A program made the position numbers and the translations under genes. A stretch of 64,000 bases of DNA from contig JACPBQ010000004.1 of assembly GCA_016180235.1 (NCBI GenBank), positions 371,352 through 435,351 on the forward strand, in the 5' to 3' direction. Under the pieces are notes generated by a model. The model was not told the origin of the DNA, searched no databases, and worked only from the letters and a program-made list of their open reading frames with translations. This document shows positions 1-64,000 of the stretch, one piece after another. Each line of letters begins with the position of its first letter. Within the stretch, counting starts at the first letter, position 1. The DNA is from Candidatus Woesearchaeota archaeon (lineage in GTDB: Archaea > Nanobdellota > Nanobdellia > Woesearchaeales > GW2011-AR4).

Positions 1-45
1 AAGAAAGAAGTGGTTGATTTATGGGGTATTATTAAAACAAAGTGA
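1..45 (+). CDS. 3' end of an upstream CDS (partial, unknown product)
   Basis: Frame 1 is open from the window edge (KKEVVDLWGIIKTK*); its TGA at 43-45 overlaps the next ATG at 45 (TGATG coupling). Confidence 0.55.
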   Translation, partial: KKEVVDLWGIIKTK

Positions 46-620
46 TGATAATGGAGCCGATAATATCCAAAAACATCAGGGTAAGGCATCCCGAGCATTT
101 TTCCGTCGGTGAAGGCTCTATTATTGATGATTTCTGCTATTTCTCAACTAAAGTAAAAATAGGGAAAGGAAGCCATATCGCATCCGGATGCTGCATAGCC
201 GGAGGCAAAGACAGGCTGTTTGCCCTTGGAGACTATTGCAGCATATCATCTGGAGTAAAGATATGGTGCACTAGCAATGATTTTGTGAACGATCTTATAA
301 TAATAAAACCAGAAAACATAGACATAGGAGACAAGCCGATCAAAGGCGACGTCATAATCGGAAATTTCTGCGGTGTTGGGGCTAATAGCGTCATTATGCC
401 GGATAATAGGATTCCGGAAGGAGTTTCAATAGGCGCTTTAAGCTTTATTCCCTCAAGATTCAAGTTCAAGCCATGGTCTGTATATGCCGGCATTCCCATA
501 AAGCTGGTAAGGCCAAGAAACCGGGAAAATGTAATGAAGCAACTGAAAACTCTAAAGAGTTTTCGAGGTTCGCCAAAGGCTAATCAGGCAAGGGAAATCG
601 AAAAGAAAACAAAAAATTAG
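45..620 (+). CDS. Hexapeptide-repeat (left-handed beta-helix) acyltransferase, sugar N/O-acetyltransferase
   Basis: Repeats such as VKIGKGSHIA, ALGDYCSISS, VIIGNFCGVGANSVIMP and a C-terminal YAGIP motif; ATG at 45 is coupled to the upstream stop. Confidence 0.85.
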   Translation: MIMEPIISKNIRVRHPEHFSVGEGSIIDDFCYFSTKVKIGKGSHIASGCCIAGGKDRLFALGDYCSISSGVKIWCTSNDFVNDLIIIKPENIDIGDKPIKGDVIIGNFCGVGANSVIMPDNRIPEGVSIGALSFIPSRFKFKPWSVYAGIPIKLVRPRNRENVMKQLKTLKSFRGSPKANQAREIEKKTKN

Positions 621-667
621 CTTACCATGAATAATCTATTCTGCCATGAAGCTGTAAAACCCAGAAA

Positions 668-1780
668 ATGAAAAACTCAAAAATAAAGATACCCTGGTGG
701 GAGCCAAAGATCGGAAAAAGGGAACATGAGCTTATCAAAAGCGTATTGGACAACCATTTTCCAAATGAAGGAAAACTGACAACGCTATTTGAGGAAAAAT
801 TAAGCAAGCTTCTCGGTTGCAGGAATGCCATTGCGGTAAACAATGCAACTTCTGCCATGTTCCTGTCTCTTAAGGCATTGGGCATAGGCCATGGAGACGA
901 GGTAATTGTTCCTGATATAACTTTCATATCAACGGCAAATGCAGTGGAAATGACAGGAGCGAAGCCTGTACTGGTAGATATAAACCCAAAAACACTCAAT
1001 ATGGATCCTGATAAATTTGCAGCCGGCATAACAAAAAAAACCAAAGCAGTCATTCCTGTCCATGTCAGCGGAAGGGCAGCTGAAATAGGAAAAATAATGC
1101 AGATAGCACAGGGAAAAAATATCCATGTTGTGGAAGATGCAGCAGAAGGATTCACATCAAGGCACAGGGGAAAATGCCTGGGAAATTTCGGGATAGCAGG
1201 ATGCTTCTCTTTCTCAGCTGCCAAGACCATAACCACAGGCCAGGGCGGAGCTGTTATTACCAATGATGATAAGGTTGCTGTAAGGTTAAGGGAGCTAAAA
1301 GACCAGGGAAGGCCCACAAGAGGCACAGGAGGCGATGATATCCACAATTCCATCGGCTATAATTTTAAGTTTACCGATCTGCAGGCAGCGGTAGGCCTTG
1401 GGCAGTTGGAGTATCTGGGGGAAAGAGCTGAAAGGCAAAAAAGAAACCATAAACTATACGCTGAAAAGCTGAAAGGCTTGGAAGGCATCTCATTGTTTCA
1501 TTTTGACCTGGAAGGAGGGGAAGTGCCGCAGTGGACAGATGCCGCAGCAGAAAAAAGAAATGAACTGGACAAATATCTGCAAGACAGCGGAATTGACTGC
1601 AGAAGATTCTGGTTTCCGGTCCACACGCAAAAGCCCTACAAGCTTCCTGACGCTAATTTTCCAAACAGTACCAAGATGTCCAAAAAAGCCATCTGGCTTC
1701 CTTCAGCCTTTACCCTTACAGACGATGATGTTATGGCAGTTTGTGCCAAAATAAAAGAATTTTACAAAAATGGTCAATAA
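668..1780 (+). CDS. DegT/DnrJ/EryC1/StrS PLP-dependent NDP-sugar aminotransferase (perosamine synthase-like)
   Basis: GDEVIVPDITFISTANAV, VVEDAAEG and FSFSAAKTITTGQGG (PLP lysine). Confidence 0.93.
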   Translation: MKNSKIKIPWWEPKIGKREHELIKSVLDNHFPNEGKLTTLFEEKLSKLLGCRNAIAVNNATSAMFLSLKALGIGHGDEVIVPDITFISTANAVEMTGAKPVLVDINPKTLNMDPDKFAAGITKKTKAVIPVHVSGRAAEIGKIMQIAQGKNIHVVEDAAEGFTSRHRGKCLGNFGIAGCFSFSAAKTITTGQGGAVITNDDKVAVRLRELKDQGRPTRGTGGDDIHNSIGYNFKFTDLQAAVGLGQLEYLGERAERQKRNHKLYAEKLKGLEGISLFHFDLEGGEVPQWTDAAAEKRNELDKYLQDSGIDCRRFWFPVHTQKPYKLPDANFPNSTKMSKKAIWLPSAFTLTDDDVMAVCAKIKEFYKNGQ

Positions 1781-2546
1781 GAACTTAAAGCTATCAATCC
1801 TGATTCCTGTAAGGAATGAAGCCATAAACATACCGGTAATGCTGAAAATTCTGCATGCGGTTGTCGAAGTGCCCAATGAAATACTGATAGTGTGTGACAG
1901 CAAGGATGACAACAGCATTCCTGCTGTCAAAAAACTGCAGCCGGCCTATCCTAACATAAGACTGGTATACAATAATCTTGGGAAAGGGGTAGCTAATGCA
2001 ATCAAAGCAGGGATAAATGCCTCAAACGGAAAATATATACTTCTTTTTGCCGTTGATGAAGTAGGGCCTGTGCTTGCAATAGACGACATGATTCATCTTA
2101 TGGATAAGGGATGCGACCTGGTGAGCTGCACAAGGTATGCATATGGCGGAAGAAGGCTGGGAGGCTCTTTGATACAAGGCATACTGTCTAAAACAGGAAA
2201 CAGGCTTTTTAGGATGGTTTCAGGCTCTGTCTTTACCGATTCAACGACAGGCATCAAAATGTTCAAGAAATCAATTTTTGAAAAAATAAAAATTGAAGCA
2301 AAACCTGTCGGCTGGGCTGTTGTTTTTGAGCTGGCCATTAAAGCCCAGGCTTTTGGAATGAAGCTTGGGGAAGTCCCTATAATCTCCATTGACAGGCTTT
2401 ATGGCGGCAAATCAACTTTTTCCCTCGGCCCATGGGCCAAAGAGTACTTTAGGTGGTTCCTGTGGGGCATTAAAAACCTTCCAAGAGGCCGCATCAAAAA
2501 GCCGATGGTCAGCATTCCATTGAGCACAGCAACCGGAAAAAAATAA
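1770..2546 (+). CDS. GT2 glycosyltransferase, polyprenol/dolichol-phosphate sugar synthase-like (DPM1/ArnC type)
   Basis: LSILIPVRNEA, DSKDD, DLVSCTRY, FTDSTTGIKMF and ELAIKA ... GEVPI; overlaps the upstream gene. Confidence 0.85.
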   Translation: MVNKNLKLSILIPVRNEAINIPVMLKILHAVVEVPNEILIVCDSKDDNSIPAVKKLQPAYPNIRLVYNNLGKGVANAIKAGINASNGKYILLFAVDEVGPVLAIDDMIHLMDKGCDLVSCTRYAYGGRRLGGSLIQGILSKTGNRLFRMVSGSVFTDSTTGIKMFKKSIFEKIKIEAKPVGWAVVFELAIKAQAFGMKLGEVPIISIDRLYGGKSTFSLGPWAKEYFRWFLWGIKNLPRGRIKKPMVSIPLSTATGKK

Positions 2547-2547
2547 A

Positions 2548-3534
2548 ATGAAAAACAAACAATACCTTGTTACAGGAGGAACCGGATTTATAGGAAGCGC
2601 ATTGGTCCAAAGGCTGGTCAAGGAAGGTTATGATGTAAGGGTTATTGACAATGATATCAGGGGGGCAAAAGAGAGATTAAAGGATGTTGCAGGCAAGATT
2701 GAGCTGGTAAAAGGAGATGTAAGGAACCCGGAGGAAGTGCAAAAAGCATGCAAAGGAAGAGATAGCGTAATACACCTGGCTTACATCAACGGCACGGAAT
2801 ATTTCTATAAAATGCCTGAGCTAGTCCTGGAAGTTGCGGTAAAAGGCATGATAAATGTCATTGACGGCTGCATCAAGGAAAATGTCAAGGAGCTGATTTT
2901 AGCCTCAAGCTCTGAAGTTTATCAGACAGCAGAAAAAACACCAACAGATGAAACAGCACAATTGGTCATTCCAGATCCACTTAATCCAAGATATTCTTAT
3001 GGTGGTGGTAAGATAATAAGCGAACTTATGGCCCTAAATTACGGCATAAAGTATTTTGACAGGGTTATTGTTTTCAGACCCCATAATGTTTACGGCCCTG
3101 AAATGGGATGGGAGCACGTGATACCGCAGTTTGTTCTGAGGATGAAATCGTTATGCCAGAAAAACAAGAGCCAAAAAATAAGATTTCCCATACAAGGGAC
3201 TGGAAAAGAAACCAGGGCTTTCTGCTTCATAGACGATTTTATTGATGGATTAATGCTGGTCCTGGAAAAAGGGGAGCATCTCAGCATATATCATATAGGG
3301 ACTATGGAAGAAATTTCTATAAAGAAAGTTGCAGAGGGTGTTGGAAAATACTTTGGCAGGGAGGTGGAAATTGTGCCGGGAGAAGCGGCTAAAGGCGGGA
3401 CAGCAAGAAGATGCCCGGACATATCAAAATTAAAAAAATTAGGCTATAATCCAAAAATGCCATTTCATAAAGGATTAAAGATCACAGCAGAGTGGTACGA
3501 CAAAAATTCCGGCAGAGTCAGGAAGATACAATAA
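2548..3534 (+). CDS. NAD-dependent epimerase/dehydratase (extended SDR)
   Basis: GGTGFIG, SSSEVY, YGGGK (YxxxK) and RPHNVYGP. Confidence 0.92.
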   Translation: MKNKQYLVTGGTGFIGSALVQRLVKEGYDVRVIDNDIRGAKERLKDVAGKIELVKGDVRNPEEVQKACKGRDSVIHLAYINGTEYFYKMPELVLEVAVKGMINVIDGCIKENVKELILASSSEVYQTAEKTPTDETAQLVIPDPLNPRYSYGGGKIISELMALNYGIKYFDRVIVFRPHNVYGPEMGWEHVIPQFVLRMKSLCQKNKSQKIRFPIQGTGKETRAFCFIDDFIDGLMLVLEKGEHLSIYHIGTMEEISIKKVAEGVGKYFGREVEIVPGEAAKGGTARRCPDISKLKKLGYNPKMPFHKGLKITAEWYDKNSGRVRKIQ

Positions 3535-3575
3535 AAAATATCTGCAATCAATAATAAAAAACCATAAAACAAAAA

Positions 3576-4814
3576 ATGAAGACAAGCAAAGTTGTGGAGA
3601 ATTGCCAAGTCTGCGGCAGTAGTAAGTTAGAACCTATCATATTTCTGGGCTATCTCCCACCGGTCAACCAGTTTCATACTATCGGCCAAAAACCCCATGA
3701 ACAGCCAAGCTATCCTGCTCAGCTTCTTTATTGCGCAAAATGCCATTTGGTGCAGCTGGGGCTGGTTGTAGACCCTAAAATACTTTTCCCAAAGGAGTAT
3801 CCATACACAAGCAGCACAACGAAAATACTGAGGGAAAATTTTGCAGAATTATACACGGAATGCACTTCTATTATTAATTTAAACAAAAATGACCTGATTA
3901 TTGACATAGGATCCAATGACGGCAATTTATTGAGCAATTTTAAGGACAATCACAGGGTTTTGGGAATAACTCCGGAAGATATCGGCAAAATTGCCATAGA
4001 ACGCGGAATTCCGACAATATTAGATTATTTCAATGAAGATACTGTTAAAAAAATAAAAAAAGAGCACGGCAAAGCAAGAGTAATCACAGCAACAAATGTA
4101 TTTGCCCATATTGAAGATATAAATAAAATAACAAAACTAATTCTTGAATTATTGGCGGATGATGGGGTTTTTATTTCAGAATCACATTATTTATTGCCAT
4201 TGATAAAGACTTTGCAGTACGACACAATATATCATGAGCATCTGAGATATTACTCTTTGCATAGCCTGAAATATCTGCTGGAGAAGCATGGATTGGAAAT
4301 AATACATGCAAAAGAAATTCCGACGCACGGAGGCTCGATAAGGGTTTATGCTGCAAGAAAAGGAAAGCATGATATCAAAAGCACTGTTAAAACACTGCTT
4401 GAAAAGGAAAAAAACACAGTGACAGACAAAAAAAATCTTCTGCAGTTCAAAAATAAAGTTGTCGTCTCAAAGCTGGAGCTGCATTCCCTGCTTCTTGGGA
4501 TCAAAAAACACGGGGGAAAAATCTACGGCATTGGCGCTCCTTCCAGGGCAAGCACATTAATAAACTATACAGGGATTGATGATGGGATTTTAGACTGCAT
4601 TTTAGAGGTAAAGGGCTCACATAAGATAGGCAAATATATGCCCGGGACATTAGTTCCAGTACTTGAGGAATCCAAGCTGTTTGAGGACCAGCCGGAATAC
4701 GCCATGATGCTTTCTTGGCATATAGCAGATGAGCTGGCTCCAAAACTCCGGCAGAGAGGATTCAAAGGGAAATTCATTGTGCCTCTTCCATCTCCAAAAA
4801 TACTGGATGCCTGA
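3576..4814 (+). CDS. NDP-hexose 3-C-methyltransferase (SAM-dependent, zinc-finger N-terminus)
   Basis: N-terminal CQVC...CAKC zinc site, YPYTSSTT, DIGSNDG, TNVFAH, YDTIYHEH and C-terminal YGIGAPSRAST; this architecture matches the EryBIII/TcaB9/NovU-type sugar C-methyltransferases. Confidence 0.88.
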   Translation: MKTSKVVENCQVCGSSKLEPIIFLGYLPPVNQFHTIGQKPHEQPSYPAQLLYCAKCHLVQLGLVVDPKILFPKEYPYTSSTTKILRENFAELYTECTSIINLNKNDLIIDIGSNDGNLLSNFKDNHRVLGITPEDIGKIAIERGIPTILDYFNEDTVKKIKKEHGKARVITATNVFAHIEDINKITKLILELLADDGVFISESHYLLPLIKTLQYDTIYHEHLRYYSLHSLKYLLEKHGLEIIHAKEIPTHGGSIRVYAARKGKHDIKSTVKTLLEKEKNTVTDKKNLLQFKNKVVVSKLELHSLLLGIKKHGGKIYGIGAPSRASTLINYTGIDDGILDCILEVKGSHKIGKYMPGTLVPVLEESKLFEDQPEYAMMLSWHIADELAPKLRQRGFKGKFIVPLPSPKILDA

Positions 4815-4816
4815 AA

Positions 4817-6838
4817 ATGATAGAGATATTATTGTTAATATTTTTTGCAATAGGAATCTTCTTAATCGGGCTATTTTCAATTTCAGCAATCCTGCCAAAT
4901 CCAGGCACTTTCCAGAAAATCCTGTATGCATTTCCGCTTGGAATCGGAATCATCACTATTGTTTTTTATTCGCTGAACACCTTATTAAAATTTAAGCTCA
5001 CTTCATATTCAGTATGGGCTGTTCTTTTCGTGATTTTGATAATTGCATTTGCCATTTTTCATACTCTTAAAAAAAGAAATTATAGTTTAAAACCGGGCTA
5101 TTTTACCAATTCTTTCAGGAGCTTCAAAAGCCTTTCACCGTCATACAAGCTAATTGCCCTTTCATTAGGAATCCTGCTTATTGTAATGCTAATCCATGCG
5201 ATAATAGTGCCTGTCTATAAGCATGATGCGTTTTTATACCATCTTCCGATTGCAAAAGAGACATTCCTTACAGGCTATTTTCCCGAGCAGATATCGGCTT
5301 CTTACCTGGAATTTGAGCGGGCTTATCCGCCATTGGGCTATTTCAGCTATGCCCTGTTTTACCTGGCACAAGGCAAAGAGAATCTCCTTATAGTAAAACT
5401 GCTTCCATTCGCCTATGGAATACTTCTTCTTGGAATAGTATATCATTTAACCAGATTTATTCTCAAAAGAAGCATAGAAGCCTCAATAATTGCTATGGTG
5501 CTTGTCTTGGCGTCCTATTATTTTTCCAACATGGCCATATTTGAAAACACTGACATCTATACCGGGTTTTATTATGCGGCCGCAGCCTCGCTTCTTCTCC
5601 AGTTTTTCCAGTCCTATAAGCCGTCATATTTCTATGTGGCAGTTATAATGGCAGGCTTATCCTATTGGACGAAATATACCGGACTTGTATGGATAGCCTC
5701 GTTTTTTATCATATCTGTTTTCCTTTATCTCCGCGCCGGGCATAAAAGAGCAAAAATGAACAAATGGCTCTTAACCGGAGCTATTCTTGGCTTTCTTTTA
5801 ATTTTCCCGCACCTGCTAAATAATTACATGATTACTGGAAATCCAATATTTCCACTATTTGACTCTGCAATCGGCAGAAGCGATCCATGGTACCAAGAGA
5901 ATGTCCTATCGGTAATAATGTCACGGCAAATGCCGCAAATCCCATTTGACCTTTTATTCAGGCATGGGGTATTAATCTTTCCCCTATTGATCTCATGGAT
6001 CATATACTCGAAAAAAAACTTTCCGGAAAAATTCATCTTTTCAGTATCGGCCATATCTTTGTTATTTTGGATCCTTTTTTTTCAGGGAGATTCTATACTT
6101 GCTCCCAATACTTATCTTTACCTTGTAGGCCCGTATATTCTTTTATGCGCTGTTGCCAGCCAGACATTCACAAATTTTTTAAGCAAAAAGCCATTGAGAA
6201 TCTCCAGAGGCATATCTTTAGCCTATTTTGCTTTCCTGCTTTTCCTTGCTGTGTCGTTTTTTGCGCATGGATTATACGGAAATATAGGATATACCCGTGT
6301 TCCTGAATATATCCTAGCAATGGCAGTCCTTGCCATACTGTTCCTTTACCCGTTTGTTCACCTGAAGAAGGATTTTGCCCTGGCTCAATTTGGCGTTGTA
6401 ATAGTGATGCTTTTGCCATTTATCCTGAGCCTGGCTGTCTACCCTTTAAAATTCGCCGGAACAGGAGAGCTGGGCAAGGATATAGCGTACAGCTATTATG
6501 AGCCTTCATACAGTTGGATGAAAAATAATCTTTCTCCTGACGACCTAATCCTTACTTTTCATGGCCGGCTTTATCTTCTTACTGCCGATTATATCCCTGT
6601 GGATTCACCTAAAATAATTGAAGCGTATCAAACAGAGTCTTTGGACAGGGCAGTCAAAATCCTTTCTGAGAACGGAATCACATATATTTTCATTTCAGAG
6701 CATTCCAGGGAAATCCCATTGTTCGGCAAATCAATAATCTTCCAGAACCTTGACAGCAATTATTTTACCGAGGTTTTTTCAGAAAATGAGTCAGAGCTGA
6801 AAGTCTCCATTTACAGGATAAACTATAATATGGATTAA
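4817..6838 (+). CDS. Multi-pass membrane protein, GT-C-fold glycosyltransferase-like (ArnT/PMT type)
   Basis: More than 12 hydrophobic segments, first-loop DAFLYHLPIAK, YPP, WTKYTG and a soluble C-terminal domain. Confidence 0.7.
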   Translation: MIEILLLIFFAIGIFLIGLFSISAILPNPGTFQKILYAFPLGIGIITIVFYSLNTLLKFKLTSYSVWAVLFVILIIAFAIFHTLKKRNYSLKPGYFTNSFRSFKSLSPSYKLIALSLGILLIVMLIHAIIVPVYKHDAFLYHLPIAKETFLTGYFPEQISASYLEFERAYPPLGYFSYALFYLAQGKENLLIVKLLPFAYGILLLGIVYHLTRFILKRSIEASIIAMVLVLASYYFSNMAIFENTDIYTGFYYAAAASLLLQFFQSYKPSYFYVAVIMAGLSYWTKYTGLVWIASFFIISVFLYLRAGHKRAKMNKWLLTGAILGFLLIFPHLLNNYMITGNPIFPLFDSAIGRSDPWYQENVLSVIMSRQMPQIPFDLLFRHGVLIFPLLISWIIYSKKNFPEKFIFSVSAISLLFWILFFQGDSILAPNTYLYLVGPYILLCAVASQTFTNFLSKKPLRISRGISLAYFAFLLFLAVSFFAHGLYGNIGYTRVPEYILAMAVLAILFLYPFVHLKKDFALAQFGVVIVMLLPFILSLAVYPLKFAGTGELGKDIAYSYYEPSYSWMKNNLSPDDLILTFHGRLYLLTADYIPVDSPKIIEAYQTESLDRAVKILSENGITYIFISEHSREIPLFGKSIIFQNLDSNYFTEVFSENESELKVSIYRINYNMD

Positions 6839-6960
6839 AACCTGCAAATGCACTTGGAAATGGCTTGATTTTCTTGAGCTGAAGCAACAAGGTGTAGTCA
6901 ATAGCGATTTCCAATATATTAGCCGCATTATAGTTGCGGAATTTAATATCCGTGCCTATA

Positions 6961-6977
6961 AAAGCAAATATTTAAAA
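6961..6977 (+). promoter_or_regulatory. Archaeal BRE/TATA promoter of the flippase
   Basis: aaagcaaata-tttaaaa, with the TATA starting 29 nt before ATG 7000; the same 12-mer aaagcaaatatt precedes acpS (57366-57377). Confidence 0.6.
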
Positions 6978-6999
6978 TTAATGGGCACACTCTAAGCAC

Positions 7000-8544
7000 A
7001 TGGAAAAATCAGAGTCTCATGCAATAAAGAAAGTTGCCAAAGGCGGAGTCATAATCTTTGTTGCCATCATGCTGTCTTCTCTTGCTTTCCTTCTTTACAG
7101 GATAATTGCAGCCAGGTACCTGGGCCCTTCAGACTACGGAATGCTTACCCTCGGAGTAGTTATCCTGAAGATAACAACCATATTCGGGCTTCTTGGCATA
7201 CACATGAGCATTGGCAAGTTCATAAGCCATTATCTTGCCAGGAAACAATACGGCGAAGCGAAAGGGCTGCTGATTGCAAGCTTCTCAGTCACGATATTTT
7301 TCAGCCTTTTCCTGTTCTTCCTGCTTTATGCACTTTCCGGATTTATAGAGCAGAATATACTCAGGATAGAGGGCATTTCCGCAGTCATAAAGATATTTTC
7401 CCTGGGCATCCCGTTCAGCGTAATAACACAATTATTCATTTACTATTTTTTTGCATTCAAGAAGCCGGAATACGCGATAATATCGGAAAGCATTTTTGAG
7501 AAAACAGCTAATCTGTTGTTCCTACTGTTCGCAATATTCATTTCAGCATCCGTATACTTTTTGAGCATAGGCTACATACTCTCTCTGGTAGTTTCTTCTA
7601 TTGTCGGAATATTCCTGTTCAGGTCAAAAATACTGCCGTTCTTTAAAAAAGCGATAAAGCCGATTTTTGAGCTGAGGCAAATGATATACTTCTCTTTCCC
7701 CCTGATGATTGCAGGCGTCCTGGGAGCGGCGCTTGCATGGACAGACACAATCTTTATCGGAATATACAGGCCAAGCAGCGATGTCGGCATCTATAGCGCA
7801 GCATACCTTATTGCTTCCTCGCTCATGATAATCTGGGCATCGTTCGGAGAGATATTTTATCCGATAATCTCTGAGCAGTATGCAAAGAGGGCAAAATCCT
7901 CGATATCCAGGATTTTTGAAGCAGCCTCAAGGTGGATATTCATAATTACACTTCCAATCTTCATCTTCATCTTGGCATTCCCTACCAGGACTTTATCCCT
8001 GGTTTTCGGGGATAGTTTCCTGGAAGCTAACCTGCCGCTTTCAATATTGATTCTGGGCTATTTCGTCATAACAATATCCGGGCTTACAGACCAGGGGCTG
8101 CGCACATTCAAGATGACTAAATTTATTGGTGTCTCGACATTTGCCTCATTTTTGATGAACATACTGCTGAATTTCCTGCTGGTGCCAAGCTACGGGATGA
8201 TGGGAGCGGCAATAGCAACTTCAATAACCATAATAACATTCTCAATAATAAGGATCATAGTCTTCAAGAGAATCCTTAGATTTAAGTTTGAGCTAAAGCT
8301 TTATTTCAGATACATCTTATTAGCCATTATATCCTTTTTCCTGATATTTTACGCATTCAGGCTTTTCAGCCTGCTAAGCACATTTTTCTTCATTATAGCC
8401 ATAATGCTGTATTTGATATCTTATTTTGCCCTGATTATTTTTTCAAAGTCATTCTCAAAAGAGGATGCTGCGGTGCTTCAGGCGCTTGAGCGAAAAATCG
8501 GGATATCAATACCGTTTCTTGAGAGAATATTAAAAGCGAAATAG
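7000..8544 (+). CDS. Polysaccharide flippase (Wzx/MOP superfamily)
   Basis: About 14 TM segments; IAARYLGPSDYG, WTDTIFIGIY..SSDVGIYSAA and LNFLLVPSYGMMGAAIAT. Confidence 0.92.
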   Translation: MEKSESHAIKKVAKGGVIIFVAIMLSSLAFLLYRIIAARYLGPSDYGMLTLGVVILKITTIFGLLGIHMSIGKFISHYLARKQYGEAKGLLIASFSVTIFFSLFLFFLLYALSGFIEQNILRIEGISAVIKIFSLGIPFSVITQLFIYYFFAFKKPEYAIISESIFEKTANLLFLLFAIFISASVYFLSIGYILSLVVSSIVGIFLFRSKILPFFKKAIKPIFELRQMIYFSFPLMIAGVLGAALAWTDTIFIGIYRPSSDVGIYSAAYLIASSLMIIWASFGEIFYPIISEQYAKRAKSSISRIFEAASRWIFIITLPIFIFILAFPTRTLSLVFGDSFLEANLPLSILILGYFVITISGLTDQGLRTFKMTKFIGVSTFASFLMNILLNFLLVPSYGMMGAAIATSITIITFSIIRIIVFKRILRFKFELKLYFRYILLAIISFFLIFYAFRLFSLLSTFFFIIAIMLYLISYFALIIFSKSFSKEDAAVLQALERKIGISIPFLERILKAK

Positions 8545-8635
8545 CGGGTTAAATTTTCTACGTATTTATACTTATTATTTTAGCCTGGGATAGAACTAAT
8601 TAGATAAAATTAAAACCAAATTTAATCTTCAATCC

Positions 8636-8697
8636 GCTCCGCAATTATAGTGGCTAGGCTCGCTCTCTAGCATAACGCTCGCCTAGCCTATTTATTC
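8636..8697 (+). repeat. Intergenic hairpin repeat, family copy A
   Basis: gctccgcaattatagt-ggctaggc-(21 nt)-gcctagcc-t-atttattc; matches the reverse complement of 23731-23791. Confidence 0.8.
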
Positions 8698-8720
8698 TCC
8701 TCTGTTATTTATGCATTAAC

Positions 8721-8728
8721 TTTATAAA
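8721..8728 (+). promoter_or_regulatory. TATA box of the rfbBA unit
   Basis: tttataaa starts 30 nt upstream of ATG 8751. Confidence 0.6.
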
Positions 8729-8750
8729 TCTCCCTATATTCTTTTTTGCC

Positions 8751-9704
8751 ATGAAACTGCTCGTGACCGGGGGCTGCGGGTTTATCGGAAGCAATTTTAT
8801 CAGGCAGACCCTTAAAAAACATCCTGATTACAGAATCATCAATCTTGACAAGCTTACATATGCCGGAAACCCGGAAAACCTCAAGGATATTGAAGGTAAA
8901 AAGAACTACAGGTTTATCAAAGGCGATATATGCGACCCAAAGATAGTATCTGATGCAGTAAAAAATGCCGATGTTGTGATAAATTTCGCTGCAGAAAGCC
9001 ATGTTGACAGGTCTATAGCAGATGCGGACCCTTTTTTACAGACAAACATCATGGGCACGCATGTTCTTCTTAAGGCAGCCTTGAAATTCAACAAAAAATT
9101 CCTGCAGATAAGCACCGATGAGGTTTACGGAAGCATTGATCAGGGTTCTTTTACTGAAAATTCCAATCTCAGCCCAAGCAGCCCTTATTCCGCAAGCAAG
9201 GCAGCTGCAGACCTTTTGTGCTTATCGTACTTTATTACTCACAAGCTTAAAGTCAATATCGTAAGAAGCACAAACAATTTTGGGCCATACCAATATCCTG
9301 AAAAAATAATCCCGCTTTTCATCACCAACCTTTTGGAAGGAAAGAAAGTACCTGTGTACGGAGACGGCAAGAATGTAAGGGACTGGCTTTATGTCGCTGA
9401 CAACTGCGAAGCTATAGACCTGGCGCTGCATAAAGGCAAGGAAGGCGAGATTTTCAACATCTCTTCCGGCAAAGAGATGGAAAACATATGGCTTGCTGAA
9501 ATGCTGATTGAGCATGCCGGGAAAGACAAGTCTTACATGCAATATGTTGAGGACAGGAAAGGGCATGACCGGCGCTATTCACTGGACTCAAAAAAAATAC
9601 GGGCTTTGGGATGGAAACCGAAATTCAGATTTGAGGAAGCTTTAAAAATGACTATTGATTGGTACAAGGATAACAAGGCTTGGTGGGGGAAACTAAAAAA
9701 ATGA
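8751..9704 (+). CDS. rfbB: dTDP-glucose 4,6-dehydratase
   Basis: GGCGFIGSNF, DKLTYAGN, AESHVDRSI, STDEVYG, YSASK and DRKGHDRRY. Confidence 0.96.
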   Translation: MKLLVTGGCGFIGSNFIRQTLKKHPDYRIINLDKLTYAGNPENLKDIEGKKNYRFIKGDICDPKIVSDAVKNADVVINFAAESHVDRSIADADPFLQTNIMGTHVLLKAALKFNKKFLQISTDEVYGSIDQGSFTENSNLSPSSPYSASKAAADLLCLSYFITHKLKVNIVRSTNNFGPYQYPEKIIPLFITNLLEGKKVPVYGDGKNVRDWLYVADNCEAIDLALHKGKEGEIFNISSGKEMENIWLAEMLIEHAGKDKSYMQYVEDRKGHDRRYSLDSKKIRALGWKPKFRFEEALKMTIDWYKDNKAWWGKLKK

Positions 9705-10429
9705 AAGGAGTTGTTCTGGCCGGCGGAAAAGGCACTAGATTATACCCTCTCACAAAAGTGACCAACAAGCATCTTTTGCCTATCTATGACGTGCCGATGA
9801 TATATTATCCTATCAAGACCCTTGCTTCGGCAGGGATAAAAGACATCCTGATAGTTGTTGGCGGAGAAAGCCTGGGAGATTTTTTGAAGCTGCTTGGCAG
9901 CGGAAAAGAGCTTGGAGTAACAATAACTTACAGGGTCCAGGACGGGGCTGAAGGCATTGGGGCAGCTTTGCTTCTTGCAAAAGAGTTCGTAGATGGGGAT
10001 AAATTCATGCTTGTCCTCGGTGACAATATCATGGAGGAAAACCTTGCAGAATACGCTAAAAAATTCGAAAAGGGCAGTAATGGATGCCACCTCTTCTTCA
10101 AGAAAGTCCATGATCCGGAAAGATACGGCACTGCAGAAATGCGCGGTAATAAACTAGTTGCTATCCATGAGAAAGTCAAAAATCCTCCAACGGATTTATG
10201 TGTTACCGGAGTTTACCTGTTTGATCCAGAGTGCTTTGACCTGCTGCCAAAGCTTAAGCCTTCCGGCAGGGGAGAGGTGGAGGTAGGAAGCGTCATCCAG
10301 TATTATATAGATAAGGGCAATGTGGCATGGTCCATGCTGAAAGACTACTGGACCGATGCAGGAACGCTCGAATCCTGGTATGATGCAAATACCATGGTAA
10401 GAAATAAGAGAGAAAAAAAGCAAAAATGA
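9701..10429 (+). CDS. rfbA: Glucose-1-phosphate thymidylyltransferase (short form)
   Basis: LAGGKGTRLYPLT..NKHLLPIYD, LGDN, YGTAE, KPSGRGE and WTDAGT; ATG 9701 overlaps the rfbB TGA. Confidence 0.92.
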   Translation: MKGVVLAGGKGTRLYPLTKVTNKHLLPIYDVPMIYYPIKTLASAGIKDILIVVGGESLGDFLKLLGSGKELGVTITYRVQDGAEGIGAALLLAKEFVDGDKFMLVLGDNIMEENLAEYAKKFEKGSNGCHLFFKKVHDPERYGTAEMRGNKLVAIHEKVKNPPTDLCVTGVYLFDPECFDLLPKLKPSGRGEVEVGSVIQYYIDKGNVAWSMLKDYWTDAGTLESWYDANTMVRNKREKKQK

Positions 10430-11364
10430 TGAAAATTGCCAGATACTCAAAAGATAAAAAAAGGGAATGGGATGAATTTATCGCTAAATCAAAGAACGGC
10501 TGGTTCCTCTTTAAGAGGGACTATATGGACTACCATTCAGACAGGTTCAAGGATTTCTCATTGATGTTTTATGATGACAACAAGCTTGTAGCGCTATTGC
10601 CAGCGAATGCCGATAAGGACACTCTTTACTCCCATGAAGGCCTTACTTATGGAGGCATTATTTCTGATGACAGCATGAAAACACCGCTAATGCTGGAGCT
10701 GTTTGATTCCCTCAGGAAATATGCAAAAGAAAATAAAATTAAAAAAATAATATACAAGGCAATACCTTTTATTTACCACAAGCTGCCAGCCCAGGAGGAT
10801 TTATATGCCTTATACCGCAATAATGCCAAGCTAGTAAAAAGAGAGGTTTCATCTACGATATTCCAGGTTGGCAAGCTCGATTTCAACAGGAGGAAGAAGC
10901 GCTATATCGTGGAAGCGCTGGACCGCGGCTTGACTATCAAAGAAACAGGGGATTTTGAAAGCTTTCATAATATTGTCAACCAAACACTAAAGGAAAAATA
11001 TGGAAGAGAGCCGGTTCATTCAGCAGACGAAATGAGTATGCTTGCAAAAAGGTTCCCGGAAAACATAAGCCTTTTCGGATGCTTCAACAAGGGCAAGATT
11101 GTTGGAGGGGCATTAGTCTATGCCACTTCAAGAGTGGCCCATGTGCAGTACCTGTTCTCTTCAAGCGAGGGCAAGAGCCTCGGGGCAAATGACCTTATTG
11201 GAGATTATCTGATAAACAGGAAATATGCTGACCTGCCTTATTTCAACTTTGGCATATCGACAGAGAACAATGGATTGGTGCTGAACGAGCAATTAATCTC
11301 GTTCAAGGAAGAATTCGGGGCAAGAGCCATTGCCATAGACACTTATGAAATCAGTATTAATTAA
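10426..11364 (+). CDS. GNAT/FemAB-like N-acyltransferase associated with amino-sugar clusters
   Basis: WDEFIAKSKNG.FLF.RDYMDYH.DRF, SHEGLTYGG, FNFGIST and FKEEFGAR. Confidence 0.8.
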   Translation: MMKIARYSKDKKREWDEFIAKSKNGWFLFKRDYMDYHSDRFKDFSLMFYDDNKLVALLPANADKDTLYSHEGLTYGGIISDDSMKTPLMLELFDSLRKYAKENKIKKIIYKAIPFIYHKLPAQEDLYALYRNNAKLVKREVSSTIFQVGKLDFNRRKKRYIVEALDRGLTIKETGDFESFHNIVNQTLKEKYGREPVHSADEMSMLAKRFPENISLFGCFNKGKIVGGALVYATSRVAHVQYLFSSSEGKSLGANDLIGDYLINRKYADLPYFNFGISTENNGLVLNEQLISFKEEFGARAIAIDTYEISIN

Positions 11365-11375
11365 AGGTTATTAAA

Positions 11376-12113
11376 ATGCGAAATCTGGATGATTATCAGG
11401 AGCAGTATTCCAACTACCCGTTCGAGCGCTTTCTGGTCAAATACAGAAAATCAAAAGTCATTTCTCAAATAAAAAAATACAAGCATAAAAAAATCCTTGA
11501 CGTGGGATGTGGCTTGGACCCTTTATTCAAGGACTTTGAGGACTTTGACGAGATGGTTGTTCTTGAGCCCGCGCAGAAGTTTTTTGACCTGGCCATAGGG
11601 CTAAGGGGCAAATTAAGGCTAGAATCCAAGGTAAAAATCCTAAAAACAACATTTGAAGACTATAAGTTTAAACCTGGAGATTTTGACATTATACTTTTAA
11701 GCAGCCTGCTCCATGAATTGCCCGAGCCTGAGGCTTTTTTGAAATTAGTCAGCAAGCGCATAGGCAGGAAGACAATTGTCCATATCAATACCCCAAATGC
11801 AAGATCATTCCACCGGCTTTTGGCAGTCGAAATGGGGCTGATAAAGAACGAATATGAAAAATCAAAGAGCCAAATAAGATTCCAGAGAAAATCGGTTTTC
11901 AGCAGCAGAGACATAGAGAAGCTGGCCAAGGACTCTGGCTTGGAGGTGGTTGAAATTGGCACTTATGCCTTCAAGCCATTCACGCATGAACAGCTTCTTC
12001 AGATGCTTAAAGACTCAATAATCAATGAAGGTACAATAGAAGCCATGTTCAGGATGGATAAATTTGCGCCTGAACTGGGGTCTGAAATCTTTGCAGACTT
12101 GAAGAGGAAATAA
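11376..12113 (+). CDS. Class I SAM-dependent methyltransferase
   Basis: ILDVGCG motif I, FDIILLSSLLHE and PNARSFHR. Confidence 0.88.
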   Translation: MRNLDDYQEQYSNYPFERFLVKYRKSKVISQIKKYKHKKILDVGCGLDPLFKDFEDFDEMVVLEPAQKFFDLAIGLRGKLRLESKVKILKTTFEDYKFKPGDFDIILLSSLLHELPEPEAFLKLVSKRIGRKTIVHINTPNARSFHRLLAVEMGLIKNEYEKSKSQIRFQRKSVFSSRDIEKLAKDSGLEVVEIGTYAFKPFTHEQLLQMLKDSIINEGTIEAMFRMDKFAPELGSEIFADLKRK

Positions 12114-12114
12114 A

Positions 12115-13047
12115 ATGATCACCAAAGAAGCTGAAGATAAAAAAGCAAACAATTATGACATTGTGTTCTGCAGCTCGGCCAGGACAGGATTTGAACACCT
12201 TTTGAGAAGCCTAAAATTAGGCAGGAAAAAGATCCTGATGCCTGCATATATTGGCGAGACAGACACGGACGGCTCAGGAGTATTCGAGCCTATACGTAAT
12301 ACAAGGACCGCATATGATTTTTACAGCGTCAGCAGGAAATTGGTTCCTAATATGGACGAAATAGAAAAAAAGCTCAAGACCGGAAATTACGGAGCTTTGT
12401 TTATTATCCATTATTTCGGATTTTCACAGTGTGATCCTGCTGAAGCAAGGGCGCTATGCGATAAATTTGGCGTGATATTCATTGAGGACTGCGCCCATAC
12501 CTGGTGCTCAAAATCAAACCAGAGAAAACTCGGAACATTCGGGCACTTTTCACTTTTCTCAATCCATAAACTGGTTGCGGCAAAAGGAGGAGGTTTTTTG
12601 CTTAAAAACAAGGAATTCAACATGGAGCCATTGGATCAAAGTAAGAAAATATCCCCGGATGACATGCAATTATTTTTCACCAGCAACTGGGAGAAAATCA
12701 ACAAGATCCGGTTGAGGAACTACAATTACCTGCTTGATGCTCTACGCAACGAAAAGCTTATAGAGATAATGTACCCAAAGCTGGAACAGGGAATAATACC
12801 ATTAAATTTTCCGATACTGTTCAAGAAAAACCTAAGGGAGAAAGTTTACTTCCGGATGATCAAAAAAGGAGTCATAACTATTGCGCTGTATTACCGCTTA
12901 ATACCTGAAATCCCAGTTTCAAAATTCCCCGTCTCTGTTGAAATTTCCAATAGTATTCTCAACCTGCCGGTGCACCAGGACATTACTCCTGAAGATTTGA
13001 AGAAAACAGTAAATGCACTCAAAGAATCCTTGAAAGAATTGGGATAG
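12115..13047 (+). CDS. Short, divergent DegT-family PLP aminotransferase
   Basis: IIHYFG, FIEDCAH, FSLFSIHK (PLP Lys) and C-terminal LNLPVHQD; 310 aa. Confidence 0.78.
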   Translation: MITKEAEDKKANNYDIVFCSSARTGFEHLLRSLKLGRKKILMPAYIGETDTDGSGVFEPIRNTRTAYDFYSVSRKLVPNMDEIEKKLKTGNYGALFIIHYFGFSQCDPAEARALCDKFGVIFIEDCAHTWCSKSNQRKLGTFGHFSLFSIHKLVAAKGGGFLLKNKEFNMEPLDQSKKISPDDMQLFFTSNWEKINKIRLRNYNYLLDALRNEKLIEIMYPKLEQGIIPLNFPILFKKNLREKVYFRMIKKGVITIALYYRLIPEIPVSKFPVSVEISNSILNLPVHQDITPEDLKKTVNALKESLKELG

Positions 13048-13085
13048 GGATTGTGTACTTTGGACAATATATTCTGAAATAATAT

Positions 13086-13337
13086 CTAGAGGTGCTTTAG
13101 TATATTCTCACCTTTTTTAGTTTTTTCAAATATCTTATACTTCCTTGCTTTAGGAGTATGACAAACAACTAATCCTTTATTAATTAGGCTTTGCAATGCT
13201 CTTGTTACGTGCGCCTTATCAATTTTAACTTCTTTTTTTAGTTGGGTTGGTATTTTCGGTTGGTTTAATGCCCTCAAAATAAGTTCCCTATATCTACTTC
13301 TCTTGATGAAACTAATTAGTTGCCAATCTGTTGTCAT
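13086..13337 (-). CDS. Small winged-helix DNA-binding protein (ArsR/MarR-like, archaeal type)
   Basis: 83 aa, RSRYRELILRAL..PKIPTQL....IDKAHVTRALQSLINKGLV.C...RKYKIFE.T.KG, a typical wHTH pattern. Confidence 0.82.
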   Translation of the reverse strand: MTTDWQLISFIKRSRYRELILRALNQPKIPTQLKKEVKIDKAHVTRALQSLINKGLVVCHTPKARKYKIFEKTKKGENILKHL

Positions 13338-13338
13338 A

Positions 13339-13396
13339 TAGTTACTTTACATAAACTTTATAAAGAAATTGTTGCCTAATGGTTACATTTAGTTAC
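13339..13396. promoter_or_regulatory. Divergent promoter with palindromic TATA and three GTTAC boxes (candidate operator)
   Basis: ctttataaag palindrome at 13356-13365; tagttac at 13339, tggttac at 13380 and tagttac at 13390. Confidence 0.45.
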
Positions 13397-13410
13397 AAAT
13401 AAATACTAAT

Positions 13411-14199
13411 ATGATAAAAGATTTTTATGAAGAGGTCGAGAGTAGTGGAAGTTCCGTAAAAACAAAAACAGACCTGCAAAATTATGGTGTGAATTATTTA
13501 AATGAATTAAGAAAGAAAGGATTTTCCGCAGAATTAAGTGATATAAACATAAAAATAAAAATTGTTACAAAGTTAGTAAAGAATTCAAAATTTAAAGATA
13601 TTTTAGAAATCGGCTGTGCAGTTAACCCCATGTTTCCATATTTTGATTTCAATTCTTATACAATAGTAGAGCCAAATGGCGTTTTTGTTGAGCAAATAAA
13701 CAAGGATTTGCCTACAAATGTACTAGTCATCCAAAATTTTATAGAAAATATCTCTTTCAAAAAAAAGTTTGATTTAATTATAATGAGCGGCGTTCTTCAT
13801 GAAGTCCAAAATCCTGGTGAGATTCTTCAAACTTTACACAAATTTAGCCATAAAAACACTTTGATTCATATTAACTTGCCTAATGCATTTTCATTTCATA
13901 GAGTATTAGCTTATGAAAGTGGCATCATTAAGAGCATATTCCAAAGTTCCAAATTGGATAAAATTCTTAAAAGACATCAATTTGACAAAAAAAGACTATT
14001 AAATCTGCTTCATAAAAATAATTTTAAAATTATCTCTACTGGAACTTTTCTAACTAAAGTACTAACCAATTCTCAATTAGAAATTTTAATCAATCAAAAG
14101 ATAGTTAGCAAGAAAATTCTAAAAGGTCTAGAAAAAATAAATAAATATATACCGGAATTAGGCTGCTATCTGTTTGCAAATGTTAAAATTAAAACTTAG
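13411..14199 (+). CDS. SAM-dependent methyltransferase, low-GC homologue of 11376..12113
   Basis: ILEIGCA, FDLIIMSGVLHE and INLPNAFSFHRVLA align with the 11376 protein. Confidence 0.82.
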   Translation: MIKDFYEEVESSGSSVKTKTDLQNYGVNYLNELRKKGFSAELSDINIKIKIVTKLVKNSKFKDILEIGCAVNPMFPYFDFNSYTIVEPNGVFVEQINKDLPTNVLVIQNFIENISFKKKFDLIIMSGVLHEVQNPGEILQTLHKFSHKNTLIHINLPNAFSFHRVLAYESGIIKSIFQSSKLDKILKRHQFDKKRLLNLLHKNNFKIISTGTFLTKVLTNSQLEILINQKIVSKKILKGLEKINKYIPELGCYLFANVKIKT

Positions 14200-15263
14200 T
14201 GTTTGATTTTTCTTATTGCTTTATCTAATTCCCCCCCCAGATAAGACCATGTGAGTTTTTTTAACTGACCGGAATAATCAACTTTTTTGATCTTTAACGC
14301 AGCATTAATCTTCTTTGCAATATCCTCTATGTCATTCTGCCTGTACATCAAATTAGGGGTCTTTAAAACGCTTTTATAGTCGCCTATATCGGGGCAAACT
14401 ATAGGCCTGGAGAAGCACATGTACTCAGCCAATCTGAAGCTGGTATAGCCAAATCTTGCAAATTCGTAAGGATATACTATTACCAGTACATCAGCAGCGC
14501 TCAGCAAATCCATCAGTTTTCTATATTCCATAGAGTCAAAGCCGATTACGCTGCTGCCTTCCTTTTCTGCCCTGGATTTATTGCCGTCTCCTATAAGGAG
14601 AAGAGTTGCATTGACATGCTTCATGCTTTTTATCAGGAGATCGATGCTTTTTTCAACAATCCTGTCGCGCCTGCCGGCGTAAGCCACTATGCTGCCTTTG
14701 GGAAGCCTGAACATTTTTCTGGCTTTATTTTTATCAATTGGCCTGCACTTTTCAGGGTTCACGCCATTAGTTATCGATATGATATTTTTGTTTAGACTAT
14801 GATACCTTTCCCCCAATTTTGGGGATGCAGCCACTACGAGGGATGCCTTAATTATAGCTTTCTTCTCTAGCATCTTTACAAAAGGAAATTTATAACTTTT
14901 ATAGAATTCATACATGTCCTGTATTTCGTAAATAAATGGGGTTTTTTGCCTTACAAACCATGCAATTATACCGAAGATAGGGTCAGAACCCGCAAAAATA
15001 GCATCATATCTCTCTTTTTTGATGCTTTTTCTCAGGCTTAGGATGAATGGCAGCGAATTCCATATGCTCAACGGCCTTACAAAAACTTTTATTGCTCCTA
15101 TTCCAGAGTCAAAATGCTGCTTCTTTATGTAATCTGCAGCAAGGAAATGCACAGTATGCCCGAGCTTTTGCAGCTGCTCAGCCAATTTTACCTGCCTCCC
15201 GAAATTATCCCTAACTGCGTCTTTTCCCGAAGTAAATCTTTTTGCGAGAAACAATATTTTCAT
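14196..15263 (-). CDS. GT4 glycosyltransferase
   Basis: GT-B pattern: ITNGVNPE, KSIDLLIKSM, ADVLV, LAEYMCFSRPIVCPDIG. Confidence 0.85.
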   Translation of the reverse strand: MKILFLAKRFTSGKDAVRDNFGRQVKLAEQLQKLGHTVHFLAADYIKKQHFDSGIGAIKVFVRPLSIWNSLPFILSLRKSIKKERYDAIFAGSDPIFGIIAWFVRQKTPFIYEIQDMYEFYKSYKFPFVKMLEKKAIIKASLVVAASPKLGERYHSLNKNIISITNGVNPEKCRPIDKNKARKMFRLPKGSIVAYAGRRDRIVEKSIDLLIKSMKHVNATLLLIGDGNKSRAEKEGSSVIGFDSMEYRKLMDLLSAADVLVIVYPYEFARFGYTSFRLAEYMCFSRPIVCPDIGDYKSVLKTPNLMYRQNDIEDIAKKINAALKIKKVDYSGQLKKLTWSYLGGELDKAIRKIKH

Positions 15264-15277
15264 CTTGACCCTGCTGC

Positions 15278-16237
15278 TTACCAGTATTTTTCCTTATTCC
15301 TGGAATAAAAATCCATTGTTATCTTCAGGCCTTTTTCCAGCGGCATTTTTGGATTCCATCCTGTCAATTTTTTCAGTTTTGCTATGTCTGCCACAAAATC
15401 CCCGGGCTCTATCTGCTTCAGAACCTTTGAATATTCGACTTTTTTAACTTCACTATTGGTCATCCTGCTTATGAGGCTTGCCAGTTCAAGGAATGAGATG
15501 CCTTTTCCAGTGCCCACATTTATCACCTGGCCATCTGTTTTGCCGATGTCCGCGCATCTTATTATTGCATCGCATGCATCCTCAACAAATATATAATCGC
15601 GCAGTATCTTTCCGTCTCCCATGACAGTTATGGGATGCTTGTCCAATGCCTGCATGACAAAATAATTCACCATTCCATAGGCTTTTTTCATCTGGTGCCT
15701 TGGCCCATAAGTATTTACAAGGCGCAATATCGTGAAATTTATCCCGTACAGGTTTGAGTACATTCCTATTATCTTTTCTGCAGCAAGGCTCGTGATGGCA
15801 TACATTCCCTTCGGATTAGTAGGCATCTCCTCATTTACGGGAATTTTTTTAACTTCGCCATATACGGACCTTGTGCTGCTGAATATTATCTTTGCATCAG
15901 GATTATTTTTCCTGCATGCTTCAAGAAGAGAAATAGTCCCGTTGATCCTCAAGCCAACATCCTCCATCGGGTTTTCTATGCTTCTCTTATGGTCTACCTG
16001 GCCGGCAAGGTGGAATATAACATCTTTGTTCCTGACAGCATCATTTATTGCCTTTTCATCCCTTATGTCTTTCTTGATTACTTTTACTTTATCTTTTATC
16101 TCCAGGATGTTGAAATCATTGCCTCCAAGGCCAGGCACCATGGAGTCTATTATGGCAACTTCATTGTTCTGGGAAACCAGCTTATGGGCAAGATTGCTAC
16201 CTATAAAGCCCATGCCTCCGGTGATTAAAGCTTTCAT
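15278..16237 (-). CDS. NAD-dependent epimerase/dehydratase with an atypical active site (YAITS)
   Basis: ITGGMGFIGSNL, SSTRSVYG and RLVNTYGPR; start placed at MKALITGG. Confidence 0.88.
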   Translation of the reverse strand: MKALITGGMGFIGSNLAHKLVSQNNEVAIIDSMVPGLGGNDFNILEIKDKVKVIKKDIRDEKAINDAVRNKDVIFHLAGQVDHKRSIENPMEDVGLRINGTISLLEACRKNNPDAKIIFSSTRSVYGEVKKIPVNEEMPTNPKGMYAITSLAAEKIIGMYSNLYGINFTILRLVNTYGPRHQMKKAYGMVNYFVMQALDKHPITVMGDGKILRDYIFVEDACDAIIRCADIGKTDGQVINVGTGKGISFLELASLISRMTNSEVKKVEYSKVLKQIEPGDFVADIAKLKKLTGWNPKMPLEKGLKITMDFYSRNKEKYW

Positions 16238-16322
16238 GTTTAGACCCAACAAACCCAAGAGTATTTAAAAAGATTGCCTATGCGGGTAAAGTCAAATCAA
16301 ATGTGTTGCAAATTTTCAATCT

Positions 16323-16385
16323 GCCTTCGGCAAATTCTAGTGCGAGGCGTCGCTGTCTCTCCACATCGCTCCGCCTCGCTAATTC
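16323..16385 (+). repeat. Intergenic hairpin repeat, family copy B
   Basis: gccttcggc-aaattc-tagt-gcgaggcg-tcgctgtctc...cgctc-cgcctcgc-taattc; 8-bp perfect stem. Confidence 0.7.
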
Positions 16386-16434
16386 ATTATACGGCCTTTT
16401 TTACTTAAGCTGAAAAGACCCAGAATCAGCTATA

Positions 16435-16442
16435 TTTATAAA
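16435..16442 (+). promoter_or_regulatory. TATA box of the GT4 gene at 16465
   Basis: tttataaa starts 30 nt upstream of the ATG. Confidence 0.6.
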
Positions 16443-16464
16443 ATATGAGCAAATCTTTACACTC

Positions 16465-17634
16465 ATGAGAATCTGCATATTATGCACCTCTTACCCAAGG
16501 TCAAAAAACGACCACTGGGTGCCGTTCATGCACTCTTTGGCAAAAGAGCTGGCAAAAACAGAGGATGTAACGGTTGTGGCTTCCGGAGATGCTACCACAA
16601 AGAGCTATGAAGTAAGGGATAAAGTCAAAATACACAGATTTAATTATTTCTATCCAAAAAAACTCCAGAAGCTTACATATACGGGGGGAATGAGGGAGAG
16701 CTTCGGCAAGGGCTTTCTGGCCAAGATGCAGGCCCCATTTTTCATGCTCGCTTTTTTGACCAAATCACTAAAAATAGGGAAGAACTGCGATGTTGTTAAT
16801 GCGCACTGGACTTTGTCAGGATTGGCAGCCTTGCCCCTGAAAATGTTCTATAAGAAGCCCATTGTGCTGACAGAGCATGGCGGAAGCATAAGAGGGCTTC
16901 CTAGATGGCTCAATAGATTTGTTTTCAGGAGAATGGACATCATCACTTCCGCGCATAATGACCTGATAGAAGAAATGAAAAAAATGGGGATAAAAAATAT
17001 TGCTGATGCCAGGAACTTTCTTGACGAGGAAAAATTCCTGAGAAAGCATGATAAAAACGCAATAAGGAAGGAGCTTGGAATAAAGGAAAAAAACATTGTT
17101 ACTTTTATCGGAAGATTTGAGGACATGAAAGACCCATTGAATTTTGTAGAATCAATCCCGCATGCAATCAAAAAAACAAAAGATGTTAAATTCATAATTA
17201 TTGGTGACGGGCATTTAAGGGGAGATATTGCGAATAAAATAAAGTCATTAAAAATCGGAAAAAATGTCATCTTGCCAGGCCCAAATTCAGAAATCGGCAA
17301 ATACCTTTCTGTTTCGGATATTTTTGTTGCGTGCAGCAAAATTGAAAACTGCTTCAGCACCACAATTCTAGAGGCTATGCTTTCTAAAGTGCCCTGCATC
17401 ATAACAAAGGCCGGGCAAACAGAGAAATATTTTATCCATAACAAGTATGCTTATCTTGTGGAAAAACAGAATCCAAAAGCGCTTGGGGAAGCTATCGCTT
17501 ACCTCCTGAAAAACACAGGCGTGAGGAAAAAATTAGCATCAAACGGCATGGATTTTCTCGAGAAATACAGATTCAGGAAAAATGCGATAAGAAATAAGAT
17601 GATGGGCGCATTCAATAAAGCAATAAATCGCTGA
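16465..17634 (+). CDS. GT4 glycosyltransferase
   Basis: VVNAHW, TEHGG, FIGRFEDMKD, IIGDG and ILEAMLSKVPCI. Confidence 0.9.
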   Translation: MRICILCTSYPRSKNDHWVPFMHSLAKELAKTEDVTVVASGDATTKSYEVRDKVKIHRFNYFYPKKLQKLTYTGGMRESFGKGFLAKMQAPFFMLAFLTKSLKIGKNCDVVNAHWTLSGLAALPLKMFYKKPIVLTEHGGSIRGLPRWLNRFVFRRMDIITSAHNDLIEEMKKMGIKNIADARNFLDEEKFLRKHDKNAIRKELGIKEKNIVTFIGRFEDMKDPLNFVESIPHAIKKTKDVKFIIIGDGHLRGDIANKIKSLKIGKNVILPGPNSEIGKYLSVSDIFVACSKIENCFSTTILEAMLSKVPCIITKAGQTEKYFIHNKYAYLVEKQNPKALGEAIAYLLKNTGVRKKLASNGMDFLEKYRFRKNAIRNKMMGAFNKAINR

Positions 17635-17636
17635 AA

Positions 17637-18383
17637 CTATGCTATCCTGTATTTTTTCCTCAATTCCTCATTAACCTGATTAAGGGTCTTTATCCTGAAT
17701 CCATCTCTTGTAAGAAAATATTCCTGTATGGTTTTTCCCCATTTTTTGAATGGAGTCGGATGAGTAAGGACTATGACCAAACCGTTTGTTTTCCTTCCGA
17801 TATCCACAATATCCTTATACAAGCTTTTTATGTTATTTCCCTTGTTCCTGTATAGGTTGATGAACTCTATCTCGGGAAAATGAGGGTATTCTATAAGGCC
17901 CAAGTCTGTAAGGAACGGCCTGAACAATGTAAGCTTTGTCCAGTTGTCATAGCTCGAATCTGCCTTGAAATGGCCTTTCAAAAGCCTTAGGTCAGGAAGA
18001 TGATATTGGTGCGCCCTTACTATCCCTGTTTTCCTGCCTATTAAATCATCTATCAGCTTTTTCTCCTTCAAAACTTTATCCATATTGCTGCCTATGAAAT
18101 TTGCATGGTACTGGAAGTCCCATTGGGAATGCGAGTTTATCCACTTTTTTGACGGATGTGACATCGCAAGAAGGAACATGGTTGATTTTATGCCATATTT
18201 CCTTTCCATATCAACAATAGCGTCAATATTCGGCTCATAACCCTCGTCTATGTCATGGGTAAAGACCATTGTAGGCTCATTTAACGCTAAAGTTTCCCTG
18301 TAATGGTCAAGGTACTTTGTTTTGGCATAATTTTTCCTCAGCCTTCTTATTGTGGCCGCAGCAAGGTAATGGAAATATTTCAT
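17637..18383 (-). CDS. Polysaccharide deacetylase-like protein (NodB/CE4-like fold)
   Basis: FTHDIDE, TMFLL, QYHA, VRAHQY, DSSY and VLTHP. Confidence 0.65.
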   Translation of the reverse strand: MKYFHYLAAATIRRLRKNYAKTKYLDHYRETLALNEPTMVFTHDIDEGYEPNIDAIVDMERKYGIKSTMFLLAMSHPSKKWINSHSQWDFQYHANFIGSNMDKVLKEKKLIDDLIGRKTGIVRAHQYHLPDLRLLKGHFKADSSYDNWTKLTLFRPFLTDLGLIEYPHFPEIEFINLYRNKGNNIKSLYKDIVDIGRKTNGLVIVLTHPTPFKKWGKTIQEYFLTRDGFRIKTLNQVNEELRKKYRIA

Positions 18384-19474
18384 CTTGAGAAATCCCTTAT
18401 TTCATTGACTACTGTTTTTATCTCCTCTTCCTTCAGCTCAGGGAACATCGGCAATGAAAGTATCTCATCTGCAGACTGCTCTGATACGGGGAAAGAGCCT
18501 TTTTTGCATCCCAGCCATGAATAAGCCTCTGTAAGGTGCACAGGAACAGGATAATGGATTCCTGTCTGTATTCCTTTTGAATTCAGGTGCTCAACAAGCT
18601 TCTGCCTGTTTTTAACCCTCACAACATAAAGATGATAAACATGCCGGTTATAGGCTTTTTCTACAGGAGTTATAACGCCTGATTCACTAAATAATTCATT
18701 GTATATTTTTGCATTTTTCCTTCTCATCTCTGTCCACTTTTCAAGATGCCTTAATTTTACCCTTAAAATCGCTGCCTGTATCTCTTCCAAACGATAATTA
18801 TAGCCTATGTACTTATGGACATTCTTTTTTTCCTGGCCGTGGTCCCTATAGATTCTCATCTTCTCGTATAATTCTTTATCTTGCGTAATAACCATGCCGC
18901 CTTCGCCGTATGCACCCAGGTTTTTTCCCGGATAAAAGCTGAAGCAGCCTACATCAGAAAAAGGCATTTTTTTATCGTGATGCATAGCACCATGGGCCTG
19001 TGCTGCATCCTCTATTACTTTAAGATTATGCTTTTTGGCTATCTCCATTATCTGCTTCATGTCGGCAGGCTGGCCGTACAAATGGACTGGCATTATGGCT
19101 TTTGTCTTTCCGGTTATTGCCTTTTCCAGCTTATCAGCATCAATGTTATAAGTGTCCTGATTCATGTCAGCAAATCTTGGAATTGCGCCTGTATAGGAAA
19201 TTGCCTCGCATGTAGCAAAGTATGTGTTTGGCGCAGTTATAACTTCGTCTCCTTTTCCTATGCCTGATGCAACTAAAGCAAGATGCAGGGCAGAGGTGCC
19301 ATTATTGACTCCTACGGCATAAGATGCCTTACAGAAATCGGCAAATTCCTTCTCGAAAAGCTCAAGCTTCTCCCCAAGAACGAATCTTCCGGAATCAAGA
19401 ACTTCCTGTATAGCATGGTTTATATCTTTTTTTATCGATTCATACTGCGCATTAAGATCAACGAATTTTATCAT
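18380..19474 (-). CDS. DegT-family aminotransferase (WbpE/WlbC-like)
   Basis: KFVDL.AQY, PVHLYGQ, EDAAQAHGA, SFYPGKNLGAYGEGG and GYNYRLEEIQAA. Confidence 0.93.
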   Translation of the reverse strand: MIKFVDLNAQYESIKKDINHAIQEVLDSGRFVLGEKLELFEKEFADFCKASYAVGVNNGTSALHLALVASGIGKGDEVITAPNTYFATCEAISYTGAIPRFADMNQDTYNIDADKLEKAITGKTKAIMPVHLYGQPADMKQIMEIAKKHNLKVIEDAAQAHGAMHHDKKMPFSDVGCFSFYPGKNLGAYGEGGMVITQDKELYEKMRIYRDHGQEKKNVHKYIGYNYRLEEIQAAILRVKLRHLEKWTEMRRKNAKIYNELFSESGVITPVEKAYNRHVYHLYVVRVKNRQKLVEHLNSKGIQTGIHYPVPVHLTEAYSWLGCKKGSFPVSEQSADEILSLPMFPELKEEEIKTVVNEIRDFSR

Positions 19475-19569
19475 TTTTTTTGAACCAAAATTGTGTTTTT
19501 TAGTTTTTATTATTTTTTCTTATCAAACAAAATTGATGGCAACCTTCATTTTTTGGATGAAGTTTCTTA

Positions 19570-20049
19570 TTATTTTATCTTGTCCTTTACTTCCCCTATG
19601 ACTTTTGCTGGATTTCCTGCAACTATCGCGTTTTTTGGGACGTCTTTTGTAACAACAGAACCGGCTCCGACTATCGAGTTTTCACCTATAGTAACGCCGC
19701 ACATTATAGTTGCGTTAGCGCCTATGCCGGCTCGTTTTTTGACCAGAGTTTTGGTAACTTCCCAGTCTTCTGCTGTCTTTAGGCTTCCGTCTATATTAGT
19801 GGCCCTTGGAAGCTTGTCGTTGGTAAAGCACGCATGAGGCCCTACAAACACCCCGTCTTCCAGCTCAACGCCCTCAGGTATGAAAGCAAACGCCTCTATC
19901 TTGCAGTTCTTCCCGATTTTTACATTTTTCTGTATTTCGACGAATGCTGCTATTTTTGTATTGTCACCTATCGTGCATCCGTACAGGTTAACAAGATCTT
20001 TATGGAATATCTTTACATTATTACCAAGCTTTACGTCCTTGCTAATCAT
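19570..20049 (-). CDS. Hexapeptide N-acetyltransferase (WbpD/WlbB-like)
   Basis: [34 protein letters not shown] and VAGNPAK; AGGTGA RBS upstream. Confidence 0.9.
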
Positions 20050-21079
20050 TTTTTAAATTCACCTTTCTGCCATCGTCTTTTAAAGATTCCTGCATGGCTT
20101 CCAGCACCTTTACGACCCTCAATCCTGAAAAGCCATCGGTAAGCGGCTTTTTATTGTTTTTTATGCAGCCGATAAAATGCCTTGCCATTGTGTTTAATGA
20201 CTCTTTATTCTCTATCTTCGGAGCATGCACATCTCCTGACCTGTAAGTAAGCTTCCATTGCTCAAATGTATCATAGTATGGCTGCCTTGGTATATTATTC
20301 TTTTCTATTGTGACACCTTTGTCATATATCCTTATCTTTTCATTATCAAGAGTATCATCGAAAACAAGCATTTTTTTGTTGCCTACAATAGTGGTTTTCC
20401 TTATCTTCATGGGGTCCAGCCAGGAAACGTGCATGTTTGCCATTACCTTGTCTTTAAATTCAAGATTGATATGCGCGTCATCCTCAATCCCGTTTCTTAC
20501 ATAAGACTGGCCCACTGCCCTTACCGCTGTTGGAGGATGCCCAAGATAGTACATCAGCATCGATATGTCATGAGGGGCAAGGTCCCATATCACGTTGACT
20601 TTTTCCTGGAACAGGCCTAAATTAACCCTTATCATGTCTATCGTGAATATCTTTCCTAACTCTCCGGAGCTTATTATCTCTTTTACTTTCATTGCCGGAG
20701 TGCTGTATTCAAAAGTGTGGTCAACCATCAGGACTTTCTTGCTTTTTTCAGCTGCTTTTATCAGGCTTTTTGCTTCTTCAGAGCTTGCTGTTATGGGCTT
20801 TTCAACCAAAACATGCTTGCCTGCATCCAGGCAGTCTTTTGCGATTTTGTAATGGGTTTCTATAGGTGTTGCGACTATCACAGCATCCACATCCTTGTCA
20901 TTCAAAATATTTTTGTAGTCTTTAGTTATGTTTGTTTTTGGGTAAAGATTCCTGACATGCTGCAGCCTCTTTTCATCAAAGTCTGCGCAGTAAACTACCT
21001 CAGAATCCGGAATGCTGTTGAAGTTCCTCACAAGGTTAGGGCCCCAATACCCATAACCTATTATGCCCAGCTTTACCAT
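20042..21079 (-). CDS. Gfo/Idh/MocA oxidoreductase (WbpB/WlbA-like sugar 3-dehydrogenase)
   Basis: [28 protein letters not shown] and WDLAPHD; start placed at MVKLG, 31 nt from the atatttaaatat TATA. Confidence 0.9.
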
Positions 21080-21169
21080 ATACTGACGGAGGATATACCA
21101 GATATTTAAATATGTATTGGGTTTCAAATAAAGCGGAATTAAATGGTTTTTTCGTTTTTAAATCTGTTC

Positions 21170-21315
21170 GCCTTCGGCTATGACTTATTTCGATCTAATT
21201 TTTAAATCCTACGGCAGATTTTAGTGCTCGGCTCGCTCTCTTGCCATGCTGGGAAATCTCTGATTTCCGGCATACCGAAAATCCTCTGGATTTTCCAGTA
21301 TACGCTCGCCTCGCC
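21170..21315 (+). repeat. Composite intergenic repeat, family copy C, with inserted small hairpins
   Basis: gccttcggc at 21170; cctacggc-agatt-ttagt-gctcggc-tcgctctc ... cgctc-gcctcgc; the loop holds ggaaatc-tct-gatttcc (21252-21268) and gaaaatcc-tct-ggattttc (21277-21295). Confidence 0.65.
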
Positions 21316-21363
21316 ATCTATTAGACTAGTTTTCTTAAATTTAAACTGCTTGGCTTTCCAATT

Positions 21364-22026
21364 TTACCTTTTCTTCAGAACCATTATCCAAACAGGAGAA
21401 AAAAACTTCAATAAGCTATAGGCTGGTTTTGGCATCCATATCTTATTGCTTATTATCCTTGAAGTCAGATCATCAAAAACAAAGTATTTTTTAATTTTTT
21501 TTGTGAATTTATGATAAGTCAATGGGTGAACATTGTAGCATTTTCCTTTTCCTGAAATCCTCACATAAGAATCGGCAATTTTATTGGGAAGCCAGGACAG
21601 GAACAACAAGCTGAAATTTGGCTCAAGCGGCCATAATCTGTTGAGCATGCTAAGATAGGCAATTCCATCTTTTTTCATTACCCTATTTATTTCCTTCAGG
21701 TGCATTTCATCATTTTTTGTGTGGGCCATCACATGGTTGGAAACAACAACATCAAACTCATTGTCTTTGAAAGGCAGATTTTCATCCCTTATTTTTTTGA
21801 AATCGTAATGGCTTTTTTCAATCCTTTCATCAGCAACATCAACAGAACAGGCTTTTTTGGACGCTTTTCCAAGCTCAGAAGATATCACTCCGGAACCAGT
21901 GCCAATATCGAGTATTTTGCATTTTTTAAGGTTTTTATAATTTTTTAAAATGCCGATTATTAATGCTGCCTTTTCTTTTCTGCTTTTTATGTCCAGAACT
22001 GCATGGCTTGTTTTGGATTTTTTCAT
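21364..22026 (-). CDS. Class I SAM-dependent methyltransferase
   Basis: ILDIGTGSG, LPFKDNEFDVVVSNHV and MKKDG. Confidence 0.88.
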   Translation of the reverse strand: MKKSKTSHAVLDIKSRKEKAALIIGILKNYKNLKKCKILDIGTGSGVISSELGKASKKACSVDVADERIEKSHYDFKKIRDENLPFKDNEFDVVVSNHVMAHTKNDEMHLKEINRVMKKDGIAYLSMLNRLWPLEPNFSLLFLSWLPNKIADSYVRISGKGKCYNVHPLTYHKFTKKIKKYFVFDDLTSRIISNKIWMPKPAYSLLKFFSPVWIMVLKKR

Positions 22027-22038
22027 ATCAGAAAACAA

Positions 22039-22923
22039 TTAATCTTTCCTGAGCATATCAGCCAAAAATCCGAATATTATTATCTGCAGGCCTATGCTTA
22101 AGATCAAGATATCAAGCATTATCAATGCAAAATGCCCCACAATGCCGGAAGTAAGATGGAGATACAGGAGGTAGAGGCCTATCAAAAAACCAATGCCAAA
22201 AATAAATGATCCAAAGACGCCAAAAAACTTCAATGGCTCATAATCCCTGTACAGCCTGATAAGGTTTATCCAGGCCCTTATAGCGTATCCAAAAGGGCTG
22301 CTGATCAGCCTGCTCCTGTCATTTCTTTTTGCAAAATATACAGGCACTTCCTTAATCCTGAATTTTTGGTTTACAGCCTTTATTATCTGCTCCTGGGTGT
22401 AAGTATGGTTTGATATTATATCTATGTTTTCTGCAACTTCCCTTGTAAATGCCCTGAATCCAGTCTGGGCATCCGTTATTTTCATGCCAGTGACTTTTGA
22501 TATGACTCTTGAGAATGCCTTGTTTCCCAGCCTCTTAATGAAAGGCATGCTCTCTATTTTTCCCTTGAACCTGCTTCCAAGAACAAGATCATAGCCGTTA
22601 TTGATTTCCTCCAATAATTTTGGTATTTCTTTCGGCAGGTACTGCAGGTCAGCATCTATATGCACTATCACATCGGCTTTCAGGCCAAGGGCCTTTTTGA
22701 TTTCCGTATTAAAAGTCTCTGCCAGGCCGTAATTTTTTGGATGGGAATAAACCATCGCGTTATGCCTTTTTGCTTCTCCTGCTGTATTGTCCTTGCTTCC
22801 GTCATCAACCACGAGGATTTTATAAGTGTACTTGCTGCTTTTCATTGCCTGGTGTATGCTGTCAACTACTTTTCCTATGGTCCTTTCCTCGTTGTAAGCC
22901 GGTATTGTTACTATTATTTGCAT
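22039..22923 (-). CDS. GT2 glycosyltransferase with C-terminal TM helices (Dol-P sugar synthase/AglJ-like)
   Basis: TIPAYNEE, VVDDGSKD, HIDADLQY, DLVLGSRF and TDAQTGFRA; the true start is likely ATG 22923, since the longer track ORF runs into a palindrome. Confidence 0.9.
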   Translation of the reverse strand: MQIIVTIPAYNEERTIGKVVDSIHQAMKSSKYTYKILVVDDGSKDNTAGEAKRHNAMVYSHPKNYGLAETFNTEIKKALGLKADVIVHIDADLQYLPKEIPKLLEEINNGYDLVLGSRFKGKIESMPFIKRLGNKAFSRVISKVTGMKITDAQTGFRAFTREVAENIDIISNHTYTQEQIIKAVNQKFRIKEVPVYFAKRNDRSRLISSPFGYAIRAWINLIRLYRDYEPLKFFGVFGSFIFGIGFLIGLYLLYLHLTSGIVGHFALIMLDILILSIGLQIIIFGFLADMLRKD

Positions 22924-22975
22924 TGTGCCTGCTAATATATGGCTATTTAAATGCCTTTCTGTTGCGCTAAATAAC

Positions 22976-23128
22976 GGCTTCGGTGAAAATAAATCCAAGT
23001 TGCCATCGGTTCGCACTTTATTTTTAGGTTATATTGACATTCCCCGTAAGGGACATCCCCCTTGTCAATGCTATGTATAAAATTAAAGGTGCTCACAAAT
23101 TGATGGCAACTCTATTTTCACCGAAGCC
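22976..23128. repeat. 153-bp nested palindrome, MITE-like element
   Basis: Left arm ggcttcggtgaaaata-aatcca-agttgccatc (22976-23007), right arm gatggcaact-c-tattttcaccgaagcc (23102-23128); inner attgaca/tgtcaat stem and a ccc-gtaa-ggg hairpin. Confidence 0.7.
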
Positions 23129-23174
23129 CCCCAATAACTAAAATTTTAAAAATATACCATCATTAGTTGCGGGA

Positions 23175-23708
23175 ATGGGCATAAAAAAAGACATGTTCAG
23201 GGCATTAGTGCATATCGCTTTCCAGCCCGGCAAGGCCAAAGACAGAATTTTGAGGAAGTACTGCTCTGATATCAGGGGCAAGAAAGTCCTTGAGATAGGC
23301 TCAGGCAAAGCGGTCAGAGGAAAATATGCTTATTCTGTAGCTGATTTTTTCGAGAAGAGAGGAAATAAAGTCACCAAGTCAGATGTTAATCCTGCCTACA
23401 AGCATAAAATAATAGACATAACAAAGGAAATTCCCGGAAAGTACGATGCAATAATCTGCTTTAATGTTTTGGAGCATGTGTTTGATTTCCAGAAAGGGAT
23501 AAGGCAGCTGCACAAATCACTGGATAAAAACGGCAGGCTTATAGTGCTTGTTCCAGCTTTCTATCCGCTGCATGACGAGCCGCATGATTACTGGAGATTT
23601 ACGGAGCATTCTTTAAGGAAGCTTTTTTCCATTTTCAAAACTCTTAAGATTGAGCATTACGGCAAACGCGAATTGCCATTCTTTTATTTTGTGGTTGCGG
23701 TAAAATAG
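23175..23708 (+). CDS. Class I SAM-dependent methyltransferase
   Basis: VLEIGSG, YDAIICFNVLEHV and PAFYPLHDEPHDYWRFT. Confidence 0.88.
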   Translation: MGIKKDMFRALVHIAFQPGKAKDRILRKYCSDIRGKKVLEIGSGKAVRGKYAYSVADFFEKRGNKVTKSDVNPAYKHKIIDITKEIPGKYDAIICFNVLEHVFDFQKGIRQLHKSLDKNGRLIVLVPAFYPLHDEPHDYWRFTEHSLRKLFSIFKTLKIEHYGKRELPFFYFVVAVK

Positions 23709-23730
23709 AAGGGTATCAAAAAAACCTTTG

Positions 23731-23791
23731 GAATAAATCCGCGAGGCGAGTGTGTGGCAGACAACGAGCCTCGCGACTATAATTGCGGAGC
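23731..23791 (-). repeat. Intergenic hairpin repeat, family copy D
   Basis: Reverse complement reads gctccgcaattatagt-cgcgaggc-(20 nt)-gcctcgcg-g-atttattc; 16-nt identity with copy A. Confidence 0.8.
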
Positions 23792-23870
23792 AGAATAAAT
23801 TATATATCAATTCACTACATAAGCTAATTTAATAACAACATTTTTAAACATAATTTCTAACCCATAGATT

Positions 23871-25694
23871 ATGAGTTTTGTAACCATACTATTGTTTTTT
23901 GTATATACTTACTGCCTTGGATTTGCTGTATCTTCTTTTGTAAAGAACTCTGAAAATTTTCTTGAGAGAAACCTCATGAGGATAGGATTCGGGCTCTCTT
24001 TGCTTCCTTTTTTGGGATTAATCTTGAATTTATTTAATGTGCCGATAGACTGGAAGATCATTCTGGCATTGTCATTGGCATATCCCATATATTACCTTAT
24101 CAAGAACAAGCCAGTGCCCAAATTTGCCTTTAAGCTGACTAAAACAGACTTAAGCATTCTGGCCATGCTTGTTATTTTTTTAATCAACCTTTACATTTAT
24201 GCTTCAGGGGCTTTTGCCTATCCTTATCTGGAGGATGACGATTCATGGAGCCATGCTGTAGGCTCAAAATTTGTTGCTATAGAAAAAACTGTTTTTGCAA
24301 GTGTTGGAAATCGGTTTCATTATATCGATCCTTATCCGCCAACCTATGATTTGCTTATGGGCCTATTGCACCAGACAAATGATTCCATATACTGGACTTT
24401 GAAGTTTTTCAACGCGCTCATAATATCCTTGTCTACAATTTTCTTTTACTTTTTTGTGAAGGAATTCACAGGCAGCAGGAACAAGGCCTTATTTGCAGCT
24501 TTTGCCCTGCTTTCCATACCTGCATTCATGTCGCATTTCATATGGGCTTTGTCCTTGACAGTACCCCTTTACTTTGTCGTTTTCTATGCCCTGGAAATGA
24601 TCAAGCATGACAGGAGATGGTGGATTGTAGCTGCATTGAGCATGGTTACAGTTCTAACATCCTCTCCAACACACTCAACTTATTTCGGCTTGATTTTGAT
24701 CTTATATCTTGCAACTAAAGTAATACTTGAGAGGAAAATTTTAGTATGGCATATCGTTTCCGGAGCTGTGGGCCTTGCGTTGTCCCTTGTTTTTTGGTGG
24801 ATCCCCATGATATTGAGTTATGGCATTGACGGGACATTGACAGGCTTAGGATTCAGCTTTGCTGATGTGAAGGAAGCAGGCCTTGGAGGCGCTTTGCAGG
24901 GAACAGGCGACAGGATCTATACCTTCCCAGATTTTTTTATGGCACAAAAGCAGAACATGATAAACAATCCTATAGGGATAGGAATAGCCTTGTCCATTTT
25001 AGCGATTATTGGTATAATATTTATTATTTTAAACTATAAAACTTTATTGAAGAAAGAAAACCATTGGGCTATTATAACTCTGGTATTGTTTTTATTTACT
25101 TTATATGCTGTCAATGCCGCAAGATTCCCTGTCAAGCTTTCCCCGTTCAGGGCATGGATGCTTTTAGCTATTCCCGTATGCATTTTAGCTGCTGAAGGGG
25201 CTTTTAATATAGCAAAAATATCCAAAAACTCAGCAGGAACAATCGGCATGTTCGGAATTTTAATAATCCTGGTATTGGGAGTATATTTTACCTCTACCCA
25301 GCAGAAGATAGCGGTAAATACAGCCTCATGGCCCCCAGGCGCTTTCTGGACTTCCGGAGAGGAAATAGGGGCTTATGTATGGGTAAAACAAAATCTGCCT
25401 ACAAATTCAAATGTATTCACTTTTTCAAATAACGGCCCAGTCATCGGCATGGACATGTATGCCTGCCACTGGTGCAAAGATGATTCGGATTATATGAATA
25501 AAGGGTTTAACCAGACTGCGGAAGAGAACTACAATTGGCTGAAAAGCAAAGGATATGAATATCTTATCATTGACGGGCAGGCAGCAAGGAAATTCGGAGC
25601 TGACAATTTGAATACTAAGGTGCAGGAGCTTGGGCAGTCCGGATTATTCAAACCGGTGTTCCAGAACCAGGGAGCGCTGATATTTAAGGTTTAA
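23871..25694 (+). CDS. Multi-pass membrane protein, GT-C-fold glycosyltransferase-like
   Basis: Many TM segments, first external loop EDDDSWSHA, YPPTY and a soluble C-terminal domain; no WWDYG motif. Confidence 0.6.
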   Translation: MSFVTILLFFVYTYCLGFAVSSFVKNSENFLERNLMRIGFGLSLLPFLGLILNLFNVPIDWKIILALSLAYPIYYLIKNKPVPKFAFKLTKTDLSILAMLVIFLINLYIYASGAFAYPYLEDDDSWSHAVGSKFVAIEKTVFASVGNRFHYIDPYPPTYDLLMGLLHQTNDSIYWTLKFFNALIISLSTIFFYFFVKEFTGSRNKALFAAFALLSIPAFMSHFIWALSLTVPLYFVVFYALEMIKHDRRWWIVAALSMVTVLTSSPTHSTYFGLILILYLATKVILERKILVWHIVSGAVGLALSLVFWWIPMILSYGIDGTLTGLGFSFADVKEAGLGGALQGTGDRIYTFPDFFMAQKQNMINNPIGIGIALSILAIIGIIFIILNYKTLLKKENHWAIITLVLFLFTLYAVNAARFPVKLSPFRAWMLLAIPVCILAAEGAFNIAKISKNSAGTIGMFGILIILVLGVYFTSTQQKIAVNTASWPPGAFWTSGEEIGAYVWVKQNLPTNSNVFTFSNNGPVIGMDMYACHWCKDDSDYMNKGFNQTAEENYNWLKSKGYEYLIIDGQAARKFGADNLNTKVQELGQSGLFKPVFQNQGALIFKV

Positions 25695-25718
25695 ATAAAA
25701 AATTAATTAATATGCGTT

Positions 25719-26948
25719 TTATGGCCCTGTTTTTTTTAGTACACTTTCATAAACCTTTAAGGTTTTCTGAACAGATTTTGTAACGCTGAACTCACTGGCT
25801 CTTTTCAGCAATTTACTTCTGTCCCATTTCCTGCCTAAAGCCAAAATAATTTTTTGAGCCAAATCCTTTTCGTCTTTCAGCCTGACCAGATAGCCCACAT
25901 CCTTGCTTACAATCTCAGGGTTTCCTGCGACATTGGTGGCTATAACAGGCTTTCCGCACGCCAAAGCCTCGCTTAAAACATTTGGAAGGCCTTCATTAAG
26001 GCTCGGCAGCACAAGAACATCTGATGCATTCATCCACAACGGAATTTCCTCAGGCTTTTTCATTCCGGCAAAAAATACATGCTCATTTAAATTTAATTTT
26101 CGGGATAAAGCCATCAATTCATTTTTTGACCTTCCATCGCCTACAATGCAGCACAGGGCATTTTTATTTTCCTTAACAACCAAACTCATGGCTTTAATCA
26201 GGTACTCTATACCTTTTCTTTCTGCAAGGTATCCCACAAACAGGATTATTTTTTTATCAATATCCAAATTTAACTTTTTCCTGCAGCTAATAATGGACAT
26301 GGGCCTGAACCTGCCTACGGCATAGCCGCTCGGTATCACATAAATCTCTTTATCTTTTATCCCCATATCCAGGACTTCTTTTTCCATGGAACGGCTTTTG
26401 CATATAATAGCATCAGAATTCCTCAAGGCCAATTTTGAAAAAAACCTTAAAAACATGACTTTTGAATAGCGGTTTATATCCTCGCCGTGCAACATGACCA
26501 AAAGGGGCTTTTTGTATTTTTTTTTGGTTGATGCGCCAATAATGCTTTCGGTAATGCAACCATGTATCTTTATCATGTCAAAGCCCCATTCTTTTTCCAG
26601 TTTTCTGATAAGCTTTTTTGACGATAAATAGGAAAAAAAAGTCTCAAAAAACAAGGCTATGCTTAAAAAATTAGGATGAATTGTAAATCTCGGGAAAAAG
26701 GGATATTTTGGATGATAGACCTCAATGCCATCAATAGTTTCCCTGAACGGAACTGTTGAAAATTTGTGGTAAGGGTTGAATTTCCTGAAACTTGGAATAT
26801 AAGGATATGGAAATATTATCCTGATATCGCAATATTTCTTCAAAAGATCATACTGGTTCTTGATGAATATTCCGGCTGTAGGATTGACTTTTGTGGGATA
26901 CATAGGCGTTATGACCAGCAGCTTTATTTTTTTTGCCATAGCATTCAC
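25719..26948 (-). CDS. GT4 glycosyltransferase (TuaC-like); alternative start at ATG 26939
   Basis: MLHGED, FVGYLAERKG, ASDVLVLPSLNEGLPNVLSEALACGKPVIATNVAG. Confidence 0.93.
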   Translation of the reverse strand: MNAMAKKIKLLVITPMYPTKVNPTAGIFIKNQYDLLKKYCDIRIIFPYPYIPSFRKFNPYHKFSTVPFRETIDGIEVYHPKYPFFPRFTIHPNFLSIALFFETFFSYLSSKKLIRKLEKEWGFDMIKIHGCITESIIGASTKKKYKKPLLVMLHGEDINRYSKVMFLRFFSKLALRNSDAIICKSRSMEKEVLDMGIKDKEIYVIPSGYAVGRFRPMSIISCRKKLNLDIDKKIILFVGYLAERKGIEYLIKAMSLVVKENKNALCCIVGDGRSKNELMALSRKLNLNEHVFFAGMKKPEEIPLWMNASDVLVLPSLNEGLPNVLSEALACGKPVIATNVAGNPEIVSKDVGYLVRLKDEKDLAQKIILALGRKWDRSKLLKRASEFSVTKSVQKTLKVYESVLKKTGP

Positions 26949-27895
26949 AGCATATTATTTTTGTACCATGCAAAGAAATTCTTCATGCCCTGCTCAAGCG
27001 CAATTTTAGGCTTATAATCCAGCAGTTTTTTCGCTTTAGAAATGTCTGCAAAGGTAACTGAGACATCGCCTTTTTGCTCAGGCAGCTGCTTTATCTTAGG
27101 ATCTTTTCCCACTACCATGCTTATCACAGAAATCAGTTTTTTCAGCTCTATCGGCCTTGAATCGCCAAGATTGATTATCTCAAAATCAAAATCTTTGTCC
27201 AATGCTGCCATCAACCCATCAATTATGTCTGTGACGTAGGTATAATCCCTTTTTGAGTGCCCATTGCCGAACATGGGGATTTCCTTTCCCTCATAAACCA
27301 GCTTGGTGAATTTATACGGAGCCATCTCAGGCCTGCCGCGGGGCCCATAAACAGTAAACAAGCGCATGCATGCAATCTTAATTCCGTATAATCTGCTGTA
27401 TGCCCCGCAAAAAATCTCTGCTGAACGTTTTGAGGCTGCATATGGGCTGATCATGTTATCCACAGGGTCGGTTTCAGAAAACGGCGTTTTTTTATTTTCC
27501 CCGTATACTGAGGATGAAGAGGCAAAAATTAGTTTTTTTATGCCAAATTTCCTGCAGATTTCCAGAATATTCAAAGTTCCGGCAACATTGACTTTTTCGA
27601 ACAATTTTGGGTTTTCTATTGAGGCTCTAACCCCGACTTCAGCAGCAAGATGGAAAACAGCATCTATGCTAATTTTATCAAAAATTCCTTCCAAGCCGCC
27701 AAAATCGCAGATATCCTTCCTAAAAAGCCTGAAGTTTTTGTCCTTGAGGCAAGTTTTGATATTATTTTCCTTGATTTTAGGGTCATAATAGCTGTTAAAA
27801 TTGTCTATACAAAAGACATTATGGCCTTTTTTCAGCAAGGATTCGCATAGGTTGCTGCCAATAAACCCAGCCCCTCCGGTTACAAGAATATTCAT
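26945..27895 (-). CDS. UDP-glucuronate 4-epimerase-like SDR
   Basis: GGAGFIGS, HLAAEVGVR.S, SSSSVYG, SPYAASK and RLFTVYGPRGRPEMA; start 28 nt from the tatttaaata TATA. Confidence 0.88.
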   Translation of the reverse strand: MNILVTGGAGFIGSNLCESLLKKGHNVFCIDNFNSYYDPKIKENNIKTCLKDKNFRLFRKDICDFGGLEGIFDKISIDAVFHLAAEVGVRASIENPKLFEKVNVAGTLNILEICRKFGIKKLIFASSSSVYGENKKTPFSETDPVDNMISPYAASKRSAEIFCGAYSRLYGIKIACMRLFTVYGPRGRPEMAPYKFTKLVYEGKEIPMFGNGHSKRDYTYVTDIIDGLMAALDKDFDFEIINLGDSRPIELKKLISVISMVVGKDPKIKQLPEQKGDVSVTFADISKAKKLLDYKPKIALEQGMKNFFAWYKNNML

Positions 27896-27982
27896 GTGCT
27901 TTGGGGTTACATCTATATTTAAATAGTTTATCACTTCCCAATACCATAAAATAGACGGTCTAAATGACTGGCGGTTTTTGAT

Positions 27983-29815
27983 ATGTGTGGCATTGCGGGA
28001 TTTAACTGGGATGACAAGAAGCTGATAAATTCCATGCTGGACTCCCTGTCCAAAAGAGGGCCGGACGAATCCGGATTTTATATCGACCGCGGCATCAGCA
28101 TGGGAACCAGAAGGCTGAGCGTAATAGACCTCAGCAAGAAAGGAAAACAGCCGATTTCAAACGAGGACGGGACAAAATGGATAGCCTATAATGGCGAAAT
28201 CTATAATTTTAAGGAACTTAGGGATGAGCTGCAAAAAAAGGGCCATAAATTCACAAGCGGCACAGATACAGAGGTCATAATCCACTCTTATGAGGAATAC
28301 GGCAAAAGGTGCGTGGAAAAATTCAACGGGATGTTTGCTTTTGCCGTATGGGACACCAAAAAAAAGGAGCTTTTTATTGCGAGAGACAGGCTCGGAGTCA
28401 AGCCGCTTTTCTATTTCATGGATGGGAAGAAATTTGCCTTTGCCTCAGAGATAAAAGCCATACTTAAATACCATAAAAACCCTTCAATTGACGAAAAATC
28501 AATCTATTTCTACCTGAATTACGGCTACACGCCAAACAACAAGACCGTATTCACGAAAATCTTCAAACTTCCTGCAGGCTGCACTCTCACCTTTAAAAAT
28601 TCCGAATTTAAAATTGAAAAATACTGGAAAATTGATTTTTCCCGGAAGGAGGATGGGAGCGAGGATTATTTCATAAAAAAAATAAGGGAGCACATGGAGG
28701 AATCCGTCAAGATAAGGCTTATTGCGGATGTGCCTGTAGGGGCTTTTTTATCCGGTGGCTTGGACAGCAGCGCAATTGTGGCATATATCTCAAAACATAA
28801 AGACAATCTGAAAACATTTTCTGTGGGCTTTGAGCATGACAAGTTTGACGAGTCCAAATATGCCAAAATTGTCTCTGAAAAATTCGGGACAGAGCATCAT
28901 CAAATGCAGTTTACGCATGAAAATGTCATAAAACTGCTGCCAAAACTCGTTGATTATTATGACGAGCCTTTTGGAGACCCTTCCATGATGCCAACTTACC
29001 TGGTTTCAACAGTTGCAAGGAAGCACGTGACAGTATCATTGTCAGGAGACGGAGGAGATGAGTCATTTTTGGGCTATGACCGCTACAAGCAGTATAGGCT
29101 CATAAATCTCCAAAATCATGCACCTTTTCTCAGCAAAATCGCAAATCCTTTCATAAAATCCCTGTCTAAAATCACAAATCATAATTTAATCAAAAAAACC
29201 GGCAAGTATCTGGAGTTCAACAGGCTAAATGGCTATGAGCAGTACTCCGAGCTAAGGTCGGCTTTCGGCTCAGATGAAAGAAAAAACCTTTTCCTGAAAA
29301 ATCATGATTTTTCGCCTTATTTCAAGGAATTTTTTATTTTTAAAAACTATCTAGACAATATAAGCAATGCCGATATAAATACATACCTTCCCGATGACAT
29401 CCTGACCAAGCTTGACAGGTCAACCATGATGGTGAGCCTGGAAGGGAGGGTGCCGTTCCTGGACTACAAATTCATGGAGTTTTCCGCGAAAATACCGGCG
29501 AGGCTTAAGCTGAAAGGCATGGAAACAAAATATATATTAAAAAAGTCCCTTATCGGCATCCTGCCACGGGAAATAATCTACAGGAAAAAACAAGGGTTCT
29601 CTTTCCCGCTTGACTTATACATCAAGAACGAGCTGAAAGACCTGGTTAAAAACAATTTGTCTGAGAAAAGCAAACTGCATGAATATGTGGACAAGGGCCA
29701 TATAGAAAAACTGCTCAGGCTGCACTACAATAATGAAAAAAATTATGCCAACGGCCTATGGGCAATATTTATCCTGAAATTATGGCTGGATATGTATCTT
29801 AAAAAATACAATTAA
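27983..29815 (+). CDS. asnB: Asparagine synthase (glutamine-hydrolysing)-like amidotransferase, probably acting on glycan uronic acids
   Basis: N-terminal MCGIAG, RRLSVID, YNGEIYN, RDRLGVKPL, LSGGLDSS, SGDGGDE and RKKQGF. Confidence 0.93.
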   Translation: MCGIAGFNWDDKKLINSMLDSLSKRGPDESGFYIDRGISMGTRRLSVIDLSKKGKQPISNEDGTKWIAYNGEIYNFKELRDELQKKGHKFTSGTDTEVIIHSYEEYGKRCVEKFNGMFAFAVWDTKKKELFIARDRLGVKPLFYFMDGKKFAFASEIKAILKYHKNPSIDEKSIYFYLNYGYTPNNKTVFTKIFKLPAGCTLTFKNSEFKIEKYWKIDFSRKEDGSEDYFIKKIREHMEESVKIRLIADVPVGAFLSGGLDSSAIVAYISKHKDNLKTFSVGFEHDKFDESKYAKIVSEKFGTEHHQMQFTHENVIKLLPKLVDYYDEPFGDPSMMPTYLVSTVARKHVTVSLSGDGGDESFLGYDRYKQYRLINLQNHAPFLSKIANPFIKSLSKITNHNLIKKTGKYLEFNRLNGYEQYSELRSAFGSDERKNLFLKNHDFSPYFKEFFIFKNYLDNISNADINTYLPDDILTKLDRSTMMVSLEGRVPFLDYKFMEFSAKIPARLKLKGMETKYILKKSLIGILPREIIYRKKQGFSFPLDLYIKNELKDLVKNNLSEKSKLHEYVDKGHIEKLLRLHYNNEKNYANGLWAIFILKLWLDMYLKKYN

Positions 29816-30747
29816 CCCCTTTCAAAAAATATCTCAAAAGCCCCTTTTTTACCTGTGAGAAAATGAGCATCTTCCAGCATGTCATTTATTTTCATAAATG
29901 ATAAATCATACTCGCTTCTTTTTTTTACCTTCATCTCAGTCACTGTCAGGCACTTTATAACCAGGCTGGTTTCAAAACCATTATCCTTTAAGGTCTTCAA
30001 CAAAAACTTTGTCTGGCTCTTATTCATAATGTGCGGATGAAGCTCAATAAACAGCTTTAGCGGCTTTTTTTTCTTAAGGGTATTTTTCATGCCTTTTAAT
30101 ATCTGGAATTCATAGCCTTCAACATCCATCCTTATGAAATCCGGATATTTTCTATTTTTCAGGAAATTATCCAGTGTGACAACCTTAACATCCAATTTCC
30201 CTATGACATTCCTCTGATGCAGGAACGAATGCCAGTTTGAATACGAAGTTATATTCATCTTGGCAGTCTTATTCTTTTCGCCTATCCCCATCTGGAATAC
30301 CTCTATGTTGGAGTAATCATTCAATCCAATATTCTTTTTTAAAGAAGCAATATTGTCAGGCACAGGCTCAATCGCATAAACCCTGCCTTTTTTTCCAACA
30401 AGCTGCGATTCCATGAGGGCATAGTATCCTATATTTGCCCCAATATCCACAACAGTACCCCTCTCTTTTATTATCTTTTTTATGATTTTAGTGGATTCCG
30501 GCTCCCTTATCCCATCCAGAGCAAGGTCTTTTGATATGCCTCTGTCCTTAAGGTTAAGGTACATTTTGCTTCCCTGCACATTTCTGATTATTATGCTGTT
30601 TTTTGCCTTTATTTTTAAGAGAAGAAATTTAATGTGCCTTATACCCAAAATAAGCCGGAATGCTAGGAATTTAATAACTCTTACAATAAAGTAAAATGCG
30701 CTTTTTCCACTACCCTGCATCTGATTTTTTTTATGTTCTTCAGCCAT
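29812..30747 (-). CDS. FkbM-family methyltransferase
   Basis: VVDIGANIGYYAL, VYAIEP, TLD and FIRMDVEGYE. Confidence 0.92.
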   Translation of the reverse strand: MAEEHKKNQMQGSGKSAFYFIVRVIKFLAFRLILGIRHIKFLLLKIKAKNSIIIRNVQGSKMYLNLKDRGISKDLALDGIREPESTKIIKKIIKERGTVVDIGANIGYYALMESQLVGKKGRVYAIEPVPDNIASLKKNIGLNDYSNIEVFQMGIGEKNKTAKMNITSYSNWHSFLHQRNVIGKLDVKVVTLDNFLKNRKYPDFIRMDVEGYEFQILKGMKNTLKKKKPLKLFIELHPHIMNKSQTKFLLKTLKDNGFETSLVIKCLTVTEMKVKKRSEYDLSFMKINDMLEDAHFLTGKKGAFEIFFERG

Positions 30748-30864
30748 TTTATTACTCTATTAATTTAGCATAATCCTTATCATGAAACCAAAAATCCGGA
30801 TATTATTTTATTATTTAAGGCTTTCCAAATTGTTATGTAAGGGCAAAAAGCAAAATTAAGAAGC

Positions 30865-30892
30865 AATTATCGCAGCTTATTTGCGCATAATT
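30865..30892. repeat. Inverted repeat between the divergent FkbM and sulfatase-like genes
   Basis: aattat-cgca-gcttatt-tgcg-c-ataatt. Confidence 0.4.
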
Positions 30893-30945
30893 CCAAACAA
30901 AAAGGTATATAAATTAACGACTGTTCTTTTTATTTGAAGGCAAAA

Positions 30946-32307
30946 ATGAATGTCATTCTTATTGTAGTAGATGCATTGCGCTTTGACCATCTGGGCATAG
31001 GCGGCTATGGCAGGGATACAAGCCCGAATATAGACAAGCTTGCCAAAAAAGGCACAATATTCCCAAATGCCTACTGCCCCTTGCCAAGGACAGACCCTTC
31101 AATGATGTCTATTTTTACCGGCATGTACCCCCATAACCACGGGATAAGGCTGGTAGCCAACAACAAGGCTGATGCTTCTTTGGCAACTTTAGCTGAAACA
31201 CTCAAAAACCATGCATATAAAACGGCATTCATAGGCGGATTTGGAGTGCATGACCACGCTTTAGAGAAAGGATTTGATGATTTTAACCTGATGGGATGGA
31301 AAATAAGATCTAAAATCAAGAGAACCATTTTCAAGGCATATAACCCATCGAATTATTACGGAGAGGCAAGGCAATACACCGATATAGCGGTAAACTGGAT
31401 CAGGAAGAATTCCAAAAACAAGTTCTTTTTATGCGTCCACTACGAGGATCTGCATTGGCCTTATGAGGCCCCAAAGCCTTTTGAGCATATGTTTGATCCC
31501 GAATACGGGGGAAACCATGATTTTAACACAGTAAATCATGGAAAATTCTCAAGAGGAGAGCTTATTTTCGGCAAGGCAAAACTGCCGAAGGAAGAAATAG
31601 AGCACGCGATTGCACATTATGACGGCGGCATAAGATACATAGATGCTCAAATTCACAGGCTGCTGGGCTGCGTTGAAAGCCATGGGCTTGACGATGATAC
31701 GCTAATAATACTGACTGCCGACCATGGCGAAAATTTCGGCGAGCATAATTTTTATTTCCAGCACGGAGCAAGCCTTTACGAGCCCAGCCTGAAAGTTCCT
31801 ATGATATTAAACCATTCCAAATCAATCCCCCGAGGAAAAATAATAAGCCAAAGGGTCCGGAATTTTGACATAATGCCCACTGTACTTGATATTCTTGGAA
31901 TACCGATCCTTGATAAGATTGACGGAGCAAGCCTTTTGCCCTTGATAAAAGGCGAGGGCAAAAAAACCCTGAATTTCATTTTTGCCGAAAGCATTGAAGA
32001 GCATTTTAAAGGGAATGAAAGGGTATTTTTTCCAGGCATTAAGGGCAAATGGAGGGCCATGATAGAAGGGGACTGGAAAATCATTTACATACCGCATCCG
32101 AAAAATGATATCTTTGAATTATACAACCTTAGAGAGGACCCTCAGGAAAAAAATGACCTTATAGGCAAAGAAAAAGAAATCGCTTCAAAAATGAAAGAAA
32201 AGATCCTGGATTTTTTAAAGCCACAAAGTAATGAAGGAGATGCAAATATCACAAACCTTGCTGAAAAATCAAAAAAACTGCTGAGAAAGATCGGCTATTT
32301 GGAATAG
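30946..32307 (+). CDS. Sulfatase-like hydrolase/transferase (alkaline phosphatase superfamily), Thr at the nucleophile position
   Basis: VILIVVDALRFD, PRTDPSMMSIFTG in place of CxPxR, HWPY, YDGGIRYID, TADHGE and ELYNL.EDP.E; no signal peptide or TM. Confidence 0.88.
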   Translation: MNVILIVVDALRFDHLGIGGYGRDTSPNIDKLAKKGTIFPNAYCPLPRTDPSMMSIFTGMYPHNHGIRLVANNKADASLATLAETLKNHAYKTAFIGGFGVHDHALEKGFDDFNLMGWKIRSKIKRTIFKAYNPSNYYGEARQYTDIAVNWIRKNSKNKFFLCVHYEDLHWPYEAPKPFEHMFDPEYGGNHDFNTVNHGKFSRGELIFGKAKLPKEEIEHAIAHYDGGIRYIDAQIHRLLGCVESHGLDDDTLIILTADHGENFGEHNFYFQHGASLYEPSLKVPMILNHSKSIPRGKIISQRVRNFDIMPTVLDILGIPILDKIDGASLLPLIKGEGKKTLNFIFAESIEEHFKGNERVFFPGIKGKWRAMIEGDWKIIYIPHPKNDIFELYNLREDPQEKNDLIGKEKEIASKMKEKILDFLKPQSNEGDANITNLAEKSKKLLRKIGYLE

Positions 32308-32310
32308 AAA

Positions 32311-33432
32311 ATGATTAACCTGTTCAGGAAAAAAAAGCCAAACGTAATTATGATAATGATAGACGGCCTTAGGCATGATGCCCTTAGCATGGTTCCTTAT
32401 TACAACGAGCTGAAAAAGGAAGCAACGTTCTTTTCCAGGCTGATTACTTATGCTCCATATACTATAGGCTCATTGCATGCACTATTCTCAGGCATGAACG
32501 GCAACCAGAATGGCGTTAACGGCTATTACAGGAGCTACAGCTTCGACAAGAAAAACTGCTTTACGCTGGCGCAGTACATGAAAGAACAAGGATACTACAC
32601 AGAATGCGACCTTATCTACGAGAGCATAATTCCCACACAGGGGTTTGAAAAGGTGAGAACGCATGACGAGTTCAAAGACGACCTAACCAAAAAGCACTCA
32701 GAGATCCTGAACCAAATAAAAAACAAAAAGCCATTCTTTCTTTTTCTGGATTACAGCAAAATACACACAAACCTCGTGAGCAATGTAATCAAAAAATATT
32801 CCGATTTTGACAGGGAATACTTCAATAATAAGGATAATAATTTTAAGAATTACCTGGAGTGGGCAAAGGCAAGCGCAGACTACCTCAAATCTATTATTGA
32901 AAAAATAAAAGATGCCAAATTATGGGATGATTCGATAATTCTTGTATTCACAGACCATGGCGGCAGCACCGGAGACAAAGTCGGGGAGAGGGCATACGGA
33001 GTCTACCTTTATGAATACACATTGAGGTGCTTCTTATACATCATAGGGAAGGATTTTCCCAAAAACCTGCAGATAGATCATATTGCCCAAAGCATTGACA
33101 TCCTGCCAACAATAATGGATATTTTCAGCGTGAAGGAGAAAGACGGCTATAAAAAAATTCAGGGAAAATCATTCCTGCCCTTCATTAAGGGAAAGCATGA
33201 TGGCAGGATTGCCTATTCCGAGACCGGAGGCTTGGGAGGGCCAACGCCATCTCCGGAAAAACACAATCTAAAATGCGTCCGGAATGACAGATGGAAGCTG
33301 ATTTATAACGAAAGCAGCAAAAAAAAAGAACTTTATGACCTGGAAGCGGATCCTGAAGAGAAAGACAATCTGGCCGGCAAGGGACTGGCAGAAGAAAAGG
33401 AGCTCTGGGAAGAGCTGCAAAAATACAATTAG
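32311..33432 (+). CDS. Second sulfatase-like hydrolase/transferase, Thr at the nucleophile position
   Basis: PNVIMIMIDGLRHD, APYTIGSLHALFSG, FTDHG, SIDILPT and ELYDL..DPEE. Confidence 0.82.
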   Translation: MINLFRKKKPNVIMIMIDGLRHDALSMVPYYNELKKEATFFSRLITYAPYTIGSLHALFSGMNGNQNGVNGYYRSYSFDKKNCFTLAQYMKEQGYYTECDLIYESIIPTQGFEKVRTHDEFKDDLTKKHSEILNQIKNKKPFFLFLDYSKIHTNLVSNVIKKYSDFDREYFNNKDNNFKNYLEWAKASADYLKSIIEKIKDAKLWDDSIILVFTDHGGSTGDKVGERAYGVYLYEYTLRCFLYIIGKDFPKNLQIDHIAQSIDILPTIMDIFSVKEKDGYKKIQGKSFLPFIKGKHDGRIAYSETGGLGGPTPSPEKHNLKCVRNDRWKLIYNESSKKKELYDLEADPEEKDNLAGKGLAEEKELWEELQKYN

Positions 33433-33482
33433 GCTTTTTTCTTAAATACCGGAAATGCAGCACATAGCCTAATTCCGAAAGA

Positions 33483-33509
33483 TTTAAAAAGCCACTAGTA
33501 ACACTAGTA
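33483..33509 (+). promoter_or_regulatory. TATA box plus tandem CACTAGTA boxes (candidate operator) of the phosphonate operon
   Basis: tttaaaaa starts 30 nt before ATG 33513; cactagta at 33493-33500 and 33502-33509, each with the palindromic ACTAGT core. Confidence 0.55.
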
Positions 33510-33512
33510 GAT

Positions 33513-34061
33513 ATGAAGAAACCAGTGTGGGCAAACAAATCCAATGGGCAGCTATGCGTGACTATACCCAAAGGCTCAGGGATAAAAGAAGGGGACATAG
33601 TCAATGTGGAAAAGGAGAAAATCAACACTATTGTCTACAGCTCTGTTACAGGCGACATGTTCCACTACGGGCACCTCAGGCTGCTCCAGAAAGCGAATGA
33701 GCTTGGAGATTTTCATATATGCGGGGTTGTTACCGATGAAGCGATAAGATCCTACAAAGAAGAGCCTATAGCAGGCCTAAAAGAAAGAAAAACAATCATC
33801 TCGGACCTCAGATGCGTGGACATGGTCATGGTGCAGGGCAATTTAGACCCGACAGAAAACCTGCAAAAAATACATGCGCAGTTCCCTTATGCAAAAATAA
33901 TCCTTGTATACGGCTCAAACTGGAAAAAGGTGCCTGGGGCAGATTATATGAAGAAAATTAACGGCAAAATAATGCAGCCGGAATTTTACGGGAAATTATC
34001 GACAGAGAACATCATCAGGAAAATCTTCAGAATCTACAGGAATGGAGCTGGCATCAAATGA
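33513..34061 (+). CDS. Cytidylyltransferase (HxGH family) with an N-terminal AbrB/MazE-like domain
   Basis: Residues 1-35 contain GQLCVTIPK..GIKEGD.V.V; then GDMFHYGH, GVVTD and VYGSNW. Confidence 0.8.
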   Translation: MKKPVWANKSNGQLCVTIPKGSGIKEGDIVNVEKEKINTIVYSSVTGDMFHYGHLRLLQKANELGDFHICGVVTDEAIRSYKEEPIAGLKERKTIISDLRCVDMVMVQGNLDPTENLQKIHAQFPYAKIILVYGSNWKKVPGADYMKKINGKIMQPEFYGKLSTENIIRKIFRIYRNGAGIK

Positions 34062-35359
34062 AAAAAGTTTATGTGGGAATGAGCACTGACGTAGTGCATC
34101 ACGGCCATATAAAAATAATAGAGGAAGCGAGAAAGCTTGGCGAAGTGACAGTAGGATTGCTGACAGACAATGCCATTGCGAATTATAAAAGGATTCCGCT
34201 GCTGTCATATGAACAGAGGAAAAAAATAATAGAGAACATAAAAGGAGTAAAAGAAGTGATCCCTCAGGAAACGCTCGATTATGGGCCAAATCTTATAATG
34301 CTAAAACCGGACTATGTAGTCCATGGCACTGACTGGCGCGAAGGCGTGCAGAAAAAGGCGAGGGAAGGAGTTATTGAAACGCTTAAGGGATGGGGAGGCT
34401 TGCTTGTAGAGCCCGAGTACACCAAAGATATTTCTGCAACCCAATTGGCCAATGCAATCAATAAGATAGGGACTACGCCTGAAATCAGGCTGAAAAAACT
34501 GAGGAGACTTTTAGAGCTTAAGCCGATAGTCAGGATTATGGAAGTGCATAACGGCCTTACAGGAAGGATTGTAGAAACGACAAGAATTGCTGAGGAAGGA
34601 AATGTAAAGGAATTCGACGGCATGTGGGAAAGCAGCCTTACCGATTCAACATCAAAAGGAAAGCCGGACATAGAGCTCGTTGATTTTACTTCCAGGCTGC
34701 AGACAATAGACCAGATTTTTGAGGTCACGACCAAGCCCATGATTGTTGACGGCGACACCGGGGGCTTAGTGGAGCATTTTGTCTATACTGTAAAGACGCT
34801 TGAAAGGCTCGGGGTATCTGCAGTCATAATAGAGGACAAGACAGGGCTGAAGAAAAACTCGCTTTTCGGCACCGAAGTAAAACAGGAGCAGGAAGCCATA
34901 GAAAATTTCTCGCATAAAATATCCGAGGGGAAAAAAGCCCAGGTTACGGAAGATTTCATGATAATAGCAAGGATAGAGAGCCTGATACTGAACAAAGGCG
35001 TTGAAGATGCCCTTAAAAGGGCAAGAGCCTATATTGAAGCCGGAGCAGACGGCATAATGATACACAGCAAGGAAAAAGACCCAAAAGAAGTCCTTGATTT
35101 CTGCAGGGAATACTCTAAATTTGAAGACAAAGTGCCCCTGGTGGCTGTTCCCAGCTCATATAATTCCATTACAGAGGACGAATTAGCCAATGCAGGCGTA
35201 AAAATAGTGATATACGCGAATCATCTTTTGAGGAGCGCGTATCCTGCCATGATAAAGGCAGCAGAATCCATATTGAGGAACGGAAGGTGCAAGGAAGCAT
35301 CGGAAGAACACTGCATGCCCATAAATGAAATCCTGAACCTGATTCCGGGAGGCAAATAA
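34058..35359 (+). CDS. aepX: Phosphoenolpyruvate mutase with an N-terminal cytidylyltransferase domain
   Basis: HHGH NTase domain; EVHNGLTG, WESSLTDS, DGDTGG and the PepM signature EDKTGLKKNS. Confidence 0.96.
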   Translation: MKKVYVGMSTDVVHHGHIKIIEEARKLGEVTVGLLTDNAIANYKRIPLLSYEQRKKIIENIKGVKEVIPQETLDYGPNLIMLKPDYVVHGTDWREGVQKKAREGVIETLKGWGGLLVEPEYTKDISATQLANAINKIGTTPEIRLKKLRRLLELKPIVRIMEVHNGLTGRIVETTRIAEEGNVKEFDGMWESSLTDSTSKGKPDIELVDFTSRLQTIDQIFEVTTKPMIVDGDTGGLVEHFVYTVKTLERLGVSAVIIEDKTGLKKNSLFGTEVKQEQEAIENFSHKISEGKKAQVTEDFMIIARIESLILNKGVEDALKRARAYIEAGADGIMIHSKEKDPKEVLDFCREYSKFEDKVPLVAVPSSYNSITEDELANAGVKIVIYANHLLRSAYPAMIKAAESILRNGRCKEASEEHCMPINEILNLIPGGK

Positions 35360-35374
35360 AATCCCTGATCAAAA

Positions 35375-36493
35375 ATGATACCATGCAAGAAATTCTATAA
35401 TGCCCTGATCCGCAACGGAATAGGCTTTTTTACCGGCGTTCCAGACTCTTTGCTGAAAGATTTCTGCGCTTACGTGACTGACAACACTCCAGAGGAAAAA
35501 AACATAATTGCAGCAAATGAGGGCAATGCAGTTGCGCTGGCTTCAGGCTATCATCTCGCAACCGGAAAAGCAGGGTTAGTGTACATGCAGAATTCCGGAT
35601 TTGGAAATACAGTAAATCCTTTAACTTCTTTGGCAGACGAGGAAGTCTATTCCATCCCGATGCTCCTGCTGATCGGATGGAGGGGAGGGCCAACTGCCAA
35701 GGATGAGCCACAGCACAAAAAAATGGGCAAAATCACACTAGAACTTTTGCAGACACTGGAAATACCCTATGAAATACTCGGTGAAAATTACGCAGAAACG
35801 ATAAAAAATGCAGCGGCCCATATGAAAAGCAGAAAATCGCCTTATGCGATTGTTGTCAAAAATGACACATTCGAAAAATATGAATTAAGGAGCAAAAAAG
35901 AGACTAATTACGGGTTAAACAGGGAAGATGCAATAAATCTCATTGTCCCTTTGCTTGACGAGAATGGCATAATTGTATCAACAACCGGAATGACCTCAAG
36001 GGAATTGTTCGAGATAAGGGAAGCAGGCAAGGAAGGCCATGAAAAGGATTTCCTCACAGTGGGATGCATGGGTCATTCCTCATCGATTGCTCTGACACTT
36101 GCAGCGGAAAAGCCCGGAAATGATGTCTATTGCCTTGACGGCGACGGGGCCTTAATAATGCACATGGGAGCTTTGGCTATAATAGGGCAGCTGAAGCCGA
36201 AGAACTTCAAGCACATTGTTTTCAATAATTTTGCCCACGATTCCGTCGGAGGGCAGCCAACCGCAGCCTATAATATCAATATTCCGGCAATTGCGAAAGC
36301 CAACGGCTACACAGACGCATTTTCCGCAGAAACCAGAGAGGATATAATAAGCAAGATAGAAGATATGAAGGAAATGGATGGGCCAGTTTTGCTTGAAATC
36401 AAAGTGAACAAAGGCGCAAGAAAAAACCTTGGAAGGCCTACAACAACGCCAATCCAGAATAAGGAAGCTTTTATGGGGTTTTTGAAAGGATAA
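35375..36493 (+). CDS. aepY: Phosphonopyruvate decarboxylase
   Basis: FTGVPDSLLK, ANEGNAVALASG, YMQNSGFGN.VNP, DEPQH, VG.MGH.SS and LDGDGA. Confidence 0.95.
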   Translation: MIPCKKFYNALIRNGIGFFTGVPDSLLKDFCAYVTDNTPEEKNIIAANEGNAVALASGYHLATGKAGLVYMQNSGFGNTVNPLTSLADEEVYSIPMLLLIGWRGGPTAKDEPQHKKMGKITLELLQTLEIPYEILGENYAETIKNAAAHMKSRKSPYAIVVKNDTFEKYELRSKKETNYGLNREDAINLIVPLLDENGIIVSTTGMTSRELFEIREAGKEGHEKDFLTVGCMGHSSSIALTLAAEKPGNDVYCLDGDGALIMHMGALAIIGQLKPKNFKHIVFNNFAHDSVGGQPTAAYNINIPAIAKANGYTDAFSAETREDIISKIEDMKEMDGPVLLEIKVNKGARKNLGRPTTTPIQNKEAFMGFLKG

Positions 36494-36494
36494 A

Positions 36495-37634
36495 ATGCCG
36501 CAGCAAGAATATTTAGGCTATAATTCGATAGAAAACTTAAGAAATATTTTATCTAAGCACATCCCTAAATCCATTTTTTTAGTTACCCATAAAGATTCTT
36601 ATGAGAGATGCGGGGCAAAATCAATAATAGACAGTTTTCTGAATAGCAGCAATCTAGCCCATTTTAATGATTTTGAGATAAACCCAAAAATAGAAGACAT
36701 TGAAAGAGGAATCAACATTTTTAAAAAGAACAATTGTGATTTTGTAATTGCCGTTGGGGGAGGCAGCGCCATGGACACTGCTAAATCAATAAATCTTTTT
36801 GCCAATAATCCCGGCAATCCAATGGACTATATCCAAAAAAAGCAAATTATAGAAAATAAAGGCAAAACTTTAGCCGCTATACCGACAACTTCCGGTTCCG
36901 GGAGCGAAGCAACGAAGTTTGCAGTCATTTACACTGAAAAAATAAAGCAGTCTTTGGAGCACGAATTCATGCTTCCTGATTACGCAATTGTCGATCCGCA
37001 GTTTACAATGAGCCTGCCAAAGTATGTCACTGCATGCAGCGGCATGGATGCCTTATCGCAAGGTATAGAATCCTATTGGTGTGTCAATTCAAATGAAGAA
37101 TCAAAAAAATACGCAAAAGAGGCAATCAAGCTCGTAATTAAAAATCTTTCTGCTGCTGTAAACAATCCCTCTAAAGAGTCAAGGGAGGCAATGTCAAAAG
37201 CAGCTCATTTGGCAGGAAAAGCCATCAATATATCAAAAACAACAGCCTGCCACGCAGTCTCTTACCCAATCACCTCTTATTTCAATCTTCCCCATGGGCA
37301 TGCAGTGGCATTGACCTTGCCATCAATGCTGATATATAACTCTAAAGTCGATGAAAACAGCTTATTGGACAAAAGAGGCATAATTTATGTCAAAAAAACC
37401 ATTAATGAAATCATAAAATTCATTGATGCTAAAAGTGCTGATGATGCGGGCAAAAAATTGCAAAATTTGATGATTGGCATAGGATTAAGCACTCAACTGG
37501 GCCAATTAGGAATAAAAACCGAAGACGATGTCAAATTGATAATCCAGCGGGGCTTTAACCCGCAAAGGGTCAACAATAACCCAAGAAGATTAACTGAAGA
37601 GGCTTTGAAAGAAATTCTGGAAAAAATAAGATGA
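36495..37634 (+). CDS. Phosphonoacetaldehyde reductase (iron-containing alcohol dehydrogenase)
   Basis: AVGGGSAMD.AK, PTTSGSGSEAT, DALSQ.IES and HAVSY...HGH; directly after aepY. Confidence 0.88.
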   Translation: MPQQEYLGYNSIENLRNILSKHIPKSIFLVTHKDSYERCGAKSIIDSFLNSSNLAHFNDFEINPKIEDIERGINIFKKNNCDFVIAVGGGSAMDTAKSINLFANNPGNPMDYIQKKQIIENKGKTLAAIPTTSGSGSEATKFAVIYTEKIKQSLEHEFMLPDYAIVDPQFTMSLPKYVTACSGMDALSQGIESYWCVNSNEESKKYAKEAIKLVIKNLSAAVNNPSKESREAMSKAAHLAGKAINISKTTACHAVSYPITSYFNLPHGHAVALTLPSMLIYNSKVDENSLLDKRGIIYVKKTINEIIKFIDAKSADDAGKKLQNLMIGIGLSTQLGQLGIKTEDDVKLIIQRGFNPQRVNNNPRRLTEEALKEILEKIR

Positions 37635-38344
37635 AAGCAATGCTGCTAAATTCAGGAGTAGGTAACAGACTTAGGCCATTTACAGATAGCAATCCAAAAT
37701 GCCTAATAAAAATCAATCATGACACCATCCTTGAGCACGAAATAAAAAACCTTTTGCATTACGGAATCAGGGATATAATAATAACAACCGGATTTTTCGA
37801 GGAAAAAATCAAGGATTTAATAAAAAACAAATTTCCTGAAGCAAACGTAAAATATGCAAAGAGCGACAAGCCGGACACAACAAATGCCATTTACTCCATG
37901 TGGCTGGCAAGGTACTTGGCGGATGACGACATATTGCTGATGCATGGCGACATGATTTTTGATAAAGAGCTGCTTGGAAGGCTCCTAAAATCAAAGCATC
38001 CCAGCTGCGCTTTAGTCAACAACAAAATAGAATTGCCGGAAAAAGACTTTAAGGCCAGGATAAACGGAGGCACTGTCATGGAAATAGGAGTGGATGTTTT
38101 CGGCAAAGATGCATTTTTCCTTGCTCCGGTTTACAGGATATCAAAAAAAGATTTTAGGCTATGGATGGAAGAAATAAGCAAATTCATAAAGAGGAAAGAT
38201 GTCACGGTATATGCGGAAAACGCCTTTAACAATATTTCCTCAAAACTCAAGCTTTATCCTGTTTATTACCAGGATGAATTCTGCATGGAAATAGACAATT
38301 TTGATGATTTACAGAAGGCAAGGAAGTTTTTTAGGCGAAAATAG
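37631..38344 (+). CDS. LicC/PntC-like NTP transferase (phosphonate cytidylyltransferase candidate)
   Basis: NSGVGNRL.P....PKCL, TNAIYS, MHGDMIFD and MEIDNFDDL. Confidence 0.85.
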   Translation: MKAMLLNSGVGNRLRPFTDSNPKCLIKINHDTILEHEIKNLLHYGIRDIIITTGFFEEKIKDLIKNKFPEANVKYAKSDKPDTTNAIYSMWLARYLADDDILLMHGDMIFDKELLGRLLKSKHPSCALVNNKIELPEKDFKARINGGTVMEIGVDVFGKDAFFLAPVYRISKKDFRLWMEEISKFIKRKDVTVYAENAFNNISSKLKLYPVYYQDEFCMEIDNFDDLQKARKFFRRK

Positions 38345-38369
38345 GCCTTTTTACATTAAAAACATTCAA

Positions 38370-39860
38370 TTATTTTACTATCCTCCTATACAAGTCCTTT
38401 ACTTCCCTGATATCTATAATCCTGAACAAAAACAGCATAGCTGCATAGATTATTCCAGATATTACCAGGATAATAGCTGTTTCTGCCCAAATATTAAGGG
38501 ATAATACTCTCTTTAAGGCCCATATTAATAAGGTAAAGATTGCGCCAGCTAAAACCGTTCTTGCCCATATCCCTATGGGGAAAGACAGCTTTATGTATTT
38601 TCTCACATCCTTAAAGGTCAGGGCCATGATTATGAAATAGCTGGATGCTGTCGAAATTGCAGCCCCGATTATGCCGATAACCGGAATTAAAATCAGGTTT
38701 AACACGAAATTTAAGGCCGCGCCGAAATAAATAATTTTGCTGTATATCTGCGGCTTTCCGATGCCAGCAAAGAAGTTAGAGTTTATAACACTCAAAACAG
38801 CGAATATCATGCCTACAGCTAAAATTTTCATAGAAGTGCTGGCTGATAGATAGTCTTTTCCGTACAAAATCTGTATCAGCAAGTCGGTAAATGACAGCAT
38901 AACCAAAGCCAATGGAATAATCATTATGATGGAATACTTATAAAGTGATTCCATGCCTGCTATCAGTATCTTCTTGTTGTTTTTTGCCCACAGCTCGCTT
39001 GTCAGCGGAAGCAGGACAGCTGCAATAGGGAGTATAAAATTCCTCAATGCCCTGGCAGTCGGCAGCGCAACGCTGTACAAGGCTACAGCCTTTAAATCGG
39101 TAAAATAGGTTAACATTACAATATCCGTAGAGCCTAAGATCACAACACCAACACTTATAGATATAACATGTATCCCATACTTGAACAGTCTTTTTATCAG
39201 TTTTTTATTAAAGGAAAATTTTGATTTAAGAAAATCCGGAAAAACCTTCTTGACCAGTATCACGCTGAAAAGCACAGTTATGATGGCCGAGGCAATGACA
39301 TATGCATAAGCAGGGCTTAAAACACCATAATTTAGCTTTAGCCCAATTATGATTATAGATATTAATAACAATCCCCTTATTACGTCTATGCCGGAGAAGT
39401 AAACCGGCTTTTTGAACCCCTGAAAGGCAAATTTCAAGGTCTGCACAAAACTGTCAATGAAAAATGCTACTGCAAGGACTTTAAGAAGAATACCAGCTTC
39501 ATCATATTTAAAATAGTTTGCTGCAAGAAAATCGGAAAGAATGTAAAGAACTATTATGACCACAGAATTTGTCAATAGCTGTATAAATGCAGAATACATT
39601 ATGCAATTCTTTATCATGCTGCTTTTCTTCTTGTGCACAAATTCCGGGATGAATTTGGCCAGTGCGCGGTCAAAGCCCAGGCTCTTGAAGATGCCAAAAA
39701 TCCCCACAAAAGCAAACACGGCATAAAAAAGCCCAAACTCTTCCACTGAAAGGTTTCTTGCCAATAGCACCCTGACTACATAACCCAAAATAGCTGCTAT
39801 AATGGAAATCAGCAGAATTGTTGTTGCGCCCCTGACAGCGAATTTCGTATAGCTTTCCAT
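38370..39860 (-). CDS. Second polysaccharide flippase (alternative start at 39863)
   Basis: LARNLSVEEFG, TDIVML.....KAVALYSVA and LNLILIPVIGIIGAAIST; about 14 TM segments. Confidence 0.92.
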   Translation of the reverse strand: MESYTKFAVRGATTILLISIIAAILGYVVRVLLARNLSVEEFGLFYAVFAFVGIFGIFKSLGFDRALAKFIPEFVHKKKSSMIKNCIMYSAFIQLLTNSVVIIVLYILSDFLAANYFKYDEAGILLKVLAVAFFIDSFVQTLKFAFQGFKKPVYFSGIDVIRGLLLISIIIIGLKLNYGVLSPAYAYVIASAIITVLFSVILVKKVFPDFLKSKFSFNKKLIKRLFKYGIHVISISVGVVILGSTDIVMLTYFTDLKAVALYSVALPTARALRNFILPIAAVLLPLTSELWAKNNKKILIAGMESLYKYSIIMIIPLALVMLSFTDLLIQILYGKDYLSASTSMKILAVGMIFAVLSVINSNFFAGIGKPQIYSKIIYFGAALNFVLNLILIPVIGIIGAAISTASSYFIIMALTFKDVRKYIKLSFPIGIWARTVLAGAIFTLLIWALKRVLSLNIWAETAIILVISGIIYAAMLFLFRIIDIREVKDLYRRIVK

Positions 39861-39970
39861 CATTAACCGGCTTTTATTGCTATTTAAATTATTTATGAAT
39901 TATCAGCACTGGAAACACATTGCCCAAACAAAACCAAAAATTTATAAATCAAGTAGGATACTTCCACGAT

Positions 39971-41224
39971 ATGGAAAATCATCCAGGCATTGAGAATTCC
40001 GGAAATCCAAGTGAAATAAAGCATAAAGACAGCTCCGGAAGAATACTCCTGAATGTTGTCGAAAGCGGCCATGACGCAAACATTGCGGATAATGGCGCTA
40101 AAGCCACCAACGGCAGCCTGAATAAAAAATCCGCTGTGCAGCCCCTTAATTTCACCCATCATCTGCACAAGGTTTTGAACAAGGCAAACCAGCTGCCCTC
40201 TTACTTCATTTTTTACCCTACCAGCAGGTGCAACCTTAGCTGCAAGCATTGCTTTTACCATGATAGCCTAAACAAGAAATTCAACGAGCTTACGCTGGAA
40301 GAGATTGACAAGTTCACCAAGACCATGGATCCTCTGCTGCACCTGATCCTTACCGGAGGGGAGCCTTATCTGAGGCACGATATAGACGAGATTGTCAGGA
40401 TATTCTATGAGAACACCAGGGTTCCTATAATCTCAATACCATCAAACGGGTTTTTCAGGGACAGGATGGTGCAAAAAATCAGGAACATGATGGAATGGTG
40501 CCCTGAGCTGGTGCTCAACCAGCTGATTTCGCTGGACGGCCTGAGGGAAGAGCACGACAAGATCAGAGGGCCGGGGAGCTTTGACAAGTCCATCAAAACG
40601 CTTAATACATTAAAAGAGCTGCAAAAAGAGTACGGGCGCATAAATATCGGCATAGTAACGACATTCACATCACTAAACCAGCACAATTTCAAGGAAATTA
40701 TCAAGGGAGTCTTTGAGATAGCCAAGCCGGACAACATAACCATCACATTGATAAGAGGAGACCCAAAAGAAAAGATCAATGTCAATCTCGATATAAGCCT
40801 TTACAGGGAGGCTGTAAAGTACAGGGACTCATTATTCTTTTCCAAAGAGATGCCGGGACATATAGGGTTCAAGGGGAATAAAATAGCCACTGCTGCAAGA
40901 GTGATACTGAATGAGAAAGTGGAGCAGATTTACCAGACAAAACAATACCAGATGCCGTGCTACGCGGGAAACTTAAGCGGAGTGATGTATCCGGAAGGCC
41001 AGGTGCACCCGTGCGAAATCCTGGACAATTCCCATGCACTAGGCAACATCAGGGAATTTAACTATGACTTCAGGAAACTGTGGCTGTCCCAAAAAGCCAA
41101 GGAAGAGGTCAAATTTATCCGGGGCACAAACTGCTTCTGCACGCATGAATGCTTTAACACAGTAAACATACTCTTCAATGCAAAGTTCTATCCAAGGCTC
41201 ATAAAAATTGCGTCTTCTATCTGA
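39971..41224 (+). CDS. Radical SAM protein with a C-terminal SPASM/twitch Cys cluster
   Basis: CNLSCKHC (CxxxCxxC), LTGGEP, SLDG, CYAG, PCE and CFCTHEC; ATG 39971 is 30 nt after tttataaa at 39941. Confidence 0.9.
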   Translation: MENHPGIENSGNPSEIKHKDSSGRILLNVVESGHDANIADNGAKATNGSLNKKSAVQPLNFTHHLHKVLNKANQLPSYFIFYPTSRCNLSCKHCFYHDSLNKKFNELTLEEIDKFTKTMDPLLHLILTGGEPYLRHDIDEIVRIFYENTRVPIISIPSNGFFRDRMVQKIRNMMEWCPELVLNQLISLDGLREEHDKIRGPGSFDKSIKTLNTLKELQKEYGRINIGIVTTFTSLNQHNFKEIIKGVFEIAKPDNITITLIRGDPKEKINVNLDISLYREAVKYRDSLFFSKEMPGHIGFKGNKIATAARVILNEKVEQIYQTKQYQMPCYAGNLSGVMYPEGQVHPCEILDNSHALGNIREFNYDFRKLWLSQKAKEEVKFIRGTNCFCTHECFNTVNILFNAKFYPRLIKIASSI

Positions 41225-41236
41225 TCCCGCATATTT

Positions 41237-42253
41237 TCAATATCTCTTTCCCAGGAGGAAATCAACAAACCCTAAAATTATTCCTATCTGCGTCAGGGAA
41301 TTGTTTATTATGGACACAAAAAAAGCCAATGCAGAAAATCCAATACCTTTCTTCCTAGCCATGTACAAAAAGTAATCAATATTTATTAAAAAAAACATGC
41401 CGACTAAAAAAATCAATGCAAAAAACAATGAGCTTATGGGGAAAAAAACCAGCATCGCCAAGCCGAACAGTATAATGAAAGACAACGGGATAGATGCCAG
41501 CAGGGAAAAGCTGGAATGGCTTCCTTTCAATTCACGCGCGTCAAAGAGGTGCTTTTTTCTCAGGAGGCTTTTTATCTTGTCAAACCCCGTCCTGAAATCC
41601 TGCCTTACCAATGACTTAAAATTAAACTTTTTCATATGCATTACCTGAATGCTATTATCATAGAGTATCTTATGGCCCCTCCTCGTAAGCTCAATTCCAA
41701 ACTCCTCGTCCTCTATAGATGCGTTTCTGATTGAAGCGTCAAAACCGTGGCTATCGAGGAACACATCCTTCTTTATTGCGGTGCAAAACGAGGCTATGCT
41801 GTTTGAGTATCTTCCGGAACACTTTTTAAAATGGTAATGGAGCGTTATGTTCTTGAAAAAAGAGAAGAAATTGGCATAGTAAGGAACCAAAGTGTAGTTT
41901 CCCTGGAGCGCGCTTATCTCCCTGTGTGTTTCAAACGCATTTTTCACCGCTTCCAGAAAACCACTGCTTGCAAGAACATCGGAATCAATGAAAATCAGTA
42001 TCCTGCCTTTCGCTTCCTTTGCTCCAAAATTCCTGGCAAACCCCGGGCCATTGTTTTTTTCCAGGTAGAAATACCTCACTTTATATTTTTTAATAACATC
42101 TTTATGGCCTATGGTCGATCCGTCGTCTATGACCAGCACTTCAAAGTTCCTGTAATCCTGCGAGAACACTGACTTCAAGCACTTGTCCAGCAGATCCGGC
42201 CGGTTAAAAACAGGAATGATTATGGATATTTCAGGGATTTTTCCTTTAGCCAT
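41237..42253 (-). CDS. GT2 glycosyltransferase with C-terminal TM helices
   Basis: SIIIPVFN, VIDDGS, GPGFARN.G, FIDSD and EDEEFG. Confidence 0.9.
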   Translation of the reverse strand: MAKGKIPEISIIIPVFNRPDLLDKCLKSVFSQDYRNFEVLVIDDGSTIGHKDVIKKYKVRYFYLEKNNGPGFARNFGAKEAKGRILIFIDSDVLASSGFLEAVKNAFETHREISALQGNYTLVPYYANFFSFFKNITLHYHFKKCSGRYSNSIASFCTAIKKDVFLDSHGFDASIRNASIEDEEFGIELTRRGHKILYDNSIQVMHMKKFNFKSLVRQDFRTGFDKIKSLLRKKHLFDARELKGSHSSFSLLASIPLSFIILFGLAMLVFFPISSLFFALIFLVGMFFLINIDYFLYMARKKGIGFSALAFFVSIINNSLTQIGIILGFVDFLLGKRY

Positions 42254-42315
42254 CAATTATCCCCCCAAACGTTTTCCATATTTATAATCCTCCCAAGAAC
42301 GCTCATCCTAGGCAA

Positions 42316-43086
42316 TCATTTAATATCGAACTTGTGTATTTTTTTGATGCCTGATTTCTGGAGCCTGTACTGAATCAGGGATTTCATTATATTGAGCCCG
42401 TAGACAATTGAATTCCGAAATGATATATTGTGGGACTCAGGGCCGTAGTGGGTAGGTATCGGAATTTCCGCTATCCTCTTTTTTTTGATGTGAAGCTGGA
42501 TAAGTATGTCAGTGTCAAAGCTGTAGCCGTCTGTGCACCTTTCGATTGCTATGTCTTTCAAGGCGTCAATCCTGTATGCCCTGAAGCCTGTATGGTATTC
42601 TGAAAGCCTCAGCCCCAGGACAGCATTTTCAACAGCTGTCAGGAGCCTATTGCCAAAGTATTTCCAGATCGGCATGCCTCCTGCAAGCGGATTTCCAAGG
42701 AATCTTGAGCCCATCGACGCATCAGCCTTCCCTTCGATTATTGGCTTTATCAGCTGGGGTATATACTCCGGGGCATACTGGACATCGCCGTGCAGCATCA
42801 CTACCACATCATAGCCTTTTTTTATAGCATAATTATAGCCCTTTTTTTGGTTGCCGCCATAGCCAAGATTCTCCTTATTCCTGTAGATGTTCAGTTTTTT
42901 TACCTTGTTCCGGTATTTGTAGCCAAGTCCGGCGTAATAAGTATTGTCATCACTGCAATCATCAAAAACATATATTTCCTCTGCTCTTTTCTTTATTTCA
43001 TCAGGTATCCTTTCTATAGCTGATATCAGGGTTCGGACAGCCTGGTATGCTATAATAAAAATTGCAATCTTCATTTTTTTGCCCAT
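42316..43086 (-). CDS. GT2 glycosyltransferase (Dol-P sugar synthase-like)
   Basis: FIIAYQA, DDCSDD, GYGGNQK, LHGDVQY, MGSRF, SEYHTGFRAY and FDTDILIQ. Confidence 0.9.
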   Translation of the reverse strand: MGKKMKIAIFIIAYQAVRTLISAIERIPDEIKKRAEEIYVFDDCSDDNTYYAGLGYKYRNKVKKLNIYRNKENLGYGGNQKKGYNYAIKKGYDVVVMLHGDVQYAPEYIPQLIKPIIEGKADASMGSRFLGNPLAGGMPIWKYFGNRLLTAVENAVLGLRLSEYHTGFRAYRIDALKDIAIERCTDGYSFDTDILIQLHIKKKRIAEIPIPTHYGPESHNISFRNSIVYGLNIMKSLIQYRLQKSGIKKIHKFDIK

Positions 43087-43170
43087 TTTCTGCCCCAAGT
43101 CCCGTGTAAAGGTTAATTATTTAAATATATTATTTTTACCAGTCCTATTTGAAGAGTTAAAGGTGACTGC

Positions 43171-43629
43171 ATGATAGAAGGAGTAAAAGTCAAGAAGCTT
43201 AAGAAGATTGCGGATTACAGGGGCTTCCTGATGGAAATGCTCCGTGACGATGATGATTTTTACGTGAAATTCGGCCAGGTTTATATGACCGTATGCAATC
43301 CCGGAATTGTCAAGGCATGGCACTACCACAAAAAGCAAAGCGACAACTTCGTGATAATAAGGGGAAAAGGGCGCATAGGGCTTTATGACGGGAGGGAAGG
43401 GTCAAAAACAAAAGGTAAGGCCATGGAATTCACAGTGGATGAGAATAATCCTATCCTGGTATTCATACCTCCAGGGGTGCTTCATGGGTATGAGACAATA
43501 GGAAATGAGCCTTGCTATCTTATAAACTGCGTCACAGAGCATTACGACTATGGCCATCCTGATGAGCATAGGGTAGACCCTTTCGATAACGATATCCCTT
43601 TCAAATGGAACAACAAGAAAGGCGGATAA
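43171..43629 (+). CDS. rfbC: dTDP-4-dehydrorhamnose 3,5-epimerase (cupin)
   Basis: DYRGFLME, FGQVY, KAWHYH and IPPGVLHGY; AGGTGA RBS at 43161. Confidence 0.85.
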   Translation: MIEGVKVKKLKKIADYRGFLMEMLRDDDDFYVKFGQVYMTVCNPGIVKAWHYHKKQSDNFVIIRGKGRIGLYDGREGSKTKGKAMEFTVDENNPILVFIPPGVLHGYETIGNEPCYLINCVTEHYDYGHPDEHRVDPFDNDIPFKWNNKKGG

Positions 43630-43778
43630 GCATACATAATTCTTAATCAGGACCAATAATAACCTTTTTATAACCTTAAGCAAAACAAGAGCTATTTTAA
43701 TCAATGCAATTAGCCTTAAAAATCAATAAACAAACGAAATAAAATCCCAATAACAGGGGCAAAAGGGCATAATAACAA

Positions 43779-44600
43779 ATGAAAATAGTCATTTTAGGGA
43801 CAAATGGAATGCTTGGAAAGGATATCGCAGAAGCTTTCAGTAACTTTGATGTTTACCCTTTTGATAAAAGAGAGCTGGACATAACAAATGCCAGACTATT
43901 AGATATGAAACTTAAGGCAATAAAGCCGGATTTTGTCATAAACGCAGCAGGATACACCGATGTTGACGGATGCGAAACAAACAAGGAGCTTGCTTATAAT
44001 GTAAATGCAAATGGAGTAAAAAATATTGCTGTTTCATGCAGCAAATACGGCAGCACATTAATCCATATCAGCTCTGATTATGTTTTTGATGGGGAAAAAG
44101 ACGGCTATAGCGAGCATGCCAATCCAAGCCCCATAAACATTTACGGAGACTCAAAGTACAAGGGCGAGCTTTACTTGATGGATGCTTCCAAAAGATACTA
44201 CCTTATACGCACATCATGGCTTTTTGGGAAAAACGGCAGGAATTTTGTAGATACAATATTAAGACTGTCGAAAACAAAAACCCAGCTGGAAGTCGTCAAT
44301 GACCAGAGGGGAAGCCCCACATACACAAAAGACCTGTCAATCGCAATCAAGAATATGATAAACAATAATCCTGAATTCGGAATATACCACCTGACTAACA
44401 GCGGGGTTTGCACCTGGTTTGAGTTCGCAAAGGAGATAATAAAAATCAAAGGCCTGAAAGTCGATATAGAGCCAATATCAAGCGAAAAATTGAACAGGCC
44501 GGCGAAAAGGCCGAAATGCTCAGTGTTGATAAACAACAAACTGCCGAAGCTCAGAAACTGGAAAGAGGCAGTTAAAGACTACTTGGCCAATGAGAAATAA
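43779..44600 (+). CDS. rfbD: dTDP-4-dehydrorhamnose reductase
   Basis: GTNGMLG, INAAGYTDVDGCE, HISSDYVFDG, YGDSK, RTSWLFG and DQRGSPT. Confidence 0.93.
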   Translation: MKIVILGTNGMLGKDIAEAFSNFDVYPFDKRELDITNARLLDMKLKAIKPDFVINAAGYTDVDGCETNKELAYNVNANGVKNIAVSCSKYGSTLIHISSDYVFDGEKDGYSEHANPSPINIYGDSKYKGELYLMDASKRYYLIRTSWLFGKNGRNFVDTILRLSKTKTQLEVVNDQRGSPTYTKDLSIAIKNMINNNPEFGIYHLTNSGVCTWFEFAKEIIKIKGLKVDIEPISSEKLNRPAKRPKCSVLINNKLPKLRNWKEAVKDYLANEK

Positions 44601-44615
44601 ATGGCAATATTGCAC

Positions 44616-46106
44616 TTAAGGGATATAATATAATGCCGCGCTTTTTTGGTCTTTGCCGGCTTCTTTAATTATCACCCATTTAGCCGGGGGATTGAAAACT
44701 TCTTCCTGGAAGGAAAATTCCATGAAAGGATGGGCTTCCTTGACTGCCTGGATAATGTTTTTGTCCACCAGGACATACGCATCTCTTATCTTGCTTAAAT
44801 CATGCATTGGCTTTCCTGCATCAGTTTGCACATCAAATTCTTTAATCTCAATATCTCCTTTGTATCCGGACAAATACCCAAGGACAGCTTTGGACCTCTT
44901 ATCTGTATATAACGGCTTGTCCAAATCGCTGACAGCAGGATAAAGGCTGGCAAGGTTTTGGGTTACCTGCTTTGTATCCTGCTCCAGGTAAATGAAGCCA
45001 ATTGAAGCTGCAAAAAGCATCAAAATAATTGACGGCATAAGGGCTTTTCTTATCACTTCCTCGTTGCTCAGCAAAAAATAAGACAACAGCATTATTCCCG
45101 GAAAAATTACAGGAAACAGGTATCTGGGGACTCCTGCGAAGGGCAAATAACTGGAAAGGCTCGTGCTGCCAAAGCTTATGTAAAGCAAAAGTACGCTAAA
45201 CCAAATTATTAATGGGTAGGTTTCTTTTTTTCTTAACAATATCGAGTAAACAAGTGCTATGAATATAAAAGGAAAAAACAGGCCAAATTGGCTGCTGGTG
45301 AACAATAAATACGGATAATGCACAAGAGAAGATGGAAATGAGCCCCTGCCAAAGAAACCCGAGCTTTCCACAACATCTTCGTAATTCTGACTCAACGAAT
45401 GGTACCTGTAAAACGGGTCACCTGTATTAAGCATAAATAATATAGACTCAAAACTAAAAACCACAATAAAGCCGGCTAATATATACAAATAATTCAGCTT
45501 TATTTTCCTATAAAATATGGCATAAGCGCCAAAGAAAAGCACTATTAAAACTGCAGTCTCCCTAAATGTGTATGCTATGCCGATAAAAAGGCCAGAAAGG
45601 ATGTAGCTCAGATTCATTTTTAATTTTTTCTGACACCTCTCACCAAGCAAAAAGAGGAATACGCCAAGGCCGATGAAAAATGCTGAGGGCAAGTCGCTCA
45701 CGAGCCTAGTGGCAAAAATCACGTCCAAGGGAAAAAACGAGAGGAGAAAAGCAGACAACAAACCGACCTTTTCACCAAACAGAAATCTTCCAAAATAAAA
45801 TATCAATATCATGCCTGCAATTGAGAACAGTAGTACAGGAAATACCGAGGAAAAATCATTAACTCCGAACAAGCCGTACATGAAGCTGACTGAATATAAA
45901 AAGAACAGCCTCATTCCCTGGTGGGTGCCGGGAAATGCATAATCATCTTGCGACAGGTCATATGCATACTTCGTGTATCCCAGGTCATCAGATGCTCCTA
46001 TGCCGCTGAAAAAATACAGCCTAAGCGCTATTCCAAAAAGTATTATTAATGCAAGCCATATTAAGGATTTCCCTCTGATTTTCCTTCCCGGTTCTGCAGC
46101 TGCCAT
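44616..46106 (-). CDS. ArnT/PMT-family (GT39/83-like) GT-C membrane glycosyltransferase
   Basis: First loop ASDDLGY, LFGVNDFS, LLSAFLLSFFPLDV and RYLFP; many TM segments. Confidence 0.8.
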   Translation of the reverse strand: MAAAEPGRKIRGKSLIWLALIILFGIALRLYFFSGIGASDDLGYTKYAYDLSQDDYAFPGTHQGMRLFFLYSVSFMYGLFGVNDFSSVFPVLLFSIAGMILIFYFGRFLFGEKVGLLSAFLLSFFPLDVIFATRLVSDLPSAFFIGLGVFLFLLGERCQKKLKMNLSYILSGLFIGIAYTFRETAVLIVLFFGAYAIFYRKIKLNYLYILAGFIVVFSFESILFMLNTGDPFYRYHSLSQNYEDVVESSGFFGRGSFPSSLVHYPYLLFTSSQFGLFFPFIFIALVYSILLRKKETYPLIIWFSVLLLYISFGSTSLSSYLPFAGVPRYLFPVIFPGIMLLSYFLLSNEEVIRKALMPSIILMLFAASIGFIYLEQDTKQVTQNLASLYPAVSDLDKPLYTDKRSKAVLGYLSGYKGDIEIKEFDVQTDAGKPMHDLSKIRDAYVLVDKNIIQAVKEAHPFMEFSFQEEVFNPPAKWVIIKEAGKDQKSAALYYIP

Positions 46107-47234
46107 CTACCACGAACTGTAAATTTTTAATGCAACTTTTTCTATGGAAAAATTATCCAAAATCCTCTTCCTCCCTTTTGTTGCAATCTTTTCAGCCATA
46201 AGATTATTTTTCATTAAAGATAATATATTATCTGCCATGTCCTGAACATCAAATCTTTTTGAAACCAAACCATAGCTCTCATCAGGAATGACAAATTTCC
46301 TGCCCCCGCACTCCATCACCACAACAGGAATCTGGCATGCCATGGCCTCGTTTGCTGCAGGAGTAATTTCCTGGTAATTTGCAAGGACAAATATGTCTGA
46401 AAGGTTATAAATCTTTGCCAGCTCATCATGGCCCTTTTTGCCCAGGAATCTTACATTATTCTCTATGCCAAGGCTTTTTGCCAGGTTTTCCAGATAATCC
46501 CTATAATAGCCTTCTCCAACAATCCACAGTTCTGCGTTTTTATAGCCCTTATCAGTTATCTTTTTTAGCGCCCTTATTATAAGATGATGGCCCTTTAATT
46601 TATACAACCCGCCAACAGATAGCAATATTGTTTTATTCTGCATCTTTTTTATTTTTAATGCCTTAAACGTCTTTGTATCTGTGGCATGGCCGATTATTAT
46701 TGATTTTCGTGAATTTTTACCTATCAGCCTTAATTTAACGGCCCTTTCCTCTGCCTGGGGATTTGTGAATAAGAAAGCAGATGCATAATCGTAAGCCCTT
46801 TTTACCATAGGAACAACAATAAACTTTGCCAATTTAAACAGGAAAAACCCCTCAACTGTCTGTGATGTCCTGTAAATCAGCTTTGCATTGTATTTCTTTG
46901 CCGCCTTATAAGACTGGTATGCAAAGCCATAGAATTCAGGGTTGCTGGATTCTATGACATCATAGCCTTTTAATTTTTCAATGAGGTCAGTGTACCAAAA
47001 CCTGGGAATTCCAAGAACAAGCAATATTTTTTCAATAAGGGTCTTATAATCAATGCTCTTAATTTTCTCTATTTTAAAGCCCTTATATTTTATATTATTT
47101 TTTTTGTCAGTAAAGATTGCAGCTTCTATGTTCCTGTTTTTTATCAAATATCCGTATACCTTAAGCAAATTTGCAAGGGAAGAATGTATGTCATCGACCG
47201 TTGGTATTACAATGGCAACTTTGAGCTTTTTCAT
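46107..47234 (-). CDS. GT4 glycosyltransferase
   Basis: SVGGLYKLKG, IVGEG, FLG, SDIFV and EAMACQIPVV. Confidence 0.88.
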   Translation of the reverse strand: MKKLKVAIVIPTVDDIHSSLANLLKVYGYLIKNRNIEAAIFTDKKNNIKYKGFKIEKIKSIDYKTLIEKILLVLGIPRFWYTDLIEKLKGYDVIESSNPEFYGFAYQSYKAAKKYNAKLIYRTSQTVEGFFLFKLAKFIVVPMVKRAYDYASAFLFTNPQAEERAVKLRLIGKNSRKSIIIGHATDTKTFKALKIKKMQNKTILLSVGGLYKLKGHHLIIRALKKITDKGYKNAELWIVGEGYYRDYLENLAKSLGIENNVRFLGKKGHDELAKIYNLSDIFVLANYQEITPAANEAMACQIPVVVMECGGRKFVIPDESYGLVSKRFDVQDMADNILSLMKNNLMAEKIATKGRKRILDNFSIEKVALKIYSSW

Positions 47235-47253
47235 AGGAAAGAGTTATGAGAAA

Positions 47254-47265
47254 CTATTTAAATAG
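47254..47265. promoter_or_regulatory. Palindromic TATA element centred between two divergent starts
   Basis: ctatttaaatag is a perfect palindrome whose centre is 25.5 nt from both ATG 47234 (-) and ATG 47285 (+). Confidence 0.6.
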
Positions 47266-47284
47266 CTTTACTTTCTCGGAACGC

Positions 47285-48379
47285 ATGAAAATTGCAAGCA
47301 TCGTTGGCACAAGGCCTAATTTCATGAAGATAGCCCCGTTGGCAAACCAGTTCAAAGAATTTGGGATAGGGCATATACTGATACATACAGGCCAGCATTA
47401 TGACAATGAGATGAGCAAGCTGTTCTTTGACGATTTGGAGATTCCCAAACCGGATATAAATCTTGGCGTGGGCTCCGGTACAAGAGAAAAGCAGATTGAA
47501 ATCATAAAGCACAAACTGGAGCCGATACTGAAAGAAGAGGATCCTGATTTAGTGATAGTTGTTGGAGACGTGAATTCAACCCTTGCCGGGGCCGAGGCAG
47601 CAAAAAAACTCGGAATCAAAGTTGCACATGTGGAAGCAGGCCTGAGGAGCTTTGACAAGGATATGGTGGAGGAGCTTAACAGGATAGAAACGGACAAGAT
47701 AAGCGACTTCCTGTTTACAACGGAGAAGAGCGGCAATGAGAACCTAATAAAAGAAAAAATAGATGAGGAAAAGATTTTTTTTGTCGGAAATGTGATGATA
47801 GACACTTTATTGAGCCACAGGGAAAAAGCGGAAAAATCCGATATCTTGAAGAGGCTTAATCTCAACAAAAAAGAATATTGCACACTGACACTGCACAGGC
47901 CTACCAATGTAGACACAAAAGAAGGATTTGACAATATCATCGATATCCTGGAAAAGCTGCAGGAAAAAATCAAAATCGTGTTTCCAGTACATCCAAGAAC
48001 AAGAAAAAACATTGAAACATTCCATCTGGAAAAGAAAATCGGGAGCATGAAGAATCTAATAATCATTGAGCCTCTTGGCTACCTTGACTTTCTCTGCCTC
48101 ATGGACAACAGCAAAATTGTGCTTACAGACTCAGGCGGAATACAGGAAGAGACGACTGTCCTGGGGATTCCGTGCATCACCTTGAGAAAAAATACGGAAA
48201 GGCCAGTTACTTTTGAAGAAGGCACCAACACGATAGTGAGCACCGATAAGGATAAAATAATCAAAAAAGCCCTTGACATCCTGGACGGAAAAGTCAAATT
48301 TAAAAACAAAATACCGGAACTTTGGGACGGAAAGGCTGCAGAAAGAATCAGCATGATAATTCTGAAGCACTTCAATTAA
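47285..48379 (+). CDS. wecB: UDP-N-acetylglucosamine 2-epimerase, non-hydrolysing (WecB/WbpI-like)
   Basis: GTRPNFMK, HTGQHYD, GDVNST, HVEAGLRS, TDSGGIQEE and TERP. Confidence 0.95.
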   Translation: MKIASIVGTRPNFMKIAPLANQFKEFGIGHILIHTGQHYDNEMSKLFFDDLEIPKPDINLGVGSGTREKQIEIIKHKLEPILKEEDPDLVIVVGDVNSTLAGAEAAKKLGIKVAHVEAGLRSFDKDMVEELNRIETDKISDFLFTTEKSGNENLIKEKIDEEKIFFVGNVMIDTLLSHREKAEKSDILKRLNLNKKEYCTLTLHRPTNVDTKEGFDNIIDILEKLQEKIKIVFPVHPRTRKNIETFHLEKKIGSMKNLIIIEPLGYLDFLCLMDNSKIVLTDSGGIQEETTVLGIPCITLRKNTERPVTFEEGTNTIVSTDKDKIIKKALDILDGKVKFKNKIPELWDGKAAERISMIILKHFN

Positions 48380-48380
48380 A

Positions 48381-49265
48381 ATGGAAAAAAGCAGGCAGGC
48401 AAGAAGCTTGAAAGAAAGGATAAAAAAGTATGTCCCATTCCTGGCGCAAATCCAAATTTATAAGCTTGTCAAAAAAACAAGGTTTTTGAGGCATAAAATA
48501 TCCAGCAAGATTCTGGGTAAGGAAGACATAAAAAAAGCCTTTAGGCAGGCCGGCCTGAAAAAAAATGACATCGTTGTTGTGCATTCTTCTCTTGGCAGGA
48601 TCGGGCATGTAAAGAACGGGGCTGATGCTGTTATAGATGCTTTCCTGGAGATAATAGGCAAAAATGGGCTGCTTATCATGCCGGCTTTTTCCGCATTGAA
48701 CTATGATAAAAAAAGAAAAATGCATGTTTTTGATGTGAAAAAGACCCCAACTTATACCGGTGCAATCCCTGAGACTTTCAGAAAACGGGAAAATGTAAAA
48801 AGAAGCATATCCCCTACGCATTCCTACTGCGCTTTTGGCAGGAGAGCATCTGAATTTGTGAGAAACCATGAGAACTGCGACAACCCTTTTGCCATGAACG
48901 GCCCTTTTGGGAAGATTTACCGCTGGAATGCAAAAATTTTCCTCATCGGGGTTGATCAGCTCGCAAATACCCCTTTGCATATTGTAGAGGACAAGACGGA
49001 GTTCCCTGTCAAAGTCTTTACTGACAAATTCAAAGTTCTAGTCATAGATGATGGAAAAGAGAAAATAGTAAAGGCAAGAAAGCACCTGGACAGCCTGAGA
49101 AGGCATCGTGACCCCAACATACTGGAAAAATACTGCATGAGCTATGGGGTGATGAAAATACACAGGCTCGGAAGCACAGAACTTAGGATCCTAAATGCAA
49201 AGGATTTTGTCCATATGATGGAGGAGCTTGTCAGGAAAAACATAACAATATACCACGCAAAATGA
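48381..49265 (+). CDS. Aminoglycoside N3-acetyltransferase-family protein (AAC(3)/YokD/FrbF-like)
   Basis: VVHSSL, LIMPAFS, TGAIPETFR, RS..PTHS, IFLIGV and NT.LH.VE. Confidence 0.85.
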   Translation: MEKSRQARSLKERIKKYVPFLAQIQIYKLVKKTRFLRHKISSKILGKEDIKKAFRQAGLKKNDIVVVHSSLGRIGHVKNGADAVIDAFLEIIGKNGLLIMPAFSALNYDKKRKMHVFDVKKTPTYTGAIPETFRKRENVKRSISPTHSYCAFGRRASEFVRNHENCDNPFAMNGPFGKIYRWNAKIFLIGVDQLANTPLHIVEDKTEFPVKVFTDKFKVLVIDDGKEKIVKARKHLDSLRRHRDPNILEKYCMSYGVMKIHRLGSTELRILNAKDFVHMMEELVRKNITIYHAK

Positions 49266-49274
49266 GCCTGTGCT

Positions 49275-50255
49275 TTATTTCCTGCATTTGATGTAGGCCC
49301 ATTCCACGGCGAAGGATTTGCTGTCTGCAAGGGAATTTTTCTCCTCCAGTTCCCGGAAAAGCTGTTTGGCTGCCAGAACAATTGCTGCATCCCTGTCCCT
49401 TTCTTCTTTTGGCGAAGGATACCTTCCCCCTATTTCCGGCAGTATGCCTGCCTGCAATCTCCTGACCCTGAGAAAATTCATCCAATCTGCGTACTTTACC
49501 CTGATTTTTTTGTAGACAGGATTTTCATGCTGAAAACCAGCATGATTCAATGCTTCCAGATAAACATCCATGTCCCTTGGAGACGGAAAAACAAATTTTC
49601 TTTGCGGAATCTCCGATACAATGCGCTCAGAAATGCCCGCTTTATACTCTTCAAACATGGGATTGCTGTTTATCATGCCCAACGCGATATCATGGACGCT
49701 GTGTATCGTATCTTCTATCATCAGCACATCTTTTGGCATGCCTTGCCTGGATATATTGCCGCTCTGGAATACAAATTTACCGGGACTTTTAAGCGCCCTG
49801 AAGATGCCGCTGAATGCATTTTCCAGGTCCGGCACCAGATGGAATGTGTTGGCAGATATCACCATATCAGCCGCATTTTTTCCGATTGTCTTGTCCAGGG
49901 TGCCATATTTGCCGTCCTTCTTGCCGAGAATAAAAAAAGACACATTCGGATTTTTGCCCAGGATCTCATAAGCCTTTGCAAGCCAGGCCGGTGAATTGTC
50001 GACGAGCCACAAGCTTATTTTTGCATCAAGCTGCTCCAGGATGCTTATTGCAGATGCTCCTGTGCCGGCGCCGAAATCCACCACAATATCATTTTCATCT
50101 ATATCGGGCTTAATTATGGCTATCAGCTCATTTATATTATCCACATTCCAGCTGGCACCAATAACCGCATTATGGTAGCCCTCAGCGCCTTTTGAAACCG
50201 GCATGTCAGGGATCCATTTCTTCTGCATCGCATTAATCTGATTCATTTTTTCCAT
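49275..50255 (-). CDS. Class I SAM-dependent methyltransferase, substrate unknown (start may be 50246)
   Basis: VVDFGAGTG, WLVDNS, ISANTFH and ALKSPGKF. Confidence 0.75.
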   Translation of the reverse strand: MEKMNQINAMQKKWIPDMPVSKGAEGYHNAVIGASWNVDNINELIAIIKPDIDENDIVVDFGAGTGASAISILEQLDAKISLWLVDNSPAWLAKAYEILGKNPNVSFFILGKKDGKYGTLDKTIGKNAADMVISANTFHLVPDLENAFSGIFRALKSPGKFVFQSGNISRQGMPKDVLMIEDTIHSVHDIALGMINSNPMFEEYKAGISERIVSEIPQRKFVFPSPRDMDVYLEALNHAGFQHENPVYKKIRVKYADWMNFLRVRRLQAGILPEIGGRYPSPKEERDRDAAIVLAAKQLFRELEEKNSLADSKSFAVEWAYIKCRK

Positions 50256-50324
50256 GCCAATCGAAACTTTTTAAACAATGAATTTCATCAATGATGAGTA
50301 GTTTTTAACATATTTTTCCGAAAC

Positions 50325-51491
50325 TCAAATAATCTTCATATGCATTCCCGGGTTTGCTTCCAGCAATAATGCATCAATGAAAAATTTTGCTGCCCAGTTC
50401 GGGAAGCAAAATGGAGCGTACCATCCATAAATAGGAAAGGCTCCCGGAATTCCGCCTCTTATAGCCTTGTTCGAGGATGACAAGTTCTGCACCTTTTTCA
50501 TATAATTGTTGCTCTTTTTTGCCGCATCGATGAACCTTTCATCCTTTGTTTCTATGAATAATTTCTGCCATATTATTGACATCTGGGAATTTCCTGTGAG
50601 GCAGGACCATTTCACGCTGCTTTTCCAGTCCTTATCGAAGCTGCCCGGAAGAGAGCCATCATTTCTTTGCCTGCCTGCCAATGCCAAGGCAGCTTTTTCG
50701 GCAGCTTTTACATACGCTGTTTTTTTCAGGTAAAGCCCCGATTCCAAGATGCCCCTTATTGAATATGCAATCGTATGGACTAAAGGCTCCTGGCCGGGGT
50801 AGAATCCGTTATTCTGAAACCAGCCGTTTTCCTGCTGCTGCGTCAAAGCCCAAACTATATTTTTTTCAGCGGCTTTCTTATAAGAGCCTTTTTTGCTTAT
50901 CTTATGCGCCAGAAGAATGGCCCATGCAGTCCTGGAATTATATGTATGCATATGGCCCAGGTATTCATTTTTTCTCCAGCACCCGTCCTTGTCCATGACA
51001 GACAACAGCCAGTCTGCCGCTTTGACGGCTGCTTCCCTGTATTTTTTGCTTTTAGTCTCTTCGTAAGCCCTGCATAAACCAAAAATCACCTGGCCTGTGT
51101 TGAAGACTATCGGAGTGTCTTTTTTTCCCGCTCCGGGGAATGCTCCGGAAGAAAGCTGGAAATTCAATTCAAAATCTGCCATCTCAACAGCCTTTTGCCT
51201 GTAAACAGGATTTTTTGAGAAATGCGCATAATTAAAGAAAGTGGGTATGATATATCCTGTGGTTTCCACATAGGAATAAGACCATCCATCAAACAGGGAA
51301 TAAAGCGCGCTTACGCCTCCATCATTGTTCTGCTCCTGGGCATAAGACAGCCAATCCATTGCAGCTTTCATATGGGTTTCATTCGGATATGTCTTATTAT
51401 AGAGCTTAAAATAATCTTTTATAGATAAGGATGAAATCTGATAAAATTTTCCCGGATTAAGCCCTTTAATGATGTAATTTATGTATCTCAT
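50325..51491 (-). CDS. (alpha/alpha)6-barrel protein, prenyltransferase/squalene-oxidase-repeat-like, function unknown
   Basis: Repeated A.DWL...Q..DG motifs; ETTGYIIPT, FNTGQ, HTYN, HTIAY, CLTG and KFFIDAL. Confidence 0.6.
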   Translation of the reverse strand: MRYINYIIKGLNPGKFYQISSLSIKDYFKLYNKTYPNETHMKAAMDWLSYAQEQNNDGGVSALYSLFDGWSYSYVETTGYIIPTFFNYAHFSKNPVYRQKAVEMADFELNFQLSSGAFPGAGKKDTPIVFNTGQVIFGLCRAYEETKSKKYREAAVKAADWLLSVMDKDGCWRKNEYLGHMHTYNSRTAWAILLAHKISKKGSYKKAAEKNIVWALTQQQENGWFQNNGFYPGQEPLVHTIAYSIRGILESGLYLKKTAYVKAAEKAALALAGRQRNDGSLPGSFDKDWKSSVKWSCLTGNSQMSIIWQKLFIETKDERFIDAAKKSNNYMKKVQNLSSSNKAIRGGIPGAFPIYGWYAPFCFPNWAAKFFIDALLLEANPGMHMKII

Positions 51492-51513
51492 TCTTAATCA
51501 TCCCTAATCATCC

Positions 51514-52314
51514 TCAATAGTCATAAAATCCTTTTCCTGTTTTCCTGCCAAGCCTGTTTTGCCTTATCAAATCTGACAATATTGGAGACGGCTTGTATTT
51601 GTAGTCATTCAGCTGCTTAAAGAGGCTGTTAAGGATATCAAATGCAACATCAATCCCGACAAGATCCAGGATTGTTATAGGGCCAAGGGGATGGTTTGCA
51701 GTCAGCATCATGCTCCTGTCGACATCTTCTTTTGTTGCAATGCCTTTATAGACCGTGTTTGCAGCTTCATTTAGCATCGCGAACATTATCCTGTTGAACA
51801 GAAAACCGGGCTCATCCTTTACTAAAACCGGCTCTTTGCCTATTTGCCTGGCAAGGCTCAGAATGGCGCTTTTTGTTTCCCTGCTTGTTTCCGGCAGCAT
51901 CGGGATTTCAACAACTTTCATAAGCGTTGCAGGATTTGAAAGATGGAATCCTATTATATTCTTTTTGTGCTTGCAATTCGCTGCAATCACGTGCAACGGG
52001 ATAGTTGAAGAGTTTGAGGCAATGATTGCATGATCTGACGCTACCCTGTCAAGATTTTCAAATACTTCCTGCTTTATAGCCCTGTCTTCCTTAACTGATT
52101 CAATGAGCAGATCGCATTCCGACAAACTGGCATAGCTGCCTTCTATCTTTAATCTGCCAGCCATTTTCTTATCATAGAACAGCTTGCGGCAGTGGTCTTT
52201 CGCATCTTTCTTCCTTGAAACCATCATTACATAAAAGCCCCTGCTCAGGAAAAGCTCCGCTGTCTGGCAGCCCATTGTACCGCATCCTACTATGCCAATT
52301 TTCCTGATTCCCAT
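51514..52314 (-). CDS. 3-hydroxyacyl(butyryl)-CoA dehydrogenase
   Basis: GIVGCGTMG, ESVKED, ASNSST, GFH..NP, PGF.FNR, HPLGP and GRKTGKGFYDY; start 31 nt from a TATA. Confidence 0.9.
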   Translation of the reverse strand: MGIRKIGIVGCGTMGCQTAELFLSRGFYVMMVSRKKDAKDHCRKLFYDKKMAGRLKIEGSYASLSECDLLIESVKEDRAIKQEVFENLDRVASDHAIIASNSSTIPLHVIAANCKHKKNIIGFHLSNPATLMKVVEIPMLPETSRETKSAILSLARQIGKEPVLVKDEPGFLFNRIMFAMLNEAANTVYKGIATKEDVDRSMMLTANHPLGPITILDLVGIDVAFDILNSLFKQLNDYKYKPSPILSDLIRQNRLGRKTGKGFYDY

Positions 52315-52511
52315 ACTTGCATGGTTTTTAACCAGCTTTAAAAAGCTTTTCACAGAGTAAATATCATAAATTCCTGACGATATACCATGAATGAAAACAT
52401 GGATATGCAAATAGTTAACTTTAAATAGTAACCAAAAAATTCAAATAAAAATATTAATGCCATAAAATTAATTACAAACAGCAAAAATAAATAAAACTGG
52501 GTTTAATATAA

Positions 52512-53420
52512 ATGAACATAATATTCACTGGTGGTTCAGGATTCATAGGATTGCCTATTGTAAAAAAGCTTCTTGACAGGGGGCATCATGTTAGGATAAT
52601 AGACCTTGCAAAACCGGAAATATCGCACAAGAACCTGGACTTCGTGAAAAAATCAATTCTTGAAGACATCCATAAAGACATAACAGGGTTTGATTTTCTG
52701 TTCCATTTTGCAGCCAATATCGGCGTGAGCTTCAACGATTCCCATCCTTTAGAGACCATGGAGGTTGACCTTGAGGGATCCGCAAAGGTTTTCAAAACAG
52801 CCATAAAGGCCGGAATCAAGGATATGATGTACGCTTCTTCATCTGAGGTATACGGAAACCCAAGGGAATTGCCGATAAAGGAAGACAGCATAAAGGGCCC
52901 GGTTTCATCGTATGGGGTAGCAAAACTTGGATCGGAGATTTACGCAAATTCCTATAACCAGCAATTTGGGGCAAACATAAAGATTGTCAGGTTCTTCAAT
53001 GTCTATGGGCCCAGGCAATCCATTAAATTTGTCGTTCCAATATTCATAACCAAAGCGCTAAAAAATGAGCCAATACCTGTTTACGGCGATGGGTCGCAAG
53101 CCAGATGCTACACTTATGTGGATGATGCGATAGATGGGGCTTTGGATGTCTTTGACAAAGGCGAGAAAGGCGGAAATTATAATATAGGCAACACCCACCC
53201 AACCACAGTATTGCAGCTTGCTGAAACAATAAAAGAAATAACCAAATCATCCTCAGAAATAACAGTCATGGGCTATGGGCCGGAAACAAGGCTAAGAAAA
53301 AGAGAGGTAGACTACAGGATCCCAAGCATGGAAAAAATGCGAACCCTTGGGTGGGAAGCAAAGACGCGCATAAGAGAAGGAGCAATTAAGACTGCCGATT
53401 GGATAAAGAAAAATCTCTAG
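52512..53420 (+). CDS. NAD-dependent epimerase/dehydratase
   Basis: TGGSGFIG, SSSEVYG, YGVAK, RFFNVYGPRQ and GDGSQAR. Confidence 0.9.
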   Translation: MNIIFTGGSGFIGLPIVKKLLDRGHHVRIIDLAKPEISHKNLDFVKKSILEDIHKDITGFDFLFHFAANIGVSFNDSHPLETMEVDLEGSAKVFKTAIKAGIKDMMYASSSEVYGNPRELPIKEDSIKGPVSSYGVAKLGSEIYANSYNQQFGANIKIVRFFNVYGPRQSIKFVVPIFITKALKNEPIPVYGDGSQARCYTYVDDAIDGALDVFDKGEKGGNYNIGNTHPTTVLQLAETIKEITKSSSEITVMGYGPETRLRKREVDYRIPSMEKMRTLGWEAKTRIREGAIKTADWIKKNL

Positions 53421-53474
53421 TTCTCATCCGGCTCAATAATAACCTTTAAATAATTAGGCTCAGCACTTGCTATT

Positions 53475-54197
53475 GTGAAAGTTTTAATAACCGGGGGTAA
53501 AGGCGCACTGGGAAGGGCCCTTTGCAGCAAATTTGAAGGAGCTTATTGCCCGAGCCATGGAGAGATGGACATAACGGACCCAAAAGCTGTGGATAAAATA
53601 ATATCCAAATACAATCCGGACGTTTTGATTCATACAGCAGCTGTTGTCGGAGTAAGGGAATGCGAAGACGACAAGGAGAAAGCCTGGAATACCAATGTGG
53701 AAGGAACGCAGAATATAATAAATTCATTAAAAAAATTGAATAACAACTGCTATCTTATTTATATATCGACAGCATGCGTTTTTGCCGGGGAAAAGGAAAA
53801 ATACTACACGGAGAAAGATGCACCTTCACCTAAAAATTACTATTCTTTCACTAAAGCCTGCGGAGAGATTGCAGCCAGGCAATACCAGAATGCGTGCATA
53901 ATAAGGACAAATTTCGCGCCCAAGGGGCAGTGGAAATATCCCAAGGCATTTACGGACAGGTTCGGGACATACTTATTCCCGGAAAATATAGCACAGGCAA
54001 TCTCCGAAGTCATAGGGAAAAAGGAGAAAGGGATAATCCACATTGCCGGGGACAAGAGGATGAGCATGCATGAGCTGGCATTGCTGGCAGGCTCAAAAAA
54101 TACGGGAAAAATGACATTGGATGAATACAAAGGGCCTCCAGTGACAGTGGATATGAGCTTATCAACGAAAAGATGGAAAAAATACAAGATAAACTGA
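53475..54197 (+). CDS. RmlD-like NAD(P)-dependent sugar reductase
   Basis: TGGKGALG, DIT, IHTAA, YISTACVF and YSFTK; the GTG start is 30 nt after tttaaata at 53445. Confidence 0.8.
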   Translation: MKVLITGGKGALGRALCSKFEGAYCPSHGEMDITDPKAVDKIISKYNPDVLIHTAAVVGVRECEDDKEKAWNTNVEGTQNIINSLKKLNNNCYLIYISTACVFAGEKEKYYTEKDAPSPKNYYSFTKACGEIAARQYQNACIIRTNFAPKGQWKYPKAFTDRFGTYLFPENIAQAISEVIGKKEKGIIHIAGDKRMSMHELALLAGSKNTGKMTLDEYKGPPVTVDMSLSTKRWKKYKIN

Positions 54198-54199
54198 CA

Positions 54200-54748
54200 A
54201 TGGAATTAAAAAAACTGAACCTGGGCTGCGGAAAAGATATAAAAAAAGGATACATCAATCTCGACCAGTCAAAACTGGAAGGTGTTGATGTAGCGTATGA
54301 CCTTAACAAATTCCCATGGCCATTCCCAAAGAACTATTTTGACGAGATATATGCGAGGGATGCCATAGAGCATTTAAAAGACATATTCAAAGTCATGAGG
54401 GAAATAAACAGGATCTCAAAACCCGGAGCAACTGTAAAGCTAATTGTCCCTTACTGGCACTCTTCCGCAGCTTTTTACCCCAATCATTACTATTTCTTCA
54501 ATGTTGACAGCCTGAAGCTGTTCACAGAAAAAGGCAGAAGCTATGACAACCATTACGGCTTCAAGCTTGAAAAAATAAAGCTGATACCTTCCAGGATAGG
54601 CTGGCTCATACCGCCAATACCATTGCCGAAGTCCATTTTTAAGAATGTCATAGACTTAAGGCATCTTTTCAGCTATATTTTCGGGGAAATAATAGTAAAA
54701 ATCGAATTCACCCTGAAGGCAGTTAAAGATAAGTATGCTAGACAATAA
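54200..54748 (+). CDS. Class I SAM-dependent methyltransferase-like protein
   Basis: KLNLGCG, DLNKFPWPF..NYFDEI....IEH and ISKPGA...IVP. Confidence 0.8.
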   Translation: MELKKLNLGCGKDIKKGYINLDQSKLEGVDVAYDLNKFPWPFPKNYFDEIYARDAIEHLKDIFKVMREINRISKPGATVKLIVPYWHSSAAFYPNHYYFFNVDSLKLFTEKGRSYDNHYGFKLEKIKLIPSRIGWLIPPIPLPKSIFKNVIDLRHLFSYIFGEIIVKIEFTLKAVKDKYARQ

Positions 54749-55715
54749 AGGGCTTTTTTAAGAGGTATTTTTCACTGAAGATTTTTAGTATGTAACTATC
54801 ATCAGCTTTTCTCAGCCTTTGGACTTCCCTCCTCTTCTTCAATACCAGCCTAAAATTAAGAATTATCCAGAAAATTGCCTTTAGCCTGGCAAACGCATTC
54901 CCGAACTTTAATTTGGCTAAATCCCTCAGAATTGAAGCTGCTCTCATCAAAGCAACGTAAGGCAGCATGGGCAAAATTGTTTTTATCTCAAATATCCTGA
55001 AAAAAGTCATCAAAAGATTTCTTTCCAGCAAAAAAACTGATTTTGATTGGGCCTCCCATTTTTTTGTGGTGAAGGCGTGCATGTGGTAATTTATAGCTCC
55101 ATTAACCATTACAACTTTCATCCCAAGCATGCGTATCCTCAACCCAAGATCCAGATCCTCGGCATAAATAAAATAATCAGGATCAAATAAATAGCCAAAT
55201 TTGCCTATGACAGATTTTCTTATAAATCCCCCTCCCATATATGGTATTTCTGTTATTTTTTTGTTTTTATCCCTGGCATAATGGCCGCAATACATTGACC
55301 TTGAGACCCATGTGCCTCCTGAAATCACCTTGGGGTCAAAATAATTAACAGAAACATAAGTTGTCATTGCAATGCTGCTGTCTTTTTCCAAAACATCTAT
55401 GAACTTTTTAAAGCAGCCTTTATGCAGTATAAGGTCGTTATTCGCGAAATAGACATATTTCCCATTGCAATACCGCAATGCAGAATTTATTCCGACATAC
55501 CCAAGATTTTTTTTATTAGCGACTATTTTTACATTCGGATATGCTTTCTTGACGAAATCCACGCTTCCGTCGCTTGAGGCATTATCAACAAGAATGCTGT
55601 TTATCTTATCCTTGGGGTAGTCAATCTTTGAAAGCGAAGCAAGGAAATTATCCAAAACTTCCTTTCCATTGTAATTAACGACTATTACGTCAACAAAAGG
55701 GAATTTTCCGCTCAT
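54738..55715 (-). CDS. GT2 glycosyltransferase (WbbL/rhamnosyltransferase-like)
   Basis: VIVVNYNG, VDNASSDGS, NLGY, NND, YAEDLDLGLR and YH. Confidence 0.9.
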   Translation of the reverse strand: MSGKFPFVDVIVVNYNGKEVLDNFLASLSKIDYPKDKINSILVDNASSDGSVDFVKKAYPNVKIVANKKNLGYVGINSALRYCNGKYVYFANNDLILHKGCFKKFIDVLEKDSSIAMTTYVSVNYFDPKVISGGTWVSRSMYCGHYARDKNKKITEIPYMGGGFIRKSVIGKFGYLFDPDYFIYAEDLDLGLRIRMLGMKVVMVNGAINYHMHAFTTKKWEAQSKSVFLLERNLLMTFFRIFEIKTILPMLPYVALMRAASILRDLAKLKFGNAFARLKAIFWIILNFRLVLKKRREVQRLRKADDSYILKIFSEKYLLKKPFIV

Positions 55716-55723
55716 TATATCTC

Positions 55724-56677
55724 TTAATCTTTCTTTAATATATATTTTTTGTAGAGGTCTTTCATATGCATAAGCCAGCTATGGTTCGGCATTGCATAAA
55801 ACCCGCTTACTTCCATGCCATCCTCTATCGAGCTTATCAAAACAGAATTCAGCAGCACTTTGCAGTCATTTCCCACATCAACATGGTCTTTTATTGTACA
55901 GCCCAATCCTACCCATACCCTTTTTCCCAACTTGCAGCTTCCTCCAAGGCAGGTCATCCCGCAAATCCTGGTATCTTCGCCTATAGCGCAATTATGGCTT
56001 ATGTAGACAAGGTTGTCTATCTTAGCATTGTCATCTATCCTTGTCCACGCAAAGCTTGCCCTGTCAATAACAGCATTGCTCCCAATCTCAACATTATTGC
56101 CAATTCTAACCCCGCCAATGTTTATAAGCCTTGCAGCCTTGTTTTCCCTGTCCATAACAGTGCTGAAGCCTTCTCCGCCTATAACAACGCCGGAATCTAT
56201 AGTGCATTTGTTTCCAATAGAAACCTTGTCATAAATGCTCACATTCGAGCTTATAATCGTGCTGTCGCCAACCGAAACATGGCTTCCAATGACAGTATTT
56301 GGCAGTATCCTGACATTATTTCCTATCCTGACATTATTTCCAAACCTCACTGTGCTGTCGATACTGCAGCCTTTCCCAACAACCGGCTTTTCATTACCTG
56401 TATTGAAGGGCCTGAAATCCTTATGAAGGGCATTATGATATTCAATAAAAGCCAAATGAGGGTCGTCTACGATTATGTACTTGTTTCCCCTTATACCCTT
56501 GATTTTTTCATAGATATCCTTTGAGGTTAAGACAATGACACCCTGGCCATCCTTCAAGAATTTCTTATATTCAATATACTTTATGAAGCTTACTTTATTT
56601 TTTTCAATGTTCTCAAGACTACAAGTGCCGTCATTATCCGGTATGCTGTATTTTTTTTGGACAGTTTTTGGATCCAT
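55724..56677 (-). CDS. LpxD-like N-acyltransferase (left-handed beta-helix)
   Basis: IVDDPH, long hexapeptide run, VIGGEGF, GGVRIGNNVEIG.N.VIDR and KIDNLVYISHN (LpxD KIDNLVQIAHN, His retained). Confidence 0.82.
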   Translation of the reverse strand: MDPKTVQKKYSIPDNDGTCSLENIEKNKVSFIKYIEYKKFLKDGQGVIVLTSKDIYEKIKGIRGNKYIIVDDPHLAFIEYHNALHKDFRPFNTGNEKPVVGKGCSIDSTVRFGNNVRIGNNVRILPNTVIGSHVSVGDSTIISSNVSIYDKVSIGNKCTIDSGVVIGGEGFSTVMDRENKAARLINIGGVRIGNNVEIGSNAVIDRASFAWTRIDDNAKIDNLVYISHNCAIGEDTRICGMTCLGGSCKLGKRVWVGLGCTIKDHVDVGNDCKVLLNSVLISSIEDGMEVSGFYAMPNHSWLMHMKDLYKKYILKKD

Positions 56678-56686
56678 GTCAGAACT

Positions 56687-57304
56687 TTATTCTACCCACC
56701 TAAGTATCTCAAATGCTTCAGCATATTCTTCATTTGCCGAATGGCCGCGTATTTTTGCGACGCTTTTTAGCATCTCCGGGCTCCTCATTGCCCTTACCTC
56801 TGATTTATAGCATGAGTATGCCTTTAACTTGCGATTCATGTCAACCGGGACAAAATAATTCAGCTTGAGGGGAAAAGGGTTCCAAATGGACTGATGGAAT
56901 GTCTCAAATATCAACACTTTTTTCACAAAGAAATTTGTGTCATGCGGCCTTAAAGCAACCAGCGCAGCATTATAAACAGCCCTGTGGTCCTGGTTGTAAT
57001 CTGGGCAGGGTATGAAAACGCGCTCCGGCCTGAGCTTGTTTATGAGCTTTTCAAAAATAGGGATCAATTCCTGCGCTTTGTAGGAATTTACCTTGCTTTC
57101 CCTGTTATAATCCCATTTTATGCCAAGGAATGATGCTGCCGCTTCCAGCTCCTTTAATCTTTGGTTTACAGGCAGCTGGCCTGCGGCCATATTGCTCTCG
57201 TCAACCCCGCAATAATACACAAATGAATCCTCATTTAATACGCTGACACAACCCAAAGCTTCATCATCAGCGTGCGGCGAAAAAACCAAATTTTTGCATG
57301 TCAT
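56687..57304 (-). CDS. PIG-L/LmbE-family de-N-acetylase
   Basis: SPHADDEALG (HxDD), QDH, and K..A...Y.SE ... AEAF. Confidence 0.88.
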   Translation of the reverse strand: MTCKNLVFSPHADDEALGCVSVLNEDSFVYYCGVDESNMAAGQLPVNQRLKELEAAASFLGIKWDYNRESKVNSYKAQELIPIFEKLINKLRPERVFIPCPDYNQDHRAVYNAALVALRPHDTNFFVKKVLIFETFHQSIWNPFPLKLNYFVPVDMNRKLKAYSCYKSEVRAMRSPEMLKSVAKIRGHSANEEYAEAFEILRWVE

Positions 57305-57405
57305 AATGACTCATCTAATCAAGTGGTTTCAATAGTGATTATTTAAACTTTTTTATACGGTAACGAAAGCAAATATTATAAAAAGGCCCAGATTAACGCC
57401 TGCCT

Positions 57406-57741
57406 ATGATAACGGGAATTGGTGTTGATATAGAATCTGTTAACCGGTTTAAAGGCCTGTGCAAAGACAAGCATTTTCTCAGCCTCGTATTCACAAAGCG
57501 CGAGAGGGACTATTGCCAAAGAATGAAAGAGCCCCATATAAGCTATGCCGGCAAATTTTGCGCCAAGGAAGCTGTAATGAAAGCAAATTCAAAAAAACTG
57601 GATATCAAAGACATTGAAATCATCAATGCTTCAAATGATAAGCCAGAAGCCTACATCAAAAGAAAAAAGATGAAAAGCGTACACTGCAGCATCTCGCACA
57701 CTAAAACCCATGTGATTGCCTTTGCAGTGATTGAAAAATAA
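57406..57741 (+). CDS. acpS: Holo-ACP synthase (4'-phosphopantetheinyl transferase)
   Basis: GIGVDIE...RF, FT.RE..YC, AGKFCAKEA and SISH....AFA. Confidence 0.92.
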   Translation: MITGIGVDIESVNRFKGLCKDKHFLSLVFTKRERDYCQRMKEPHISYAGKFCAKEAVMKANSKKLDIKDIEIINASNDKPEAYIKRKKMKSVHCSISHTKTHVIAFAVIEK

Positions 57742-57746
57742 GCTAA

Positions 57747-58895
57747 TCATTCTTCCAGCTTTTTCTTCATCTCGTTCAAAAAATCAGCGACATATTTGCC
57801 GTTGCACACCCTATGATCGAAGGCTACAGTGAGATTGAGCTTTTTGCCGTAAGCAGCCTTTCCATCCTCATGCACTGCAGAATCATATTCTGCACCTATG
57901 CCAAGGATTGCAGACTGCCATGCATTAACAATAGGCTCAAACTGGAGTATCCCATGAGACGAAAAATCGCTGATTGTAAAAGTCCCATCCTGCAGATCCC
58001 CCACATGGATCTCTTTTTTGATCAACTGCAGCAGCAACTCCTTTATTTTTGCTGAAAATTTATCGAGCTGCAACCTGTCCGCATTATGTATTACCGGGAC
58101 AAAAAGATCTGTACCGATATTCATGGCATAGCCTATATTCACATCCTTGTACCTGCAGATAAAGCCATTTTCATAATAAGAATTCAATAAGGGATATTTT
58201 AACAAGGCCCTGGCTGCATTATAGGATATGTATTCTCCAAGGCTCAGCATTATCCTTTTTTCTTTTGCATATTCCTCGACTTTTTGCAATAGCTTCCTTG
58301 TTGAAACTGATACTGTCAGGGACGACTGCAGGTATTCTTTGCTGTGGCTGAGGTACTCAATCTCGGTTTTTTTGATGTTATTTACTGCTATCCTCTCGAC
58401 ATTTCCACGCCGGGACTTTTGAACATTCTGAATATATTCCTTTACATCATCTTCCTTGATAATTTTACCGCTGCCTGCAAATGCATCTGACAAGTCAATG
58501 CTATGCTCCCTGGCCAGCTTCTTTGCCGAAGGGGTCGCTTTGATTTCATAATTAAACTCATTTTGCCCTCTTGCGGCAGCCTGCTCTGACGGCATTGCTG
58601 TTTTTGAGGTGCCTGCTTTTGAGCTATGTTTTCTATGCAGCTGCGGAATCTTGTCGCCTTTCTGCCCAATATAACCGACTTCGTCAAGAACATTGGCATC
58701 TTCGCCCTCCCTGCAATTCAGCGCCAAGATTTTCCCATCCCCATCCGCTTCAATCACAAAGGTGGCTTTATATGTCTCAATTTCAAATATAGGATCGCCT
58801 TTCTTTACATTGTCACCTTCCTTAAAATTCAATTTACCTATCTTAACCTCTTCAATATTTGCACCCATCTTCGGTATGAATATTACTGTTCCCAT
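57747..58895 (-). CDS. Dihydrolipoamide acyltransferase (E2)-like protein: lipoyl, PSBD and catalytic domains
   Basis: EIETYKA lipoyl-Lys, ATPSAKKLARE...I.EDDV (PSBD), GTFTIS and AFDHRVCNG. Confidence 0.88.
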   Translation of the reverse strand: MGTVIFIPKMGANIEEVKIGKLNFKEGDNVKKGDPIFEIETYKATFVIEADGDGKILALNCREGEDANVLDEVGYIGQKGDKIPQLHRKHSSKAGTSKTAMPSEQAAARGQNEFNYEIKATPSAKKLAREHSIDLSDAFAGSGKIIKEDDVKEYIQNVQKSRRGNVERIAVNNIKKTEIEYLSHSKEYLQSSLTVSVSTRKLLQKVEEYAKEKRIMLSLGEYISYNAARALLKYPLLNSYYENGFICRYKDVNIGYAMNIGTDLFVPVIHNADRLQLDKFSAKIKELLLQLIKKEIHVGDLQDGTFTISDFSSHGILQFEPIVNAWQSAILGIGAEYDSAVHEDGKAAYGKKLNLTVAFDHRVCNGKYVADFLNEMKKKLEE

Positions 58896-58904
58896 TTTTA
58901 TCGC

Positions 58905-59879
58905 TCATTCATTGATTATGCTCCATGCTTCTTTCTCTATCCTTTCCGCAGTCGGAAGCACTTTCCTCTCAAGATCAGGAGCAGATGGAATGGGGACATC
59001 CATGGTGCATACCCTTCTTATAGCCGAGTCCAGCGAGTAAAAGCACTCCTCATTTATCCTTGCAATAATCTCTGCACTTATACCACATTCTGAATACCCT
59101 TCTTCCACGACAAGGACTTTCCCAATCCGCTTAACAGAAGACTTGATTGTCTGCATGTCAAGGGGCTTAATGGTCCGCAGGTCTATAATCTCAATTGAAA
59201 TCCCTTTTTTTTCGAAAGCTTCCGCAACATCCAGGCAGTCCTTAACGCTCTTGCTGTATGTTATAATCAGGAGATCCTTCCCTTGCCTTATGACTTCTGC
59301 CTTTCCCAGCGGGATAAACTCCGGATATCCTTTTTCCTCCTCTTCAATAGCATAAAGGTTCTTATTTTCAATAAAAATCACGGGATTTTTATCCTCTATC
59401 GACGCTTTCAGCAGCCCCTTCACATCAGAATTCCTGTAAGGCGCGACAATTTTTATGCCCGGGATGTGCATAAGCGGGGCGATTATGCTCTTTGAATGTG
59501 TTGCCCCATAGCCCCTTCCGGCGCCGGCAGCAACACGGATAACCAACGGAACATTTACTTCTCCGTGCGTAAGATAACAAAAAATGCTCGCATGGTTAAA
59601 AAGCTGGTCGTAGGCCAATGTCATGAAGTCCATGAACATGATTTCTACAATCGGCTTGAGGCCATTAATTGCTGCCCCAATGCCTAGGCCGACTATTGCC
59701 TGCTCAGACATTGGCGTGTCAATGATCCTTTTTGGGCCATACTTCTCCAACAGGCCCCTGGTCGCGCCAAAACAGCCACCATATTTACCTATATCCTCGC
59801 CAATTATAAAGACCGATGGGTCTTTCTCCAAAGACTCATCAAGAGCTTCTTTTATCAGCTGGGCGTAGTTCTTTTTCAT
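58905..59879 (-). CDS. 2-oxoacid dehydrogenase E1 beta subunit-like
   Basis: GEDIG.YGG.FG, DTPMSE, EIMFMDF, HSKS and EIIDLRTIKPLD. Confidence 0.93.
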   Translation of the reverse strand: MKKNYAQLIKEALDESLEKDPSVFIIGEDIGKYGGCFGATRGLLEKYGPKRIIDTPMSEQAIVGLGIGAAINGLKPIVEIMFMDFMTLAYDQLFNHASIFCYLTHGEVNVPLVIRVAAGAGRGYGATHSKSIIAPLMHIPGIKIVAPYRNSDVKGLLKASIEDKNPVIFIENKNLYAIEEEEKGYPEFIPLGKAEVIRQGKDLLIITYSKSVKDCLDVAEAFEKKGISIEIIDLRTIKPLDMQTIKSSVKRIGKVLVVEEGYSECGISAEIIARINEECFYSLDSAIRRVCTMDVPIPSAPDLERKVLPTAERIEKEAWSIINE

Positions 59880-59880
59880 C

Positions 59881-60825
59881 TTAATCCTTGTATATATTTG
59901 CGCTTACCTCAAAATCTTCACGTTCAGAATTGCGGCTTATAATCTCTTCTGAGAGTGAATCCAATTTTTCCCTGATTTTTCCCTTAATCTTCTGGATTCC
60001 TTCCCCGGTTATTTTTTTTGACACCAACAGCTCTTTTTCGAGGCATGCAAGCGCGTCCTTTTCCATCCAAAATTTTTCCTCTTCTTTATCCCTATACAGA
60101 TTCTGGTCATTCTTTGAGTGGCCGCAGTGCCTGTAGGTCTTCACCTCAATAAAAAACGGCTGTGGTTTTTTGCGTATTTGGGATATAAATTCCTTCGCAA
60201 CAGAATCAAGCTTCCTAAAATCATTCTCATCGACCAGCTCACATTGAATATTGTAGGCCTTTACCTTGCCAATAATCTCGCTGCTATGGCCGACACTTGT
60301 GGGAGTAGACATCGCGTAATGGTTATTTTCACAAACAAAAAGAACAGGCAGATCCATAACCGAGGCAAGATTCAGTGACTCAGAGACGTAGCCTTCATTG
60401 AAACCCCCATCACCAAGGAATGCCACAACAACATTATTGCTGTTCTTGTACTTATTTGCAAACGCAAGGCCGTTTGCAATAGGTATCATTCCCCCGCTAA
60501 CCCCGTTTGCAATAAAGTTCTGCTTTATGGAGCTGACATGCTGGGAGCCCCCCATGCCATGATTATAGCCGGCAGATTTGCCCATAAGTTCAGCCAAAAA
60601 TTTTTTTATATCCAGCCTCTTTGAGATTGCATGTCCATGGCCCCTATGTGTGCTAGTTACAAAATCCTCATCTGTCAAATACTGGGAAATTATTGCAGGA
60701 ATAAACTCCTGGCCTATGCAGAAATGGGCTGTTCCCCCAACCAAGCCGCGCTTAAACAGTTCGCTCAGCTTGTTTTCAAATTCCCTGATGAAGCAGATTT
60801 CCTCGTATATTTTTAAATCGTCCAT
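59881..60825 (-). CDS. 2-oxoacid dehydrogenase E1 alpha subunit-like (TPP)
   Basis: HFCIGQE, STHRGHGH, the GDG...ENN TPP motif and TYRHCGHS. Confidence 0.93.
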   Translation of the reverse strand: MDDLKIYEEICFIREFENKLSELFKRGLVGGTAHFCIGQEFIPAIISQYLTDEDFVTSTHRGHGHAISKRLDIKKFLAELMGKSAGYNHGMGGSQHVSSIKQNFIANGVSGGMIPIANGLAFANKYKNSNNVVVAFLGDGGFNEGYVSESLNLASVMDLPVLFVCENNHYAMSTPTSVGHSSEIIGKVKAYNIQCELVDENDFRKLDSVAKEFISQIRKKPQPFFIEVKTYRHCGHSKNDQNLYRDKEEEKFWMEKDALACLEKELLVSKKITGEGIQKIKGKIREKLDSLSEEIISRNSEREDFEVSANIYKD

Positions 60826-60845
60826 GCCTTAGCAAACGAAAAAAC

Positions 60846-60854
60846 ATTTAAATA
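60846..60854. promoter_or_regulatory. Shared palindromic TATA between E1alpha (-) and ACP (+)
   Basis: atttaaat(a) lies in a 51-bp gap, about 27-30 nt from both start codons. Confidence 0.55.
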
Positions 60855-60876
60855 GGTTTCCTTTTTCTTCAAAGGC

Positions 60877-61107
60877 ATGCAGACGAAGAAACCAAGCAAG
60901 GACGAGCTGATTGTATTTTTTTCAGAATTCTGGAAAATAGACCAGGATGAAGTCACGGATAAACTTGAGCTAAACAGCAAATCACTTCCCGGGTTTGATT
61001 CTCTACGGCTGTTCCAGTTCTTTGCAGCAGTTGAATTCAAATTCAAAGTAAAAATCAAGAAACTGAACAGCATCCGCACTTTCGGCGAACTCTTCAATAA
61101 TATCTGA
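60877..61107 (+). CDS. Acyl carrier protein
   Basis: 76 aa with FDSL (phosphopantetheine Ser) followed by ...VE.KF.V.I....IRTFGEL. Confidence 0.82.
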   Translation: MQTKKPSKDELIVFFSEFWKIDQDEVTDKLELNSKSLPGFDSLRLFQFFAAVEFKFKVKIKKLNSIRTFGELFNNI

Positions 61108-61149
61108 TTCTGAACTACAGGATATCTTATTGGGTTTTTGCCGAAGCAG

Positions 61150-62415
61150 TCATCTTTGGCCTATGCCCCTGTATGCAATACCAATCTTTTTTATCTTTTC
61201 CTTGTTAAGGCAATTCCTTCCGTCAATTACTATCTTGATATTGTTCTCCTTTAATTTTCCGATATCTATATTCCTAAACATAGAGTGGTCCGCAGCCAGA
61301 ATTATATACTCCACTTTTCCGAGCAGCGTGCTTAATTCCTTTACATCGCTTTTTTCCCTGATGTAGGGGTCAAAAACCAGAACTTCTGCCTGTTTCTCTT
61401 TTAGCACTTCTATAACTTTAAGCGCAGGGCTTTCCCTCATGTCATCAACATCTGCCTTGTATGCGAGCCCTAAAACACCGACCTTTGCCCCTTTTATGCC
61501 TTTTTTCAGCTTTTTCAGCTCTTCTTCCAGCAATTGCACCGTGTAGTGAGGCATATTATTGTTTATTTCCCTTGCCAAGCTCAAAAACCTGTGGTTAAAT
61601 CCTATCTGCTTTGCCTTTTCTATCAGGTAATAAGGGTCAACCGGGATGCAGTGGCCACCTACTCCAACGCCGGGGTAATGTGCCATGAACGCAAACGGCT
61701 TTGTAGAAGCCCCTTTGATGATCTCAAGAATATCAATCCCTGCCTTGTCGAAGCTCATGGCCATCTCATTTATGAATGCAATGTTCACATCCCTAAAAGT
61801 ATTTTCCATGATTTTTGCGGCTTCCGCAGCCTTTGCGCTGCTCAGTTTCGTTATATCCGCATCAATAATTTTCTTATAGAATTCATAGGCTTTTTCCGTC
61901 GATTTTTTGTCGATTCCCGCGACTACCCTTGGAAGGTTTTTTACTGTCCACTTTTTATTTCCAGGGACTATCCTTTCAGGGCAGTGGGCAAGATAAAAGA
62001 CAACATCGGACTTTTTCAGTATTGGCAGCACTATTTCTTCCGTTGTTCCCGGGTAAATGGTCGATTCTATAACCACCAGGGTATTTTCTTTAAGATGCCC
62101 GGATATCGATATGCATGCATCCTTTAACGGCTTTAAATCAGGAAGATGCCTGTCATCCACGGGAGTAGGGACGCATACAATAACAACCGAAGAATTTTTT
62201 ATTGCCTGAAAATTATCAGCAGCCTTTATTTTTCCCTTTGACTTTCTCACTTCCTCTATCAAATCGGGATCGTTGATGGGGCTAATTCCTTTGTTAATCT
62301 GATCTACCTTATTTTTGTTTATGTCTATGCCATAAACATCCATGCCTTTTTCAGCGCATAAGCATGCCAACGGCAGCCCTACATAACCCAGCCCAACTAT
62401 AGTTACTGATGCCAT
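61150..62415 (-). CDS. wecC: UDP-N-acetylhexosamine 6-dehydrogenase (WecC/WbpA family)
   Basis: GLGYVGLP, VIESTIYPGTT, CPERI.PG, KIMEN.FRDVNIA, GVGGHCIPVDP and YKADVDD.RESP. Confidence 0.93.
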   Translation of the reverse strand: MASVTIVGLGYVGLPLACLCAEKGMDVYGIDINKNKVDQINKGISPINDPDLIEEVRKSKGKIKAADNFQAIKNSSVVIVCVPTPVDDRHLPDLKPLKDACISISGHLKENTLVVIESTIYPGTTEEIVLPILKKSDVVFYLAHCPERIVPGNKKWTVKNLPRVVAGIDKKSTEKAYEFYKKIIDADITKLSSAKAAEAAKIMENTFRDVNIAFINEMAMSFDKAGIDILEIIKGASTKPFAFMAHYPGVGVGGHCIPVDPYYLIEKAKQIGFNHRFLSLAREINNNMPHYTVQLLEEELKKLKKGIKGAKVGVLGLAYKADVDDMRESPALKVIEVLKEKQAEVLVFDPYIREKSDVKELSTLLGKVEYIILAADHSMFRNIDIGKLKENNIKIVIDGRNCLNKEKIKKIGIAYRGIGQR

Positions 62416-62543
62416 CAGGGCGAAAAGACTCTAGTTTGCTTTATAAATTTTTGCGCTATTATTAAGGGTATGCAAAATGCTTTAGACCATAAAACATTTA
62501 TAAAGGACTGAATAAAACGGATTTTGGGGTTAAAAATCAGCAT

Positions 62544-63602
62544 ATGATAATAAACGGCAAAAACTACAGGACAGTATGGATGAAGAGCAATGTAATCTAT
62601 ACAATAGAGCAAAGGCTATTGCCGCATGAATTTAAGATAGTGGGGCTAAAAACAGCAAAAGAAGCTGCAGATGCTATTAAAGACATGATGATAAGAGGCG
62701 CTCCTGCCATCGGCGCAATGGGAGCCTATGGCCTTGCGCAGGCAATAAGCAATCAGAAGGAAACTAACAGGGAAAAATTCATTGAAAACATCAAAAAAAT
62801 AAAAAAAATGCTGTGGGAAACAAGGCCTACTGCCTATGACCTGACTCATGGGCTGAATTTTGTTTTTGACAGGATTAAGAATCAAAGCTATATCAATAAC
62901 ATAAAGAAAATTGCTGCAGCAGCTGCTGAGGAGTATGCAGACAGAAGCGCGGAGGCATGCAAAAAAATAGGAATTTTTGGGAATAATATCATTAAAAATA
63001 ATTCTAATATACTTACTCATTGCAATGCAGGGGCTTTGGCAACAGTTGATTACGGGACTGCGCTTGCTCCAATCAGATTAGCTTATTACAATAAAAAAAA
63101 CATACATGTTTTTGTGAGCGAAACCCGGCCAAGAAACCAGGGGGCAAAACTGACTGCATGGGAGCTTGCACAGGAAAACATTCCTCATTCTATAATTGCT
63201 GATAGCGCAGCAGGATATTTTATGGCAAAAAAAGAGATAGATTTGGTAATAACAGGAGCAGACAGGATTGCTGCGAATGGCGATGCAGCAAACAAGATAG
63301 GGACTTATGGGAAATCTGTTTTGGCCAAAGAGAACGGAATTCCATTTTACATAGCTGCCCCATTCTCGACAATTGACCCAAACACAAAGACAGGCAATGA
63401 AATACCTATAGAAGAAAGAAGCCAGGAAGAAATCAATTATATTTCAATTATTAGCAATAATAAATTGATGAAAATAAGAATGACTCCGAAAGAAAGCACT
63501 GCAAGAAACCCTGCATTTGATGTGACTCCGGCTAAATACATTACAGGAATAATAACTGAGAAAGGAATCATAAAGCCGAATGAGTTAAGAAATTTGTTAT
63601 AA
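62544..63602 (+). CDS. mtnA: S-methyl-5-thioribose-1-phosphate isomerase
   Basis: IRGAPAIG, RPTA, THCNAGALATVDYGTAL, ETRP..QG, GADRIAANGD.ANKIGTY and NPAFDVTP. Confidence 0.92.
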   Translation: MIINGKNYRTVWMKSNVIYTIEQRLLPHEFKIVGLKTAKEAADAIKDMMIRGAPAIGAMGAYGLAQAISNQKETNREKFIENIKKIKKMLWETRPTAYDLTHGLNFVFDRIKNQSYINNIKKIAAAAAEEYADRSAEACKKIGIFGNNIIKNNSNILTHCNAGALATVDYGTALAPIRLAYYNKKNIHVFVSETRPRNQGAKLTAWELAQENIPHSIIADSAAGYFMAKKEIDLVITGADRIAANGDAANKIGTYGKSVLAKENGIPFYIAAPFSTIDPNTKTGNEIPIEERSQEEINYISIISNNKLMKIRMTPKESTARNPAFDVTPAKYITGIITEKGIIKPNELRNLL

Positions 63603-63605
63603 TTT

Positions 63606-64000
63606 TTATTCTATCCTATCCGGATTGATTATTACCTTTAAAGAATCTTTTGGCTCTGCGACAAGCTTAAAGCCTTTGCCTATATCACCCAAATCCAGCT
63701 TATGCGTTATCAATCCCTTAATATTCATCTTTTTTGCCTGTATGAGCTTTAATGACTCTTCCAGGTCATTCGGAGCAGCGCCGTAAGATGATGTAATTGT
63801 TATCTCATTTCTCCAGAAGTCAAGGCTCGGTACCTCTATATTTTTGTTTGGAATTGCAAAAAATAAAATTGTGCCTTTTTTGTCTATGCAGTTAAAAGCC
63901 TGCCCGGCTGCCTGCAAAGCGCCAGTGCATACTATGACCATGTCTGCCTTAATATCCAAATCATGCTTTTTTGCATCAATCACTTTATCAGCTCCGAATT
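63606..64000 (-). CDS. Zinc-binding (MDR) alcohol dehydrogenase, C-terminal part (5' end beyond the window)
   Basis: The frame stays open to the window edge: FGADKVIDA...ADMVIVCTG...GTILFFA...LITHKL...KVII. Confidence 0.8.
   Translation of the reverse strand, partial: FGADKVIDAKKHDLDIKADMVIVCTGALQAAGQAFNCIDKKGTILFFAIPNKNIEVPSLDFWRNEITITSSYGAAPNDLEESLKLIQAKKMNIKGLITHKLDLGDIGKGFKLVAEPKDSLKVIINPDRIE

What the first reader, a model, noticed from the sequence alone, without database searches (positions are those of the whole stretch)
30946..33432. Two cytoplasmic Thr-nucleophile sulfatase-fold proteins as candidate phosphonate-to-glycan transferases
Seen: both proteins have the metal-binding D and DHG motifs, but Thr replaces the formylglycine Cys/Ser and the CxPxR Arg is missing (TDPSM and TIGSL). 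Neither has a signal peptide or TM segment. They sit 80 bp upstream of the HEP operon, and no LicD or CDP-alcohol transferase is in the window. Known: Thr-nucleophile members of this superfamily (LtaS, EptA, NPP, PhnA) do phosphoryl/phosphonyl chemistry, not sulfate hydrolysis. Inference: they move HEP from CMP-HEP to the lipid-linked glycan before flipping, filling the missing transfer step. Caveat: a T-run and a separate TATA suggest they are transcribed separately from the HEP operon.
Basis: partly seen in the sequence, partly recalled or inferred. Interest (0 to 1): 0.7.

Follow-up and report, generated by a model that had tools for sequence, protein, structure and literature searches.

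The report
Threonine-type sulfatase-fold pair beside phosphonate genes
Two neighbouring genes of a tiny (DPANN) archaeon look like sulfatases but have threonine instead of the essential cysteine, and they and their relatives sit again and again next to genes that make, import or CTP-activate phosphonates, so they are good but untested candidates for the unknown enzymes that fasten phosphonates to surface sugars.

Summary
S1 (30946-32307, 453 aa) and S2 (32311-33432, 373 aa) are leaderless sulfatase-fold proteins. Both keep the Asp and Asp-His metal ligands. Both have Thr where sulfatases have the formylglycine Cys/Ser, and neither has the motif's Arg. This is a family trait: 115 S1 and 116 S2 homologues have only Thr or Ser there.

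They lie 80 bp upstream of a Fom1-like CMP-hydroxyethylphosphonate cassette and beside a Wzx flippase. No LicD gene is in the genome, and no CDP-alcohol transferase gene is in the window.

The link to phosphonates is real but not exclusive:
- Five of 13 distinct close S1 loci carry PepM within 10 kb. Three more carry a PhnD phosphonate importer with LicC-like nucleotidyltransferases instead.
- In 401 genomes of the phylum, 5 of 10 S2 genomes have PepM against 19 of 391 others (p = 1e-4).
- Five S1 loci, including the sister genome of the same genus, have no phosphonate gene.
- Eight loci also carry a CDP-alcohol-transferase-like gene.

Best reading (about 0.45): cytoplasmic Thr/Ser-nucleophile transferases that move nucleotide-activated phosphono or phospho head groups onto lipid-linked glycans. 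Transfer chemistry itself is untested. The literature already notes "arylsulfatase" genes in pepM/mpnS neighbourhoods.

The parts
30946..32307 (+). S1: leaderless sulfatase-fold protein, 453 aa, with Thr49 at the formylglycine position (TDPSM). Metal ligands are D9 and D259-H260. Family-invariant H170, D226 and H273.
   Evidence: AlphaFold model pLDDT 86.8. Foldseek top hits are SpAS2 and phosphonate monoester hydrolases.
32311..33432 (+). S2: leaderless sulfatase-fold protein, 373 aa, with Thr51 at the nucleophile position (TIGSL). Metal ligands are D18 and D215-H216. Family-specific invariant loop TGGLGGPxPSPxxHN (305-319).
   Evidence: Model pLDDT 86.8. Foldseek top hits are carbohydrate and choline sulfatases.
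30901..30920 (+). A/T-rich TATA-like box (ggtatataaatta) 25-45 nt upstream of the S1 start.
   Evidence: Read directly from the sequence. Inference only.
33433..33512 (+). 80-bp spacer between S2 and the cassette. It has a T7 run directly after the S2 stop and a TTTAAAAA box about 25 nt before the next ATG. This may be a separate transcription unit.
   Evidence: Read directly from the sequence. Not tested with RNA data.
33513..34061 (+). Stand-alone cytidylyltransferase-like protein (PF01467).
   Evidence: Conserved next to S1/S2 in L001, L103, L108 and L113.
34058..35359 (+). Fom1-like fusion of a cytidylyltransferase domain and PEP mutase.
   Evidence: TIGR02320 409 bits against a cut-off of 320, plus PF01467. 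Fom1 precedent for CMP-HEP in PMC6697681.
35375..36493 (+). Phosphonopyruvate decarboxylase.
   Evidence: TIGR03297 493 bits against a cut-off of 312.
36495..37634 (+). Fe-dependent alcohol dehydrogenase (phosphonoacetaldehyde reductase type, giving 2-HEP).
   Evidence: PF00465 and PF25137. TIGR03405 196 bits, below its cut-off.
37631..38344 (+). LicC/PntC-like nucleotidyltransferase (PF00483, PF12804). This is the gene type most constantly found with S1/S2.
   Evidence: Neighbourhoods.
38370..39863 (-). Wzx/MOP-type flippase, convergent on the module.
   Evidence: PF01943. The same arrangement occurs in L001, L102, L105, L107-L110 and L123.
29812..30747 (-). FkbM-family methyltransferase, divergent from S1.
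   Evidence: PF05050. The same neighbour occurs in L106/L023.
44685..46007 (-). PMT_2/ArnT-like GT-C glycosyltransferase, a recurrent neighbour of the module.
   Evidence: tblastn 43% identity to the PMT_2 gene of L108.

Best explanation
S1 and S2 are soluble, cytoplasmic enzymes of the alkaline-phosphatase superfamily, built on the two-domain sulfatase scaffold. In them formylglycine has been replaced by a Thr (or Ser) nucleophile.

Proposed mechanism:
1. The neighbouring cytidylyltransferases make a nucleotide-activated head group, here CMP-2-hydroxyethylphosphonate. In relatives it would be CMP-methylphosphonate, an imported phosphonate, or a CDP-alcohol.
2. The metal-activated Thr attacks the phosphonyl phosphorus. 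CMP leaves and a covalent Thr-O-phosphonyl enzyme forms.
3. The group is passed to a sugar hydroxyl of the lipid-linked glycan on the cytoplasmic face, giving a phosphonate monoester.
4. The adjacent Wzx flippase then exports the glycan.

The two paralogues would serve different acceptor positions or different steps.

Shown: the fold, the nucleophile swap, the retained metal ligands, the cytoplasmic location, and the conserved neighbourhood with phosphonate, cytidylyltransferase and flippase genes.

Inferred: the donor, the acceptor, and transfer rather than hydrolysis.
For: 1. Active site: Thr/Ser only at the nucleophile position, no Arg at +4, and invariant D...DH ligands in 115 S1 and 116 S2 homologues. 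The sulfate-binding Lys positions align to non-conserved residues or to Gly (alignment).
2. Location: no leader or membrane segment.
3. S1 neighbourhoods. Of 13 distinct close S1 loci, PepM is within 10 kb in the window, L001, L103/L104, L108 and L113. In L001 S1 lies between the Fe-ADH and CT/PepM genes. A PhnD (TIGR03431, above cut-off) ABC importer with two LicC-like nucleotidyltransferases is present in L001, L102, L106 and L107. L103 and L001 also encode a methylphosphonate synthase homologue (PDB 6b9s, E = 2e-59).
4. S2 neighbourhoods. S2 alone sits next to Fe-ADH/PepM in G381, next to PhnD-ABC-NT-Wzx in G175, about 6 kb from Ppd in G261, and with CT, NT and HIT genes in G230.
5. Genome level, 401 genomes of the phylum: PepM occurs in 5 of 10 S2 genomes against 19 of 391 others (Fisher p = 1e-4).
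6. Among 24 PepM clusters, a sulfatase-fold neighbour (5) and a CDP-alcohol transferase neighbour (11) never coincide (p = 0.03). LicD is present in only one.
7. A LicC-like nucleotidyltransferase and a Wzx flippase are the most constant partners, even where phosphonate genes are absent. Hydrolysing the nucleotidyltransferase product, or an imported phosphonate after activation, would be futile.
8. Foldseek places S1 next to phosphonate monoester hydrolases. These act on exactly the bond type that a glycan-O-phosphonate would have.
9. Fom1-type CT-PepM fusions make CMP-HEP (PMC6697681).
10. The literature already reads 'arylsulfatase A' genes in pepM/mpnS neighbourhoods as hinting at phosphonate ester synthesis (PMC9381506).
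Against: - There is no biochemical evidence for any member, and sequence cannot separate a transferase from a hydrolase.
- Eight related loci also have a CDP-alcohol-phosphotransferase-like gene next to S1. That family is the textbook candidate for transfer from CMP- or CDP-activated donors.
- Five of 13 S1 loci and 4 of 10 S2 genomes have neither PepM nor PhnD.
- Nineteen of the 24 PepM genomes in the phylum have no sulfatase-fold gene near PepM.
- Every characterised Thr-type PF00884 transferase (EptA, LtaS, OpgB) is membrane-anchored, extracytoplasmic and uses lipid donors. Scores of S1/S2 against those models are far below their cut-offs.
- A T-run and a possible promoter separate S1/S2 from the HEP cassette.
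Confidence: 0.45

Rival explanations
1. S1 and S2 are hydrolases, not transferases. They would be phosphodiesterases, nucleotide pyrophosphatases or phosphonate-monoester hydrolases. Possible jobs: remove a CMP handle after tailoring (a FomD-like step of 'transient cytidylylation'), proofread wrong nucleotide conjugates, or trim head groups from the glycan.
For: The closest structures are hydrolases: sulfatases and phosphonate monoester hydrolases. S1 passes Pfam Phosphodiest, and its T-x-P-x-x-x-S-I-x-T-G loop resembles the NPP nucleophile loop (my reading, with the NPP motif from memory). In fosfomycin biosynthesis CMP-HEP is a transient intermediate (PMC6697681). An HIT-family gene accompanies the module in L001, L102 and L127.
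Against: The setting is a glycan island with Wzx, GT and PMT_2 genes, not a small-molecule cluster. Where a PhnD importer and nucleotidyltransferases replace PepM, import, activation and then hydrolysis would be futile. Two conserved paralogues kept over wide archaeal diversity is more than a clean-up role would need.
Confidence: 0.2
2. The CMP-phosphonate transferase is a CDP-alcohol phosphotransferase. It is encoded next to S1 in most relatives and elsewhere in this genome. S1/S2 would act after it. They might move the head group from a phosphono or phospho lipid to the glycan, as EptA and LtaS do, or remove a phosphate left on the product, as in the AIP/DIPP-type two-step pathways.
For: A divergent 289-294-aa CDP-OH_P_transf-like gene lies beside S1 in L102, L103, L105, L106, L107, L108, L111 and L112. 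Eleven of 24 PepM clusters in the phylum have PF01066 within about 7 kb. G000 itself has PF01066 genes at C9:8566-11126.
Against: In the window, L001, L110, L113 and G381 no such gene is near. In the phylum sample the sulfatase-fold and PF01066 neighbours of PepM are mutually exclusive. S1/S2 have no membrane domain of the kind that binds the lipid donor in EptA and LtaS.
Confidence: 0.2
3. S1/S2 have a glycan-related role unconnected to phosphonates, for example handling sulfate or phosphate esters on sugars. On this view they neighbour PepM only because both reside in hypervariable surface-glycan islands.
For: Five of 13 S1 loci lack phosphonate genes. L109 has CysD/CysN-like genes and L108 an APS-kinase-like gene nearby. 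About 80 relatives at roughly 30% identity have no PepM within 10 kb.
Against: The sulfatase catalytic set (FGly motif, Arg, Lys) is absent. In L001 S1 lies inside the cassette, between the Fe-ADH and CT/PepM genes, and S2 adjoins cassette or importer genes in G381 and G175. Genome-level enrichment has p = 1e-4.
Confidence: 0.1

Closest known systems
'Sulfatase / arylsulfatase A' genes in pepM and mpnS neighbourhoods. Examples are the Nitrosopumilus maritimus methylphosphonate cluster (Metcalf 2012, as cited in PMC9381506) and the Selenomonas 'multiple sulfatases' cluster family (PMC8942020).
   Same: Sulfatase-family genes sit beside PepM/Ppd/alcohol dehydrogenase and nucleotidyltransferases in surface-glycan settings. 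L103 and L001, which carry S1/S2 orthologues, even have an MpnS homologue.
   Different: As far as the papers I could read go, those reports note only the co-occurrence. They do not describe the Thr/Ser nucleophile, the cytoplasmic location, the S1/S2 pairing or the PhnD-importer variant. I could not check whether the N. maritimus genes are orthologues, because Metcalf 2012 is not held.
Phosphonate monoester hydrolases and dimeric arylsulfatases of the alkaline-phosphatase superfamily (RlPMH 2vqr, BcPMH 2w8s, AtPMH 4uph, SpAS2 4upl).
   Same: They are the best structural matches of S1 (TM about 0.76). They are soluble and intracellular, and they act on phosphonate monoesters, the bond type expected in a phosphonoglycan.
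   Different: They use formylglycine from a C-x-P-x-R motif and are hydrolases. S1/S2 have Thr and no Arg. Identity is only about 22%.
EptA/MCR-1, LtaS and OpgB: Thr-nucleophile PF00884 head-group transferases.
   Same: Same Pfam family, a Thr nucleophile with Asp/Asp-His metal ligands, and a covalent-intermediate transfer of a phospho-alcohol onto surface glycans or lipids. This is the mechanism proposed here.
   Different: They are membrane-anchored and extracytoplasmic, and they use PE or PG lipids as donors. S1/S2 are leaderless and soluble. They score 20-37 bits against models with cut-offs of 500-1250. By fold they sit with true sulfatases.
LicD and CDP-alcohol phosphotransferases, the known transferases for CDP/CMP-activated head groups.
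   Same: They would occupy the same pathway position, after a LicC/PntC-type cytidylyltransferase.
   Different: Their folds are unrelated. LicD is absent from this genome. CDP-alcohol transferases co-occur with S1/S2 in many loci.
Fom1/Fom2/FomC of fosfomycin biosynthesis.
   Same: The downstream cassette (CT-PepM fusion, Ppd, Fe-ADH) matches the route to CMP-HEP.
   Different: There are no Fom3, Fom4 or FomD genes here. The setting is a glycan island, not an antibiotic cluster.

Membership tests
Type I (formylglycine) sulfatases | C/S-x-P/A-x-R motif that is matured to formylglycine | tested here: not met
   S1 has TDPSM and S2 has TIGSL. Across 115 S1 and 116 S2 homologues there is no Cys, and the +4 position in S1 is I/V/M/F/L, never Arg.
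Type I (formylglycine) sulfatases | Two-domain sulfatase fold (N-terminal alpha/beta domain plus SGSH_C-type subdomain) | tested here: met
   PF00884 and PF16347 pass their cut-offs. Foldseek TM is 0.70-0.78 to many sulfatases.
Type I (formylglycine) sulfatases | Sulfate-binding Lys residues (the GKxH motif and the Lys after DHG) and the paired Asp-Asp at strand 1 | tested here: not met
   In the HMM alignment to 7oz8 the GKMH segment aligns to a non-conserved stretch, and the Lys after DHG aligns to G274, next to invariant H273. The second Asp is A/S/T.
Thr-nucleophile PF00884 transferases (EptA/MCR, LtaS, OpgB) | Thr nucleophile with Asp/Glu and Asp-His metal ligands | tested here: met
   S1: T49, D9, D259, H260. 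S2: T51, D18, D215, H216. The ligands are invariant and the nucleophile is T or S.
Thr-nucleophile PF00884 transferases (EptA/MCR, LtaS, OpgB) | N-terminal multi-pass membrane domain and an extracytoplasmic catalytic domain | tested here: not met
   No hydrophobic segment is present, and the proteins start 8-17 residues before the first metal Asp.
Thr-nucleophile PF00884 transferases (EptA/MCR, LtaS, OpgB) | Sequence membership (NCBIfam equivalog models) | tested here: not met
   The best scores are 20-37 bits against cut-offs of 500-1250.
Thr-nucleophile PF00884 transferases (EptA/MCR, LtaS, OpgB) | Transfer of a head group through a covalent Thr intermediate | not testable with these tools
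   This needs enzyme assays and intact-protein mass spectrometry.
NPP / type I phosphodiesterase (PF01663) | Pfam model above its gathering score | tested here: inconclusive
   S1 scores 66 bits against a cut-off of 23, but this is a weaker overlapping hit beneath Sulfatase (189 bits). S2 scores 17.9 bits, below the cut-off.
NPP / type I phosphodiesterase (PF01663) | Bimetallo Zn site (a second site of Asp-His-His) | tested here: inconclusive
   S1 has family-invariant H170, H220, D226 and H273 that are not sulfatase residues. Their geometry was not examined.
Phosphonate monoester hydrolases (S1_0-type) | Formylglycine nucleophile and hydrolysis of phosphonate monoesters | tested here: not met
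   They are the top structural neighbours, but S1 has no FGly motif. Activity was not tested.
Phosphonate-tailoring gene neighbourhood (pepM/phnD with cytidylyltransferase) | Recurrent adjacency to phosphonate synthesis or import genes in unrelated lineages | tested here: met
   Eight of 13 S1 loci and 6 of 10 S2 genomes show it. S2 against PepM gives Fisher p = 1e-4.

The most novel reading that the evidence does not exclude
The leaderless S1/S2 pair, and a third 516-584-aa family found beside PepM in other DPANN genomes, would define a new functional class in the alkaline-phosphatase superfamily. These would be cytoplasmic transferases on a sulfatase scaffold that take head groups directly from nucleotide donors (CMP-HEP, CMP-methylphosphonate, CMP-AEP, CDP-alcohols). 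They would use a covalent Thr/Ser-phosphonyl intermediate and esterify the group to lipid-linked glycans before flipping. That would make them the missing attachment enzymes of archaeal and marine phosphonoglycans, including the methylphosphonate esters thought to feed aerobic ocean methane.
Probability: 0.35. Interest if true: 0.8.

Novelty: new variant of a known kind. Interest (0 to 1): 0.55.

Why it matters
How phosphonates are attached to cell-surface glycans is still unknown. Activation by cytidylyltransferases (PntC, the Fom1 CyTase domain) has been shown. The transfer step has only been guessed at, with LicD-like or CDP-alcohol transferases as candidates.

Methylphosphonate esters made by marine archaea are the proposed source of methane in oxygenated ocean water. 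Orthologues of S1/S2 sit in clusters that encode MpnS. A soluble candidate pair that can be expressed gives a direct experiment: CMP-HEP, enzyme, mass spectrometry.

If the pair proves to be transferases, it would also show that the sulfatase scaffold has been turned into a nucleotide-donor transferase. Hundreds of 'sulfatase' annotations in archaeal and bacterial glycan islands would then need re-labelling.

Tried and rejected
1. The genome-contig scan with the single S1 protein reached only one close relative (L001).
2. The metagenome scan with the S1 alignment returned mostly relatives at about 30% identity. None had PepM within 10 kb. The association is therefore confined to the close S1/S2 subfamilies, not to the broad Thr-type sulfatase-like group.
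3. Metcalf 2012 and Yu 2013 could not be read. Their content is cited only through PMC9381506 and PMC8942020.
4. I looked for a hidden CDP-alcohol transferase or LicD gene in the window and genome. There is none in the window.
5. I considered Ser-type formylglycine maturation for the Ser-bearing homologues. I rejected it because the Arg of S-x-P-x-R is never present.
6. I considered secretion. I rejected it because most family members start right at strand 1.
7. The fold search did not place either protein near LtaS, EptA or NPP, so membership of those families is not claimed.
8. Sigma-70 promoter scans were not run, since the organism is archaeal. No RNA data were sought for this uncultured genome.
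Full report
**1. What is there**

The window is part of contig C9 (371352-435351) of a roughly 1-Mb DPANN-type archaeal genome. Two co-directional genes, 3 bp apart, encode S1 (30946-32307, 453 aa) and S2 (32311-33432, 373 aa).

- Both pass Pfam Sulfatase (PF00884; 189 and 79 bits) and SGSH_C. S1 also passes Phosphodiest.
- Against NCBIfam they hit arylsulfatase, choline-sulfatase and PehA models far below the cut-offs. LtaS and EptA models score only 20-37 bits.

**2. The active-site observation holds**

Aligned to sulfatases, the C-x-P-S-R-x-x-x-x-T-G signature reads T49-D-P-S-M-M-S-I-F-T-G in S1 and T51-I-G-S-L-H-A-L-F-S-G in S2.

- The strand-1 Asp (D9 in S1, D18 in S2) and the Asp-His pair (D259-H260, D215-H216) are kept.
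- In 115 full-length S1 homologues the nucleophile position is T in 69, S in 46 and never C. The +4 position is never Arg. D9, H170, D226, D259, H260 and H273 are invariant.
- In 116 S2 homologues the position is T in 88 and S in 28, and D18, D215 and H216 are invariant. A family-specific loop, TGGLGGPxPSPxxHN, is also nearly invariant.
- The sulfate-binding Lys positions are not kept: the GKxH segment aligns to a variable stretch, and the Lys after DHG aligns to Gly next to invariant H273.

These proteins therefore cannot be formylglycine sulfatases.

Neither protein has a hydrophobic segment. In 99 of 115 S1 homologues the protein begins exactly eight residues before the first metal ligand. 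The family is leaderless, hence cytoplasmic.

**3. Fold**

AlphaFold models are confident (mean pLDDT 86.8 for both).

- S1's best PDB neighbours are the soluble dimeric arylsulfatases and phosphonate monoester hydrolases (4upl, 4uph, 2vqr, 2w8s) and carbohydrate sulfatases, with TM about 0.76.
- S2's best neighbours are carrageenan and choline sulfatases.
- LtaS, EptA and NPP are not among the top matches.

By descent, then, both are offshoots of the true sulfatase/PMH branch that have swapped the nucleophile. They are not members of the known Thr-type transferase families.

**4. Surroundings in the window**

The genes that follow the 80-bp spacer after S2 are:
- a stand-alone cytidylyltransferase;
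- a cytidylyltransferase-PEP mutase fusion (TIGR02320, 409 bits);
- phosphonopyruvate decarboxylase (TIGR03297, 493 bits);
- an Fe-alcohol dehydrogenase;
- a LicC-like nucleotidyltransferase;
- a convergent Wzx flippase.

This is the Fom1/Fom2/FomC logic, which yields CMP-2-hydroxyethylphosphonate (Rice et al. 2019, PMC6697681).

The spacer has a T7 run right after the S2 stop and an A/T box about 25 nt before the next ATG. Separate transcription is possible but untested.

The genome has no LicD. Its PF01066 genes lie about 360 kb away.

**5. Is the link to phosphonates real?**

I collected 13 distinct loci with S1 homologues of 43-66% identity.

- PepM/Ppd/Fe-ADH lie within 10 kb in five of them:
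  - the window;
  - L001, a Methanosarcinales MAG, where S1 sits between the Fe-ADH and CT/PepM genes;
  - L103/L104;
  - L108, a marine contig with the same gene order as the window;
  - L113 (G222).
- L103 and L001 also encode a methylphosphonate synthase homologue (6b9s, E = 2e-59). These are methylphosphonate-type clusters.
- L102, L106/L023 and L107, and L001 as well, have a bona fide PhnD next to S1/S2 (TIGR03431, 282 bits against a cut-off of 261). It comes with its ABC partners and two LicC-like nucleotidyltransferases. This looks like a salvage version that imports a phosphonate instead of making it.
- Five loci have neither: L105, L109, L110, G256 (same genus as the window) and G360.

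S2 gives the cleaner signal in an even sample of 401 genomes of the phylum.

- Ten genomes have S2 and 24 have PepM. Five have both, against 19 of 391 genomes without S2 (odds ratio about 20, p = 1e-4).
- S2 without S1 lies directly after Fe-ADH in G381.
- It lies directly before CT-PhnD-ABC-NT-Wzx in G175.
- It lies about 6 kb from Ppd in G261.
- It lies with CT, NT and HIT genes in G230.

Relatives of S1 at about 30% identity show no such link. The association belongs to these subfamilies.

**6. The other candidate transferases**

Among the 24 PepM clusters of the phylum:
- 11 have a CDP-alcohol phosphotransferase within about 7 kb;
- 5 have a sulfatase-fold gene within about 6 kb;
- 1 has LicD;
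- the first two sets do not overlap (p = 0.03).

This fits alternative solutions to one step.

Three of the five sulfatase-fold neighbours belong to yet another leaderless family. It is 516-584 aa long, has S/T at the nucleophile position, and carries an unknown C-terminal domain.

Against a simple substitution, eight S1 loci carry a divergent 289-294-aa CDP-alcohol-transferase-like gene right beside S1. S1/S2 may therefore act alongside or after such an enzyme in many organisms.

**7. Mechanism**

The partners found most constantly with S1/S2 are a LicC/PntC-type nucleotidyltransferase and a Wzx flippase. The variable partner is the source of the head group: PepM pathway, MpnS, PhnD importer, or other genes.

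This pattern, the cytoplasmic location and the Thr/metal site best fit a ping-pong transferase:
1. Thr attacks the phosphonyl (or phosphoryl) phosphorus of the nucleotide-activated head group.
2. CMP leaves.
3. The group goes to a sugar hydroxyl of the lipid-linked glycan before flipping.

Hydrolysis of the same donors would be futile, especially in the importer loci. Even so, a hydrolytic or editing role, or a role downstream of the CDP-alcohol transferase, cannot be excluded. I put the transferase reading at about 0.45.

**8. Relation to what is known**

The co-occurrence itself is in the literature.

- Lockwood et al. 2022 (PMC9381506) list 'arylsulfatase A' among the neighbours of pepM and mpnS. 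They take it as a hint of phosphonate ester synthesis, in line with the earlier analysis of the N. maritimus cluster.
- Li and Horsman 2022 (PMC8942020) mention 'multiple sulfatases' in a Selenomonas cluster family.

In the papers I could search I found none of the following:
- the nucleophile swap;
- the leaderless nature of the proteins;
- the S1/S2 pairing;
- the importer variant;
- the exclusivity with CDP-alcohol transferases;
- any enzymology.

Earlier notes of this scan reached the same reading on other genomes. They are leads, not independent evidence.

**9. Verdict**

This is a new, untested variant within a known superfamily, sitting in an already noticed genomic association. It is a concrete candidate for a long-missing step. 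Interest is moderate to high.

Noticed in passing
L103:14377-15612 and L001:6533-7708: Both are clusters that carry S1/S2 orthologues and also encode a methylphosphonate synthase homologue (PDB 6b9s, E = 2e-59 for L103). L001 comes from a Methanosarcinales MAG. They are therefore methylphosphonate-type clusters outside Thaumarchaeota.
   Followed up: partly
L102:13968-18775, L107:13478-19001, L106:3736-7721, L123:10749-14384: A PhnD (above the TIGR03431 cut-off) with its ABC ATPase and permease and two LicC-like nucleotidyltransferases replaces the PepM pathway next to S1/S2. This looks like a salvage route that imports a phosphonate and CTP-activates it for glycan decoration. L001 has both the importer and PepM.
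   Followed up: partly
L122:9221-10771, L121:11838-13544, L120:5549-7303: A third family of leaderless sulfatase-fold proteins (516-584 aa). Members have S/T at the nucleophile position ('STxMS'), a P/SDHG motif, and an unknown C-terminal domain of about 250 aa. They lie directly beside CT-PepM genes in three other DPANN genomes.
   Followed up: partly
L120:7355-12108 (G381 contig 11): Three tandem cytidylyltransferase-'PepM-like' fusion genes. Their PEP-mutase halves score below the TIGR02320 cut-off (140-167 bits). A sulfatase-fold gene follows them.
   Followed up: no
G000 C9:136964-139504 and C9:143268-144923 (outside the window): Two further Thr-type sulfatase-fold proteins of the same genome, each with an N-terminal membrane anchor. 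One is 847 aa with a large extra N-terminal domain and the other is 552 aa. They are probably extracytoplasmic.
   Followed up: partly
protein P0225: A 612-aa protein that fuses a SAM-methyltransferase domain to an S2 homologue. Separate methyltransferases also recur inside the module (L001, L102, L107, L111).
   Followed up: no
L103:12509-13372, L102:12484-13287, L107:12609-13409, L001:73-858: A conserved protein of 266-287 aa with no family match directly follows S2 in several loci. An HIT-family gene often comes next. It has no homologue in the window's genome.
   Followed up: partly
G000 C9:8566-11126 (outside the window): Two divergent open frames of 346 and 367 aa, each holding two CDP-alcohol phosphotransferase domains in tandem. 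The same arrangement occurs in G222 and G360.
   Followed up: no
L109:4997-9973: The most distant S1 homologue examined (43% identity) sits with CysD/CysN-like sulfate-activation genes and two Phosphodiest-family genes instead of phosphonate genes.
   Followed up: no

Follow-up and report, generated by a model that had tools for sequence, protein, structure and literature searches.

In Nod factor synthesis, the GT2 enzyme NodC makes or transfers the sugar, the deacetylase NodB frees an amine and NodA adds an acyl group supplied by a dedicated ACP, NodF, and enzymes of the LpxD family use 3-hydroxyacyl-ACP as acyl donor. Loading of a glycolyl unit onto an ACP is performed by PDH/transketolase-like proteins in quinocarcin (QncN/QncL/QncM) and naphthyridinomycin (NapB/NapD) biosynthesis. 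The scleric acid cluster encodes, in SclQ1-4 and SclP, a 76-aa ACP, E1a-like and E1b-like proteins of ~305 and ~338 aa, a lipoyl-E2 of ~386 aa and a 213-aa PPTase (PMC6335953). In the pepteridine pathway of Photorhabdus, Plu2796 combines an E2 with T and C domains in one polypeptide and is accompanied by an E1-like subunit; these PDH-like E1/E2 proteins are proposed to prime the carrier arm directly from 2-oxoacids and to share an E3 encoded at another genomic site (PMC5384830).

We have analysed a 64,000-nt stretch of DNA, referred to here as the window, from Candidatus Woesearchaeota archaeon (GCA_016180235.1, contig JACPBQ010000004.1, positions 371,352-435,351 of the forward strand). The host genome, of ~1 Mb and DPANN type, is 81% complete, and an archaeal host is supported by the presence of a euk/arch-type uS2 and PriS/PriL primase. 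A glycan island occupies the entire window; its composition is mosaic and differs among close relatives. A sequence-only reading had described eight genes in two head-to-head pairs of units within this island, and the ORFs encoding an ACP, E1a, E1b, E2, AcpS, a PIG-L deacetylase, an LpxD-like N-acyltransferase and a GT2 were indeed found at the positions and with the family assignments given there, both head-to-head arrangements being confirmed in the sequence. Combined with the comparisons below, this gene content makes it probable that the locus encodes a two-module system which exchanges one N-acyl group for another on a nucleotide amino sugar, the ACP being loaded by E1/E2. All of the chemical steps, the E2-to-ACP transfer included, are inferred from sequence and gene context, as are the nature of the sugar substrate and that of the acyl group.

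The putative carrier is a 76-aa ORF (60877..61107, forward strand) which scores below the Pfam (PP-binding) and NCBIfam thresholds. Its assignment as a carrier protein, termed ACP-A, is based on a profile built from its orthologues, which matches PDB ACPs (E=8e-5), on an AF2 model (pLDDT 93.2) whose best 50 Foldseek matches are all ACPs (TM 0.65-0.77), and on Ser42, the predicted phosphopantetheine site, which is unchanged in 15 orthologues and lies in the motif GFDSL where helix 2 begins. No other carrier-protein candidate was detected in the genome, and neither an AMP-ligase, a FabD nor a ketosynthase was found within the 64-kb window. The ACP and E1a genes diverge from a 51-bp intergenic region (60826..60876) containing a single TATA-like box, TTTAAATA (60847-60854), positioned midway, 22-23 bp from either start codon, an arrangement from which a bidirectional promoter may be deduced. 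A 111-aa AcpS-type phosphopantetheinyl transferase is encoded at 57406..57741 on the forward strand (PF01648, 59.7 bits; TIGR00556, 69.6 bits against a cut-off of 45.35), and in 7 of the 9 longer ACP-A profile matches scanned, an AcpS domain follows the ACP-A domain. The gene set is the same as that of SclQ1-4 plus SclP and the sizes are nearly equal, the comparison being one of gene set and size, and the PPTase differing in being of the 111-aa AcpS type here and 213 aa in the scleric acid cluster.

The E1/E2 genes lie on the reverse strand. E1 alpha (59881..60825; PF00676, 200 bits) is a short, TPP-binding protein of 314 aa with an intact GDG-x26-NN TPP motif, E1 beta (58905..59879) contains PF02779 and PF02780, and E2 (57747..58895) contains the Pfam lipoyl, E3-/subunit-binding and 2-oxoacid_dh catalytic domains, with alignment placing the lipoyl Lys43 in ETYKA and His361 in the acyltransferase core DHRVCNG. 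Together with E3, all components of a canonical pyruvate/2-oxoacid dehydrogenase complex are therefore encoded, catalytic motifs intact, and a housekeeping function must be weighed, in which E1ab, E2 and the distant E3 simply produce acetyl-CoA, for example for the many N-acetyltransferases of the island, the ACP being loaded otherwise and its adjacency to E1/E2 reflecting shared use in the island rather than direct transfer. We consider this unlikely, even with several features in its favor. The closest solved structure to E1a is human PDH E1a, its best resemblance thus being to a pyruvate-specific PDH, and E1b exceeds the PDH E1b subfamily cut-off (PRK09212, 354 against 321 bits). The genome contains no E1/E2 set other than that of the island, which could for this reason also, or solely, make acetyl-CoA; a bona fide E3 is present; and the island encodes acetyl-CoA-type transferases, namely an AAC(3)-like protein (48381-49265) and small hexapeptide proteins. 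The E3, whose distance from the cluster the sequence-only reading had raised, is the only one in the genome and does lie far off, ~197 kb from E1/E2 and outside the island. Lipoate-protein ligase and lipoyl synthase were not found, the single BPL/LplA-family match being a BirA adjoining biotin carboxylase, an absence which is inconclusive in a genome that is only 81% complete.

Against the housekeeping function stands the divergence of these proteins from canonical enzymes. E1a is 58-62% identical to ACP-linked orthologues and 45% identical to a Saganbacteria glycan-cluster E1a but only 29-32% identical to canonical E1a of related genomes, and the clade is only ~30% identical to canonical E1a/E2 of the same family. 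In the E2 tree, carrier-linked E2, including that of the window, and the stand-alone E2-core proteins of ACP/AcpS loci form a clade with 99% support, outside of which the canonical E2 proteins are placed, and in one genome (G005) a canonical E2 coexists with the carrier-linked one. The carrier-linked clade is rare and accessory: among 401 genomes from the phylum it occurs in only 3, and the same-genus genome lacks it. Furthermore, its distribution matches that of ACP-A exactly: of 41 related genomes, two encode ACP-A, and only these two contain the carrier-linked E2 clade. Unlike the canonical complex, this separate, accessory E2 clade is embedded in glycan loci, its presumed acceptor is ACP rather than CoA, and it is privately paired with an ACP, often with AcpS also (the exceptions being the P0008 contig, in which no ACP gene is called in the gap upstream of E1a, and L064, in which none was identified beside the E1/E2 genes). 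The window, in addition, offers no other loader for the ACP.

Loading of the ACP by E1/E2 is further suggested by the recurrence of these genes as a supply module (ACP, E1ab and E2, often with AcpS, E3, LplA and LipA) in at least 10 other loci. The ACP-E1a-E1b-E2 core is found in L016/L017, L018, G005, G126, the P0008 and P0006 contigs, L064, L065, L076 and L078, AcpS being adjacent in five of these (L016/L017, both P contigs, L064 and L076) as it is in the window, and E3-LplA-LipA lying within the operon in six. The divergent ACP-E1a pair is kept in many loci. In the sister-clade locus P0078, a lipoyl-E2core-ACP fusion adjoins a fused E1 and the sugar-amine genes FdtA/DegT/hexapeptide; such a fusion speaks against a purely housekeeping role and parallels the E2-carrier fusion of pepteridine, in which the acceptor is a pterin, reached through an NRPS condensation domain, as opposed to the sugar amine and left-handed beta-helix transferase proposed here. 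Other fusions join ACP-A to AcpS (7 proteins), a hexapeptide protein to ACP-A, and a lipoyl domain to a PglD-type transferase, the last beside an E1a 45% identical to that of the window. The earlier claim that E1/E2 loads the ACP thus gains from the conserved divergent pair, the co-occurrence and the lipoyl-E2-ACP fusion, and the logic would be that of the Qnc, Nap and Scl systems, in which the lipoyl arm delivers its acyl group to a carrier rather than to CoA. The partner acyltransferase varies from locus to locus, being LpxD-like, MBOAT with DUF1574 (DltD-like), AlgX-like, small hexapeptide or GNAT, a variability to be expected if the module serves for supply. The MBOAT and DltD-like DUF1574 proteins of the L016/L017 and P0008 loci match the DltC/DltB carrier-to-MBOAT logic, the differences being that the Dlt carrier receives D-alanine from an adenylating enzyme and that the window itself lacks an MBOAT.

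The acceptor side is encoded by a second reverse-strand unit. The 205-aa PIG-L family de-N-acetylase (56687..57304; PF02585, 41 bits against 28.2) carries a PHADD motif and is followed by the 317-aa LpxD-like sugar N-acyltransferase (55724..56677; PRK00892, 248 bits against a cut-off of 207) and, as last gene, the GT2 glycosyltransferase (54738-55715; PF00535, E=2e-20). The LpxD-like protein scores slightly below the cut-off of the equivalog TIGR01853 (235.6 against 242.5), its best PDB matches are LpxD chains, spanning residues 17-302, and the catalytic His228, Asn229 and Gly246 are invariant between it and true LpxDs; on these grounds, it is predicted to be acyl-ACP-dependent. It belongs to a distinct clade, with 46-76% identity inside and at most 38% to the best outside matches, most of which are named bacterial LpxD. 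Two forward-strand genes assigned by Pfam, an RmlD-like reductase (53475-54197) and a methyltransferase (54173-54748), are conserved partners of this cassette. Orthologues of all five genes occur in L067 at 60-71% identity: PIG-L (63%) adjoins the LpxD-like gene, and the reductase and methyltransferase (71%) keep their order and adjoin the GT2 (60%), a GT2 orthologue at 40% identity also lying near the LpxD-like gene in G007. In L067, a MaoC-ACP-AMP-ligase-LuxE/C-Sfp cassette replaces E1/E2 as loader, and L068 resembles it, with an alternative cassette containing AMP-ligase, MaoC and LuxC/LuxE. This retention beside a different loader, like every comparison run here, points in the direction of the sequence-only reading, and sequence comparison supports a conserved cassette of LpxD-like enzyme, PIG-L and GT2 in which the former is tied to an ACP and PPTase.

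The fatty-acid-type character of the AMP-ligase, MaoC and LuxC/LuxE enzymes also fits a glycolipid product, in which an acetyl-ACP primer from E1/E2 is extended by fatty-acid-type enzymes and the LpxD-like protein forms an N-(hydroxy)fatty-acyl glucosamine that serves as glycolipid or anchor. The archaeon would then make a lipid resembling part of lipid A, rather than a decoration. The donor preference of the LpxD family agrees with this, and the genome encodes FabZ, a FabG-like reductase, thiolase-domain proteins, a crotonase next to E3, GpsA, a PlsC-type acyltransferase and an LpxC-family protein (C6:32375-33307). We nevertheless regard a glycolipid as improbable, somewhat more so than the housekeeping function. 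The window is devoid of ketosynthase and FabD, tblastn detected no FabH-type match in the genome and, apart from the small hexapeptide transferase of the island, no second left-handed-helix protein of the LpxD/LpxA type, LpxB was not found, and the thiolases belong to the CoA type. The LpxC-like gene stands alone on a different contig; its family occurs in 4 of 41 relatives, three of these having neither ACP-A nor the LpxD-like gene. Elsewhere, the supply module is found with O-acyltransferases typical of short acyl groups.

The complete eight-gene set, for which conserved co-occurrence had been proposed as a check, was observed in no other locus, except on contigs whose E2 protein is identical and whose gene order is the same; the two modules do recur, but separately. 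Taken with the mosaic island and its variability among close relatives, the missing full set could indicate a chance neighbourhood, a 64-kb region packed with glycan genes in which E1/E2, ACP and the LpxD-like enzyme are functionally uncoupled. This appears very improbable, as sub-modules are shared between loci at 45-70% identity, the co-occurrence of ACP-A and the E2 clade is exact and several independent fusion proteins exist. The pattern instead supports two exchangeable, recombining modules, for supply and acceptor, over one fixed eight-gene unit.

In the favored two-module system, AcpS would convert the ACP to its holo form at Ser42, and E1ab, with TPP, would use a short 2-oxoacid, most likely pyruvate with a ketol donor as alternative, for reductive acylation of Lys43 on the E2 lipoyl domain. 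The E2 core (His361) would transfer the acyl group to the ACP phosphopantetheine thiol instead of CoA, the dihydrolipoyl arm being re-oxidised by the remote E3. PIG-L would strip N-acetyl from a UDP-HexNAc, which may be a uronic or diamino derivative produced by enzymes of the island. A nucleotide-sugar (UDP-ManNAc/GlcNAc-type) 6-dehydrogenase (61150..62415, reverse strand; TIGR03026, 431 bits) adjoins the ACP and is a recurrent neighbour, homologues lying close to the supply module (G005 and L064) or to the LpxD-like gene (G007). The LpxD-like enzyme (His228) would then acylate the freed amine from acyl-ACP, and GT2 would finally place the sugar into a surface glycan. The order of de-N-acetylation of a UDP-GlcNAc derivative and LpxD N-acylation from acyl-ACP is shared with LpxC/LpxD of the Raetz pathway, in which, however, the deacetylase is LpxC rather than a PIG-L protein and the acyl source is fatty-acid synthesis rather than, as is probable here, a lipoyl enzyme. 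By analogy, the logic is also that of NodB/NodA/NodF-NodE/NodC, although the deacetylase and acyltransferase families are unrelated and a ketosynthase builds the fatty acid that forms the acyl chain of Nod factors, where here E1/E2 would supply the acyl group. The closest known counterparts are thus QncN/L/M and SclQ1-4 plus SclP for carrier priming, and LpxC/LpxD and NodB/NodA for deacetylation with subsequent re-acylation.

The identity of the transferred group can be estimated only roughly. Acetyl is the leading, if still tentative, candidate, 3-hydroxybutyryl, for which an acetyl unit would be elongated and reduced, and some other group are each a more doubtful choice of equal weight, and glycolyl is the least probable of those named. 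With acetyl as product, deacetylation and subsequent re-acylation would seem to achieve nothing without further elaboration of the acyl group. A 3-hydroxybutyryl-CoA-dehydrogenase-like protein (51514..52410, reverse strand; PF02737 and PF00725; PRK05808, 250 bits, under the cut-off) possibly provides a step of acyl-group tailoring, its membership in the system being uncertain.

Lipoyl-enzyme loading of a carrier protein is known from antibiotic pathways, and our literature search returned no description of it in a glycan pathway or an archaeon, in line with the novelty suggested initially. Whereas the Qnc, Nap and Scl enzymes supply NRPS lines in actinomycetes, the acyl group would here be delivered to an LpxD-like sugar N-acyltransferase within a DPANN glycan island.

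Synteny, co-occurrence, phylogeny and gene fusions support the path, proposed in the sequence-only reading, from a PDH-like E1/E2 pair through an acyl carrier protein (ACP) to an LpxD-like enzyme, in which E1/E2 would load the ACP, a PIG-L deacetylase would free a sugar amine, the LpxD-like enzyme would re-acylate it and a GT2 glycosyltransferase would transfer the product. We consider it reasonably probable that E1/E2 acts as the acyl-ACP supply for LpxD-like sugar N-acylation. The eight genes lie where they had been placed and belong to the families assigned to them, as indicated by domain and NCBIfam matches and, for the ACP, by profile, structural model and Foldseek comparison. Conserved co-occurrence was found for parts of the set, as the supply and acceptor modules recur elsewhere, but not as one eight-gene unit. 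Judged from gene content, the system is best described as two exchangeable modules, one supplying the acyl group (ACP, E1a, E1b and E2, often with AcpS, E3, LplA and LipA) and one preparing and using the acceptor (PIG-L, LpxD-like, GT2, methyltransferase and RmlD-like proteins).

The window's E1a, E1b and E2 have the features of a heterotetrameric 2-oxoacid dehydrogenase. E1a (59881-60825, minus strand) matches PF00676 and carries an intact TPP-binding motif, GDG-x26-NN, at residue 138; E1b (58905-59879, minus strand) contains PF02779 and PF02780 (Transket_pyr and Transketolase_C), and E2 (57747-58895, minus strand) combines lipoyl (PF00364), E3-/subunit-binding (PF02817) and catalytic core (PF00198) domains. 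E2 Lys43 (ETYKA in the window) and His361 (DHRVCNG in the window, at the site of the DHRxxDG pattern) are both invariant across the E2 clade; the window's E2 has about eight close relatives at 44-49% identity, the next matches being generic E2s at 32% or less. The single E3 copy of the genome is located outside the window at C9:231752-233173, ∼197 kb from the module (TIGR01350, 567 bits against a cut-off of 409). LplA and LipA gave no match in the genome in tblastn searches with the proteins of the Pacearchaeota locus L016, and the one PF03099 (BPL family) match is BirA, which adjoins biotin carboxylase; because the 1.04-Mb assembly is 81% complete, the absence of lipoylation genes is inconclusive. 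As this E1/E2 set is the only one in the genome, formation of acetyl-CoA is a possible activity of the complex, while gene context suggests that the acyl acceptor of E2 is ACP, not coenzyme A. A scan of genome contigs with the E2-clade alignment returned, among the matches listed, only distant bacterial E2s (31% identity or less) and therefore no synteny information.

The putative carrier is a 76-aa ORF (60877-61107, plus strand) that has no Pfam match and, among curated PP-binding/ACP models, scores 21 bits with NF002150 against a cut-off of 66. With a profile built from its orthologues, PDB ACPs are retrieved at E=8e-5, and the AlphaFold model of the ORF product (pLDDT 93.2) retrieves ACPs as all 50 of the best 50 Foldseek matches, with TM values of 0.65-0.77 and an LpxD-bound ACP included. 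In the model, helix 2 spans residues 42-56 and begins with Ser42, a residue invariant in 15 orthologues, and the protein is predicted to have the helical-bundle ACP fold with a serine at the N-terminus of helix 2. Unlike classical ACPs, which are strongly acidic, the window ACP is basic, with a calculated pI of 9.0 and 13 K+R against 11 D+E, and orthologue pI values range from 4.6 to 9.1. The family, ACP-A, comprises 38 representative clusters among 1.84 billion proteins. A single TATA-like box, TTTAAATA at 60847-60854, is positioned 22-23 bp from both the E1a and ACP start codons, which fits a shared bidirectional archaeal promoter. AcpS (57406-57741, plus strand) scores 59.7 bits with PF01648 and 69.6 with TIGR00556 (cut-off 45.35), falls below the cut-off of the equivalog TIGR00516 (55.9 against 59.8), belongs to the ACPS-domain size class (∼110-130 aa) and has intact GIGVDI and KFCAKEA motifs.

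Of 41 related genomes, only the window's own and genome G005 have the ACP family, and these are exactly the two with a close E2. Across the phylum, 3 of 401 genomes have a member of the E2 clade, and a genome of the same genus has none. Canonical E1a-E1b-E2 sets of the relatives are without ACP, and their E1a and E2 are ∼30% identical to those of the window; G005 encodes both E2 types, canonical and ACP-linked. In a catalytic-domain tree, the ACP-linked E2s cluster, with 99% support and apart from 41 canonical E2s, together with stand-alone E2-core proteins encoded in ACP/AcpS loci and with five further sequences. One of these five, P0078, joins a lipoyl domain, an E2 core and a C-terminal ACP domain in a single protein (505 aa), encoded at L089:7969-13471 with a fused E1ab (541 aa), a small hexapeptide transferase, FdtA and DegT, a gene set that is a 3-amino-sugar pathway with its own N-acyltransferase. 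The L089 setting is an ABC-transporter-type polysaccharide locus interrupted by several transposase genes.

Further fusions were observed in the longer ACP-A matches scanned, in which the carrier is joined to AcpS in 7 of 9 cases and to a hexapeptide transferase in one of the 9. At L066:7833-10900 of Saganbacteria (JACRPM010000001.1), a lipoyl domain is fused to a PglD_N/hexapeptide sugar N-acyltransferase and is followed by E1a, 45% identical to that of the window, and E1b. Combined, the fusions connect E1 with the lipoyl arm, and ACP with the E2 core, with AcpS and with left-handed-helix acyltransferases. The L066 surroundings are a nonulosonic-acid cluster with NeuB, a CMP-transferase, PIG-L, ATP-grasp, two FabH-like genes and an ACP.

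Loci of the E2 relatives have in common a small ACP divergent from E1a-E1b-...-E2, accompanied by varying partners. The Pacearchaeota contig (L016/L017) encodes ACP, E1a, E1b, E3, LplA, LipA, E2 and AcpS, with ACP flanked by MBOAT and a DltD-like DUF1574 protein, and in L018 a pyruvate kinase is co-directional with ACP, a small hexapeptide transferase follows E2 and teichoic-acid-type genes are present. The operon of G005 includes an AlgX-like SGNH protein; E3-LplA-LipA are within the operon in genome G126 and in L078 and L076, the last with AcpS adjoining E2. The contig of the comparison protein P0008 carries DUF1574, E1a, E1b, E2, AcpS and MBOAT, no ACP gene being called in the gap upstream of E1a, and that of P0006 carries E3, E2, AcpS, ACP and E1a. 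The pattern is repeated in L064, with AcpS present and ACP not identified, and in L065, where the partner is a GNAT. A constant core with varying acyltransferase partners is the picture expected of an acyl-supply module. At L064:15465-18104, a DUF362 protein with an intein and a LAGLIDADG endonuclease directly adjoins the AcpS of the E1/E2 module.

Many ACP-A loci are without E1 and encode ACP-A, a small hexapeptide transferase, AcpS, an E2-core-only protein, a second ACP, MaoC, an SDR and an FkbH-like protein. The metagenome scan for ACP-A used a five-sequence ACP alignment, a six-sequence version being too diverse; the E1-less metagenome loci are L072-L075, L079-L081 and L086, with a hexapeptide transferase of 167 aa, an E2-core protein of 203 aa and an FkbH-like protein of ∼585 aa with HAD and GNAT-like parts. 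FkbH enzymes load glyceryl units on ACPs, and the E1-less variant may acylate glycans by way of glyceryl- or lactyl-ACP. These loci indicate that the constant element is the pair of ACP-A and E2 core, and that hydroxy-acyl groups are a recurring theme.

In the acceptor module, the LpxD-like enzyme (55724-56677, minus strand) scores 248 bits with NCBIfam PRK00892 (cut-off 207), just below the cut-off of the equivalog TIGR01853 (235.6 against 242.5) and 22.9 bits with the PF04613 N-domain model (cut-off 30.8). Residues 17-302 align with solved LpxDs, catalytic His228, Asn229 and Gly246 are invariant with true LpxDs, and the sequence appears to retain the LpxD architecture of N-terminal uridine-binding domain, left-handed beta-helix, C-terminal helix and catalytic His. 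Its clade numbers about 15 sequences (46-76% identity); outside the clade, the best matches, most of them named bacterial LpxD, reach 38% at most. Trp255 (GKRVWVG) is kept in nearly all aligned members of this archaeal clade, true LpxDs having Met, Ile or Leu, and might narrow the acyl groove. The genome shows no context of lipid A synthesis: LpxB was not found, and tblastn detected no further LpxD/LpxA-type left-handed-helix proteins. An LpxC-family gene is isolated on another contig (C6:32375-33307; PF03331, 76 bits, model positions 1-184 of 268); this family occurs in 4 of 41 related genomes, 3 of which are without both ACP-A and the LpxD-like gene. PIG-L (56687-57304, minus strand) scores 41 bits with PF02585 against 28.2 and has the metal-binding motif PHADD at residue 10, in agreement with the (A/P)H(A/P)DD pattern, and GT2 (54738-55715, minus strand) was assigned to its family by domain match.

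Orthologues of the acceptor genes recur in locus L067, at 63% identity for PIG-L, 63% for LpxD-like, 60% for GT2 and 71% for both the methyltransferase and the RmlD-like protein. Between LpxD-like and GT2, this locus encodes a MaoC hydratase, a different ACP, an AMP-ligase, Fe-ADH, LuxE, LuxC and an Sfp-type PPTase, and an acyl-ACP cassette of the same type is present in L068. Thus, the acceptor cassette is kept and the loader swapped, which is the best evidence that the E1/E2 of the window replaces the AMP-ligase. The LpxD-like gene is accompanied by a carrier protein and PPTase in the window, L067 and L068, and lies beside an enzyme making a free sugar amine in the window, L067 and L069. In L069 it is paired with an aminotransferase, not a deacetylase, with neither ACP nor PPTase alongside, and in genome G007, where the copy is at a contig end, it adjoins a WbpB/E/D-like triad, a sugar dehydrogenase and GT2.

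The window corresponds to C9:371352-435351 of the assembly, and its whole 64 kb is a glycan island, with many GT1/GT2/GT4 genes, two flippases, PMT-like proteins and a dTDP-sugar set; AMP-ligase, FabD and ketosynthase genes were not found within the window. As the assembly has no SSU rRNA, archaeal identity was read from a euk/arch-type uS2 and a PriS/PriL-type primase; these, with E2 homologues named Pacearchaeota/Woesearchaeota, indicate a DPANN-type archaeon. A WbpB/WbpE/WbpD-like triad (18380-21127; GFO/IDH/MocA oxidoreductase, 159-aa hexapeptide transferase and DegT aminotransferase) and an asparagine-synthase-like amidotransferase (27983-29815) together point to sugars of the 2,3-diamino uronic acid type, which methanogen N-glycans also contain. 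An aminoglycoside-3-N-acetyltransferase-family protein (48381-49265; PF02522, E=3e-52) adjoins UDP-GlcNAc 2-epimerase and probably serves in sugar N-acetylation, not in resistance. Two sulfatase-fold proteins (30934-33432) are encoded upstream of a hydroxyethylphosphonate-type (PepM-Ppd-FeADH) operon (33513-38344), in which a cytidylyltransferase, a cytidylyltransferase::PEP-mutase, a phosphonopyruvate-decarboxylase-like TPP enzyme, Fe-ADH and a nucleotidyltransferase occur in this order. Phosphonoacetyl is unlikely as the transferred group, as the island's Ppd and Fe-ADH already account for phosphonopyruvate and no link to E1 was found.

Three acyl groups are candidates. For acetyl, the closest solved structures to E1a are pyruvate-specific PDH, its nearest PDB and NCBIfam entries being PDH 'y-type' E1a, and E1b scores above the PDH E1b subfamily cut-off; some E1a orthologues are labelled acetoin-type by JGI, and by E1 similarity pyruvate, acetoin-like and ketose donors are all candidates. 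MBOAT and AlgX are typical parts of O-acetylation systems, and their presence as partners, with the PDH-like E1a/E1b and the pyruvate kinase in the ACP operon of L018, makes acetyl a candidate. The co-directional pyruvate kinase also hints at pyruvate rather than ketose phosphate as the donor. In the window, however, plain acetyl is disfavoured, because taking acetyl off and putting it back would be pointless. 3-Hydroxybutyryl is a second candidate: LpxD enzymes use 3-hydroxyacyl-ACP as donor, a 3-hydroxybutyryl-CoA-dehydrogenase-like gene is present in the island (51514-52410), the swapped L067 cassette includes the MaoC hydratase, and E3 is head-to-tail with a crotonase, adjoined by thiolase-domain, FabZ and FabG-like genes. 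Neither thiolase nor hydratase was found within the window. Glycolyl is a candidate by analogy, the gene set being that of SclQ1-4 plus SclP and of QncN/L/M.

Two neighbourhoods mentioned here have further features. In the interval 50325-52410, the dehydrogenase-like gene is directly followed downstream by one for an (alpha/alpha)6-barrel-like protein, which gives weak matches to Pec_lyase, SQHop_cyclase and GH88. Outside the window, at C9:226260-238701, this archaeon has lipid and C4 genes of bacterial type, encoding a FabZ-like dehydratase, two thiolase-domain proteins, a crotonase, E3, an SDR resembling FabG/acetoacetyl-CoA reductase, a GpsA-type NAD-dependent glycerol-3-phosphate dehydrogenase and a PlsC-type acyltransferase. 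The two thiolase-domain ORFs share a near-identical stretch and have between them a gene for a DUF362 protein, a type also encoded in L064.

The order of deacetylation, then N-acylation with acyl-ACP as donor, is known from LpxC/LpxD and NodB/NodA/NodF. Carrier priming by PDH-like E1/E2 is described as established or proposed for quinocarcin/naphthyridinomycin, scleric acid and pepteridines, and also for certain pathways to N-acyl amides and pristinamycin (PMC6335953; PMC5384830). The Scl system resembles the window by gene set, consisting of a small ACP, E1a-like, E1b-like, lipoyl-E2 and PPTase (Table 1, PMC6335953). QncN, QncL and SclQ2-4 were not among the named best matches. A literature search for glycan or archaeal uses returned no paper joining carrier priming with deacetylation and N-acylation for a glycan, and no report of an E1/E2-ACP module in archaea.

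Taken jointly, these observations permit a wider reading, which we regard as possible rather than probable, that lipoate-driven synthesis of acyl-ACP, independent of CoA, serves as a general plug-in in the decoration of surface glycans, passed horizontally among DPANN archaea, CPR bacteria and other bacteria and interchangeable with FkbH- or AMP-ligase-type loaders; here it would place a non-acetyl group, such as glycolyl or 3-hydroxybutyryl, on a hexosamine by direct deacetylation and re-acylation. The modular swaps provide a clean, testable framework, in which one acceptor cassette is combined with either of two loaders, E1/E2 or AMP-ligase, and one and the same ACP with LpxD-like, MBOAT or hexapeptide transferases; the module proteins are small and soluble. 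Unusual N- and O-acyl groups on surface sugars affect antigenicity, phage/host recognition and glycan stability; if the plug-in reading is true, N-glycolyl or N-hydroxyacyl sugars would prove to have a new biosynthetic origin. We know of acyl-ACP generation by lipoyl enzymes only in a few antibiotic pathways, and of archaea generally as organisms without ACP-based metabolism. If the proposed mechanism is correct, a PDH-type machine would act as a private acyl-ACP generator for glycan decoration, and ACP, AcpS and an LpxD relative would have been put to use in archaea.

Follow-up and report, generated by a model that had tools for sequence, protein, structure and literature searches.

A PIG-L-family deacetylase gene and an LpxD-like acyltransferase gene lie side by side in the 64,000-nucleotide stretch of archaeal DNA analysed here (the window). 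The account that we favour, and consider fairly probable, is that the pair anchors an N-acyl swap cassette within a surface-glycan island, in which a glycan amino sugar would be de-N-acetylated and then re-acylated from acyl-ACP. Annotation pipelines would label the second protein 'UDP-3-O-(3-hydroxymyristoyl)glucosamine N-acyltransferase', wrongly implying lipid A in an archaeon.

A deacetylase and acyltransferase pair in an archaeal genome

Re-reading the ORFs confirmed the coordinates and gaps given by an earlier, sequence-only reading of this locus. A 205-aa PIG-L/LmbE-family de-N-acetylase (56687–57304, minus strand) is followed after 9 bp by a 317-aa LpxD-family N-acyltransferase (55724–56677, minus strand), and this after 8 bp by a soluble 325-aa GT2 glycosyltransferase (54738–55715, minus strand; PF00535, 73.8 bits), the third member of a co-directional trio and correctly named in that reading. 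None of the three proteins has membrane segments. Conserved companions on the plus strand are a SAM methyltransferase (54173–54748; PF08241) and a short, 240-aa RmlD-like SDR (53475–54197; PF04321, 127.6 bits). Further out lie a 3-hydroxyacyl-CoA dehydrogenase (3HCDH) family protein (51514–52410, minus strand; PF02737/PF00725), a possible acyl-tailoring enzyme, and an NDP-N-acetylhexosamine 6-dehydrogenase-like protein of the UDP-ManNAc/GlcNAc dehydrogenase family (61150–62415, minus strand; TIGR03026, 430.7 bits), a possible supplier of the acceptor sugar. The window contains no tRNA genes.

The host, of DPANN type, is archaeal, because TBP is encoded on the same contig: both TBP repeats were found on the window's 437 kb contig at ~104 bits each, and among control genomes only archaeal ones match. 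No 16S rRNA gene was found in the assembly. The sequence-only reading had reported no LpxA, LpxB, LpxC or LpxK in the window and proposed a genome search for lpx genes. When all 1.04 Mb of the assembly (81% complete) were searched, the lpxA model picked up just two genes, the LpxD-like one and one for a further hexapeptide protein, and lpxB and lpxK had no matches, so for these three the claim extends to the assembly. It does not extend to LpxC, as contig C6 encodes an LpxC-fold protein (PF03331, 75.9 bits). This protein is divergent (TIGR00325, 51.7 bits versus a cut-off of 187) and stands alone, flanked by unrelated genes. A lipid A pathway, in the sense of lpxA, lpxC, lpxB and lpxK in a diderm bacterium, was not found in the host of the LpxD-like gene.

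The deacetylase matched PF02585 at 41.0 bits (cut-off 28.2). The metal motif of the LmbE/PIG-L family, HxD1D2 plus a further His (PMC4101496), is intact as H11-A-D13-D14 and H107, invariant across 41 homologous sequences, and includes the HxDD motif noted previously. H107 corresponds to the metal-ligand His in diacetylchitobiose deacetylase, and the spacing of 93 residues between ligands 2 and 3 is slightly below the published range of 97–148 (PMC4101496). The oxyanion-stabilising His (MshB His144/BshB His110) is absent, its place being taken by an invariant Asn104 (NQDH versus HPDH). In the AF2 model (pLDDT 92.3), the top Foldseek matches were all LmbE-like deacetylases (TM 0.71–0.80), including diacetylchitobiose deacetylase (Dac), BC1534, TT1542, BshB and teicoplanin Orf2*; Dbv21 is also among the structural neighbours. 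The predicted fold is thus that of LmbE and not of LpxC, as had been proposed.

The LpxD-like protein passed the LpxD subfamily model NF002060 (248.2 bits, cut-off 207), fell just below the LpxD equivalog TIGR01853 (235.6 bits, cut-off 242.5) and scored below the cut-off of the N-domain model PF04613 (22.9 versus 30.8 bits). It aligned to solved PDB LpxDs across residues 17–302 (E = 3e-33) and has the three-part LpxD architecture of an N-terminal uridine-binding domain, a left-handed beta-helix and a C-terminal helix. The best 25 Foldseek matches of its AF2 model (pLDDT 76.8, <50 at residues 277–296) were all LpxD, with TM scores of just 0.3–0.54 from a monomer model of moderate quality, consistent with a predicted LpxD-like fold.

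In E. coli LpxD, His239 is catalytic, Gly257 is the oxyanion residue, Phe41 and Tyr47 stack on uracil and His276 also belongs to the signature (PMC6286764). Residues H239, G257, D232, F41, Y47 and H276 of that enzyme correspond to H228, G246, D221, F31, Y37 and H265 here, which bears out the reported LpxD-type signature with its His retained; D221 is the Asp that binds the beta-hydroxyl in LpxD. Within the clade of the LpxD-like protein, H228, G246, F31, Y37 and H265 are invariant, except that H265 is Asn in members P0014 and P0015. The invariant uracil-stacking pair F31/Y37 argues for a UDP-linked acceptor. Other positions have changed: the sugar/pyrophosphate contacts N44 and K46 to Y34 and E36, the contact residue Q236 to Y225, the hydrocarbon-ruler Met290 to V279 and the phosphopantetheine phosphate contact R314 to L302. 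The C-terminal ACP-binding helix and one beta-helix segment are shorter than in E. coli.

Clade members are 45–76% identical to the query and true LpxDs at most 39%. In the tree, the clade is separated from LpxDs by a long branch (SH-aLRT 96–99). By sequence, the protein is placed in a small, well-separated, apparently non-lipid-A clade apart from true LpxDs.

A putative acyl-ACP supply

Divergent from the PIG-L gene is a 111-aa AcpS-type 4'-phosphopantetheinyl transferase (57406–57741, plus strand; PF01648, 59.7 bits; TIGR00556, 69.6 bits), with a 55% identical orthologue beside a related E2 in locus L102. Beyond it, on the minus strand, lie an E2 dihydrolipoyl acyltransferase with lipoyl, E3-binding and catalytic domains (57747–58895; PF00198, 167 bits; PF00364; PF02817), an E1 beta with pyrimidine-binding and transketolase C domains (58905–59879; PF02779/PF02780; NF006667, 353.9 bits) and a ThDP-binding E1 alpha (59881–60825; PF00676, 200 bits; TIGR03182, 270.6 bits, below its cut-off). 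The E2 carries an ETYKA lipoyl-Lys motif and a DHRV motif, its nearest solved relatives are ordinary PDH E2s (E = 1e-29), and the assembly has no other E2; genes for an E3 (566 bits) and an LplA-type ligase lie at other places in the genome.

The 76-aa ORF divergent from E1 alpha (60877–61107, plus strand) is predicted to encode a very divergent acyl carrier protein with its phosphopantetheine site at Ser42. It has no Pfam match, and PF00550 misses it even at E ≤ 1. NF002150 matched at 21 bits (E = 2.5e-4), a profile search of the PDB matched only ACPs (best E = 2.2e-4), and hhalign gave 89% probability against the PP-binding ORFs of relatives. L102 and L103 each have, at the corresponding position, an ORF that is 45–56% identical and in which Ser42 is invariant. 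A 94-aa ORF (60813–61097, minus strand) was rejected as the ACP, its translation being of low complexity with no family match.

Within the clade of the E1/E2 proteins (62–67% identity for E1, 46–48% for E2), the divergent ACP ORF also occurs in a Pacearchaeota locus, which has AcpS too, and in a JGI locus. Both carry other acyltransferases, either an MBOAT or a small hexapeptide protein. The Pacearchaeota relative has an E3, an LplA and a radical-SAM gene between E1 beta and E2, next to ACP and AcpS.

Every characterised member of the LpxD family is ACP-dependent (PMC6286764). A predicted complex of the LpxD-like trimer (residues 80–317) with the ACP weakly suggests the same here. Its ipSAE of 0.48 (best control 0.00) passes a mark that 58 of 80 solved complexes and 2 of 110 mismatched pairs pass, yet passing values of 0.60 or less came from just 7 of the 80 solved complexes and from both passing mismatches. 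The runs agreed in at least 91% of contacts, with a partner pLDDT of at least 84. LpxD–ACP complexes have been solved (4IHF-H), so the pass may reflect this likeness alone.

In the mechanism that we propose, PIG-L would de-N-acetylate a HexNAc-type sugar, most likely a UDP-sugar, with a dolichyl-phosphate-linked sugar as the alternative. AcpS would turn the 76-aa ACP into its holo form, and the ThDP-dependent E1 alpha/beta with the lipoyl-E2 would load a short acyl onto it, as in the QncN/L/M and SclQ1-4 glycolicacyl-ACP systems. The LpxD-like trimer, with conserved His228 as general base, would move the acyl from acyl-ACP to the freed amine, and the downstream GT2 and a GT-C (PMT_2) would pass the re-acylated sugar into the surface glycan. 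The ACP, AcpS and PDH-like E1/E2 of the locus probably make the acyl donor, which is probably short because modules outside fatty-acid synthesis would make it. A glycolyl or other short (hydroxy)acyl is our best guess for the group transferred, although a doubtful one; acetyl is disfavoured because the cycle would be futile. Counting against this account, the window's E2 has no second copy in the assembly, so E1/E2 could be a general pyruvate dehydrogenase, with ACP and AcpS serving lipoylation. The changed equivalents of N44, K46 and R314, the shortened C-terminal helix and the strong divergence of the ACP also weigh against it.

Conserved pairing, exchanged modules and rival explanations

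The PIG-L and LpxD-like genes are also neighbours at six sites outside the window (on five contigs and in L108, whose LpxD-like gene looks frameshifted), and the two proteins diverge at similar rates (61–64% and 57–63% identity, respectively). None of 300 further genomes from the host's order contained the LpxD-like clade; among GTDB species representatives, it was found on a single 3.4 kb contig labelled Gammaproteobacteria and possibly mis-binned. Synteny in relatives comprises PIG-L, the LpxD-like gene, GT2, methyltransferase, short SDR, ACP and PPTase. The GT2 has orthologues 58–60% identical in the same locus of L008, L009 and L010. L008 and L009 also have orthologues of the methyltransferase and the SDR, each at 70% identity, and the L009 locus has at its margin a 64% identical orthologue of the 6-dehydrogenase-like protein. 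In L010, a 44% identical 3HCDH homologue directly separates the LpxD-like gene from the PPTase, and the 9.7 kb contig shows no ACP.

Among these loci, the ACP-loading slot holds three different modules: the PDH-like E1 alpha/E1 beta/E2 of the window, FkbH with MaoC and SDR, and adenylase with Fe-ADH and LuxE/LuxC. The last set accompanies an ACP beside the LpxD-like gene in L008, L011, L108 and L030. In a 76%-identical relative, FkbH-ACP-MaoC-SDR occupies the slot of the window's E2-E1b-E1a-ACP; the two loci agree in the divergent orientation of AcpS and PIG-L and in the PNP/PRT housekeeping genes that flank them. That close relatives differ in this module points to the N-acyl group being under diversifying selection. 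In other loci, members of this PIG-L subfamily lie directly in front of a sugar-type formyltransferase, which is the same remove-acetyl, add-other-acyl logic with another second enzyme. The conserved pairing, the archaeal host in whose assembly no lpxA, lpxB or lpxK was found, and this formyltransferase swap together support the earlier proposal of deacetylation followed by N-acylation on a non-lipid-A sugar; the acceptor sugar and acyl group we infer. That reading had overlooked the archaeal host, the ACP, AcpS and E1/E2 genes, the isolated LpxC-fold protein and the precedent in teicoplanin.

How the sugar is presented and where the acyl comes from are the points on which the main alternatives differ. 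In an Arn-like lipid-linked route, which we consider unlikely, GT2 would make dolichyl-P-HexNAc and PIG-L would deacetylate it, in analogy to the GlcNAc-PI reaction known from PIG-L; the LpxD-like enzyme would then re-acylate the lipid-linked amine, and a GT-C (PMT_2) would transfer the sugar outside the cell. A PIG-L relative in L111/L112 forms a tight GT2-PIG-L-GT-C (PMT_2) operon without a re-acylating enzyme, an arrangement that fits deacetylation of a lipid-linked sugar over that of a UDP-sugar. PMT_2 also adjoins PIG-L in L008, L009 and L010, its orthologue (50% identity) lies just beyond the C9/C2 junction (exact 99-bp overlap), ~10 kb away, and a small GT2 orthologue is present at 42316–43098. 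(The window's own PMT_2, 44616–46106, was rejected as the orthologue, which is on contig C2.) The clade-invariant F31 and Y37 and the lack of membrane segments in all three proteins of the trio speak against a lipid-linked substrate. So do the sugar formyltransferases that replace the LpxD-like gene, which act on NDP-sugars (nucleotide-amino-sugars) in characterised cases. LpxD likewise acts on a nucleotide-amino-sugar in characterised cases (PMC6286764), whereas all characterised LmbE enzymes take glycosides and not nucleotide sugars (PMC4101496), in favour of the lipid-linked route.

The same deacetylate-then-acylate pair could instead draw on an acyl-CoA, such as 3-hydroxybutyryl-CoA from the island's 3HCDH, with E1/E2 an ordinary PDH and ACP/AcpS supplying the lipoyl cofactor through octanoyl-ACP. 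The sole E2, the lipoylation-type neighbours in Pacearchaeota, the 3HCDH placement in L010, the loss of R314 and the retention of D221 would all suit this version, which we nevertheless regard as rather improbable. A PPTase accompanies the LpxD-like gene in every long relative locus, most such loci add an ACP tied to an obvious loading enzyme (FkbH, or adenylase/LuxE), and E1/E2 with ACP share the slot that FkbH with ACP holds in the 76%-identical relative. In addition, no fatty-acid synthase able to make octanoyl-ACP was seen, and the ACP dependence of characterised LpxD family members argues the same way. That the protein is a genuine LpxD, on a mis-binned bacterial contig or in a cryptic lipid A-like pathway, is rejected as extremely improbable: the NF002060 score, the name given by automatic pipelines and the LpxC-fold protein are outweighed by TBP on the same contig, the failure to find lpxA, lpxB or lpxK in the 81%-complete assembly, the divergence and isolation of that LpxC-fold protein, the long branch of the separate clade and the glycan-island context.

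If the acyl-ACP swap cassette is real, the LpxD scaffold has been recruited to glycan tailoring, making this an LpxD-family enzyme outside lipid A. Exchangeable modules for loading ACP would supply its donor; one of them, lipoyl-dependent and PDH-like, is otherwise known from natural-product pathways of Streptomyces. The archaeon would have an ACP-dependent pathway unrelated to fatty acid synthesis, its ACP and PPTase genes serving glycan decoration. The scheme would also give episymbiotic archaea a testable way of placing unusual N-acyl amino sugars on their surfaces, whose chemistry is probably decisive for contact with hosts and recognition by viruses. More tentatively, we suggest a plug-and-play cassette for glycan N-acyl editing in DPANN archaea and some other small-genome organisms, which would combine an LmbE-type de-N-acetylase, an LpxD-derived acyl-ACP N-acyltransferase and a private ACP/PPTase with acyl-ACP factories of at least three unrelated kinds (PDH-like E1/E2; FkbH/dehydratase/reductase; adenylase/Fe-ADH/LuxCE). 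Close relatives would then show different short hydroxyacyls (for example, glycolyl, lactyl/glyceryl or dihydroxybutanoyl) on the same surface sugar.

Comparison with known systems

The open-access literature yielded nothing usable on WbeO/RfbO, on LpxD in archaea or DPANN, or on 3-hydroxybutanoyl N-acyltransferases. The nearest bacterial counterpart is LpxC/LpxD. The window protein shares with LpxD the three-part architecture, catalytic His, oxyanion Gly, uracil-stacking Phe/Tyr and beta-hydroxyl-binding Asp, and the pair would share the deacetylate-then-N-acylate order and, probably, the acyl-ACP donor. Differences are the archaeal host, the lack of detectable lpxA, lpxB and lpxK, the LmbE-fold deacetylase, the changed equivalents of N44, K46, Q236, M290 and R314, the shorter helix parts and a score below the equivalog cut-off.

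In teicoplanin and A40926, the second enzyme is an acyl-CoA-dependent acyltransferase unrelated to the LpxD-like protein, the acceptor is glycopeptide-bound GlcNAc and the acyl is a long fatty chain. The first enzyme there, Orf2* or Dbv21, is an LmbE/PIG-L-fold deacetylase that frees the GlcNAc amine for another acyl (PMC4101496). Deacetylation followed by acylation is therefore not unique to our locus, because teicoplanin Orf2* and its acyltransferase work likewise in principle.

For the donor, Streptomyces QncN/QncL/QncM and SclQ1-4 with SclP make glycolicacyl-S-ACP (PMC6335953). Compared by composition with Table 1 of PMC6335953, the parts list matches: ThDP-dependent E1 alpha, E1 beta, lipoyl-E2, an ACP of ~76 aa and a PPTase. 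There too the acyl-ACP is passed to a downstream acyl-consuming enzyme, but it feeds non-ribosomal peptide assembly, not a glycan. Systems of this type would draw a glycolyl unit from ketose phosphates; the E1/E2 of the window could take pyruvate, hydroxypyruvate or a ketose phosphate. In the Vibrio cholerae O1 tetronate pathway, a short hydroxy acid, activated on an ACP of its own, is attached to the amine of the O-antigen sugar perosamine (PMC12208996, PMC3441752). The pathway has an RfbK/WbeK ACP, an RfbL/WbeL ligase, RfbM and RfbN, and L008, L011, L108 and L030 have the same set of genes for ACP, adenylase, Fe-ADH, LuxE and LuxC. The window has E1/E2 instead of adenylase/LuxCE, and the V. 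cholerae amine comes from an aminotransferase, not from deacetylation.

ArnC/ArnD/ArnT (for L-Ara4N) and mycobacterial PpgS/Rv3779 (for GalN) use a GT2, an N-deacylase and a GT-C to put an amino sugar on the envelope. The PIG-L subfamily is likewise regularly linked to GT2 and PMT_2 genes; the end product of those systems is a free amine, in contrast to the added re-acylating enzyme here, and their deacylases, where known, belong to other families. Against this background, the best reading of the cassette is as a variant of an already known deacetylate-then-acylate logic.

A deacetylase-acyltransferase pair probably outside lipid A biosynthesis

On the minus strand, three co-directional open reading frames (ORFs) with gaps of 9 bp and 8 bp between them encode a 205-amino-acid PIG-L/LmbE deacetylase (56687-57304), a full-length 317-amino-acid LpxD-family protein (55724-56677) and a soluble 325-amino-acid GT2 (54738-55715), in agreement with the ORF positions of the sequence-only reading. 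The deacetylase, which that reading had described as an HxDD enzyme, indeed matched PF02585 at 41.0 bits (cut-off 28.2) and carries H11-A-D13-D14 and H107, the HxDD+H metal-binding motif of the family (PMC4101496), unchanged across 41 homologues. Its predicted model was confident (pLDDT 92.3) and resembled diacetylchitobiose deacetylases, BC1534, TT1542 and BshB (TM 0.71-0.80) as well as the teicoplanin/A40926 deacetylases (TM 0.69-0.76); the oxyanion-stabilising His of MshB and BshB is replaced here by an invariant Asn104.

The second gene had been read as bearing an LpxD-type signature with the His retained, and this held. The protein scored 248.2 bits against the subfamily model NF002060 (cut-off 207) and 235.6 bits against the equivalog model TIGR01853, slightly below its cut-off of 242.5; solved LpxDs aligned with residues 17-302 (E 3e-33). 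Mapped onto E. coli LpxD (from NC_000913), with residue roles from PMC6286764, the base H239 is kept as H228, the oxyanion G257 as G246 and the uracil-stacking F41 and Y47 as F31 and Y37, together with D232 (D221) and H276 (H265). In contrast, N44, K46, Q236, M290 and R314 are all altered, and the protein is shorter in one beta-helix segment and the C-terminal helix. Among 5.8 billion proteins searched, 14 full-length sequences were 45-76% identical (alignment A2), and the short fragment P0013 was found besides; beyond this clade, identity falls to 39% or less, the level of ordinary bacterial LpxDs. A rapid maximum-likelihood analysis of 54 sequences, rooted at the midpoint only, placed the clade and one sister sequence on a long branch away from LpxDs (SH-aLRT 96-99). 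At E<=1e-20 the protein was not found in any of 300 further genomes sampled from the order, one of them a 96%-complete congener, and among GTDB species representatives the clade gene occurred on one short contig only.

The host assembly (1.04 Mb, 9 contigs, 81% complete) encodes a TATA-binding protein, both repeats, on the window's 437 kb contig; among control genomes, only the four archaeal ones matched this family. The absence of lipid A genes noted for the window extended in part to the genome: over the 81%-complete assembly, the lpxA model found hexapeptide proteins only and the lpxB and lpxK models found no match, but a divergent 310-amino-acid LpxC-fold protein lies on another contig (C6:32375-33307, plus strand; L019:8376-9308). 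It matched PF03331 at 75.9 bits over model positions 1-184 of 268 and TIGR00325 at 51.7 (cut-off 187), and its gene is isolated, with a large FG-GAP/CARDB surface protein on one side and DNA-repair genes on the other. Since the archaeal TATA-binding protein shares the contig, lpxA, lpxB and lpxK were not found, and the LpxC-fold protein is divergent and isolated, a lipid A role is very unlikely. The LpxD-like protein would work like LpxD but falls outside the lipid A enzyme by its equivalog score, several altered substrate-contact residues, its pathway context and its host.

Conserved loci with exchangeable modules

Gene context in relatives is the most informative evidence. Relatives 57-76% identical keep together the PIG-L, LpxD-like, GT2, methyltransferase and short RmlD-like SDR genes, with a small PP-binding ORF and a phosphopantetheinyl transferase, and vary in the gene set beside the carrier protein. 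This set comprises FkbH, a MaoC dehydratase and an SDR in P0001, P0005 and L021; an adenylating enzyme, Fe-ADH, LuxE and LuxC in P0003, P0014 and L108; a 3-hydroxyacyl-CoA dehydrogenase homologue in P0009; and E1a/E1b/E2 in the window. The 76%-identical relative holds an FkbH module in the slot occupied here by E2-E1b-E1a-ACP; in both loci AcpS is oriented divergently from PIG-L, and the same purine-phosphorylase and phosphoribosyltransferase genes are found as flanks. At L108:7632-8387 (PIG-L 62% identical), the LpxD-like gene immediately downstream is hit in two reading frames across a shortened span, and LuxE is fragmentary; this cassette looks degraded or mis-assembled.

The adenylase/Fe-ADH/LuxE/LuxC set is reminiscent of the tetronate genes of V. 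cholerae O1, through which perosamine is acylated via the carrier protein RfbK (PMC12208996; PMC3441752). A second archaeal LpxD-like gene, differently placed, occurs in a Methanomassiliicoccales MAG (L030:796-9573) together with a DegT aminotransferase, a GFO/IDH/MocA oxidoreductase, a GT4, an adenylating enzyme, LuxE and LuxC, a setting that suggests N-acylation of a 3-amino sugar via ACP.

The window's contig (C9) ends just beyond position 64000 in 99 bases that are identical to the first 99 of contig C2; the contigs therefore abut and the island runs about 10 kb past PIG-L, adding PNP, PRT, PMT_2 (the orthologue of the relatives' GT-C), GT4, GT2, GT9 and a DUF6541 membrane protein. Elsewhere in the island, an aminoglycoside 3-N-acetyltransferase family protein (48381-49265, plus strand; PF02522, 178 bits) adjoins a UDP-GlcNAc 2-epimerase and may N-acetylate sugars instead of conferring resistance.

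The deacetylase family is broader than the acyltransferase clade, with at least 285 homologues at E<=1e-5, the best 120 being 46-89% identical. The subfamily occurs in 2 of 301 sampled genomes of the order, the query genome counted, and AcpS in 43 of 301 (39 of 297 without the four unpublished genomes G121, G245, G210 and G206). In a single NCBI assembly (L109:4647-5959; 57% identity), PIG-L overlaps the start of a formyltransferase gene, close to a flippase, PMT_2 and GT2, which would mean an N-acetyl to N-formyl swap; a Patescibacteria contig (48%) also has a formyltransferase within the cluster. Two JGI contigs (55%) carry a tight GT2-PIG-L-PMT_2 operon without an acylating enzyme, which in one of them (L111:5280-8459) would be an Arn-like free-amine sugar route. 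These alternative partners fit a generic scheme of removing acetyl and optionally adding another acyl.

The window's putative acyl-ACP module

AcpS (57406-57741, plus strand) matched PF01648 at 59.7 bits. The candidate ACP, a 76-amino-acid ORF (60877-61107, plus strand), had no Pfam match. Two other loci have an ORF 45-56% identical to it, with the same invariant Ser, upstream of E1a and divergent from it; the profile retrieved only acyl carrier proteins from the PDB (best E 2.2e-4), and hhalign against the relatives' PP-binding ORFs gave 89% probability. A predicted complex between ACP and the LpxD-like trimer (residues 80-317) scored 0.48 (best control 0.00), lending weak support: among 80 solved complexes 58 attain this mark, as do 2 among 110 mismatched pairs, and scores of 0.60 or below hold just 7 of those 80, yet both passing mismatches. 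Runs shared at least 91% of contacts, and partner pLDDT was 84 or higher; as structures of LpxD-ACP complexes exist, the score may show likeness only.

E2, in the E2-E1b-E1a set (57747-60825, minus strand), carries a lipoyl-lysine motif, an E3-binding domain and a DHR catalytic motif; the genes for E3 and an LplA-type ligase lie in other parts of the genome. The only lipoamide dehydrogenase (E3) is found within C9:224000-241000 (L018), about 140 kb from E1/E2, beside a FabA-like dehydratase, a thiolase-like protein, an enoyl-CoA hydratase, a FabG-like SDR and DUF362, which together resemble a fatty-acid-type gene set independent of ACP. Members of the E1/E2 clade also occur in a Pacearchaeota locus (L102), alongside AcpS, MBOAT and a DltD-like gene, and on a JGI contig that carries a small hexapeptide acyltransferase; recurring beside different acyltransferases, the clade looks like a portable acyl-ACP supply. 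At L102, 662-10433, E1a/E1b, an E3-like gene, LplA, a radical-SAM gene, E2, a 76-amino-acid ACP and AcpS adjoin MBOAT and the DUF1574 (DltD-like) gene, which looks like Dlt-type carrier-protein-dependent surface acylation fed by a PDH-like complex.

Proposed acceptor, acyl group and precedents

In the mechanism we propose, PIG-L would expose the amino group of a HexNAc-type sugar, which the LpxD-like trimer would re-acylate from acyl-ACP via His228; GT2 and a GT-C would then hand the product on to a surface glycan. The uracil-stacking residues, being invariant, speak for a UDP-sugar as acceptor, and a neighbouring UDP-HexNAc dehydrogenase-like gene, with a 64% identical orthologue in the relative's locus L009, suggests that it may be a HexNAc-uronic acid. 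A lipid-linked acceptor is also in play, as the GT2-PIG-L-GT-C operons would suit it.

Installing acetyl would be futile. By the chemistry of FkbH and tetronate systems, the relatives' modules would plausibly supply lactyl/glyceryl or dihydroxybutanoyl groups. For the window, a 3-hydroxyacyl-CoA dehydrogenase homologue (51514-52410), 44% identical to one inside the L010 cassette, allows 3-hydroxybutanoyl or an oxidised variant. Glycolyl is suggested by analogy with the Qnc and Scl systems: SclQ1-4/SclP and QncN/L/M yield glycolicacyl-S-ACP (PMC6335953), and the window module, compared by composition alone, has the same parts list.

In the open literature searched, the occurrence of this combination in archaea, the use of an LpxD scaffold for the transfer step and the exchange of ACP-loading modules appear undescribed. 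Two elements are already known: deacetylation followed by acylation with an LmbE-fold enzyme in teicoplanin biosynthesis, and ACP-dependent transfer of a short hydroxyacyl group to a glycan amine in V. cholerae O1.
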